In this document: in pieces, positions 1-39,167 of the stretch
Layout of the letters: each line of letters starts with the position of its first letter
How positions within the stretch are numbered: position 1 is the stretch's first letter
DNA from: Patescibacteria group bacterium
GTDB taxonomy: Bacteria; Patescibacteriota; UBA1384; 2-12-FULL-50-11
DNA length: 39,167 bases
Assembly: GCA_041477655.1 (NCBI GenBank)
Contig: JBGOUP010000001.1
Span: forward strand, 1 to 39,167
Direction: 5' to 3'
Notes under the pieces: model-generated
Database searches by the model: none
What the model was told of the DNA's origin: nothing
Seen by the model: only the letters and a program-made list of their open reading frames with translations
Position numbers and translations under genes: made by a program

Positions 1-140
1 CAAACAAGGTGATACTGATGTTGGTAGACGCAATGGGACAGATTCTGGGTTCTCATGAGCAAAACGTACCACCTCTGACGAGGTGGTACGAGTGGTACGA
101 TTCATCCACGGACTAACGTCCGTGGTTCTCTCTAAGAGAA
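1..140 (-). mobile_element. tnpA: Left-end portion of an IS200/IS605-family element, truncated by the window edge. It carries the first 18 codons of tnpA (56 down to 1).
   Basis: The reverse complement of 1..140 is identical over 140/140 nt (hand-aligned) to 38785..38924. Minus-strand ATG at 56 reads MRTQNLSHCVYQHQYHLV. Two subterminal hairpins upstream of the ATG: ccacggac-taac-gtccgtgg (107..126) and gtaccacctc-tgac-gaggtggtac (66..89). Confidence 0.85.
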
Positions 141-162
141 AAAGGACGGAATTTTTCCGTCC
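139..162 (-). terminator. Rho-independent terminator of the 163..951 gene
   Basis: On the minus strand: ggacgga-aaaat-tccgtcc followed by TTTTT, starting right after the stop codon at 163..165. Confidence 0.7.
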
Positions 163-951
163 TCAATTGAGGCAAACCATTTGTCGATGACGTTGAACGG
201 TTACCTCGGAAAAAACCACTAAGCCATCAGTTAGGTGATTGAGTTGGTGAAGGATATCGCTCCACCGATACAAAAAGCTTAGGTTGACCGTTTCATCGTT
301 GATAATATGGTAACGATCATAAATACCGACCAGCCAACGGGCCAATTCCTCTTCAATAATATCCTGTAACCAACGGTCTAGTCCGAGTATTGACGGACCA
401 CCGATCTGTCGAATCACCGCATTAGCCGGGTTATCGATTAAATCCCTAAATCGGGAGTAGTCGCCGGCCTGACGCAGGTTAACAACGTAGAGACCACCGC
501 CAATCTTCTCTTCCCATCGTCTGGTTCGACTGCATAGGTCGACGGTGGTAATGGATTGTTTAGGGTAATGCCAGAGAATTAGATAAGCACGTTTGCTCTT
601 AACCCAGGCTATCTGACCGTCGCTAAATTGAAATGCCCATACTCGCTTATGACCATCGAATATCACCTCAATTACGGACAGCTCTTTGGCTTGGTTAATT
701 AGCCTCTTCCTTACCGTATATAGACTTTCTCCAGTCACCAGCGCCACCAACCCAAACAACGGTAATTCCCAACCCCAAGCAAAAGCAAAGAGGTCGGGCA
801 TTCTCAATAGATACTTGGTAGTCAATCCTATCACCACTAGTTGCAGACTTAAGGCTCCGATCAGTTGGATAGAGGAACCAAATCGGTACAGTCTGACACG
901 TTTGGTTAAACGCACCAAATTGTTGAACTCATGTAAAGTTGCGTCTTCCAA
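163..951 (-). CDS. Hypothetical membrane protein (262 aa)
   Basis: TTG start preceded by AAGGAGG with a 6-nt spacer. Two hydrophobic helices near the N-terminus (IQLIGALSLQLVVIGL, ELPLFGLVALVTG). No family recognised. Confidence 0.6.
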   Translation of the reverse strand: MEDATLHEFNNLVRLTKRVRLYRFGSSIQLIGALSLQLVVIGLTTKYLLRMPDLFAFAWGWELPLFGLVALVTGESLYTVRKRLINQAKELSVIEVIFDGHKRVWAFQFSDGQIAWVKSKRAYLILWHYPKQSITTVDLCSRTRRWEEKIGGGLYVVNLRQAGDYSRFRDLIDNPANAVIRQIGGPSILGLDRWLQDIIEEELARWLVGIYDRYHIINDETVNLSFLYRWSDILHQLNHLTDGLVVFSEVTVQRHRQMVCLN

Positions 952-1023
952 CCTCCACCTCCTTTGGTTGAGACAAAAATAATTATACTCCTCTCACCAA
1001 CCGATCAGCAATCGGAAGAAAAC

Positions 1024-1046
1024 TTGACATGTTCGGTATTTGTTCG
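1024..1046 (+). promoter_or_regulatory. Candidate LexA operator fused to a TTGACA -35-like hexamer (TTGACAtGTTCGgtatttGTTCG)
   Basis: 22/23 nt identical to 3766..3788, which lies upstream of lexA. Contains GTTC-N7-GTTC (GTTCG direct repeat, 11-bp period). Sits upstream of the small-ORF/dinB operon. Confidence 0.6.
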
Positions 1047-1251
1047 TGTATTGTAGGAAGATGAAGAAATACTTTGCCAGCAGACACTGTCAGATTTTTC
1101 CGGCGAAAATCTGCAGTTCGATCTCGGCTAATTTGTACGCCAGCCGGCGTAACCAAGCTAAATTAGCCTCCGATACGCTACCGTCAAAGCATCCTTCATC
1201 AGTTATGGAGACATCTTCCATCAATATTTTGGTGTGGTTAGGTAGGAAAGA

Positions 1252-1506
1252 ATGATCGAAACTAAAGAAGCCATCGGTGAACCAGTTAAGGTTATTGTTA
1301 GTTTTTCACCAGGTAAAATTCGTCTGCATTTTTTTGAGTGGCAGAGTCGGACTTACAGGGTTGAATCAATGAATCTTTTCCATATTGCCAAAGACGCCGA
1401 CAAGCATCTCTACCATTTTTCCGTTAGTTCTGATGGTAACAGTTATGAGCTGGTTTTTGACCCAACCACCCTGACTTGGCAGTTAGAGGAGGTGGTGAGT
1501 GCTTAA
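1252..1506 (+). CDS. Hypothetical 84-aa protein, first clear gene of the putative SOS-controlled dinB operon
   Basis: ATG preceded by AGGAAAG. Not low-complexity. No family recognised. Confidence 0.55.
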   Translation: MIETKEAIGEPVKVIVSFSPGKIRLHFFEWQSRTYRVESMNLFHIAKDADKHLYHFSVSSDGNSYELVFDPTTLTWQLEEVVSA

Positions 1507-1743
1507 AAAACTCGAAACTCGAAATCCGGCCATTCGACAGAGCTCCGGCCGCCTCGAGCAAAGTCGTCTTTCGACATCGCTCAAGACGACCATGAGCCCA
1601 TCGAATGGTCGAGAGGCGAAATCCGAAACGGTTCGATCAACTCACCGTCCTGAGTGCAATCGAAGGACAAGCTCAAAATTTAAATTTTTGAACTTAGAAC
1701 ATTGGAATTTGTTTAGAGTTTCGGGCTTCGAATTTCGGATTTT
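1505..1743 (+). repeat. Palindromic element R1 filling the gap between the 84-aa ORF and dinB. It is open in one frame (ORF 1499..1750).
   Basis: Imperfect terminal inverted repeats: aaaaactcgaaactcgaa at the 5' end versus ttcgaatttcggatttt at the 3' end, about 15 of 18 positions. GC-rich core with stems gtcgtctt/aagacgac and ccattcga/tcgaatgg. The AT-rich arms share words with 2158..2296 inside dinB. Confidence 0.55.
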
Positions 1744-1746
1744 AAA

Positions 1747-3213
1747 ATGAGCCAAAGGATCATTTTACATCTGGACGTCAATTCTTATTTCGCAACAATG
1801 GAGCAACAGGCATATCCTAATTTAAGAGGTAAGCCGATAGGAGTGGCGGGAAAGGATGAGCGGATGTCTGGGAGACATTCGCGAACGGAAGCTCCGAAAA
1901 GCGGCATAATGTCTTTTGGCCGCTTTGCAGGAGCGAGTGGAGGCGAGCGAACAGTAGTGGCCGGAGCTTCAATTGAGGCCAAAAAGTTTGGTGTCAAATC
2001 GGGTATGTCCAGCTGGGAAGCCCGGAAACTCTGTCCGGGAATTATTATCGTCGCCGCCAATTACGATCGCTACATCTTCACTAGTAAACGAATTTTTTCT
2101 TTGATGGAACGCTTCAGCCCAACGGTGGAGGTTTTTTCCATCGACGAAGCCTTTCTAATAATAAACTCTAAGCTCGAAACTCTAAGCTCTAAACAAATCC
2201 AAATGCTTAAAAATCAAATTTACAAAAATGATTCGGATTTTGAAAATTGGAATTTGAAATTTGTTTCGAACTTAGGATTTAGTGCTTCGGATTTTGCCTA
2301 CCTTCAGGCTATTGATATTGCCGTACAATTAAAGCAACTGATCAGGACACATATCGGCTCTTGGGTGAGCGTTTCTATCGGTATTTCTTATGGCCGAACT
2401 CTAGCTAAGCTAGCTTCAGAGCTACAAAAACCCGACGGCCTAACGGTTATTAAACCTGAAGATTTCGCTCGGATCGCTAAAACAACGCCAATCGAAGAGC
2501 TCTGCGGTATTGGCTATCGCCTCCGACCACGCCTAAATCAGCTGGGCATTAGCACCATTGCCGAATTAGGTAGCGCTCCAAGAGAAATGCTAGTCAGGGT
2601 CTTTGGCGATTTCACGGGGTCGTGGCTAGCCGATATCGGACGGGGAATTGACGATAATCAGTTACGCTCATTTCGCCAATTACCTCAAGAGAAATCGGTC
2701 GGCCATTCATATACCTTGCCTCACGACTTAGCTTCGATGACCGAAGTTAAAAAAGTCATGTTGCTATTGGCCGAGAGGGTAGGGGTGCGACTTAGACGTA
2801 AAGGTCTTATGGGTAAAACGGTTTCGGTCTACGTTCGCTTTTACGACAAAACTGGTTGGGGCCAGCAAATGGCCATTAAAGATTATTTAATGGACGGATT
2901 GGCTATTTATAAAGTTGGAGCCGAACTACTAGACTTAATCATCCAGCCCAAACCCGTTCGCTTGATCGCCATTACGGTTAGCGATTTAGTCACCCAAGTT
3001 CAGACGACCAAGCCGCTTTTTGTAGTTAATCAACGCTACGAGCAATTGGTTGGAGCGATCGATAAAATCAATAATCGTTACGGTGAATTTACGGTTTTTC
3101 GGGGAGCTCTGGCCAAAATGAAACAGCGTATCTTCAAACTACCCGATGGTCGTAACAAACGACACTATCTGCCGGAAATTACTCACATTAATCCGTTTAC
3201 AAAGAGGGTGTAA
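1747..3213 (+). CDS. dinB: Y-family DNA polymerase IV (DinB) with two extra internal segments
   Basis: LHLDVNSYFATME, SIDEAFL and ISYGRTLAKLASELQKPDG motifs. 488 aa versus about 350-400 aa typical. ATG overlaps the upstream ORF stop (ATGA). Confidence 0.9.
   Translation: MSQRIILHLDVNSYFATMEQQAYPNLRGKPIGVAGKDERMSGRHSRTEAPKSGIMSFGRFAGASGGERTVVAGASIEAKKFGVKSGMSSWEARKLCPGIIIVAANYDRYIFTSKRIFSLMERFSPTVEVFSIDEAFLIINSKLETLSSKQIQMLKNQIYKNDSDFENWNLKFVSNLGFSASDFAYLQAIDIAVQLKQLIRTHIGSWVSVSIGISYGRTLAKLASELQKPDGLTVIKPEDFARIAKTTPIEELCGIGYRLRPRLNQLGISTIAELGSAPREMLVRVFGDFTGSWLADIGRGIDDNQLRSFRQLPQEKSVGHSYTLPHDLASMTEVKKVMLLLAERVGVRLRRKGLMGKTVSVYVRFYDKTGWGQQMAIKDYLMDGLAIYKVGAELLDLIIQPKPVRLIAITVSDLVTQVQTTKPLFVVNQRYEQLVGAIDKINNRYGEFTVFRGALAKMKQRIFKLPDGRNKRHYLPEITHINPFTKRV
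2158..2296 (+). repeat. Palindromic element R2 inserted in frame in dinB (about aa 139-186)
   Basis: Inverted repeat ctaagctcgaaac (2168..2180) / gtttcgaacttag (2263..2275), 12/13 complementary. AT-rich. Shares the words ctcgaaact, attggaatttg, gaacttag and ttcggatttt with R1. Confidence 0.6.
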
Positions 3214-3214
3214 A

Positions 3215-3494
3215 TCAAAACTCCGGTTGGGTCTCTGTGCGACGTACAGATTGAGACCCTAACCGGAGCGACTTGTGCCAAACAAACCGAGAAGTTTGGC
3301 AAATGGTGCCCTTTGGTTCCTTAATCCCCTGGGAAAGAAACTGGCCGTGTTTATTCTTAGCAACCTTACCGAGGAAGCCAACCTTACACCCGAGAATTGC
3401 CCAAACACCAACCAACTAATCCGAAACCGAAAGACGATGTGAAGTACTTAAGAATGCCTACTAACAGGCTGGGCTGATTTCAAATAGTTGTCAA
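3215..3494 (-). ncRNA. Candidate unclassified minus-strand transcript ending at the 3217..3268 terminator
   Basis: Orphan terminator with no credible CDS; the 66-aa ORF 3215..3415 runs through hairpins and looks non-protein-like. Extra hairpin tgccaaac/gtttggca (3276..3301). Possible weak promoter: TTGACA (3494..3489), 17 nt, CAGCCT. Confidence 0.3.
3217..3268 (-). terminator. Minus-strand intrinsic terminator abutting the dinB stop codon
   Basis: 15-bp stem, ctccggttgggtctc (3221..3235) / gagaccctaaccggag (3253..3268), with one bulge. A T-run (TTTT) follows only on the minus strand (3217..3220). Confidence 0.55.
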
Positions 3495-3765
3495 GCCCCT
3501 CCTAGCGGTGGAATTTGATAATGAGTGGTCATCCCCGAATGAATCTTCCCGGGCTCCCGCCCAGGGTATCTTCTTCTTCACTCCGCACTGCCGTGCTTGG
3601 CAAAGCGGCGAGGGCTCTCATCCACTGGCTTTGGCCCGTGGTATTCTCGCTAAGAATAAAGATGTTTTCAACGGTTATTCTCTTCTGTTTTAGCGTGCTA
3701 GGGGGTAGGAGGTTGAGGAAGGGGGAACGCTTCGCAGTAGATCCCCCTTCCTCGCATAATATCTC

Positions 3766-3788
3766 TTGACAAGTTCGGTATTTGTTCG
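3766..3788 (+). promoter_or_regulatory. Candidate LexA operator plus TTGACA upstream of lexA (TTGACAaGTTCGgtatttGTTCG)
   Basis: Near-identical copy of 1024..1046. An autoregulatory position for lexA is expected. Confidence 0.6.
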
Positions 3789-3819
3789 CTACGCTCAATA
3801 TATAATAAAGGAACTTAAA

Positions 3820-3965
3820 GTGGTGAATATATTTCTTGAGCGGTCGTCTCGCAGACTTGCCAGCTTGGTTTCCGAGCCTTGCGAGGAATGGCAAGTCGAG
3901 AGCGAGTAGTCGATCTATCTCTGGAATAGATCGACTACGTACCGATGAAGAAATATATTCACCAC
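3820..3965 (+). repeat. 146-nt element in the lexA leader closed by a perfect 18-bp inverted repeat
   Basis: gtggtgaatatatttctt (3820..3837) pairs with aagaaatatattcaccac (3948..3965). Two internal hairpins: gacttgcca/tggcaagtc (3854..3897) and gtagtcgatcta/tagatcgactac (3906..3938). The 3' arm ends 1 nt before the GAGGAGG Shine-Dalgarno (SD) sequence. Confidence 0.6.
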
Positions 3966-3976
3966 GAGGAGGAACA

Positions 3977-4573
3977 ATGCTCACACCTAAACAAAAACTA
4001 ATTTTAGATTTTATAGATTCATTTATTAATGATAACGGCTACGCGCCTAGTTATCGGGAGATTGCTGAAAACTTTGGCTTTTCGTCGGTGGCAACGGTGG
4101 CCGAACATATTGATAATTTAAAAAACAAAGGCTACTTAACTAATTCTGATTCTGGTTATCGTTCTATCCAGCCAATTGAAGTAGAGGCCGGTAATGCCCT
4201 AATGAATTTGGTGGTGCCACTGCTTGGCGCCATCCGAGCTGGCAAACCAATCGAAGCCATCAAGACCGATCTGTCACTGGAAGTGCCTCGCGACATGATG
4301 GGTAAAAACGTCTTTGCCCTGCGAGTCCGGGGCGACTCAATGAAAGACGACGGCATTTTAGACGGCGATTTTGTGGTGATTGAGCCCTGCACCAATCCAA
4401 AAAACGGTGATATTGTAGTGGCCTTGATTGACAAAGACAACGTGACCTTAAAGCGATTTTATCGGGAAAAAGATCATATTCGCTTGCAACCAGCTAACGC
4501 CAATTATCAGCCAATCCGGGTTAAGAAAGTTAGTATCCAGGGCCGGGTAAGGGGAGTAATCCGAAAGTTTTAA
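3977..4573 (+). CDS. lexA: LexA repressor (198 aa)
   Basis: Winged-helix N-terminus (YAPSYREIAENFGFSSVATVAEHIDNLKNKGYL), Ala-Gly cleavage region (AIRAGKP), GDSM serine and the LKRF lysine. ATG at 3977 preceded by GAGGAGG. The ORF-track start at 3836 is an upstream extension. Confidence 0.93.
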   Translation: MLTPKQKLILDFIDSFINDNGYAPSYREIAENFGFSSVATVAEHIDNLKNKGYLTNSDSGYRSIQPIEVEAGNALMNLVVPLLGAIRAGKPIEAIKTDLSLEVPRDMMGKNVFALRVRGDSMKDDGILDGDFVVIEPCTNPKNGDIVVALIDKDNVTLKRFYREKDHIRLQPANANYQPIRVKKVSIQGRVRGVIRKF

Positions 4574-4588
4574 GTATCTAAGTAATTG

Positions 4589-4735
4589 AATACCCCGCCG
4601 TTTGATGTTGGCGGGGTATTGGGTGACGGGAAACTGTGTTCCATGAGCAACGAGGTACGTTACGGTAGGATGTGCTCCCTTGGGGTGCAAAACCTTCGGG
4701 CTTGCGCGCACGCACAGTTCCACAGCGTTCGGATT
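4589..4735 (-). ncRNA. Candidate small RNA (about 150 nt), convergent with lexA
   Basis: Minus-strand promoter: TTGACA (4770..4765), 17 nt, TAAATT (4747..4742). Ends in an 11-bp hairpin aataccccgcc/ggcggggtatt (4589..4620). An internal stem gcaagcc-cgaa-ggttttgc pairs fully only on the minus strand (G-U there, A-C on plus). No credible ORF. Confidence 0.35.
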
Positions 4736-4814
4736 CTATTTAATTTACCCCAAATCGTTGGGCATGTCAAGTAGTCTACCCAAGAAAAGTTGTAATGTCC
4801 AAGTGGTATGATAT

Positions 4815-5087
4815 ATGTCAGACATGGCTCGCCACAGCACTCGCAAGCTTTTTCTGTTTGGTCGTTACTCGTTGGCTTTGTTACTACCCAAACGCTGGCT
4901 GACAGAATTAGGTATTGTTGCTGGCCAACAGGTTGAGCTGAAATTCGATAAAACTAAAAAACGAGTGATTGTATATTTATTTGGCGGCGATACAGCTAAG
5001 CAGATTAGGAAAACATCAACCAACCCAGCCCAAAAAGGAGAGTCAGTTCAAGAAGAAGGGGACTGGCAGGAAATTCCACCGGTTTAG
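4815..5087 (+). CDS. AbrB/MazE/SpoVT-type DNA-binding domain protein (90 aa)
   Basis: SLALLLPKRWLTELGIVAGQQVELKFD resembles a swapped-hairpin AbrB-like domain. Acidic/basic tail. TGgTATGAT extended -10 at 4804..4812. An alternative ATG is at 4824. Confidence 0.55.
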   Translation: MSDMARHSTRKLFLFGRYSLALLLPKRWLTELGIVAGQQVELKFDKTKKRVIVYLFGGDTAKQIRKTSTNPAQKGESVQEEGDWQEIPPV

Positions 5088-5233
5088 TCTTGAGAAAAAT
5101 GGGTTTTGGAACTAGCTCTTGAGAAAGTTCCGTTTTGGAACTATCACATGAGACCGTCTTGCTTTGGAACTATCTCTTGAGACAGTTCCGTTTTGGAACT
5201 ATCGCTTGAGACAGCCCCATATTGAGACTATGG
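5088..5233 (+). repeat. Tandem array of about 4.5 units (26-32 bp) of a palindrome-containing repeat, with no spacers
   Basis: Unit consensus tcttgaga(a/c)AGTTCCgttttGGAACTatc. Units at 5088, 5117, 5149, 5175 and 5206, the last degenerate. Starts 1 nt after the AbrB-like stop codon. Confidence 0.85.
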
Positions 5234-5245
5234 TAGGGGCAATCA

Positions 5246-5764
5246 ATGCCACGAGATTTAGACTTTGTTAGGCGCCCTCGCCGAGAATCACCGACGATTC
5301 ATAAACCAAGTCGACAACCGCGTTCAGGCTCGATGGCAATAGCCTTTGTCATAATAATTTTAGTGGTCGGCGGGATTTTAGTCGCTCAATACCTAAGCTC
5401 AAAACCAACCAGCGCCCCAGCATTAAACGCCGGCCAAACGCCAACCACATCTACGACACCACCAACAAATTCAACCACGCCAACTAACCAAACAAAATCT
5501 AGTCAGGCGGTCATTCAAATCTATGATTCCGGTGGAGGGGCTGACGAGCTCAAGAAAGTCAGCGACAGCTTAGCCAAGACCTATCAGATCAAGAACCTTG
5601 GCCCGTCGCAATTCGACTATGACAAAACGTATGTTTGGTATCGCAAAGAGTTTAAGACTGACGCCAACGCCATTGCCAAATTATTGAGCGATCGGGATGT
5701 CTCGCTCAAAGAATCAGAGATTTCCGGCGTATTTGATATCCTGGTTTACGTGGGTAAGAAGTGA
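5246..5764 (+). CDS. Membrane-anchored LytR_C-like domain protein (172 aa)
   Basis: N-terminal TM helix (IAFVIIILVVGGILVA), Thr/Pro-rich linker, and a C-terminal block (VIQIYDSGGGADELKKVSDSL...ANAIAKLL) resembling the LytR/CpsA/Psr C-terminal domain. Confidence 0.5.
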   Translation: MPRDLDFVRRPRRESPTIHKPSRQPRSGSMAIAFVIIILVVGGILVAQYLSSKPTSAPALNAGQTPTTSTTPPTNSTTPTNQTKSSQAVIQIYDSGGGADELKKVSDSLAKTYQIKNLGPSQFDYDKTYVWYRKEFKTDANAIAKLLSDRDVSLKESEISGVFDILVYVGKK

Positions 5765-5805
5765 GGCGCTCTTTACTCATCCCGTCCTGCCTGTAAAGTA
5801 TAAGT

Positions 5806-6336
5806 ATGGTCACCACAGTTGATTATTTGCACCAGCGGGTCGGAGTCTTTATTGATGTCCAGAACCTCTATTACAGCGCCCGAACCATGTACGACAGCCA
5901 CGTTAATTTCGTTAAAATCGTTGAACAGGCCACGGCCAAACGTCAGCTGATTCGAGCCATTGCCTATGTTATTAAATCCGACGCGCCACGCGAACAGAGT
6001 TTCTTTGATGCCTTGGGCAAATCCGGACTTGAACTTAAATCTAAAGACATTCAAATTTTTCCTGGCGGCGCCAAGAAGGGGGACTGGGACGTCGGCCTAG
6101 CCGTTGACGCCATCAAGATAGCTGATCGTCTAGATGTTATCGTTATAGTTAGCGGTGACGGCGATTATCTGCCCTTAGTCACCTATTTAATTGAAAACAA
6201 GGGTTGCCGAGTTGAAGCTATGGCCTTTGGCCGAAGTACTTCAGCTAAATTGATCGAGGTGGTTGATCAGTTTTTTGATTTAGACAATCACACTCGCGAG
6301 TTCCTGATTAAAACTAATCACCATGCTGAAGGTTAA
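5806..6336 (+). CDS. NYN/LabA-like (PIN-fold) domain protein
   Basis: VGVFIDVQNLYY, GDWDVGLAVD and SGDGDYLPLV motifs. TAAAGT, 6 nt, then ATG leaderless-type start. Confidence 0.8.
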   Translation: MVTTVDYLHQRVGVFIDVQNLYYSARTMYDSHVNFVKIVEQATAKRQLIRAIAYVIKSDAPREQSFFDALGKSGLELKSKDIQIFPGGAKKGDWDVGLAVDAIKIADRLDVIVIVSGDGDYLPLVTYLIENKGCRVEAMAFGRSTSAKLIEVVDQFFDLDNHTREFLIKTNHHAEG

Positions 6337-7045
6337 AGACCTCCGTTTTGAGCAAAGTAGTAGTATCATCCTGGACAAAATATCCCTTGAAGTTAGCCGT
6401 GGCCAGATTTTCGGTCTGATCGGGCCGAACTCTTCTGGCAAAAGCCTACTCTTAGAGGTTCTCTCTGGGCGACAAGGATATTTTGAGGGCGATGTCCGCC
6501 TGGGAAGCTATAACCTCAAAACTGAGCCGACCAAAGCCAAGAGTCAGTTCGGTTATCTGCCAAATCCGGTTATTTTAGAAGACGGATTAACTGGTTACGA
6601 GCTTCTGGAGCTGGTCGGTTCATTGTATAGCCTCGGATCTGGTGTTCGTAGAGACAGAATATTGCAGCTGGCCAGCCAATTAGGCTGTCACGATGACTTG
6701 TATTCACTGCTTGAGCGTCAGGGTTTTGCTCTCAAGCAAAAAATTGGTTTAATCGCCGCCCTCATTCACCAACCGAGTCTATTGTTTCTTGACGAACCGA
6801 TTCTTCACCAAGATCCGACTGGCCAAGAACGGGTGATTGACCTACTTAAGGAAGAGAAAAAACGAGGCACTAGTATACTTTTGGCCAGTAACAACCTGCC
6901 TGTCGTAGAAGAGTTGGCCGATGTCATTGGCGTGGTCAATGAAGGCGGACTGTGGCGAGTTGGCAGTTTAGCTCAATTACGCAACCAAACTAAATCCAAG
7001 CATAAGGGGCTGGCGGCCATCTACGGCGAGCTTTTCAATGGCTGA
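6323..7045 (+). CDS. ABC transporter ATP-binding protein
   Basis: Walker A GPNSSGKS, Walker B LLFLDEP, degenerate signature motif. Overlaps the NYN gene by 14 nt. Confidence 0.8.
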   Translation: MLKVKDLRFEQSSSIILDKISLEVSRGQIFGLIGPNSSGKSLLLEVLSGRQGYFEGDVRLGSYNLKTEPTKAKSQFGYLPNPVILEDGLTGYELLELVGSLYSLGSGVRRDRILQLASQLGCHDDLYSLLERQGFALKQKIGLIAALIHQPSLLFLDEPILHQDPTGQERVIDLLKEEKKRGTSILLASNNLPVVEELADVIGVVNEGGLWRVGSLAQLRNQTKSKHKGLAAIYGELFNG

Positions 7046-8441
7046 ATGGTCGGTTTTTTTCCGACTCCGAACTTCGTTGTTTATTAGCAAGTTCGGTCGG
7101 GATGGTTGGCTAGGTTTGATTTCGACCACTCTGACCTTGCTACCCTGGCTGGTGCTAGCATTGGTGCTATTTGGTTTGGCCCAAAGCCTGCCACCCTCTG
7201 TTCGACCACTAGTCGACCAGGTGTTAGCTACCAGCGCCATTGTCGCTCCTTTGTTTTGGGGATTACTGTCGGGACTGACAGGAGAAGGTAGCCAGTCGGT
7301 ATCATCGTTAGGCATTATCCGGCAAGGAGCGTGGGCAAAGCTAACCGTGACCCTAGCCCTTCCCTTGATCATGTCTGTGGTCATTCTATTTCCTTTCCTG
7401 CTTGGCAGTTGGGTTGATCTTGGGCTAACGCCGTTAACAAAATCAGTTGGTTTAGTGGCAATTTTGTCGCTTGAAATTGGCCTGACTACGATTGGCTTTG
7501 CCTTGGCGTGGCTGATTAAGTTTATCGGCCGCCAGCTACTGGTTCGGCTGTTTTTGGTGGCGATAGCCCTTTGGGCAATTTGGTACAGCACAACCACTGC
7601 CCTGCCTAGCCTACTGACCCTTTCATTAACTTTAGGCGTAACCAATCAACTGACGGAACTGTTAATTATTGGTCTTGGTTGCATCGGTATGTCCGTTACC
7701 GTTATTGAGGCCATTGAAAACTCTGTCTTCAGCGCCCGACACCAACGAAAGTTAATAAAATACTGGTCGGTCTTGACGTCAGCCAGAGCCTTAACGTCAA
7801 GTTTTAACTGGTTTGACAGTCTCTTTGTTGTTAGCCTGCTTAATTTGGTTCGAAATAACGCCATTCATCGTCAACTAATTTTGCCTTTTATTTTTTTGAT
7901 ATTCGGTCTGCCACTCTTAAACGCTTTGTCACCCTTAGACTCAACAACAACCCTTATCGCTTCAAGCCTATTATTCATCCTACTTGGCAGTATAGTTTCC
8001 AGAGGATCCGGCAAAATCTGGTTAGAAACAATGGAGAAATTCCGACACACACCGGCTTTAAGGCCCTCCAGCTGGTGGGCGGTCTATTTAGCCTCGTTGT
8101 CAGTGATCTTGGTAATCGGGATTTTGTTTATTGGTTATATTGCCAGTTTCAGCCTGGCCTTAGACCTGAACGCTAAAGTACTGCTTTTGGTTCTACTAAT
8201 GGCTACTCACAGCCTTTACTTTTATTTTGGATCGGTTGAAGTTGCCAGAAATGTTTCGGCTAGCAGTCGAAAACTTATGGCGATATTGGCAGTGGCTCTG
8301 GTGTTTTCAGTCGTGACTGTCATGGCAGTATTAAGCGGCGCGGTTTCGTTGTTTTCGGTGCTAATCGTTAGTCTCATCTGGCTAATCGCATATGGCCTGA
8401 TACTGAAATGGCTAATGCCAATTAATTCCCAATTAATCTAA
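7038..8441 (+). CDS. Polytopic membrane protein, putative permease partner of the ABC ATPase
   Basis: 467 aa, about 10+ hydrophobic segments. 8-nt overlap with the ATPase gene. No family recognised. Confidence 0.6.
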   Translation: MAEWSVFFRLRTSLFISKFGRDGWLGLISTTLTLLPWLVLALVLFGLAQSLPPSVRPLVDQVLATSAIVAPLFWGLLSGLTGEGSQSVSSLGIIRQGAWAKLTVTLALPLIMSVVILFPFLLGSWVDLGLTPLTKSVGLVAILSLEIGLTTIGFALAWLIKFIGRQLLVRLFLVAIALWAIWYSTTTALPSLLTLSLTLGVTNQLTELLIIGLGCIGMSVTVIEAIENSVFSARHQRKLIKYWSVLTSARALTSSFNWFDSLFVVSLLNLVRNNAIHRQLILPFIFLIFGLPLLNALSPLDSTTTLIASSLLFILLGSIVSRGSGKIWLETMEKFRHTPALRPSSWWAVYLASLSVILVIGILFIGYIASFSLALDLNAKVLLLVLLMATHSLYFYFGSVEVARNVSASSRKLMAILAVALVFSVVTVMAVLSGAVSLFSVLIVSLIWLIAYGLILKWLMPINSQLI

Positions 8442-8556
8442 AACTAGTCGGCCAGCAATTCGATCAGGTACAATCAAGTCGATGCGTTGCATAATCTGGG
8501 GATTAGTCATTCTCTTTGTTGTCGGCTGGCTGATGGTCTACTTTAGATAGCAGACG

Positions 8557-9936
8557 ATGACAAGAGGAGAACGCTCCCCGATCGTCGGTCGGTGGTTTAG
8601 CCAACTTGGTCAGGCTTTTTTGAATCAACACCACCAACTTTATATTGTCGGCGGGGCTGTCCGGGATTTTTTGCTGGCTCGATCCATTGACGAGTGGGAT
8701 CTGACCACCGACGCCAAACCAGGCGAAATTGAAACTACCCTTAGAAAAATCGGGACTAGACAGATCGGTACCATCGGTAAAGAGTTCGGAACGATTACCG
8801 CTGTTTTTAGCGGCGAGAAGGTAGAAATTACCACCTTCAGGAGCGAGACTTACGACCCGACCAGCCGCAAACCCCAAACTTCGTTCGGTTTATCGCTTAG
8901 CGACGACTTGTCTCGTCGCGATTTCACTATTAATGCCATTGCCTATGATTGGCGCAAAGACGTATTAATCGATCCTCACAACGGACAGAAAGACATTGAC
9001 GATAAAATCATCCGTTCGGTCGGCGCGGCCAGTAAACGTTTTGACGAAGATCCATTGCGAATGCTTCGGGCTATCCGTTTTGCCAGCCAGTTGGAGTTTG
9101 CTATCGAGCGTGAGACCCTTGAGGCGATTAGCCAAGAAAAAAGTCGTTTAGCTATTGTTTCAGCTGAACGAATTGCCCAAGAATTTGATAAAATACTGCT
9201 TAGCCAGAAGCCAAGTGATGGAATTGAACTGTTGGTCAATACCGAACTCATTAACTTTGTATTGCCAGAACTAATTCCCGCCATCGATTTAGAGTTCGAC
9301 CCTCTGGAGCACAAAGATATTTATCATCATATTCTTCAGGTTCTGGATAACACACCGGCCAAATTGGAGCTACGTTGGTGCGCTCTGTTACATGACGTCG
9401 CCAAACCGATTACCAGACAGAAAATTAAAGGTGAGTATCATTTTTTGGGCCACGAAAATGTTGGCGCCAAAATGGCTCGGGTAGTTTTGGAGCGGCTTCG
9501 CTATCCCAAAGATTTTTGCCAATACCTAGCCAAGCTAGTCAGGCTCCACCAAAGGATCCCTGGGTATGATGGCTCCTGGAGTGATGGCGGAGTTCGTCGG
9601 TTTGTCCGTGACGCCGGGGAGACCCTCGACGATCTTCTCCAGTTTGCCGAAGCTGATGTTACCGGGGGCAACGAAAGGAAATTGGCCTTATACAAACGTC
9701 ATCGCCAAGAATTGCGAGAACGAATTGATGAGTTGGAGAAGCAAGCGGAAATTGCCAAAATTAAAAGCCCGTTGTCAGGTGAAGATTTAATGAAACTATT
9801 TAACCGCCCAGCCGGACCGTGGATAAAGCCGATCAAAGAAAGGTTGTTGGCTATGGTCCTAGACGGGGAGCTCCAAGCAGATGATAAAGATACCGCCGAG
9901 CGCGAGGCTCGGCGGTTGGTGGGGGAAAACGTCTAG
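8557..9936 (+). CDS. cca: CCA-adding tRNA nucleotidyltransferase with HD domain
   Basis: YIVGGAVRDFLL head-domain motif, RDFTINA, HDVAKP HD motif. Confidence 0.85.
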   Translation: MTRGERSPIVGRWFSQLGQAFLNQHHQLYIVGGAVRDFLLARSIDEWDLTTDAKPGEIETTLRKIGTRQIGTIGKEFGTITAVFSGEKVEITTFRSETYDPTSRKPQTSFGLSLSDDLSRRDFTINAIAYDWRKDVLIDPHNGQKDIDDKIIRSVGAASKRFDEDPLRMLRAIRFASQLEFAIERETLEAISQEKSRLAIVSAERIAQEFDKILLSQKPSDGIELLVNTELINFVLPELIPAIDLEFDPLEHKDIYHHILQVLDNTPAKLELRWCALLHDVAKPITRQKIKGEYHFLGHENVGAKMARVVLERLRYPKDFCQYLAKLVRLHQRIPGYDGSWSDGGVRRFVRDAGETLDDLLQFAEADVTGGNERKLALYKRHRQELRERIDELEKQAEIAKIKSPLSGEDLMKLFNRPAGPWIKPIKERLLAMVLDGELQADDKDTAEREARRLVGENV

Positions 9937-9937
9937 G

Positions 9938-10390
9938 CTAACGTCGGGATTCGGCCAGACTAACAGTCTGGCCAATTTCACCGACGGCCTTAACAAAACC
10001 GTAGATTTCCGACTCAATTTCTTCGCTGGTTGCCCAACGAAAATTCGGTAGGTTGTTCTCCCTTACCCAATTGGCTGGGAAAGGATAATGCGAAAGGATG
10101 TCGATAGGGCAAAACTCGTTGTCGGGGTTCCTCATCAACTCGACGAAATAGCTAGCGACGGCGACTATTTGTCGTTGTTCTTCCTCTGGTAGCTTGTCAC
10201 TATCCGTGGCCAGGATAGTGATCGTCCTGGGAAAGCTGTTGAAGTAAAGAGTGTCAATGAGCTGGTCTAGGCGACAGCTAGCGATTACGTGCTTGTCGGA
10301 GATTTTCGGCAAGACTAGCTCATAATCTTGGAACTTCAACACCTGACGAAGCGGATAGAGAAGTAATAAGTTTGAATTACTCGGATCCAC
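9938..10390 (-). CDS. Hypothetical protein (150 aa)
   Basis: GTG start preceded by AGGAGG with a 6-nt spacer. Its stop lies 1 nt from the cca stop (convergent). No family recognised. Confidence 0.5.
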   Translation of the reverse strand: MDPSNSNLLLLYPLRQVLKFQDYELVLPKISDKHVIASCRLDQLIDTLYFNSFPRTITILATDSDKLPEEEQRQIVAVASYFVELMRNPDNEFCPIDILSHYPFPANWVRENNLPNFRWATSEEIESEIYGFVKAVGEIGQTVSLAESRR

Positions 10391-10506
10391 GCCATACCTC
10401 CTAATTTGTTAAGCGAAACCAATCATATCAAATCCCAACTACACTGTCAAGACTTGCACCGATTGGATGGCTTTGTCATGATGGATCTACTAGAGGAGGG
10501 AAGTGA

Positions 10507-11601
10507 ATGTTCGCTAAATTTAAAACTTTTTTGAGCGTCAATAAAAAAGCGCTTTGGATTTCTCTGATGGTTGCGGTGGTTTCGGGGGCAATAGCAATCT
10601 GGCAGTTTTCTGGATCGAACAATTCGACAACTGCCACAACAACTCCTACAACTACCCCAACTCAATTACCCAGCCTATTAAACGGTCAACTCGTGTCGGC
10701 GGATATTGCCAATCGTCACCCAGTGGCTGTTATGATCGAGAATTCTCAACCGGCCCGACCACAAGTTGGCCTGACCGATGCTGATGTTGTCTATGAAGCT
10801 GTCACCGAGGGCGGAATTACTCGATTTATGGCCTTATACTCTACTAATTTCCCGACTAAGGTCGGTCCGGTTCGTTCAGCCAGAAGTTATTTTATTAACT
10901 GGCTTAGCCCCTACGACGCTTTCTACGGACATGCTGGAGGTAGTCCAACCGCATTATCTTTAATTTCCAGTGCTGGCATTAAAGACGCGGCCGGTTTTAA
11001 CGCCGCTTATCATCGCGAGCCAGCTCCGGGCGTAGCCAGCGAGCACACCCTGTTTGCCGATGTCTCTAAAATCTTTGATATTGGCAAAACTAGTAGCAAA
11101 TGGCCAGCTACTTTTGATTTCAAACCATGGTCATTTAAGGATCCGGATAAACTTCCCGGACCGGCTGGGAAGGTCAACGTTCATTTTTCCAGCTCACCGT
11201 TTGATGTTGTTTGGGATTACGTCCCAGCTACTAACAGCTATAATCGAAATCTAGCCGGAGCACCTCATAAAGATAAGGTCAGCGGTAAACAAATTAACGT
11301 CTCAACAATTATCGCTATCACTGTTTCCCATTCGCCGAACCCACCCTACTCGGGAACCGGTAAAGAATCCGAGTGGACGATGAGTGTCACCGGAACAGGC
11401 GCCGCCAGTCTCTTTTTTGACGGCAAGCAAATTAAGGGCACCTGGAGCAAGGCTACTCGAACCGACATGCTCAAATTCAGCGACAGCGCTGGTAAAGAAA
11501 TTGTTATGAATCGGGGCAAAATTTGGGTTGAGGTGATTCCTCAAGACGGAACAATCAGTTTGGTGGCTAGCCCAGCAACGACTAGTACAACCACCCCTTA
11601 G
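10507..11601 (+). CDS. DUF3048 (YerB-like) secreted/lipoprotein-type protein
   Basis: PVAVMIENSQPARPQVGLTDADVVYEAVTEGGITRFMALY is typical of DUF3048. N-terminal TM/signal segment. GAGGAGGG SD. Confidence 0.7.
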   Translation: MFAKFKTFLSVNKKALWISLMVAVVSGAIAIWQFSGSNNSTTATTTPTTTPTQLPSLLNGQLVSADIANRHPVAVMIENSQPARPQVGLTDADVVYEAVTEGGITRFMALYSTNFPTKVGPVRSARSYFINWLSPYDAFYGHAGGSPTALSLISSAGIKDAAGFNAAYHREPAPGVASEHTLFADVSKIFDIGKTSSKWPATFDFKPWSFKDPDKLPGPAGKVNVHFSSSPFDVVWDYVPATNSYNRNLAGAPHKDKVSGKQINVSTIIAITVSHSPNPPYSGTGKESEWTMSVTGTGAASLFFDGKQIKGTWSKATRTDMLKFSDSAGKEIVMNRGKIWVEVIPQDGTISLVASPATTSTTTP

Positions 11602-11619
11602 TTTAATTTTAGAGTATGC

Positions 11620-11643
11620 AAAAAGCCCCGTACGGGGCTTTTT
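11620..11643. terminator. Bidirectional rho-independent terminator between convergent genes
   Basis: aaaaAGCCCCGtaCGGGGCTtttt, with an A-run and a T-run on either side. Confidence 0.85.
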
Positions 11644-11653
11644 GCTGTTAACA

Positions 11654-12448
11654 TCAGTTGATTGATCGAGCCATGGCTAAAACGTGGTTAACGTAGGCCA
11701 TAGAGTGGTTGTAGCGAAGCAAGGCGGCGACATTGTCACCGCGAGCGGCTCCACCACCGGCCAGCAATTTAGCCGCGCCAAAGAGACAGTCCTTGGCATC
11801 AGCAATGTTAGCTGAACCGTTACCATCACCGTCAGTCGCATAGGAACGCCAAGTACTTGGCAAAAATTGACAAGGACCTTGGGCTCCAGCGTAGGACGAT
11901 GCTCCACCAAACCAACGTTGACCAGATTCTGCTTGCCAGACGGCGGCCAGAACTTTCCAGTCCATGCCAACCGAAGCGGCCGCTCGCTGTACCCAAGCCC
12001 GCTTCTCTTCAGGAGAAGCGTCAGTTTGGGTAATAGCGACGGTTAGAACCGTGGCTGAACTGTTTTGAGCGGTCCGTTCGGCCCGAGCAACTTTAAGCTT
12101 GGACTGATAGACCGATTCAGTTAGTTCAATTTTGAACGTCCGACTTGGCAACTCAACGACATTGCTGTTGTAGGTTGTGGCAAGCTGACTATCAAAAACA
12201 ACTGGATTATTTTGCTCTGGTTTATCGATTGACATATTAGCCGCCCCCTGACTCTGCTCGGGATGACCTTGAGGAATTTGAAAGGCCGCTGACGCACCGA
12301 CCGGAAAAACCAGCGGTAGAGCCAGCAAGACAAACATCAATCGCTTGGCAGTGTTCGATCGCGGAGCGTTCTCCGTTTTGTTAACTTTGCGAGAATTCTG
12401 TACCCTCCCTATCTTTCGTGACTTGAGCCACGAGCGTAGGGTTTTCAT
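11654..12448 (-). CDS. Secreted lytic transglycosylase (SLT-like) domain protein
   Basis: Signal/TM segment (LMFVLLALPLVFPVGASA). C-terminal AVWQAESG...GAQGPCQFLPSTWRSY glycosylase-like motifs. Confidence 0.7.
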   Translation of the reverse strand: MKTLRSWLKSRKIGRVQNSRKVNKTENAPRSNTAKRLMFVLLALPLVFPVGASAAFQIPQGHPEQSQGAANMSIDKPEQNNPVVFDSQLATTYNSNVVELPSRTFKIELTESVYQSKLKVARAERTAQNSSATVLTVAITQTDASPEEKRAWVQRAAASVGMDWKVLAAVWQAESGQRWFGGASSYAGAQGPCQFLPSTWRSYATDGDGNGSANIADAKDCLFGAAKLLAGGGAARGDNVAALLRYNHSMAYVNHVLAMARSIN

Positions 12449-12631
12449 TAATCCGGTACGGTTACCTCTTTCTTGTTAGACGTAATAAACGCCGTTCCCA
12501 AGGTCCTGCCGCTATCGGCTTGACTTCTTTGTTTCGACAAACAAAAAAGCTTCCCTGGGGAAGTTTGACAATAATAGCATATATTAATAAACCTGTCAAC
12601 CCCTGATAGCGATTGTCAGGCCAAACAGAAA

Positions 12632-12640
12632 TGGTACGAT
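12632..12640 (+). promoter_or_regulatory. Extended -10 (TGgTACGAT) placed 6 nt before the HIT ATG, giving a leaderless architecture
   Basis: TG-n-TAnnnT, then cagccg, then ATG at 12647. No SD. Same geometry at 5794, 24657, 35218 (-) and 37714 (-). Confidence 0.5.
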
Positions 12641-12646
12641 CAGCCG

Positions 12647-12976
12647 ATGGACGACTGCATTTTTTGCCAAATTATCAACGGGAAATTACCTTCAGAAAAA
12701 GTAGCGGAGACAGACCTAACTCTGGCCTTTAAAGATATCCACCCCAAAGCGCCGGTGCACGTCTTGATTGTGCCCAAAACTCACCGCCGTAGGCCTGATG
12801 AATTGAGCCCAAAAGAGCTAGAGGATTTATTTAAGCTCTCTCGTGAAATTGTCCAGAGGACCGGCGTAGTCGAGACTGGCTACCGATTGTCGTTTAACAT
12901 CGGCCGAGATGCCGGTCAGTTAATTGATCACGCCCATCTCCATCTATTAGCTGGTCGTCCACTGTCGCTAGGCTGA
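12647..12976 (+). CDS. HIT-family (HinT-like) nucleotide hydrolase
   Basis: CIFCQIINGKLP N-terminus and the histidine triad HAHLHLL. Confidence 0.85.
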   Translation: MDDCIFCQIINGKLPSEKVAETDLTLAFKDIHPKAPVHVLIVPKTHRRRPDELSPKELEDLFKLSREIVQRTGVVETGYRLSFNIGRDAGQLIDHAHLHLLAGRPLSLG

Positions 12977-13039
12977 AGTACTAACTTCCTTGCCGCCGCT
13001 TAACATCCACCGATTTTTTTGTTACACTGTAACTCAATA

Positions 13040-13237
13040 ATGATCGAAAGAAGCTCCAGCGAGACCAGTCCATCAGTCGAAGTCGTTCTTCGTCGCTTTT
13101 TCCGTGATGTTCAACAGTCCGAGATTATGACCGAAATTAAAAAGCGCCGATTCTTCGAAAAAAAGTCTTCCCGGATTAAACGACGCCAAACTGCTTTAGT
13201 TAAGGCCAGCCGCCGCAAGATTCGCCGCGGTTACTAA
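13040..13237 (+). CDS. rpsU: 30S ribosomal protein S21
   Basis: Basic 65-aa protein (VVLRRFFRDVQQSEIMTEIKKRRFFEKKSSRIKRRQ...). ATG at 13040 preferred over the TTG at 13019. TGtTACACT extended -10 at 13020..13028. Confidence 0.8.
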   Translation: MIERSSSETSPSVEVVLRRFFRDVQQSEIMTEIKKRRFFEKKSSRIKRRQTALVKASRRKIRRGY

Positions 13238-13680
13238 TGTCACTGTTGGATCAGCTTTCAACCGATTTGACATCAGCCCTACGTCAGTCTGATCAGGCTA
13301 AAAAAGACGTCATTCGTTCGATAATTTCTCAAGTTCGTTTAACAGAGAAAGAACGGGGATCAGCCCCAGCCGACCTAGATGTCGTCAGTGTCATACAAAG
13401 GGAAGTAAAACGCCGTCACGAGGCTATTGCTATGTATAAGCAGGCTAATCGCCAGGATGCCATCGACCAAGAGACTTTGGAGCTGACAATTCTTCAGTCA
13501 TATCTGCCTGAACAAATGAGCCAAGAAGATATAAGGATCGTGATTGAAGAATATTTAGATAGTAACCCTACAGATCCAAACGGCATGGGTCAGGCAATGG
13601 GCGCGCTGTCGGCTAAACTCAAGGGTAAGGCTGATATGGCCATGGTCTCCCAAATCCTCAAAGAGCTAATGTCTGCCTAG
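13237..13680 (+). CDS. GatB/YqeY-domain protein
   Basis: Typical YqeY N-terminus (LLDQLSTDLTSALRQSDQAKKDVIRSIISQV). Conserved rpsU-yqeY linkage. Confidence 0.8.
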   Translation: MSLLDQLSTDLTSALRQSDQAKKDVIRSIISQVRLTEKERGSAPADLDVVSVIQREVKRRHEAIAMYKQANRQDAIDQETLELTILQSYLPEQMSQEDIRIVIEEYLDSNPTDPNGMGQAMGALSAKLKGKADMAMVSQILKELMSA

Positions 13681-13686
13681 CCTGTC

Positions 13687-14070
13687 ATGGCTACTCTCGA
13701 GTTTGGCGTTATTAACCAAACCAGTCAGAAGATTGGCAGTGACGAAATTACCGACCACTTGAGTCTTGTCTTGCACCGACTGGGCGTCGCTGATAGATTG
13801 AAAGGAGAGCTGATTTTGGTGGAGGATCAAACAATTAGACAACTCAACAAAAAGTTTCGTGGAAAAGCTGAATCAACCGACGTTCTAAGTTTTCCCCAAC
13901 CAACAAGTCATCAAATACAAGAAGATGATGGTCGGGTATTAGGTTCGATTATTATTTCAATCGAGACCGCCCAACTTCAGGCCGACCAAGCGTCAATTTC
14001 ATTATTAAACGAATTAAAAATGTTAGCTAGCCACGGATTGCTTCATTTATTAGGGTACGATCACCACTAA
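13687..14070 (+). CDS. ybeY: rRNA maturation endoribonuclease YbeY
   Basis: HGLLHLLGYDH zinc-binding motif. Confidence 0.9.
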   Translation: MATLEFGVINQTSQKIGSDEITDHLSLVLHRLGVADRLKGELILVEDQTIRQLNKKFRGKAESTDVLSFPQPTSHQIQEDDGRVLGSIIISIETAQLQADQASISLLNELKMLASHGLLHLLGYDHH

Positions 14071-14085
14071 TGTATCAGGAGGGGA

Positions 14086-15327
14086 ATGCCTAAAGACTCG
14101 CTGATTGTCGGCCTAGACATCGGCTCGACTAAAATTGCTGTCTGTATCGGCACCGTTAATGAGGGCGTTCTGCATATTATTGGCCTGTCATCAATCAGTC
14201 ATAATGGTCTGCGAAAGGGGATGGTTGACGATGTTGAGGAAACTGTTAGCGCTATTTCCCATGCCCTAGAAGAGTCCGAACGGATGGCCGGCGTTAATAT
14301 TAGCCACGCCTTTGTTGGCATTAATGGCGGGGCTATCGAGGCTAATCCAGCTAAGGGAGTAATTGCTATCTCCAAAGCTAACGGCGAGATTGACGGCAAC
14401 GACGTTTTAAGGGTAATTGAAGCGGCTAAAACCGTGGCTTTGCCCCAGAACAGGGAACTTATCCACGTCTACCCACAACAATTTATTGTTGATGGCCAGG
14501 ACGAAATTCGTGACCCTGTTGGAATGACCGGTATTCGCCTAGAAGTTGATAGTCTGATCATCAGTGGTTCTTCGGCTTCGATCCGTAATTTAATGAAAAC
14601 AGTTGATCAAGCTGGGCTGGAAGTTGACGGCCTGGTTTTTGGACCACTAGCCGCCGCTAAATCTGTTACTACTAAAAAACAACGTGAGAGCGGGGTGGTG
14701 GTGGTTGATATTGGAGCTGGCTCGGTGGATTTGGCTGTTTTTGAGGAATCAAAATTATTGCATTGCGCTAGTTTGCCGATTGGTTCTAAACATATAACCC
14801 ACGATATTGCTATTGGCTTGCGAAAAAATCTTGACGTAGCTGATGCCATCAAGTTGAAGTACGGCAGTGTCTTGCCAGATAAAATTCGCGAGGGCGAGTT
14901 GATCAATTTAAGCAGTCTCGATCCGGCCGAAGATGAACGGATCTCACGCAAGCACGTAGCTGAAATTGTTGAGGCCCGGGTTTCCGAGATGCTTCATATG
15001 ATTAAAGATGAGCTACAAAAGATCGGCAAAGACGGCGTCCTGCCGGCAGGTGTTATATTTACTGGCGGTGGCTCGGAAATTGATGGCTTAACCGAGCTAG
15101 CTAAAAAGGTTCTTCGTCTTCCTTCGGAAATAGGTTTGCCCATGGCCCAACTTTCCGGTATGATTGACAAAATTGACAATCCCTTATACGCTACCAGCGT
15201 TGGACTTGTCATTTGGGGAATGGAAGATGGCAGTCCCGCAGGTCTTGCACCTTGGAGACTGAATTTAGGAAAATTTGGGGGGGTGATCGATAAGTTTCGT
15301 GGGATATTCCGAAACTTTACCGACTAA
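14086..15327 (+). CDS. ftsA: Cell division protein FtsA
   Basis: Actin-fold motifs (VGLDIGSTKI, VVVDIGAGSVDLAVF, FTGGGSEIDGL). Directly upstream of ftsZ. Confidence 0.93.
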   Translation: MPKDSLIVGLDIGSTKIAVCIGTVNEGVLHIIGLSSISHNGLRKGMVDDVEETVSAISHALEESERMAGVNISHAFVGINGGAIEANPAKGVIAISKANGEIDGNDVLRVIEAAKTVALPQNRELIHVYPQQFIVDGQDEIRDPVGMTGIRLEVDSLIISGSSASIRNLMKTVDQAGLEVDGLVFGPLAAAKSVTTKKQRESGVVVVDIGAGSVDLAVFEESKLLHCASLPIGSKHITHDIAIGLRKNLDVADAIKLKYGSVLPDKIREGELINLSSLDPAEDERISRKHVAEIVEARVSEMLHMIKDELQKIGKDGVLPAGVIFTGGGSEIDGLTELAKKVLRLPSEIGLPMAQLSGMIDKIDNPLYATSVGLVIWGMEDGSPAGLAPWRLNLGKFGGVIDKFRGIFRNFTD

Positions 15328-15367
15328 AAAAGGCTAGATTAGATCACAGGACATATTTTTTCACCAT

Positions 15368-25143: not shown

Positions 25144-25847
25144 AGCCAGAGATTATTAACGAAACTGCTGATTTTTTTGTTATCAACAAACCGCCGGGGA
25201 TGGCGGTGGAACAGCCAAGCCATAATCAAACGTTAATTGACTGGCTGATCGGGCAGGGGAGACTAGAGCCAAAAAAGTGGGGGAGTGCTACTAGAATTGG
25301 CGTCGTCCATAGATTAGACAGCGATACGTCGGGAATAGTTGTTGTGGCTAAAAATCCACAAAGTCAGGCAGAACTAACAAAACTCTGGCAGGCAAGGAAA
25401 GTGGAAAAAACTTATTTGGCTCTGGTGGTAGGGGAGATACCAAAATCGGGAACGATTGAACTGCCGATTAAACGCGACAACAAAAAAGACCGACAGGTCG
25501 TTGATTTGCTAGAAAGTGACAAATCTCGAGCAGCGATTACAACATATAAGAAATTAGCTACCAGCGACCTAGATAGCAAAAAAATGGCTTTGGTCGAAGT
25601 CAAGCCCATCACTGGCCGAACTCACCAAATCCGAGTTCACTTGAAGGCCATCGGCCATCCAATTATTGGCGACGAGTTGTACGGCGAAAAATCCAGTCGC
25701 GGTTGCGCCAAAACGCTGGGATTAACTCGACAGTTTCTCCACGCCTGGAAGCTGAAATTACCGAGCCATCCAGAATTTACGGCGGTTTTAGCCGAAGACT
25801 TGAGCCAGGCCCTAAAAAAACTTCACACTAACAATCCGACAGGTTGA
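25131..25847 (+). CDS. RluA-family pseudouridine synthase
   Basis: HRLDSDTSGIVVVAK catalytic motif and GRTHQIRVH. A TTG start is required to keep the conserved FFVINKPPGM. Confidence 0.85.
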   Translation: MQTLKPEIINETADFFVINKPPGMAVEQPSHNQTLIDWLIGQGRLEPKKWGSATRIGVVHRLDSDTSGIVVVAKNPQSQAELTKLWQARKVEKTYLALVVGEIPKSGTIELPIKRDNKKDRQVVDLLESDKSRAAITTYKKLATSDLDSKKMALVEVKPITGRTHQIRVHLKAIGHPIIGDELYGEKSSRGCAKTLGLTRQFLHAWKLKLPSHPEFTAVLAEDLSQALKKLHTNNPTG

Positions 25848-25879
25848 GAGTCAGATTGCCAACTGGTAGAATTGGGGGA

Positions 25880-26929
25880 ATGAATCACGCGGTAATTTTA
25901 GCCGGCGGCGTTGGCACCAGACTCTGGCCGGTATCTCGCCAAAAACAACCCAAACAGTTTCAGAAATTAACTGGCGACAAAACATTAGTTCAAGACACGT
26001 TTGAGCGTTTACTACTAGTAGTTGAAGCTAGCAATGTTTGGGTGATAACAAATGAAGCTTATCGAGATTTAGTTATCGAGCAACTACCAAACTTGGCCAA
26101 AGAAAACATCTTGGTTGAGCCGGTTGGTCGTAATACTGCCCCAGCCATCGGCCTAGCGGCTATACATATTGTGCGACGTGATCCGGAAGCTAAAATCGGT
26201 TCGTTTGCCGCCGACCATTTCGTCGGCAAACCGGCGGCATTTGCCCGGGCGACTAAGGCTGGTTTTGAGCTCATTAACACCAAGCCTGAATATTTAGTGG
26301 CAATCGGCCTTAATCCAACCGAACCGGATACTAGCTTAGGCTATATAAAGATGGGAGATGAGCTGGGTAAATTTGCTGGAGAACCGGTTTTTATTGGCGA
26401 AAAATTCATAGAAAAACCCGATCTAAAAACCGCCCAACAGTTTGTCAAAAGTTGGGAATATTTGTGGAATGGCTGTTACTTTCTATTTGACGGCAGACAG
26501 ATGGGGGAGTGGCTAGAAAATTTTGCCCCAAACATTTATTCAGGTCTTAATAGCTATTTAGCCAAGCCGAGCCTCGAGAAATATCAAGCCATCCCAAGCG
26601 TTCCAATTGACACTGCTATCGCCGAAAAAGTTGAACATCTGGCGGTGGTGCCGGCTGATATGGATTGGAGTGACGTTGGGAGTTGGTCAACCCTAGACAA
26701 AGTCTTGGCCGGCAACGGCATGCAGGCAACGACTAACCACACTGCCATCAACACCGAAAATACTTTGGTTATTAGCCACACCGACAAAATGATCGCCACC
26801 GTTGGCATTAAAGATGTTGTTATTGTTGACACACCAGACGCCATCCTGATATGCCACAAAGATGAAGTTCAGAATGTTAAATTGATGGTTGACCAGCTCC
26901 ACCAAGAAGAGAAAACAGAATATCTTTAA
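25880..26929 (+). CDS. Mannose-1-phosphate guanylyltransferase-like nucleotidyltransferase
   Basis: AVILAGGVGTRLWPVSRQKQPKQF N-terminal motif. ATG at 25880 after GGGGGA. Confidence 0.8.
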   Translation: MNHAVILAGGVGTRLWPVSRQKQPKQFQKLTGDKTLVQDTFERLLLVVEASNVWVITNEAYRDLVIEQLPNLAKENILVEPVGRNTAPAIGLAAIHIVRRDPEAKIGSFAADHFVGKPAAFARATKAGFELINTKPEYLVAIGLNPTEPDTSLGYIKMGDELGKFAGEPVFIGEKFIEKPDLKTAQQFVKSWEYLWNGCYFLFDGRQMGEWLENFAPNIYSGLNSYLAKPSLEKYQAIPSVPIDTAIAEKVEHLAVVPADMDWSDVGSWSTLDKVLAGNGMQATTNHTAINTENTLVISHTDKMIATVGIKDVVIVDTPDAILICHKDEVQNVKLMVDQLHQEEKTEYL

Positions 26930-28179
26930 TGTCCAGGAAGTTTTGGATCGGCTTACTGTTTATATTTATTCTAATCGGCTTGGCCAGTTACACCAGCTGG
27001 CCGACGACTCAAAAGGTTTTAAAGCGGGCTGTCGCCGTTCGCCAAGGCCTAGATCTGCAAGGCGGGGTGCACTTGGCTTATCAATTAGATTTCTCTAAGA
27101 CGGCCACGGCTGACCGAACTAGCGCCCTTGATTCAACTGTCAAAGTTATTGAAAAACGAGTCAATACTACTGGTGTTGCCGAGCCATTAATTCAGCCAGC
27201 TAAGATTGGTAATGATCAAGTGGTCATCGTCGAATTGCCAGGAATTAAAGATATAAATAAAGCCATAGATCTGATCGGTAAAACTGCCCAGTTGGATTTT
27301 CGAGAAAGTAACGACGGTCAGAACTGGTTACCGACCGGCTTAACCGGCAAACAACTAAGCCGGGCCACTATCTCATTTGACCAAAACACTAACAAGCCCC
27401 AAGTCAGTCTAGAATTTAATACTGACGGTCAGAAATTGTTTGGTCAGATCACCCAACGCAACGTCGGCAAGCAGGTGGCTATTTTCCTCGATGATCAAGT
27501 CCTGTCAGCGCCAACTGTTCAGCAGGAAATTACCGATGGTCGGGCGGTTATTACTGGCACTTTCACTGTTGCTCAAGTTAAAGAATTAGTAGATTTGTTA
27601 AACGCCGGGGCATTGGATGTGCCGATTAAATTGGTCGAGCAGAGAACAGTCGGGGCAACACTCGGCGAAGAGTCGGTTAAGAGAAGCTTGGTGGCTGGGT
27701 TGATCGGTCTGTCGTTGGTTGTATTGTTTATGTTGTTTAACTATCGAGTTGCCGGCCTGGTGGCGGTTTTGGCTTTGGCCGGCTATTCAGCCATCACTCT
27801 GGCTCTGTTCAAATTAATTCCGGTTACTCTAACGCTGGCTGGCATTGCCGGGTTTATTTTATCGATTGGTATGGCTGTTGACGCCAACATTTTAATTTTC
27901 GAGCGACTCCGGGAGGAGTTGGCCAGCGGCAAAGAGCTGAAGCTGGCACTGACCGAGGCTTTCCGCCGGGCCTGGCCATCGGTTCGCGACTCCAACGTTT
28001 CAACATTGATTACCTGCACAATCCTGTATTTCACCACCACTGGTTCGGTCAGAGGATTTGCCCTGACACTGGCTTTGGGAGTGATGATCTCGCTTTTCAG
28101 TTCCATTACCGCCAGCCGAAGTTTCTTGCGCTTGTTTGCTCTCAACTCAATGCTGGCTCGAGGCTTAGAGAAATCATAA
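26929..28179 (+). CDS. secD: Protein translocase subunit SecD
   Basis: GLDLQGGVH motif and a C-terminal 6-TM domain. Start overlaps the upstream stop (TAATG). Confidence 0.9.
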   Translation: MSRKFWIGLLFIFILIGLASYTSWPTTQKVLKRAVAVRQGLDLQGGVHLAYQLDFSKTATADRTSALDSTVKVIEKRVNTTGVAEPLIQPAKIGNDQVVIVELPGIKDINKAIDLIGKTAQLDFRESNDGQNWLPTGLTGKQLSRATISFDQNTNKPQVSLEFNTDGQKLFGQITQRNVGKQVAIFLDDQVLSAPTVQQEITDGRAVITGTFTVAQVKELVDLLNAGALDVPIKLVEQRTVGATLGEESVKRSLVAGLIGLSLVVLFMLFNYRVAGLVAVLALAGYSAITLALFKLIPVTLTLAGIAGFILSIGMAVDANILIFERLREELASGKELKLALTEAFRRAWPSVRDSNVSTLITCTILYFTTTGSVRGFALTLALGVMISLFSSITASRSFLRLFALNSMLARGLEKS

Positions 28180-29096
28180 TGTATCGCTTTTTAGGCCGAA
28201 AAAAATGGTGGTGGCTAATTATTTCCGGGGCAATTATGGTTCCAGCTATTATTTCATTGATTGTTTGGAAATTACCATTAAGCATTGATTTCAGGGGTGG
28301 AGCACAGCTGGAGCTAAAGTTCGATAAACCCGTGACCGAACAGCAACTGCGTGACAAGTTAACTGGCTACAAACAGGTTGGGGGACTAGTCGTTTCCAAA
28401 ACCGGCGATCAAACATTTCTAATTAAAGTTCTGCCTATAACCAGCGACCAGCACAAAGAAATTAGCCAACAATTGGATAAAGATTTTGGCACGGTGACGG
28501 AAAATCAATTCCAGTTAGTTGGACCAAGCGTTAGTCGTGATCTGACCAAAAAAGCCATCATCGCCGTTGTCTTGGCTTCGCTAATGATAATCCTCTACCT
28601 CGCCTACGCTTTTCGGGCAGTCACTCACCCGGTCTCTTCTTGGCGCTTTGGGGTAGTGGCGGTAGTGGCCTTGTTACACGATTTAGTAATTTCAGTCGGC
28701 GTTTTTGCCTTGCTGGCTCATTACTTACACTACGAAGTTGATGCCTCATTTATAACCGCCGTGTTAACAATTATGGGCTTTTCGGTCCACGACAGTATCG
28801 TTGTTTTCGATCGCGTCCGGGAAAATTTGCTGACGCACAAAAATTCCGTACAAGACAATTTTGAGCGGATAGTTGATGAATCACTTAGCCAAACTTTAAA
28901 TCGTTCGCTAGCGACAAGTTTAACCGTTATTTTCACACTGGTTGCGCTAGCAGTGCTGGGTGGCACGACCATCCGACCGTTTGTAGTGACGTTGCTCATC
29001 GGCATAACCATTGGGACTTACTCGTCAATTTTTACTGCCAGCCCGCTGCTAGTCATCTGGCAAAACAGAGTAGCCAATAAGGCCAGAAAGTCTTAA
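28179..29096 (+). CDS. secF: Protein translocase subunit SecF
   Basis: IDFRGGAQLE motif and a 6-TM domain. Overlaps the secD stop. Confidence 0.9.
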   Translation: MYRFLGRKKWWWLIISGAIMVPAIISLIVWKLPLSIDFRGGAQLELKFDKPVTEQQLRDKLTGYKQVGGLVVSKTGDQTFLIKVLPITSDQHKEISQQLDKDFGTVTENQFQLVGPSVSRDLTKKAIIAVVLASLMIILYLAYAFRAVTHPVSSWRFGVVAVVALLHDLVISVGVFALLAHYLHYEVDASFITAVLTIMGFSVHDSIVVFDRVRENLLTHKNSVQDNFERIVDESLSQTLNRSLATSLTVIFTLVALAVLGGTTIRPFVVTLLIGITIGTYSSIFTASPLLVIWQNRVANKARKS

Positions 29097-29389
29097 CAAG
29101 TCTCATTAAAGAATTGGCTTCGTTTATATAAGGTTATAACACGTGGTCAAACAATATAACAACCAAGATTACGTCGCACTCTGTACCTTGTGCGACGTAG
29201 TGAACAAAAGCAGGCTAATTTGGCGAAATTTCGTCTAACTAAGAGAGGACCCCAAAAGAGGCAATATTTTACTAATATTACGATCAGCTACCTTGAAAGT
29301 GGAGCAGAAATTGGGAAAAAATTGCAAAAAATTGAAACATTTCCCGTATCCCCCGCATATCGGCGGGGAAGTGAGGCCAAAAAAGAATT

Positions 29390-32300
29390 TCAATCCTGAA
29401 TTTCTTCGATCGGCTGGATTTGATTTGGCTGATGATTAAGTGGCTCAATTTGGTCGTTATTTTGGGTCGGAACCGCTAGCTCTTCGGCCTTATCCCATGT
29501 AATTAAGTCTGAATTTTCATCGATTCTCTCCCCCACTCCCCCACTCTGATTTGTCTGTGTGTCTGTATTTTGGAGCGGCTGTTCATTTATTTTTTGATCA
29601 CTCTCCCCTGCTTTCTCGAGAATATTAGCCTCAGAATTATTTGATTTCATTTCATTTCTCGGCCAGTCCCCTGCTTCTGGAGTATTAATGTCAAGCAAAG
29701 TTGGTAAACTTTCGTTAGTTTCGAATTCACTTGTCTCCCCCATCTCATTAATCGGCGGTTTAGGATTTTCTTTTTCGGCCTCTCCCACACTAACAGGTTC
29801 GGCAACTGGTTGTTTTGGCCCAGTAACAGCGTACCAGTTGCGCGAAAACCGATCTTTGAGAATCTCCACTTTAGTTCCTTCGGGCACAGTTTTAATTGGC
29901 GCTGATGATTCTGGCTCTTGAACAGTTTGGCTAGGCTGACTAGCTTCGGTCATCTTGGGTTGTGTCTCTGGAGTTGACTGGCTGACTGATGGTCTAACTT
30001 CATCTTCAATCTTCTTCTGGGCCTCAACGAAACCTTTGTCTTTGGGTATCTCTGAAACCGCTACTGGTGTCGAGTGATTGGATAGATCAATCGGCGCCGA
30101 CCACTCGGCGATATAATCCTCAACATCCGATCGAGGCCGAGTGAACTGTCGACGGCTAGCTTCGATTATGTGGTCAATAAAGCCGACCGCTTCACCCCGC
30201 GGCGGCAGAGTTTTAGCCGAGAAGGCCGGCACTGTCACACCATCAATAGCCATCTTCAAATAGATATGATAATTGTCTAAATTAACCAAATCGTTGACGT
30301 CAAAGACCGGCTCAAACTCACGTTGGAGCACCTCGGCATCGCCGGCGCCAACTCTAAATGAAACAATTGTGCCGACGTTGCCAAAGACGGCGTTAGAAAC
30401 GGTTTCGGGCATTTGGGCTATGTACTGATGAGTCATAATTAAATTGAGCCGGTATTTTCGGGCTTCGGACAGGATTGAAGCGAACGAATCGGTGGCAAAG
30501 GTTTGGAACTCATCAACATATAAGTAGAAGTCTTGGCGGTCGATTTCGCTAATGTTGGTCCGGCTCATGGCCGCCAGTTGAATCTTGGTAATCAACATCG
30601 AGCCCAATAACAGTGAGTTGTCTTCGCCAATTTTACCAACCGAAAAATCAGCCAGGAGAATTTTGCCGGAATTCATAATGTCGCCGATGTCAGTGGTGGA
30701 GCGAGGTTGGCCAACAATGTTGCGGATCGTCGAGGAAGACAGAAACTGGCCGACTTTATTCTGAATCGGGGCGATGGCTTCGGTCCGGAATTTGGGATCA
30801 TACTTCTCATACTCGTTGACAAAGAAATCGCGAATAACCGGATCTTTAACTTCATTAACGACCAGGTGGCGATAAGCGGCATCAGTTAGAATACGCATAA
30901 CTCCAAGCAAGGTTGAATTAGGATATTCAAGCAGGGCCAGAACGGCGTTTCGCAAAATATACTCTAACCTCGGCCCCCAAGATTCGCCAAAGATTTTTTT
31001 GAAAATGCCAATTACGCCGGAGGCAACCACATTTTTTAGCTCGGGGTTGACGTTCTCCAGCAAATTAAAGCCGACTGGATTATCGGCATCAGCTGGATTA
31101 AAATAAACGACATCGTTAATTCTTGATTCAGGAATGAAGTTAAGAATATGGTGGATCAGCTCGCCGTGCGGATCAACCACGGCCAGTCCCCGACCTTCAT
31201 TAATGTCGTCAATGATCATATTCTCCAGTAGCGTTGACTTACCTGTTCCGGTTTTACCGATGATGTAAGTATGGAGCCGCCTGTCGTTACGCTTGATGCC
31301 AAATTTCTTGGATTCATTGCGATAGCTGGTGCTGGCAAAAAGGGTCAGCTCTTCGGAGGGCACCACCCCATCGAGCGGCAGGTTGGCTGGCGGCTCGCCT
31401 TTTTTGGAACCAGCCCAAGCGATGGTCGGCGTGGAGACTGTTTCCGAGGGGTAATGGTAGATCGAAGCCAACTCGGTGATGTTGAAAATCATCTCTGGCT
31501 GGCCAAAAGTTCGGGAGCGAAAAAGTTTAAGCACTTCTTGGTCGGTCGTCACCTCTTTCATAATAAAACTGTTGATATTGATGGAATTAAATTGCTTAAA
31601 AGCGCCGACAATTTGTTCAAGTTTGGCTCGAGTGAAATTTGGATCCGGCCCGGCCGCCAGAATTCTTATAGTGGTCTGATAACCAAGTTTAGTAATTTTT
31701 TCTTCAATCCCCTTGATCGCCTGCTGGGCTGTTCCAGGCACATCTTTTTTATCGTCTGGCTTGTCTGACTTGTCTGGCTCGGCCGATGGATTAATGATAG
31801 TTCTAACTGCGTGAGTAGCTAAGCTGGCGGCTTCACCTATCACCAGTTCCATCCAACCTTTGTGTTTGGGCGGCTCTTTAACATCCTTAATCACCTTCTC
31901 GCCCTTATCTTGCCAGTCGTCATCGACCGGACGAACAATTGTTTGGATCCAAATTTCTTCGTCCTGATTAAGAGCACTCAAGACACCGGTGATTGCCGAA
32001 AGCGGATCAACTTCAAAATTTTGAAAAGTTTTAATTGGAAAGACCGGGTCACGCTTGAGGGTTAGTTCTGTTGCGGCCAAGTGTTTGCCCTGGGAAAGTT
32101 GAGTGTAGTCGTGCTCCAATTCTACAACTGCTGTTTCAACGTTTGGATACTGGGCATAGATTTGACCGATTACGAAATCTTTAAGATCAAGCGGTGTATA
32201 AACATAAAAAGTAATGGTATTGTTTCGGGAAACAATCTCAAAACTGATTTGGGGCTGGATATTAGAACCGGCTCGAAAAATTCCGTGCAGGGCGGCGAAC

Positions 32301-32479
32301 ATCTGCTCGGCCGCCAAGGGTGTTTTATCGTTGTTCTTAGGTACTGATATGGAAATTAGACAATTACTCTCTTCTACCTGCCAATCAATTGTTTGCTTGA
32401 CTCGATTGGTGCGTAACCACATAAATATGGCCGCTACGACCAGTGTTCCGACAAAAAGGAAATTAATAAGAATTAGCAT
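29390..32479 (-). CDS. Membrane-anchored VirD4/TraG/TraD-like (type IV coupling protein-like) P-loop ATPase, paralog B, with a roughly 295-aa low-complexity C-terminal tail
   Basis: N-terminal TM helix. Walker A GKTGTGKST, Walker B FYLYVDEFQTF, ARKYRLNLIMTHQY. About 380-aa N-terminal domain homologous to that of 32496..34907. Confidence 0.75.
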   Translation of the reverse strand: MLILINFLFVGTLVVAAIFMWLRTNRVKQTIDWQVEESNCLISISVPKNNDKTPLAAEQMFAALHGIFRAGSNIQPQISFEIVSRNNTITFYVYTPLDLKDFVIGQIYAQYPNVETAVVELEHDYTQLSQGKHLAATELTLKRDPVFPIKTFQNFEVDPLSAITGVLSALNQDEEIWIQTIVRPVDDDWQDKGEKVIKDVKEPPKHKGWMELVIGEAASLATHAVRTIINPSAEPDKSDKPDDKKDVPGTAQQAIKGIEEKITKLGYQTTIRILAAGPDPNFTRAKLEQIVGAFKQFNSININSFIMKEVTTDQEVLKLFRSRTFGQPEMIFNITELASIYHYPSETVSTPTIAWAGSKKGEPPANLPLDGVVPSEELTLFASTSYRNESKKFGIKRNDRRLHTYIIGKTGTGKSTLLENMIIDDINEGRGLAVVDPHGELIHHILNFIPESRINDVVYFNPADADNPVGFNLLENVNPELKNVVASGVIGIFKKIFGESWGPRLEYILRNAVLALLEYPNSTLLGVMRILTDAAYRHLVVNEVKDPVIRDFFVNEYEKYDPKFRTEAIAPIQNKVGQFLSSSTIRNIVGQPRSTTDIGDIMNSGKILLADFSVGKIGEDNSLLLGSMLITKIQLAAMSRTNISEIDRQDFYLYVDEFQTFATDSFASILSEARKYRLNLIMTHQYIAQMPETVSNAVFGNVGTIVSFRVGAGDAEVLQREFEPVFDVNDLVNLDNYHIYLKMAIDGVTVPAFSAKTLPPRGEAVGFIDHIIEASRRQFTRPRSDVEDYIAEWSAPIDLSNHSTPVAVSEIPKDKGFVEAQKKIEDEVRPSVSQSTPETQPKMTEASQPSQTVQEPESSAPIKTVPEGTKVEILKDRFSRNWYAVTGPKQPVAEPVSVGEAEKENPKPPINEMGETSEFETNESLPTLLDINTPEAGDWPRNEMKSNNSEANILEKAGESDQKINEQPLQNTDTQTNQSGGVGERIDENSDLITWDKAEELAVPTQNNDQIEPLNHQPNQIQPIEEIQD

Positions 32480-32495
32480 ATTTAATTAAACATAT

Positions 32496-34907
32496 TTAAT
32501 TTCGAATCGCTGGGCTTGACGTTGCCATCGTTGGAGCAAAACTAACAGGTTTCATTGAAAATCGTTGACGACTGGCCTGCTTGAGCCAATTAGCCATCTC
32601 GTCACTGCCAACGTTGGGACTTTTCAAACCAGTTAAGCTAAACGGTTTAGTCGGAGCTAAATCAATCAGCAGTTTAACATACGCCTGAAAACGATCAAGA
32701 TTAGTCAGATCCTCGACCGACAATCCTGGCAGTTCTTTGGCTAAATATTCAGCATCCTCGGCCCCAACCCGATAAGCGATCAGTGTCCCGATGTTACCGA
32801 TGACGGCGTCGCGAATTGGCTGGGTTAGTTGGGCAAAATACTGATTAGTGATGTTTAGGTTGAGTCGGTATTTGCGAGCTTCAGCCAAAATTGTGGCGAA
32901 GGTATCGGTAGTAAAGTTTTGGAACTCATCAACGTAAAGGTAGAAATCCTGACGAGCTTCTTCAGTAATATCAGCCCGACTAAAAGCCGCCACTTGGATT
33001 TTCGAAACCAAAATCAGACCCAAAAGGTTGGAGTTTGTTTCACCTATTTTGCCTTTAGCTAAATTGACCAAAAGGATTTTGCCTTCGTCCATTAATTGCC
33101 TCAAATGGAACGAACTTTTTTTCTGACCGATAATATTGCGCATCAGATCATTAGTCATAAAACGGCCAAATTTAGAGATGAAGTAGTTGTACATCTCCGA
33201 TTTGTGAAAATCACTAGTTTTGGCCAACTGCTCTTGCCAAAAAGCCTTGACAATTGGGTCACGGACATTGGCCACGGCCAGAGTTCTAAAATTATCATCG
33301 GTAAAAAGCCGAGGCAGATCAATCAGCGAGCCGCCATCGGGCTGGCTCATAACTGTCAGGGCGGCGTTTCTGGCCCAGTGCTCCCATTGCGGACCGACAA
33401 TGCCGGTTCGGTTGGGATCGAACAGCTTGTAGAATATTTCTATTACTTCTTGGATCAAAAAGTCTTTCTCTTCCGGCCGACTGTACTCCAGCAAATTCAA
33501 GCCCATCGGATAGATGGTGTCAGATGGATCAAAAAGAACGACGTCGTTAGCACGGTTTGTTGGAACTTTTTTAAGCAGGCTCTCGATGGCGTCGCCAAGC
33601 GGATCAATAAAACATAAACCCTTACCGTTATGCATATCTTGCTCGATCATATTTTCAAATAGTGTTGTCTTACCAACACCAGTTTTACCAATCATAAATA
33701 GATGACGGCGACGATCTTCCTCTTGCAAGCGAACCAATTGTTTGACGCCCCGAAAATCTGATTGACCAAGCACAATCCCCTCTTTGGGCAGATTAGCCGG
33801 TGCTGGCAGTGATTTTGCCAATTGCCATTTAATTCCGGGGGTTTCCAAATTGCGGTTAGGAAAATGAAGAACGCTGGACAACTCTTCCGTGTTCAAAATC
33901 ATTTTGGGAGCGTTACCAAATAATCGCAATAAATAATCTCGGGCCAGAGACAAGCCGACTGCGTTTCGATACTTAAACGAGTTGAATTGCGGAGCATAAA
34001 ACTGGGAGAAAGACGAGACAATCGCCGTCAAATTCACTTGTGCTTCTTCCTCGGTTTTAGCCGTGGCGACAAGCCGAATTATCGTCTCAAAACCAACTTT
34101 ACTGCCTTTTTCTTGAAGTGCCTTAAGTGTTTCTTCTTGGGCCGGGCTCATCGGCTTGGCTTGATCGGTCTTGGCTGGGGTCCGAACTGCTTCGGCAATT
34201 GTGCCAAGCACCCGACCAGTCTTAGATCGATTGACTAAATGGAGTTTATTATCCATAACATGCTGACTGGCAATTTGAGTGTGCATCCGCCAAGTCTCCC
34301 GAATTGGCCGGATCAATAATTGAATCGAGGCTGTTCCCTGCTTGAGTTTGGTCAGAGCGGTCGTTATGCCATTAAGCGGATCCGCTTCAAGGTAGCGAAA
34401 AGTTTTAATCGGCAAGACATAAGATTTTGCCTGTTCTAAAACCACTCCGGCAATACCCGGCTCGTCGTTACGGAAGATTTTGGGCGCGCCAACAAACGAG
34501 ACTTGGGCGTTGGCAAAAAAACTATGGACTTGTCGCTCAACTATTGAAGAAATTCTCTTGGGCGCCAAAATATAGAAGCCAATCGTGCCATCAATGGCGG
34601 TTATCTCCAGACTGATATGGGCCGGCGTGCTAAACAACCAGTCAATGAAGTTTCGCTGATGAATTGTTGTCGTTAGAGCCGAGTAAAACTGCTCCATCGG
34701 GGCGATCAGATCCTTAAAATTCTTGAGTGGATCGTTGGGGTTTCTCTGCTCGTTACCTTCCTTAGATAGCGTAACGCTCATACAAACAAGGGTGGTCACA
34801 TCGTTAAGCCAATCTCGCTTCTGCCAAACCCTGACTAACACCATCAAGACAATTGGCACGCCGACGATAAGGCCAATAATCAAGTAGATAAGTGATGTAG
34901 AGATCAT
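32496..34907 (-). CDS. Membrane-anchored VirD4/TraG/TraD-like P-loop ATPase, paralog A
   Basis: N-terminal TM helix. Walker A GKTGVGKTT, Walker B FYLYVDEFQNF, ARKYRLNLNITNQY. Shares the N-terminal domain with paralog B (for example PIKTF..(L/F)E.DPL..IT, ELSSVLHFP/ELASIYHYP). Confidence 0.75.
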   Translation of the reverse strand: MISTSLIYLIIGLIVGVPIVLMVLVRVWQKRDWLNDVTTLVCMSVTLSKEGNEQRNPNDPLKNFKDLIAPMEQFYSALTTTIHQRNFIDWLFSTPAHISLEITAIDGTIGFYILAPKRISSIVERQVHSFFANAQVSFVGAPKIFRNDEPGIAGVVLEQAKSYVLPIKTFRYLEADPLNGITTALTKLKQGTASIQLLIRPIRETWRMHTQIASQHVMDNKLHLVNRSKTGRVLGTIAEAVRTPAKTDQAKPMSPAQEETLKALQEKGSKVGFETIIRLVATAKTEEEAQVNLTAIVSSFSQFYAPQFNSFKYRNAVGLSLARDYLLRLFGNAPKMILNTEELSSVLHFPNRNLETPGIKWQLAKSLPAPANLPKEGIVLGQSDFRGVKQLVRLQEEDRRRHLFMIGKTGVGKTTLFENMIEQDMHNGKGLCFIDPLGDAIESLLKKVPTNRANDVVLFDPSDTIYPMGLNLLEYSRPEEKDFLIQEVIEIFYKLFDPNRTGIVGPQWEHWARNAALTVMSQPDGGSLIDLPRLFTDDNFRTLAVANVRDPIVKAFWQEQLAKTSDFHKSEMYNYFISKFGRFMTNDLMRNIIGQKKSSFHLRQLMDEGKILLVNLAKGKIGETNSNLLGLILVSKIQVAAFSRADITEEARQDFYLYVDEFQNFTTDTFATILAEARKYRLNLNITNQYFAQLTQPIRDAVIGNIGTLIAYRVGAEDAEYLAKELPGLSVEDLTNLDRFQAYVKLLIDLAPTKPFSLTGLKSPNVGSDEMANWLKQASRQRFSMKPVSFAPTMATSSPAIRN

Positions 34908-35203
34908 GATTCACCCGGCGGCTCTTTTGGTAAAATGCCAATTCGATCCTGTAGAAGTATTAGCTCCGGCAAATTCTTGATCGGATCAGTAACTTTAATT
35001 TCAGCGATTGGCTGGGTGACTGGTGCCGTTTGCTCGGGTTGTGCCAAATCCGGAATATTGGGCGTTAATGTTGACTGTTTCGGTCCTGGTCGAGATTCTG
35101 CTGGTGCTGGTTCAAAAACATCCTGGCTCGCCTGGCCATTAGCTTCAACTCCCCGAACTTCCGGCTCACCGGCCGGTTCAATAATCGATCCCCTCTCTAC
35201 CAT
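34904..35203 (-). CDS. Pro/Glu/Gln-rich 99-aa ORF, translationally coupled (ATGA) to paralog A
   Basis: ATG sits 6 nt after TGgTATGAT (35218..35210, minus strand), a leaderless geometry. Its low-complexity composition makes coding status uncertain. Confidence 0.4.
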   Translation of the reverse strand: MVERGSIIEPAGEPEVRGVEANGQASQDVFEPAPAESRPGPKQSTLTPNIPDLAQPEQTAPVTQPIAEIKVTDPIKNLPELILLQDRIGILPKEPPGES

Positions 35204-35244
35204 ATTGCCATCATACCATCTCCCAAGATGGTTCCAAACAAAGG

Positions 35245-36363
35245 CTACCCGAGAAATTGAGCAAAGTCGGTAACGAAACGATTATTGGCAATTGCTTGGT
35301 GAATTCGATCAAGCAGTCGAAAAATTACCCATAAATTATGGTAGCTCAACATTCGGCTGGCCAGCATCTCTTTGTTGATAAATAAGTGGCGAAGGTAGCT
35401 TCGAGAAAAATGTTGGCAGGCCAAGCACTGACAATTTGGGTCGAGCGGCTGGGAGTCTTGCTTGAACTTGCTTAAACGAATATCCAATCGCTGGTAATCT
35501 CCCGTCCAAAAGGCACCGTGCCGAGCTAAACGGGTTGGCAGGACACAATCAAACATATCCATACCCCGATGAATCATATTGATAAGATCAGTTGGCTCGC
35601 CAACACCCATTAAGTAGTGGGGGCGACTTTGGTCTAATTTTGGGGCAATAAAATCAACCGCCTGATTGATTTTGTCTTTGCCTTCGCTAGCAATCGCTAC
35701 CCCGCCGATAGCAATGCCATCAACGGGCAGGGCTTGGATTTCGTCCATTGAGCGCAAACGTAGATTTTCAAACAAGCCGCCTTGGATAATGCCAAAAAGC
35801 GCCCGGCCGTTGTTGTCATGCTTCTGCCAATAGTCAATTGACTGCTTCGCCCAGTTGGTAGTGCGTATTACCGCCGACTCAACCCGTTTTTCACTTGCAT
35901 CAATCGGCGGACAGTCGTCCAGGACCATGGCGATATCGCTGCCAAGGTCGGCCTGAACATCTAAGACGCTTTCTGGCGTAAACATGTGCTTGGCTCCGTC
36001 AAGGTGGGAGTAAAACCGAACGCCGTCGTTGGTAGTTTTGGCCATCTTTGAGCGGGTGGTGCCAAGTGAATAGGCCTGATAGCCTCCGGAGTCGGTCAAG
36101 ATTGGTTTTGGCCAATTCATCCATTTATGCAACCCACCTTGATCGGCAATTAGTTTAGAGCCTGGTCGAAGATGAAGATGATATGCATTGGCTAGAATGA
36201 TTTGAGCGCCTAATTCTTCCAGCTCCCAAGGTGCCAGCGTTTTAACCGCCGCGCTAGTGCCAACCGGCATAAATGTGGGCATGGAAATTTGGCCATGCGG
36301 GGTGGTAAGTTGACCTAAGCGGGCTAAACTCTTGGAGCTAGTGGCTGTTATTTCAAACTTCAT
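35245..36363 (-). CDS. tgt: tRNA-guanine transglycosylase
   Basis: LTDSGGYQ and the zinc motif CQCLACQHFSRSYLRHL. ATG at 36363 preceded by GAGGTG. The track TTG at 36378 is less likely. Confidence 0.93.
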   Translation of the reverse strand: MKFEITATSSKSLARLGQLTTPHGQISMPTFMPVGTSAAVKTLAPWELEELGAQIILANAYHLHLRPGSKLIADQGGLHKWMNWPKPILTDSGGYQAYSLGTTRSKMAKTTNDGVRFYSHLDGAKHMFTPESVLDVQADLGSDIAMVLDDCPPIDASEKRVESAVIRTTNWAKQSIDYWQKHDNNGRALFGIIQGGLFENLRLRSMDEIQALPVDGIAIGGVAIASEGKDKINQAVDFIAPKLDQSRPHYLMGVGEPTDLINMIHRGMDMFDCVLPTRLARHGAFWTGDYQRLDIRLSKFKQDSQPLDPNCQCLACQHFSRSYLRHLFINKEMLASRMLSYHNLWVIFRLLDRIHQAIANNRFVTDFAQFLG

Positions 36364-36402
36364 CCAAAAACACCTCAAAACTCAATCAGTCACTAGCGAC
36401 AC

Positions 36403-36411
36403 TTTATACCA
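36403..36411 (-). promoter_or_regulatory. Extended -10 (TGgTATAAA) for tgt, embedded in one arm of an 11-bp inverted repeat
   Basis: The minus strand reads atggtataaagtgtc. The inverted-repeat arms are gacactttata (36398..36408) and tataaagtgtc (36440..36450). Confidence 0.4.
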
Positions 36412-36463
36412 TACAAGAAATCCTTGGGGACATAAAAAGTATAAAGTGTCTTGGCTGACCGGA

Positions 36464-36991
36464 TTAAACATCAGCGGCTGGTTGTAAGCGAGTTGCCTCA
36501 ACGAGCTTATCACCAGCAAAAACCAGCCGATAGACATCGGCCCAGTCACAGGGAACATTTTGCCACGATTTTTTGCCTTCAAGCACGGCCACGATATGGC
36601 CGATGACAAATTGGTGGCTAACACAAATTATATGCTGACCAGCATGCTGGATTGCTAATTGATCGATAATTGTCTCGCTTCTTTCACCGACCTCACTCTC
36701 CGAGTCAGATGGGTAAATCTCCCTTAAGCCAGGTTTTTTAATGATTGATAATTTCAACTGACCACCGGAATTGATGTATTGAGCTGTCTCCAGGCATCGC
36801 TCGACGGGGCTAGAGTAGATGGCTGATGGCCCAAAATCCCCTAAATACCGGCCAACCGCTTCGGCTTGCTTAACACCAACCGGGGTTAGCGTTCGCGGCC
36901 CATCAATAACAGGGTTACGAGGATTGCTAACGGTGGTCGGTTGCCCGTGACGAACCAAAAACACTATGGTTTGAAATTTCTTCTCTATCAT
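36464..36991 (-). CDS. Histidine phosphatase (phosphoglycerate mutase-like) family protein
   Basis: FLVRHGQ RHG motif and a downstream VSH. ATG at 36991 overlaps the upstream stop (ATGA). Confidence 0.75.
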   Translation of the reverse strand: MIEKKFQTIVFLVRHGQPTTVSNPRNPVIDGPRTLTPVGVKQAEAVGRYLGDFGPSAIYSSPVERCLETAQYINSGGQLKLSIIKKPGLREIYPSDSESEVGERSETIIDQLAIQHAGQHIICVSHQFVIGHIVAVLEGKKSWQNVPCDWADVYRLVFAGDKLVEATRLQPAADV

Positions 36992-37701
36992 CAGGTATTG
37001 AAGTATTCTCGCCAAATATTGTAGAGTTCTTTGGTTGCCCACAAATCATTGGCGTTGTAGCGGGCAATTTCTTCAAATTTCTTGTCCCGAAAATAAGGCG
37101 TCACGTCTTCACCGCTCATACCATCAACTTTGGGGCTGGTAATGCCAAAAAGTCGGCACCACAAATGAAGACCGCCTTTACGACGAAGTGCTCCATAAAA
37201 GGTCAGTTGGTCTTGCAAGTCCACATGTTTGTGACCAGGCCGTTGGCTAAATAAATAACGGTTACTCATTAAATCTTTAGTCGGTTTGGTTTTGTGTAGA
37301 GCCGAGCGAACCATTAGAAAAGGCACATCAAAGGCTCGACCGTTAAAACTAATAAATTCGTCGTAGTTACTAGCGCCAGCCCAAAAACTTTCTAACATCT
37401 CCTTCTCGCCCATCGGCCGGTATTTAATCTTGTTCTCTTCAAATTCTTTGGTTTCGGCTCCGGGCGACTGGAAATAAACGACGCCTTGATCTTTTTCCAC
37501 ATCCAGAACGCCGATGGCCACGATTTCGCTAGTTAGTGGCGAAAAACCCATCTCACCTTTCAAGTTTTCTAGGGCGGACTCATATTCAGTTTCGGATGAC
37601 GATTCCTTTTTGATCCATTTGGTCATCATTTCTTTGGTTAAATCGTCCATTTGGTCGTAATCTTCGCCAACAGTTTCGATATCAAAAACTAACTTTGCCA
37701 T
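36991..37701 (-). CDS. DEDD-type 3'-5' exonuclease (PolB-exonuclease-like / RNase H fold)
   Basis: FDIET (Exo I), FNGRAFDVPFL (Exo II), YNANDLWAT (Exo III). ATG at 37701 lies 7 nt after TATACT (37714..37709), a leaderless geometry. Confidence 0.7.
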   Translation of the reverse strand: MAKLVFDIETVGEDYDQMDDLTKEMMTKWIKKESSSETEYESALENLKGEMGFSPLTSEIVAIGVLDVEKDQGVVYFQSPGAETKEFEENKIKYRPMGEKEMLESFWAGASNYDEFISFNGRAFDVPFLMVRSALHKTKPTKDLMSNRYLFSQRPGHKHVDLQDQLTFYGALRRKGGLHLWCRLFGITSPKVDGMSGEDVTPYFRDKKFEEIARYNANDLWATKELYNIWREYFNT

Positions 37702-37825
37702 TGGCAATAGTATAGCGAAACCTTGGATTTGTTCGAGGTATTAAATTTCTAACCATAGAGATATACTTCTGGTAGACGGTTTGCACACCACAAACTGGAA
37801 TACAGACAAAGGAGGCTAAATAGGC

Positions 37826-38734
37826 ATGTGGACGCCGTTTAGAAGCCAAGAAAAACCCGAGCATTTTCGCTTCAAGTTGTTTATCTCTCTCACCGTTGCC
37901 CAAACACTTGCCGGCTTGTGGCTGGTTATTTATCTGGTTTCCTTGCGCTGGCCAGATGTCGCCCGAGCCCAACTTTCTGTCGGACTATTTGCTGTTTGGC
38001 TACTTATTATCCATCTCTTTATGAGTGGCGTTGAGTGGAACTTCCACCGCTACGCACTTCACAAAGTGGTGTTGAAGTGGTTGGCATCCATGAGACGGAG
38101 TCACGAACATCACCATGGTCATACTTATGTTTTGATGGAAGCTGCTAGCGGTGTGGTAGAGAATAAGTATCCAATTACCGAGGAGGATCAAGTCGAATCT
38201 TCGGCTTTTCCTCCATACGCGCTTGTTGCGTTTTGGCTTATCTTCAGCCCGCTCCTCGCTGGATTGCAGTATTGGTTGCCGAGCCAACCGATACTTTCTG
38301 CCGGCTGTGTTGCTATCGCCTGCTCGGTCGGGCTATACGAAGTGAAACATGCTATGGAACATTTGAGCTACCCAGATTTCTGGGAGCCACGTCTCAAACG
38401 GTATCCCTGGCTGGTGAAAATCTACAGCATCCATCTCTATCACCATGTCAATAAGAAAATGAACATGGCTATCGGTGGATTTCTCGGCTTTCCCATCTGG
38501 GATTGGTTACTAGGAACTCTGGTGACTACCAGCGATCCTGAACAACTACCCCTCGATGGCAAAAATCAATCGGCTTTACTTCCGGTTGCCTGGCCAACGC
38601 CGCGTCGTTCGATCGTTTGGCTTGATATGATCACCGACAAGCTACACAGCAGGGTTCAAGGCAAAATAGCTGGCAGAGCGTTGAAAAAATCTGTAGCCAA
38701 TAATACCCTTACCAAAACAGGACCCGTTTCCTAA
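37826..38734 (+). CDS. Fatty acid hydroxylase / sterol desaturase-superfamily membrane protein
   Basis: Histidine boxes HRYALH, HEHHHGH and HLYHH. Several TM helices. AAGGAGG SD. Confidence 0.65.
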   Translation: MWTPFRSQEKPEHFRFKLFISLTVAQTLAGLWLVIYLVSLRWPDVARAQLSVGLFAVWLLIIHLFMSGVEWNFHRYALHKVVLKWLASMRRSHEHHHGHTYVLMEAASGVVENKYPITEEDQVESSAFPPYALVAFWLIFSPLLAGLQYWLPSQPILSAGCVAIACSVGLYEVKHAMEHLSYPDFWEPRLKRYPWLVKIYSIHLYHHVNKKMNMAIGGFLGFPIWDWLLGTLVTTSDPEQLPLDGKNQSALLPVAWPTPRRSIVWLDMITDKLHSRVQGKIAGRALKKSVANNTLTKTGPVS

Positions 38735-38753
38735 CCTAGTTCCGCCCAAAAAA

Positions 38754-38785
38754 GGCCCATCAGTATAGCTGACGGGCCTTTCTCT
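38754..38785 (+). terminator. Rho-independent terminator of 37826..38734
   Basis: Stem ggcccatcag/ctgacgggcc (one mismatch) followed by tttctcttct. Confidence 0.6.
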
Positions 38786-39167
38786 TCTCTTAGAGAGAAC
38801 CACGGACGTTAGTCCGTGGATGAATCGTACCACTCGTACCACCTCGTCAGAGGTGGTACGTTTTGCTCATGAGAACCCAGAATCTGTCCCATTGCGTCTA
38901 CCAACATCAGTATCACCTTGTTTGGGGGACAAAATACCGTCGGAAGTTTCTCAAGGAGTACGTCAAGGCGGATCTGACAGAGAGCTTCTTTGGCACGGTC
39001 AAACGTCATCCAACGCTCCACATTTTTACCCTCAACGTCGACAACGATCATCTTCACCTCCAGATTGAGATTCCGCCGGATATGCCCGTCTGTGAGGTGG
39101 TTCAGCTTTTGAAACAAAACTCCAGTCGAGCCCTGAAGAAACGTTTTGCCTTCATCCGGCGGATGTA
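38785..39167 (+). mobile_element. IS200/IS605-family element, left end plus the 5' part of tnpA, truncated by the window edge
   Basis: Identical to the reverse complement of 1..140. Hairpins at 38800..38819 and 38836..38859. Confidence 0.88.
38869..39167 (+). CDS. tnpA: IS200/IS605 Y1 (HUH) transposase TnpA, 3'-partial
   Basis: My own frame-1 translation: MRTQNLSHCVYQHQYHLVWGTKYRRKFLKEYVKADLTESFFGTVKRHPTLHIFTLNVDNDHLHLQIEIPPDMPVCEVVQLLKQNSSRALKKRFAFIRRM. It contains YHLVWxTKYRRK and the HUH motif (DHLHL). Not in the ORF track because it runs off the window. Confidence 0.9.
   Translation, partial: MRTQNLSHCVYQHQYHLVWGTKYRRKFLKEYVKADLTESFFGTVKRHPTLHIFTLNVDNDHLHLQIEIPPDMPVCEVVQLLKQNSSRALKKRFAFIRRM

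Follow-up and report, generated by a model that had tools for sequence, protein, structure and literature searches.

Palindromic DNA that is read in frame as part of proteins has so far been regarded as peculiar to Rickettsia. Rickettsia palindromic elements (RPEs) are palindromic repeats of about 100-150 bp with many dispersed copies, and nearly half of the RPE-1 copies are genic (Ogata et al. 2000, 2002, cited through PMC10969869). Some bacterial MITEs (ERIC, Coxiella QMITE1 and elements of Anabaena) are small, non-autonomous inverted-repeat elements that also occur in genes in frame (PMC10969869, PMC5896051). Classical intervening sequences (IVSs) have been described only in rRNA genes. In those of Coxiella, terminal inverted repeats form a stem whose loop contains an S23p ORF, and the number of heptameric repeats varies; in 23S rRNA, IVS hairpins are substrates of RNase III, and their excision leaves rRNA fragments that are not religated (PMC4990558).

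Here, we describe a family of hairpin elements that, judged by its sequences, has the architecture of an IVS and behaves like an RPE. One copy is located inside the DNA polymerase IV gene, dinB, of a 39,167-nt stretch of DNA from an ultra-small (CPR) bacterium that we analyzed as a whole and call the window. The features of this region are:
1252-1506, + strand: 84-aa ORF found ahead of dinB in every syntenic locus (synteny with L001, L002, L004, L007, L149, L151)
1505-1528, + strand: displaced outer left-arm fragment of copy A (sequence; weak HMM match at 1508-1528)
1529-1616, no strand assigned: GC-rich hairpin of 88 nt lying inside copy A and unrelated to it (sequence; predicted stem 1525-1612)
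1609-1742, + strand: hairpin element copy A, intergenic (family HMM, E=3.4e-13; repeats D4, I2 and I4 shared with copy B)
1747-3213, + strand: dinB, encoding DNA polymerase IV of 488 aa, the host gene (Pfam, AF2 model, PDB matches)
1855-1950, + strand: second, different in-frame dinB insert with two small hairpins, residues ~38-64 (ortholog and PDB comparison)
2163-2294, + strand: hairpin element copy B, in frame within dinB (family HMM, folding, GC 0.27)

Copy B encodes approximately residues 140-183 of DinB (NSKLETLSSKQIQMLKNQIYKNDSDFENWNLKFVSNLGFSASDF, including the stretch NSKLETLSSKQIQ...SDF), so that the protein gains about 40 residues in the loop that follows the catalytic SIDEAF motif. 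The original prediction was of about 45 extra residues after SIDEAFL encoded by AT-rich DNA with a 13-bp inverted repeat, and these points were borne out. The GC content is 0.27 at 2151-2300 compared with approximately 0.45 in the surroundings, and the 13-nt repeat, ctaagctcgaaac at 2167-2179 and gtttcgaacttag at 2262-2274, is complementary at 12 of 13 positions. This repeat is only part of an imperfect palindrome of about 130 nt (132 nt, 2163-2294) with arms that are 75% complementary over 56 nt. As DNA, this segment has a predicted folding energy of -17.7 kcal/mol (z=-2.6) that was equaled by one of 200 shuffled sequences; as RNA, its folding is only marginal against shuffles (z=-1.6). Copy B has a single stop-free frame and this coincides with the dinB frame, which argues that dinB is read through it. 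We found no Rfam match at the gathering score in the whole window, and a search of 1200-2600 at E<=10 gave only weak, sub-threshold matches to plant miRNA-precursor-like hairpins at 2163-2294. No tRNA or tmRNA was found, and there is no rRNA gene within the window. An intron, intein, or Rfam RNA was rejected based on the lack of an Rfam match and on the length of the insert, since 44 residues are too few for an intein.

The host protein has the features of a DNA polymerase IV. The DinB cluster contains Pfam IMS and IMS_C domains, and of its catalytic residues D133 and E134 are invariant and D10 is nearly so. In an alignment with the solved polymerase IV structure PDB 7yll_A, only residues 3-37, 65-139, and 190-454 of DinB are covered, and residues 38-64 and 140-189 have no counterpart. 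An AF2 model of DinB has a mean pLDDT of 86 with a core above 90, whereas the insert from copy B has values of 59-80 and contains helices at 148-160 and 163-167. Thus, the core is confidently modeled and the insert is a helical excursion of lower confidence. The operon containing dinB appears to be controlled by LexA, with repeated GTTC-N7-GTTC boxes.

The family was defined with a DNA HMM made from 55 copies from unrelated MAGs with no dinB or window sequence used. This model matched 2163-2294 over its full length (model positions 2-148; 62.8 bits, E=1.9e-18), and it detected two full copies in the window (2163-2294 and 1609-1742). Intergenic copies found in other metagenomes align with copy B over its entire length, at 75% mean column identity (alignment A5). 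Family elements are approximately 130-170 nt long with 27-33% GC and ends of the form AAAT...ATTT. Units of 7-8 nt (AAATYCGA...) are arrayed along both arms, which enclose the core AAACAAATTCAAA. RNAalifold gave only 14 pairs on the family alignment because of register shifts between these units. Three of the pairs have G-C to C-G exchanges in 8-10 copies, which is suggestive only since these copies may form one subfamily.

Further copies were found by HMM, peptide, and exact-word matches in many genomes, as the original prediction would lead one to expect. Hundreds were present within the loci fetched, and one 19-mer occurs at at least 120 genome loci, several of them on contigs or chromosomes of 0.5-4 Mb. 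Among the matches listed for this 19-mer are Planctomycetota, Desulfobacterota, Acidobacteriota, Bacteroidales, Verrucomicrobiota, Patescibacteria, Chloroflexi, and others; these matches also include two archaeal MAGs, on contigs of 5-6 kb that could be binning errors. A subfamily 20-mer from the window copy occurs at at least 120 metagenome loci, and the family 19-mer is present in 19 contigs of IMG/VR. BLASTN with a canonical copy gave no match to PLSDB plasmids or GenBank phages, a result to which the low-complexity filter may contribute. The family therefore spans many phyla and is not lineage-specific. Searches of the literature on CPR palindromic, MITE, or RPE elements, on words of the element sequence, and on IVSs in protein-coding genes returned no description of it.

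Most copies are intergenic and 15 of 164 (approximately 9%) are inside long ORFs. In-frame copies occur in proteins with Wzy_C, GT4, GT2, and DUF2298 domains, in the A-domain of an NRPS, in a HEAT protein, and in a class V aminotransferase. Additional in-frame hosts, recognized from flanking motifs and not from a protein-family search, are TyrRS, UvrA, a transketolase-like protein, and LeuRS, which has two copies. The elements are unusually poor in stop codons: 61% of 167 full copies have one or more stop-free frames compared to 16% of shuffled sequences. A profile of the peptide matched 5140 protein clusters when the cutoff was E<=1e-3, and 452 of these reached E<=1e-10. By contrast, a word-indexed protein search with the insert-peptide alignment yielded 13 small ORFs only and missed DinB itself; this type of search is thus unsuitable for embedded peptides and an exhaustive representative search was used instead.

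We compared the best 120 orthologs of DinB by counting the length of the loop from SIDE to the next conserved helix. This length is 15-22 residues, mostly 17, in 110 of the proteins and 38-57 in seven, including the 57-residue loop of the window DinB; the remaining three are N-terminally truncated. The seven carriers are interspersed among insert-less relatives and each resembles insert-less orthologs more than it does other carriers. For instance, P0020 is 76% identical to an insert-less ortholog and at most 67% to insert-bearers, and the corresponding values for P0067 are 71% and at most 61%. The family HMM matches the dinB inserts of L006, L001, L002, and L007 (E=6e-14 to 8e-11). The inserts have two different left boundaries, 15-18 nt apart, and differ in unit subtype. 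The scattering of insert-bearing lineages among insert-less ones, together with the two insertion points, suggests that this loop was probably hit repeatedly. Insertions are not clean when compared with empty sites, in that about 12 nt of native loop are missing or replaced. In L152 (P0084), the deletion of one 7-nt unit in the element splits dinB, and the related cluster P0086 has the same truncated form. An 'aYL' flank is also common to the insert-bearers, and recombination that moved a dinB segment between genes could be its source instead.

In the syntenic loci, a second site that is repeatedly colonized is the spacer separating the 84-aa ORF from dinB. This spacer is 0-44 nt long when empty and 150-243 nt when it holds hairpin elements. 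In the window it holds copy A, which stops 4 nt short of the dinB start codon; folding of 1495-1755, which spans this copy, gave z=-3.9. The insert in dinB had been predicted to resemble the upstream DNA, taken as a single element, R1, at 1505-1743. The likeness is real, with local alignment scores of 34 in direct and 36 in inverted orientation compared with 18.2 +/- 2.2 (maximum 26) for shuffles. R1 as one element did not stand, since it is a composite with a nested hairpin. The outer left arm of copy A is displaced to 1505-1528, where an inverted 17-mer matches the right end of copy A. The intervening hairpin at 1529-1616 has a GC content of 0.54-0.55 and, unlike family copies, is bordered by a direct repeat, the 9-bp CGAAATCCG at 1520-1528 and 1617-1625. 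Peptide similarities between the two elements (KLET, MLK, WNL..VS..GF) are present as predicted, yet they are no more than the DNA similarity read in the only stop-free frame of the element. Copies A and B are not each other's closest relatives; copy B is nearer to copies from other metagenomes (score 64 versus 24).

In long members of the family, the hairpin loop contains a PF05635/TIGR02436 gene of about 120 aa, whose four-helix-bundle product is the '23S rRNA intervening-sequence protein' S23p, an Avd-like protein. Such ORFs lie between family arms in L095 (491-859; PF05635 3e-14, TIGR02436 7e-21) and L116 (3574-4029; PF05635 8e-11, TIGR02436 3e-17) and, as judged by sequence inspection, in L117 and L096. 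These forms are rare, at about 4 of about 290 copies examined, and none of ten mid-length peptide hits contained PF05635. Short copies retain the first codons of the loop ORF, ATGACCAAAATTCAAAAC, and the window copy has only an ATG..AAA..CAA remnant of this start. The short copies look like ORF-less miniature derivatives of the long forms. Additionally, L166 has three full short copies inside an LSU (23S) rRNA gene (522-4807). It is the PF05635 gene in the loop of long forms and the copies in the 23S rRNA gene that point to an IVS architecture for the family.

From these comparisons, the closest architectural relative of the family is the PF05635- or S23p-bearing rRNA IVS. With the IVSs of Leptospira, Coxiella, and Brucella that contain an S23p ORF, the family has in common a terminal inverted-repeat stem, AT-richness relative to the host, an optional gene for a PF05635 four-helix-bundle protein in the loop, a variable number of heptamers, and a sporadic distribution suggesting horizontal transfer (PMC4990558). 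The two differ in that the family is, by its sequence contexts, mostly intergenic with some copies predicted to form translated parts of proteins, and in that its arm sequence is conserved across phyla. Location in an rRNA gene was found for the family only at L166, and copy B lies in dinB. The loop protein of long members belongs to the same four-helix-bundle family as Avd of diversity-generating retroelements (PMC10053308); beside the hairpin elements we saw neither a reverse transcriptase nor a template or variable repeat, and a connection to retro-mobility is speculative.

In behavior, the nearest analogue is the RPE, a likeness drawn from descriptions and not from sequence, which does not make the family a member of that group. 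Both are palindromes with dispersed copies (about 100-150 bp in RPEs) and a stop-free frame with a conserved peptide, and both frequently enter unrelated housekeeping genes in frame without destroying them (PMC10969869). Nearly half of RPE-1 copies are genic compared with approximately 9% here. RPE hosts belong to the alphaproteobacterial genus Rickettsia, whereas family hosts are CPR/Patescibacteria and many other phyla. The family also differs from RPEs in having PF05635-bearing long forms and copies in rRNA genes. The in-frame bacterial MITEs are, like the family, mostly intergenic and occasionally intragenic in frame (PMC10969869, PMC5896051). A classical MITE has short TIRs, a target-site duplication, and a transposase-encoding parent IS; by contrast, the family element is a palindrome throughout, has no target-site duplication that we could see, and the only long form that we found encodes an Avd-like protein and not a transposase.

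The original prediction of a mobile palindromic element holds as to the existence of an element family, its dispersal, and its insertion in frame. For mobility, it is the distribution of copies that argues, since we found no target duplication and no transposase linked to the family. No consistent target-site duplication or conserved flank, including TA and TTAA, was present in 64 hairpin copies, and the filled and empty dinB sites are too diverged to show a duplication. When a transposase-bearing parent was sought as pairs of arms 300-4000 nt apart, the interiors examined contained PF05635 cargo only and no transposase. An IS200-like Y1 transposase is encoded at the window ends. This gene led us to consider an IS200/IS605 (PATE-like) origin, and no structural link was found. 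REP/BIME elements are palindromes of 20-40 bp that are GC-rich and have a GTAG or CGTC tag. An origin from such RAYT-associated elements was ruled out by the length, GC content, and ends of the family.

Taken together, we estimate a probability of roughly 0.8 that 2163-2294 is a copy of an IVS-type hairpin family that landed in the loop of dinB, is read through, and is tolerated as selfish DNA. In this model, a copy would have inserted into DNA encoding a surface loop just after SIDEAF. Because its open frame matches that of dinB, the ribosome would read through it, and the polymerase core would stay intact while some 40 added residues form a partly helical excursion. The family would then be selfish DNA of the IVS type, with intergenic DNA and, more rarely, coding DNA as further landing sites. 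We infer from the sequence comparisons that copy B arrived by a transposition-like insertion, is translated, and is neutral. It is speculative that long copies supply the S23p/Avd-like protein that mobilizes short copies in trans, perhaps together with a reverse transcriptase, and equally speculative that the hairpin is cleaved by RNase III in the mRNA of dinB.

Other explanations of the insert were weighed against this model. One keeps the element origin and proposes a single ancient insertion into dinB, followed by precise losses or by spread through homologous recombination. In keeping with this, all seven inserts are in one loop with an aromatic-Y-L/I flank (for instance FAYLQ, FIYLH, YQYLL, CAYLD, and KAYLN) and not the SWED-type flank seen in insert-less genes, the window and L004 have an exact 23-nt match despite DinB identity of 61% in trimmed columns (54% by BLASTP), and the NJ tree has no bootstrap support. 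However, the uniform loop of 110 of the 120 orthologs would need many precise deletions. The two left boundaries also argue against a single event, as do the inserts of different unit subtypes (CGAA, CCAA, CTAA) that each resemble different free copies, and P0114 shares no more than about 45% identity with all others. We therefore consider a single insertion improbable. We hold a similarly low opinion of the idea that copies A and B, the latter 420 nt inside the ORF, are exapted regulatory hairpins acting as RNase III sites, attenuators, or terminators that hold down the level of a mutagenic SOS polymerase or allow it to be switched by slippage of 7-nt units. IVS hairpins in 23S rRNA are cut by RNase III (PMC4990558) and the family also occurs in a 23S gene; copy A abuts the dinB start, and the same two-copy arrangement is present in L007. 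The split dinB of L152 and P0086 and the apparent LexA boxes of the operon fit this idea as well. Yet neither copy is present in most dinB orthologs, and the hairpin decays in relatives, with the right arm lost in L001 and more erosion in P0008. Moreover, the RNA folding of copy B is unexceptional, and a simple scan found no terminator-like site at either copy.

It is far less probable that the insert is a lineage-specific expansion of the loop, by local duplication or slippage or as an old subdomain, with a likeness to repeats that is compositional. The segment is AT-rich, of low complexity, and made of short slippage-prone units, and only two related copies are in the 39-kb window; against this stand the full-length match to an HMM from unrelated genomes (E=2e-18), the ordered end-to-end alignment, loop included, with copies elsewhere, the same peptide in frame in unrelated protein families, and the lack of the segment in 110 of 120 orthologs. 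Hardly more credible is the notion that the element is not translated, being excised like an intron or by RNase III with religation, or being bypassed by the ribosome, as in T4 gene 60 and the mitochondrial 'byp' elements. A compact hairpin right after a conserved catalytic motif is at a site typical of homing elements, and related IVSs are excised from rRNA; that excision, though, leaves the rRNA fragmented and unreligated (PMC4990558). Neither the seven dinB inserts nor 15 other genic copies contain a stop or shift the host frame, which makes removal from the transcript unlikely because openness would then be unnecessary. Additionally, the 7-nt deletion was called as a split gene, and no ribozyme or other Rfam match was found.

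With insertion and read-through as the preferred reading, behavior of the RPE kind is now seen in CPR/Patescibacteria and many uncultivated phyla through one element family. The family supplies a concrete origin, at the level of DNA, for some unexplained insertions by which CPR proteins exceed their homologues in length. It also joins two old puzzles, the nature and movement of rRNA IVSs and the role of the common PF05635/S23p four-helix-bundle proteins. For annotation, there is a warning that thousands of metagenome 'hypothetical proteins' of 50-130 aa are translated hairpin, and that 7-nt units can frameshift real genes such as the dinB of L152. A broader proposal, which we put forward tentatively and regard as rather doubtful, is that the classical 23S rRNA IVS is only the best-known part of a class of Avd-like/PF05635 hairpin elements spread across the prokaryotes. 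If so, the autonomous form would be the one with a gene for an Avd-like PF05635 protein, and ORF-less miniatures would colonize rRNA genes, intergenic DNA, and coding genes in frame. Lineage-specific 'extra loops' in essential CPR proteins such as DinB, aminoacyl-tRNA synthetases, and UvrA would regularly be formed in this way, the PF05635 protein, a partner of reverse transcriptase in DGRs, would be the mobility factor of IVSs, and hairpins inside ORFs might be RNase III-sensitive or slippage-prone switches of expression.

The dinB gene of the window contains the second in-frame insert at 1855-1950. Its DNA folds with z=-3.0, its residues have pLDDT values below 50 and are unaligned to the PDB polymerase IV, and it is missing from most orthologs. 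P0005 and P0020 have GC-rich inserts at the same site.

The dinB gene of this CPR/Patescibacteria source lies in a conserved gene array (84-aa ORF, dinB, lexA), and the nearest homologues of its product are at most 63% identical and annotated as Berkelbacteria, Saccharimonadales or Patescibacteria. GC falls to 0.27 across 2151-2300. The 13-bp inverted repeat reported earlier is present there within a larger, imperfect palindrome of 132 nt (2163-2294, copy B) with arms that are 75% complementary. Copy B folds with z=-2.6 as DNA and z=-1.6 as RNA, and its single open frame is that of dinB. No Rfam match at gathering score was found in the window, and the sub-threshold matches spanning exactly 2163-2294 were generic plant miRNA-precursor hairpins. 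The features of the locus are:

1747-3213, + strand, dinB, 488 aa
1609-1742, + strand, copy A, upstream copy of the same family (family HMM E=3.4e-13), with a displaced arm fragment at 1505-1528
1529-1616, nested GC-rich hairpin, 88 nt, core ccattcga...tcgaatgg, within the left arm of copy A

The original prediction held that DinB carries extra residues where other Pol IV proteins have a short loop, and comparison of the 120 best homologues bears this out. Between SIDE and the helix that follows, 110 of them have 15-22 residues, mostly 17, versus 38-57 in seven (clusters P0001, which is the window protein, P0002, P0008, P0009, P0020, P0067 and P0114); the remaining three are N-terminally truncated. 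The solved Pol IV 7yll_A is alignable solely to DinB residues 3-37, 65-139 and 190-454, thus skipping 38-64 and 140-189. In an AlphaFold2 model using 112 homologues (mean pLDDT 86, polymerase core >90), the copy-B insert has a pLDDT of 59-80, with residues 148-160 and 163-167 helical. The model is in keeping with an excursion, putatively at the surface, by which the core fold is not disturbed. Orthologous inserts encode kindred peptides (NSK.E...KQIQN.KNQ ... FENLNLK.VSNLGF..SDF) and fold as hairpins, except for an eroded copy in locus L001. There is a second in-frame insert in dinB at 1855-1950 (residues ~38-64), after GVAGK, which includes a pair of small hairpins (DNA fold z=-3.0) and is modelled as disordered, with pLDDT <50 at model residues 43-65. 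P0005 and P0020 have GC-rich palindromic inserts (GLPATPGLAWRAG) at this site (compare L002 9835-9880), and P0050, P0062, P0069 and P0100 have further inserts at other positions.

The claim that this segment is a palindromic element inserted in frame is supported by a family HMM made from 55 copies, none from the window or any dinB locus, which matched 2163-2294 over the full model (62.8 bits, E=1.9e-18). The HMM also matched the dinB inserts of loci L006, L001, L002 and L007 and an intergenic copy immediately upstream of the L007 dinB. Further copies proved abundant. Using a peptide profile of the window peptide and 13 small ORFs, an exhaustive search of 1.84 billion cluster representatives gave 5140 matches at E<=1e-3, of which 452 reached E<=1e-10. 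The majority are ORFs of 46-130 aa that represent intergenic copies annotated as genes, such as P0121, located between the genes for an ABC ATPase and a MacB protein. The canonical element is AAATYCGAAGCACGAAATCCGAAACAAATTCAAATGACCAAAATTCAAAAC-loop-GTTTTGAATTTTGGTCATTTGAATTTGTTTCGGATTTCGTGCTTCGGATTT, with subfamilies that have CCAA or CTAA instead of CGAA in both arms. A 19-mer of the arm core (AATYCSAAACAAATTCAAA) occurs at no fewer than 120 loci in a species-representative genome collection, in bacterial MAGs of Planctomycetota, Desulfobacterota, Acidobacteriota/Aminicenantes, Bacteroidales, Verrucomicrobiota, Patescibacteria, Nitrospirota, Chloroflexi and Gammaproteobacteria and in two archaeal MAGs. 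Mis-binning cannot account for this breadth, given that several of these loci are on 0.5-4 Mb contigs or closed chromosomes. A 20-mer of copy B occurs at 120 or more metagenome loci, the best of which align with it end to end, loop included; among the matches listed, copy B is nearer to these (score 64) than to copy A (24). Nineteen viral or proviral contigs from IMG/VR (L130-L148) contain the family 19-mer, and viruses could be a route of cross-phylum spread.

In-frame copies are found in other genes. The motif is embedded in long proteins including Wzy_C ligases, GT4 and GT2 glycosyltransferases, DUF2298, an NRPS adenylation domain, a HEAT protein and a class V aminotransferase, in Gottesmanbacteria, Wolfebacteria, Omnitrophota and Ca. 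Deferrimicrobium, among other hosts. Of 164 copies across 1.03 Mb of genome and viral loci, 15 (9%) were genic, meaning in a stop-free frame with the ORF extending at least 80 codons on either side, compared with 1 of 126 in 0.70 Mb of metagenome loci. Judging by flanking motifs, the host genes would be LeuRS (a single Patescibacteria gene with two copies), TyrRS, UvrA, NRPS and a transketolase-like gene. At least one frame was open in 61% of 167 full copies versus 16% of shuffles; stop codons are intrinsically scarce in the family.

The likeness noted between copy B and the element upstream of dinB is above chance (scores of 34 and 36 versus 18.2 +/- 2.2 for shuffles). The 240-bp unit proposed there (1505-1743) does contain copy A, but is composite, being split by the unrelated 88-nt hairpin. 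A 9-bp direct repeat, CGAAATCCG (1520-1528 and 1617-1625), flanks this hairpin, which looks like a second miniature element of another family that makes target-site duplications (TSDs). The spacer between the 84-aa ORF and dinB is 0-44 nt in L149, L151 and L004 and is filled by hairpin elements in the window (1507-1746), L007 (581-823), L001 (3826-4000) and L002 (9578-9730). The window and L007 elements belong to the copy-B family, whereas the L001 element is a GC-rich palindrome and that of L002 a different AT-rich palindrome. This spacer is the operon's second insertion hot spot.

Insert-bearing dinB genes are interspersed with insert-less ones in a tree without bootstrap. Several insert-less orthologs match P0009 and P0020 at 75-76% identity, versus 64-67% for the other insert-bearers. 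P0067 and insert-less P0065 share 71% identity, against no more than 61% between P0067 and any other ortholog, and P0114 is ~45% identical to all. Alignments of filled and empty DNA gave two left boundaries, one straight after the F-L/V/M-x codons (window, L001, L006, L007) and the other, in L002 and L004, 15-18 nt downstream of it, following LELPAxx; unit subtypes differ between inserts. From this distribution, the two boundaries and the different subtypes, we read the dinB loop as having probably received several independent insertions. Given the unbootstrapped tree and the 'aYL' flank common to the inserts, they might instead stem from a single origin or from transfer of a dinB segment. In the window's own clade the inserts have eroded with the frame kept, L001 being without its right arm and P0008 more eroded. 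In L152 380-640 (P0084, a relative of P0020) a 7-nt unit is deleted from the in-frame hairpin, resulting in a frameshift that leaves dinB as two separate ORFs (152 and 319 aa), and P0086, a related cluster, has the same truncated form. The hairpin element renders dinB slippage-prone.

A classical MITE is an unlikely identity for the family, since 64 hairpin copies showed no target duplication or conserved flank and no transposase-bearing parent was found among the separated arm pairs whose interior was inspected; several copies lie within larger palindromes unrelated to the family. The separated arms did reveal long versions with a ~120-aa gene between the left and right family arms, encoding a PF05635 "23S rRNA intervening-sequence protein"/TIGR02436 four-helix-bundle protein:

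L095 491-859, long version, tested
L116 3574-4029, long version, tested
L117, long version, disrupted, by inspection
L096, long version, by inspection

The ORF begins within the left arm (ATG ACC AAA ATT CAA AAT TCA AAA CAA TAC GAT..., MTKIQNSKQYDLEER). Short copies keep exactly this start and its complement and so look like internal-deletion derivatives. PF05635 is homologous to Avd, the accessory protein of diversity-generating retroelements (PMC10053308). The bacterial 23S rRNA gene at L166 522-4807 is 4286 nt long versus 2925 nt for the Rfam model, with ~1360 nt of insertions, of which ~960 nt are besides three full short family copies:

L166 905-1041, short copy
L166 2153-2284, short copy
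L166 2613-2740, short copy

Among known cases, the family is nearest in behavior to the Rickettsia palindromic elements (PMC10969869), to which copy B had been likened, and in architecture to the intervening sequences (IVSs) of rRNA genes. Those of Coxiella and Leptospira, the described architecture of which is that of this family, have a terminal inverted-repeat stem with an S23p ORF in the loop and heptameric repeats of varying number, along with low GC, sporadic distribution and RNase III excision (PMC4990558). In the open-access literature we found no report of such elements in CPR or of IVS-type elements in protein-coding genes, nor the family's characteristic sequence words. The finding widens to a cross-phylum family joining IVSs, PF05635 proteins and in-frame protein insertions.

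The window has other repeats. Positions 1-140 are the perfect reverse complement of 38785-38924, and a gene for an IS200-like Y1 transposase (PF01797, E=1e-20) begins at 38869 and continues past the contig end at 39167; thus, the contig is bounded by two inverted copies of one IS, the end of which has small perfect hairpins (e.g. 65-90). A 24-nt repeat, CTTGACAnGTTCGGTATTTGTTCG (96% identical), is located upstream of the 84-aa-ORF/dinB operon (1023-1046) and of lexA (3765-3788), and includes GTTC-N7-GTTC, a putative direct-repeat LexA box. The true lexA start is probably the ATG at 3977, and its leader contains a 146-nt palindromic structure (3820-3965) having 25-nt arms that are 92% complementary and an inner perfect 13-nt hairpin. 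The dinB-lexA spacer is ~760 nt, as opposed to 60-130 nt in L001 and L149, and additional inserted elements may account for the difference. At 5088-5249, upstream of an ORF at 5246, there are five to six tandem 29-nt units (TTTGGAACTATCNCTTGAGACAGTTCCGT), each partly palindromic.

Follow-up and report, generated by a model that had tools for sequence, protein, structure and literature searches.

Patescibacterial secretion systems and the duplicated ATPase genes

A chromosomal MPF-FATA-like type IV secretion system (T4SS), nested within MPF-FATA, is carried elsewhere in Patescibacteria genomes, with PrgI (PF12666) and VirB4 (PF19044) as component families (PMC12102498). In the same survey, coupling-protein (T4CP) hits were found in 2,918 of 3,035 genomes, more than the 2,417 with VirB4 hits, and 148 of 5,713 T4CP hits lay near virB4. 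The surplus of genomes with T4CP over those with VirB4 could reflect either MAG incompleteness or genuine independence. A relaxase does not accompany the patescibacterial T4SS. In Ca. Southlakia epibionticum, the T4SS genes SEML1_0006-0019 are essential (PMC10633639).

The window, the whole stretch of 39,167 nucleotides analysed here, comes from a Berkelbacteria-like patescibacterium and contains two adjacent genes for coupling-protein-like ATPases, named paralogues A and B, preceded by a small open reading frame (Table 1). The proteins share 36% identity across ~800 aa (BLASTP, E 1e-147), and the A stop is separated from the B ATG by 16 nt. The sequence blocks first noticed in the pair were found in both proteins: PIKTF lies at residues 166-170 of A and 148-152 of B, (A/V)DPL, I(L/F)N..EL(S/A)S, YLYVDE (Walker B) and EARKY are present, and Walker A reads GKTGVGKT in A and GKTGTGKS in B.

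Table 1. Position of the two ATPase genes, their domains and motifs, and the upstream elements in the window.
Feature	Position	Strand	Description or basis
Paralogue A	32496..34907	-	803 aa, A-type DUF8128 coupling-protein-like ATPase; A clade in NJ tree
A single N-terminal TM helix (aa 4-27)	34827..34898	-	Hydropathy; AF2 model helix, residues 4-38
A DUF8128 domain (aa ~38-385)	33753..34796	-	AF2 model, Foldseek, PF26449 on orthologues
A T4CP-like RecA motor with all-alpha insertion (aa ~395-790)	32538..33725	-	Pfam, profile search, Foldseek
A Walker A	33666..33689	-	Motif
A Walker B	32925..32942	-	Motif
A EARKY	32868..32882	-	Motif
Paralogue B	29390..32479	-	1029 aa, B-type DUF8128 coupling-protein-like ATPase
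B TM helix (aa 2-22)	32414..32476	-	
B DUF8128 (aa ~30-371)	31367..32392	-	
B motor (aa ~396-785)	30125..31294	-	
B Walker A	31235..31258	-	Motif
B Walker B	30509..30526	-	Motif
B acidic low-complexity C-terminal tail, 244 aa	29393..30124	-	14% Glu, 10% Pro, net charge -28
Small partner ORF	34904..35203	-	99 aa; 16% Pro, 12% Glu, net charge -8, without TM helix
Promoter-like element	35210..35237	-	Consensus match (TTGGAA-16-TGgTATGAT)

Membrane anchor, DUF8128 domain and motor

TM-grade hydrophobicity was confined to the N-terminal ~25 residues, since no other Kyte-Doolittle window of 19 residues exceeded 1.6, and the AF2 model agrees with the single N-terminal TM helix of the preliminary description. 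The domain that follows had been regarded there as unassignable. It can be assigned to PF26449 (DUF8128), which is listed in the precomputed annotations of orthologues, and the family has already been catalogued. The AF2 model had a pLDDT of 89.8 for full-length A and, for its DUF8128 domain, a pLDDT of 92.3 with a pTM of 0.89. When this domain was searched against the PDB with Foldseek, the top 14 matches (E 6e-8 to 2e-4) were all TrwK/VirB4, and these were all the matches at E ≤ 0.001, so that the VirB4/TrwK N-terminal domain is the only structural neighbour found. The modelled DUF8128 domain thus shares its fold with the N-terminal domain of VirB4. The link is one of fold only (TMq ~0.42, ~10% identity), and VirB4 N-terminal-domain sequence models gave no match to the DUF8128 domain.

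The motor had been described as a VirD4/TraG/TraD-type P-loop module, and this assignment was borne out. Both proteins exceeded the gathering threshold of Pfam TrwB_AAD_bind (25.3 bits in A, cut-off 20.5), with weaker matches to T4SS-DNA_transf and TraG-D_C. Among PDB sequences, a profile search retrieved only TrwB (5.6e-6) and DotL (8e-5). The best NCBIfam matches were TraD/VirD4-like models, yet at 57 bits against a cut-off of 366. With the full-length A model, Foldseek gave full-length TrwK as the best match (E 1e-15, ~900 aligned columns), TMt values of 0.59-0.66 to TrwB and 0.53-0.55 to Cagβ, and a strong match to HerA 4d2i (E 1.5e-13). The C-terminal tail differs in length between B-type proteins.

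The stop codon of the small ORF overlaps the A start (ATGA), and 41 nt separate the ORF from the tgt stop on its upstream side. An ORF of 95-141 aa occupies the equivalent position in related loci L084, L085, L001 and L003, with a sequence identity of just 18-30%, and in the different classes A-type genes as a rule have a small same-strand ORF directly upstream. The coupled Pro-rich ORF noticed earlier is a real, positionally conserved partner of A. A promoter-like element, TTGGAA-16 nt-TG-n-TATGAT, ends 6-7 nt before its ATG, and from this spacing a leaderless start is possible. Promoter-like matches in the region are no commoner than in shuffles (10 found, 11.0 expected); however, the extended -10 TGGTATAnT of this putative promoter recurs at equal distance to the ATG in L085 and L001 and is degenerate in L084.

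Conservation, genomic context and counterparts

In GTDB species genomes, relatives numbered at least 556 and spanned more than 12 candidate phyla or classes, and the N-domain is carried by 4,775 clusters at 50% identity. The NJ tree splits cleanly into an A clade and a B clade, both present across all sampled CPR classes. A-type proteins have a median length of 834 aa, and B-type proteins range from 711 to 1180 aa (median 963). Across the 68 A-type and 32 B-type proteins, conservation was 100% for the Lys of Walker A, the Asp-Glu of Walker B, Arg-Lys and Gln, and 60 alignment columns, all catalytic residues included, were invariant across both clades. A and B are vertically inherited core genes from an ancient duplication and, judging by these residues, both are catalytically intact; neither paralogue is decayed in relatives.

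The pair is flanked by secD/secF and tgt, the housekeeping genes originally reported. No ORF of at least 100 aa elsewhere in the 39 kb matched T4SS, conjugation or pilus families, also in line with the preliminary description; GC content is uniform across the window, which contains no tRNA and no integrase. Of the first 83 loci retrieved, 19 have the order tgt, small ORF, A, B, secF-secD, as do L084, L085 and the window, and the tgt/secDF synteny holds down to ~55% protein identity, so the pair order is a conserved chromosomal feature. Among the 83 loci with ≤10 kb of flank, no T4SS gene was a recurrent neighbour of A or B, and A-type or B-type genes never lay beside VirB or relaxase genes in the Patescibacteria loci examined. 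Their neighbours are housekeeping genes, often DNA-related (dnaX, ruvC, gyrBA, topA), and a 179-aa protein is encoded downstream of the A-type gene in 29 of 72 A-type loci. The label of orphan is correct for the 39-kb window but not beyond it. Since Patescibacteria carry a chromosomal T4SS elsewhere in the genome (PMC12102498), a window of this size cannot show that the pair is independent of it.

The same combination of TM helix, DUF8128-like domain and T4CP motor was found in Streptomycetaceae, in Embleya sp. NBC_00896 (plasmid protein WP_331738717.1) and Streptomyces sp. BHT-5-2 p1. The Embleya plasmid cluster runs TrbL_4, PrgI, XF1762, VirB4-like (P-loop_TraG/AAA_10), an 812-aa protein, Replic_Relax and NlpC/P60, and the entire cluster recurs in the Streptomyces replicon. 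The 812-aa protein has a single N-terminal hydrophobic helix, is 32% identical to A at aa 336-787, in the motor and linker (E 8e-66), and was aligned with the DUF8128 profile by hhalign with a probability of 99.5% (E 2e-22), hallmark motifs included. The architecture therefore fills the coupling-protein position in these conjugation clusters, which share the PrgI and VirB4 component families with the patescibacterial T4SS. Consequently, the descriptions of the pair as stand-alone and as an undescribed system are not supported. The N-domain does map to conjugative families, but the Patescibacteria genes lie outside integrative conjugative elements (ICEs) and plasmids. Related motors also occur in non-T4SS settings: Sulfitobacter has a stand-alone motor of 395 aa, and in Bradyrhizobium a protein of 708 aa is encoded among CHAT/TPR genes.

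Synteny, length and annotation, rather than a direct comparison of sequences, were used to map counterparts in Ca. Southlakia epibionticum ML1. SEML1_0142 was assigned as A-type through the identical gene order of L086, where the ATPase gives 588 bits against A and 425 against B, and SEML1_0293 as B-type through the order topA, sigma-like, B, as in L080. SEML1_0142, SEML1_0141 and SEML1_0293 resemble A, the small ORF and B in annotation and in P-loop domain positions (aa ~361/381-800), although the ML1 A-type is longer than A (1019 aa, with a C-terminal tail) and, unlike in the window, the A-type and B-type genes are not adjacent. Published Tn-seq data classify SEML1_0142 as ES/ES/ES, SEML1_0141 as GD/ES/ES and SEML1_0293 as NE at each of the three time points (Wang et al. 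2023, PMC10633639). With orthology inferred from synteny, the A-type gene and its small upstream ORF would be essential and the B-type dispensable in this organism.

Functional readings and comparison with known systems

The preferred reading, given a probability of about 0.5, is that the pair are coupling ATPases cognate to the chromosomal T4SS of Patescibacteria but encoded away from it; they are probably an overlooked motor or substrate receptor of an essential patescibacterial secretion machine. We infer that A and B would each form a membrane-anchored ring, hexameric by analogy, spending ATP to recruit a protein or DNA substrate and feed it into a chromosomal MPF-FATA-type T4SS-like apparatus. 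As a docking module, the VirB4-like N-domain would attach to the VirB3/PrgI-VirB4-VirB6 platform; the A-type motor would cooperate with the small acidic Pro-rich protein translationally coupled upstream, and the B-type, with its long acidic tail, may be an accessory or alternative receptor. Evidence that speaks against this reading comprises the lack of recurrent T4SS neighbours, the surplus of T4CP over VirB4 hits, the missing relaxase, the related motors in non-T4SS settings, the fold-only link of the N-domain to VirB4 and the dispensability of the B-type in S. epibionticum.

Tentatively, A and B with their small partners could instead be an autonomous, T4SS-independent ATP-driven translocase that moves DNA, nucleotide polymers or proteins across the single membrane, perhaps in the form of an A/B hetero-oligomer that has 6-12 TM helices; such a device might acquire host macromolecules, for example, with motors exapted from an ancestral T4CP. 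This would fit the lack of linkage to T4SS genes in the loci examined, the excess of T4CP hits, for which the survey authors allow exaptation (PMC12102498), the conserved partners of A (the small ORF and the 179-aa protein) and the non-T4SS motors of Sulfitobacter and Bradyrhizobium, and S. epibionticum must draw on a nucleotide source other than ComEC-dependent competence (PMC11665869). However, a channel is not obvious, as each subunit has one TM helix and the conserved neighbourhood encodes no polytopic partner; outside the CPR, the closest relatives that have the complete architecture occupy canonical T4CP positions, and A-type essentiality parallels that of the T4SS cluster.

It is unlikely that A and/or B are VirB4-like assembly ATPases, powering assembly of the machine or of its VirB2-like pili, as VirB4 does, rather than recruiting substrates. 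Both the full-length and the N-domain structural matches favour such a role, VirB2-like pilin arrays are encoded in patescibacterial T4SS clusters, and the N-terminal part of VirB4 is often split off there as a protein of its own, TrsD. Nevertheless, bona fide VirB4 (PF19044) and TrsD are already present in about 80% of genomes, the Streptomycetaceae protein adjoins a relaxase-like gene in clusters with their own VirB4-like ATPase, and the motor signal is T4CP-type, the VirB4 model TIGR00929 scoring 11-14 bits against a cut-off of 643.

A substitute for FtsK/SpoIIIE, pumping chromosomal DNA at cell division, is very improbable. The membrane-anchored motor belongs to the FtsK-HerA superfamily, ECOD places the SEML1_0142 P-loop domain with the FtsK template 2iut, and DNA-related neighbours are frequent; but S. 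epibionticum already has a canonical essential FtsK (SEML1_0096, with 4TM, alpha, motor and gamma domains), the FtsK_SpoIIIE match in B covers the P-loop alone (E 0.03), and the KOPS-reading gamma domain is absent from A and B. Finally, a decaying T4CP remnant of an integrated ICE or plasmid, although suggested by kinship to conjugative T4CPs and by the missing partner T4SS genes in the window, is effectively refuted by the conserved synteny, the uniform GC without integrase or tRNA, the invariant columns, the phylum-wide distribution and the essentiality of one paralogue, as the preliminary description had anticipated.

Compared with known systems, A and B resemble VirD4/TrwB/TraD T4CPs in their RecA-like motor with Walker A, Walker B, RK and Q motifs, the all-alpha insertion that separates Walker A from Walker B, and N-terminal membrane anchoring. 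They differ in having one TM helix, where T4CPs usually have two, in the extra ~350-aa VirB4-like domain between anchor and motor, in scores far under every curated TraD/VirD4 NCBIfam cut-off, and in being two ancient paralogues without linkage to relaxase or Mpf genes in Patescibacteria. The Streptomycetaceae T4CP, in contrast, is a single copy between a VirB4-like ATPase and Replic_Relax, its N-domain is highly divergent (about 16% identity), and a small Pro-rich upstream ORF is not evident.

As in VirB4 (TrwK of R388; PDB 7o43, 7o42, 8rtd), an N-terminal alpha/beta domain precedes a C-terminal FtsK/HerA-superfamily ATPase, and VirB4/TrwK is the best structural match for A, both for the N-domain and at full length. 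Unlike VirB4, which relies on VirB3, A and B have their own TM helix; they lack sequence-level similarity to VirB4 models, and DUF8128 proteins coexist with a separate genuine VirB4 in both Streptomycetaceae clusters and Patescibacteria. With FtsK/SpoIIIE and HerA they share the ASCE P-loop superfamily of ring translocases, but they have neither the 4TM, alpha and gamma domains of FtsK, a canonical form of which coexists in S. epibionticum, nor the HAS barrel of HerA.

Paralogous ATPases in the window

Across the Patescibacteria, two ancient paralogues resembling type IV coupling proteins (T4CPs) share a VirB4-like N-terminal domain. Their representatives in the window, A and B, are 36% identical over about 800 residues (E 1e-147), which makes them paralogues, and both ORFs sit on the minus strand exactly where the preliminary description had placed them, with the motif blocks quoted there as well as Walker A, Walker B and ARKY all found. 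Each protein has one hydrophobic segment at the extreme N-terminus followed by a soluble domain of about 350 aa. Hydropathy analysis gave no second candidate transmembrane (TM) helix in either, in agreement with the single segment first described. The RecA-like nucleotide-binding domain keeps an intact Walker A, GKTG(V/T)GK(T/S), and Walker B, YLYVDE, in both. In addition, B of the window carries a C-terminal acidic tail of 244 aa (net charge -28), which is variable among B-type proteins.

The genes are closely packed, with 16 nt between A and B and 41 nt from the end of tgt to the small ORF upstream of A. A leaderless promoter had been proposed for this ORF. The consensus match before it is by itself not significant, but an extended -10 upstream of the ORF, at a fixed distance to the ATG, is common to relatives and makes such a promoter plausible.

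Pfam scans of all other window ORFs of at least 100 aa found no T4SS, conjugation or pilus families, bearing out the earlier reading of the 39 kb as free of other T4SS genes. Among the functions found, which are housekeeping or unrelated to T4SS, were a Y-family polymerase, LexA, NYN, ABC ATPase, CCA-adding enzyme, DUF3048, SLT, HIT, YqeY, YbeY, FtsA, FtsZ, class II RNR, PduO-type adenosyltransferase, DUF6580, AddA-like helicase-nuclease, RluA, sugar nucleotidyltransferase, SecD, SecF, TGT, His_Phos and a PolB-exonuclease-like protein. The GC content is even along the window, and tRNA and Rfam scans of it gave no matches.

Coordinates of the ATPase genes, their neighbours and side features in the window and in related loci (L numbers)
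Feature	Sequence	Position	Strand	Remarks
Small ORF	window	34904-35203	-	99 aa, Pro/Glu-rich; ATGA overlap with the start of A
A	window	32496-34907	-	803 aa
B	window	29390-32479	-	1029 aa
Exonuclease and His_Phos phosphatase genes	window	36464-37707	-	Stand-alone PolB-exonuclease-like/RNase_H_2 3'-5' exonuclease, 238 aa, upstream of tgt; its gene overlaps the start of the phosphatase gene; His_Phos-tgt order kept in L001, L084 and L085
Polymerase-LexA module	window	1747-4573		Y-family (ImpB/UmuC-type) polymerase adjoining LexA repressor; SOS-type module in a reduced CPR genome
ABC ATPase	window	6323-7045	+	First gene of the stretch 6323-8441
467-aa ORF	window	7038-8441	+	No Pfam match; presumably the divergent permease partner of the ABC ATPase
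Ribonucleotide reductase genes	window	16711-20558	+	Class II (B12-dependent) enzyme with TSCPD domain, then PduO-type cobalamin adenosyltransferase
ORF without Pfam family	window	163-951	-	One of three ORFs of 150-262 aa
ORF without Pfam family	window	5246-5764	+	As above
ORF without Pfam family	window	9938-10390	-	As above
179-aa protein, examples	L003; L018	12520-13047; 3681-4220		Directly downstream of A-type
345-aa protein, examples	L010; L080	13287-14318; 4271-5335		Directly upstream of B-type
675-aa ORF, approximate length	L070; L063	12439-14469; 12370-14391		No Pfam match; translational coupling by a 4-nt overlap with the A-type 3' end, ahead of gyrB; one CPR lineage
708-aa motor protein	L091 (Bradyrhizobium p131_1)	8044-10170		Among CHAT/TPR genes, no T4SS genes
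395-aa motor-only protein	L087 (Sulfitobacter plasmid)	8920-10107		Between recombinase and transposase genes, no T4SS genes
Tandem TraM recognition domain ATPases	L089 (Halorussus limi plasmid NZ_CP096663.1)	4268-11682		1092 and 1007 aa, with a 376-aa ORF in between and a pilin gene upstream; archaeal parallel to paired T4SS-type ATPases

N-terminal domain and motor

The N-terminal domain had been regarded as unassignable to any family. It corresponds to DUF8128 (PF26449), which the precomputed Pfam annotation gives for orthologues 72-74% identical to A and for syntenic B orthologues, followed by weak T4CP families. Since PF26449 is missing from the Pfam set scanned, it was not reported in direct scans of A, B and 28 N-domains. 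A profile of the domain from the window and its homologues retrieved 4,775 clusters at 50% identity from 1.84 billion representatives, 2,991 of them at E ≤ 1e-10, and DUF8128 was always N-terminal in the clusters retrieved.

The N-domain of A was modelled with a pLDDT of 92.3 and a pTM of 0.89. All 14 Foldseek matches in the PDB at E ≤ 0.001 were to TrwK, the VirB4 of R388 (E 6e-8 to 2e-4, probability 1.0, TMq about 0.42), while the next folds were unrelated (E > 1e-3, TM < 0.2). The domain is thus predicted to have the fold of the VirB4 N-terminal domain; at sequence level, Pfam scans of the 28 N-domains at E ≤ 10 gave no link to VirB4. That the two N-terminal domains correspond is suggested by colinearity and by a target-normalised score that is better for a TrwK chain of 457 residues, as the Foldseek output gives no residue ranges. 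Full-length TrwK was also the best match of the full-length model of A (pLDDT 89.8; E 1e-15, about 900 aligned columns), ahead of HerA, Cagβ/VirD4 and TrwB. The poor global rmsd against TrwK indicates that both domains match and that their relative orientation differs.

Judged from its sequence, the motor appears to be T4CP-like. Pfam TrwB_AAD_bind scored 25.3 and 31.2 bits in the two proteins (cut-off 20.5), T4SS-DNA_transf and TraG-D_C stayed under their cut-offs, and the TraD/VirD4 models were the best of NCBIfam, yet all far under cut-off (top 57 bits vs 366). Searched against PDB sequences, the family profile matched TrwB and DotL only, in the Walker A region. All 68 A-type and all 32 B-type sequences keep the catalytic residues (Walker A Lys, Walker B Asp-Glu, Arg-Lys and Gln), and 60 alignment columns are invariant across both clades. 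Neither paralogue is decaying.

Clades, relatives and published phenotypes

The closest homologues of A and B come from Patescibacteria/CPR metagenomes (up to 74% identity), several of them labelled Berkelbacteria. In GTDB species genomes, at least 556 loci carry family members; their labels are Berkel-, Sacchari-, Gracili-, Peri-, Parcu-, Magasanik-, Uhr-, Falkow-, Doudna-, Kerfeld- and Dojkabacteria and Kazan. A neighbour-joining tree of 100 full-length proteins split cleanly into an A clade (n = 68) and a B clade (n = 32). Of the first 83 loci fetched, 19 have tgt followed by the small ORF, A, B and secF-secD, as do L084 and L085, and across loci with this order the A-B spacing ranged from overlapping genes to 3.2 kb; other classes have A and B apart from each other. 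The recurrent neighbours are housekeeping genes (dnaX, serS, cysS, corA, ruvC, yebC, rluA, topA, gyrBA), and no T4SS gene recurred next to A or B in the 83 related loci. Synteny, composition and conservation effectively rule out a mobile-element remnant, a point on which the preliminary description is borne out.

The small ORF directly upstream of A, on the same strand, keeps its position everywhere and is alignable within subclades only; clusters 4 and 17, which hold small ORFs from other classes, do not detect the 99-aa ORF of the window. This ORF is conserved in position and composition only. In 29 of the 72 A-type loci, A is followed directly by a protein of about 179 aa with an N-terminal coiled coil, a C-terminal beta-rich region and an invariant NYxSKSKL..GD motif (alignment A5). 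It had no matches in Pfam, NCBIfam or the PDB and no homologue in the window; a hit to DotY (E 0.5) was not significant. Directly upstream of B-type genes, a protein of about 345 aa with Sigma70 region 4 and HARE-HTH was found, whose counterpart in Ca. Southlakia epibionticum ML1 is SEML1_0294, annotated as RpoS and essential.

Outside the phylum, tblastn of the motor against plasmids matched 604 records. An Embleya plasmid encodes an 812-aa protein with a single N-terminal hydrophobic helix. From where the N-domain ends and across the motor, this protein shares 32% identity with A (E 8e-66). Its N-terminal part aligned with the DUF8128 profile in hhalign (probability 99.5%, E 2e-22, 371 columns, about 50 of which run into the Walker A region and contribute part of the score), including the hallmark motifs QxHxxFE, DxDPL and xQIxxRP. 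The gene cluster encodes TrbL_4 (VirB6-like), PrgI, XF1762, a VirB4-like ATPase (P-loop_TraG/AAA_10/TraC_F_IV), the 812-aa protein, Replic_Relax and NlpC/P60, and the whole arrangement is also found in a Streptomyces replicon. The architecture of TM segment, DUF8128 and motor therefore holds the T4CP position in a monoderm conjugation-type T4SS. Outside the phylum, only such T4CP-slot proteins have the full architecture, and their clusters share the PrgI and PF19044 VirB4 families. Motors that are related but differ at the N-terminus occur in Sulfitobacter (stand-alone), in Bradyrhizobium and in a haloarchaeal pilin-containing cluster with tandem ATPases; those of Bradyrhizobium and Sulfitobacter are 33-37% identical to the motor of A. 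The motor clade is thus not confined to T4SS contexts.

Most Patescibacteria have a chromosomal T4SS nested in MPF-FATA, with VirB4 in 2,417 of 3,035 genomes, a PrgI-type VirB3, a VirB4 carrying PF19044 and TrsD as a separate VirB4-N-terminal-like protein (Quiñonero-Coronel et al. 2025, PMC12102498). The same survey counted 5,713 T4CP homologues, spread over 2,918 genomes, with only 148 close to virB4; since its Table S3 mixes the profiles t4cp1 and t4cp2, this count cannot be equated with DUF8128 proteins. Adjacent t4cp2 matches in that table, with about 62-64% coverage and far from virB4, look like tandem A/B pairs.

The essential T4SS cluster of S. epibionticum was reported to have no recognisable coupling protein (Wang et al. 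2023, PMC10633639). Table S1 of that work lists SEML1_0142, a 1019-aa 'TraM recognition domain-containing protein' of a core, Patescibacteria-enriched family, as ES/ES/ES (insertions from 114 in the input to 11, 11 and 9), its upstream neighbour SEML1_0141 (139 aa) as GD/ES/ES (from 9 to 0), and SEML1_0293, a 921-aa 'T4SS DNA-binding domain-containing protein', as NE at three time points. In Table S2 only P-loop domains are given, from aa ~361/381, leaving the N-terminal ~370 residues unassigned. A homology search for direct orthologues returned no named Southlakia or Nanosynbacter protein, so the mapping onto ML1 rests on synteny. Locus L086 holds an A-type DUF8128 protein (588 bits to A of the window vs 425 to B) in the order 139-aa ORF, ATPase, reverse 185-aa gene, reverse DUF11 gene, gyrB, gyrA, identical to that of SEML1_0141-0146; in L080, the order topA, sigma70_r4/HARE-HTH gene, B-type agrees with SEML1_0296/0294/0293. 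From this gene order, not from sequence, we infer that SEML1_0142 is A-type and SEML1_0293 B-type; the A-type protein and its small partner would then be essential in the published Tn-seq and the B-type dispensable.

Function and comparison with known systems

The most economical reading, with a probability of about one half, is coupling to the patescibacterial T4SS, an MPF-FATA-like system: A and B would be its cognate coupling ATPases, which are now duplicated and lie dispersed. The VirB4 N-terminal module docks onto VirB3/VirB8. In favour of T4SS coupling are the T4CP motor, the relationship by fold of the N-domain to this docking module, the T4CP slot held by all full-architecture relatives outside the phylum in PrgI/PF19044 clusters, and the unusual essentiality that the A-type protein and its small partner share with the T4SS in S. 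epibionticum. Against it stand the complete lack of genetic linkage between A/B and T4SS genes, the absence of relaxases, the related motors in non-T4SS settings and the wider spread of T4CP homologues than of VirB4 in the survey (PMC12102498).

A clearly less probable reading is an autonomous, exapted translocase working independently of the T4SS. Exaptation was proposed as possible in PMC12102498 because 'the' ML1 homologue is non-essential; this appears to refer only to SEML1_0293. The Tn-seq table that lists it (PMC10633639) also scores the other T4CP-like gene, SEML1_0142, as essential, and likewise the small ORF upstream of SEML1_0142. A broader version is improbable. In it, the DUF8128 ATPases would be a surviving VirB4/VirD4 intermediate, a coupling protein with a VirB4 N-domain, and in Patescibacteria A and B would have turned, together with the small acidic proteins next to them, into a membrane translocase that works without the T4SS, may be hetero-oligomeric and is essential for life as an epibiont. 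If true, such an A/B translocase could be, for example, how these auxotrophs import nucleic acids or other macromolecules of the host.

A and B bear on what the T4SS that Saccharibacteria need for epibiotic growth does, and on which substrates it carries. The A-type and B-type proteins, the small ORF and the 179-aa neighbour offer handles on the cargo of the patescibacterial T4SS, and the DUF8128 ATPases may be an evolutionary link between VirB4 and VirD4 ATPases. The pair had been put forward as a candidate for an undescribed system, which is not supported; A and B are a variant of the T4SS coupling-ATPase kind. The family is already catalogued, and databases and supplements record its T4CP affinity and its Tn-seq phenotypes. 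In the literature searched, there seems to be no account of DUF8128 as VirB4-like, of the split into A and B clades, of the small partners kept beside the genes or of the tie to actinobacterial T4CPs, and no recognition that one paralogue is essential.

A VirB4-like assembly role, for which the fold of the N-domain might speak, is improbable. Unlike VirB4, the proteins score 11-14 bits with TIGR00929 (cut-off 643), A, B and the 28 N-domains have no VirB4 Pfam family even at E ≤ 10, and neither the window nor the recurrent neighbours include VirB3, VirB6 or VirB8 homologues. Unlike FtsK/SpoIIIE, A and B lack the set of 4-TM N-domain, alpha/beta motor and gamma (KOPS-binding) domain. The idea of an FtsK substitute is rejected: S. 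epibionticum carries its own canonical and essential FtsK, and FtsK_SpoIIIE of Pfam matches B alone, at P-loop level (E 0.03, 14 bits vs cut-off 24). Relative to T4CPs, whose canonical form has two TM helices and a periplasmic loop, A and B have one segment each; relaxase (Dtr) and mating-pair-formation genes are absent from the window and do not recur in the 83 related loci, and gene linkage of the T4CP type is seen in the actinobacterial homologues only. T4CP-like features are the all-alpha insertion in the modelled motor of A (aa ~480-608) and the Foldseek match of the A model to TrwB (E ~1e-12, TMt 0.59-0.66, rmsd 5-6 Å, about 440 columns).
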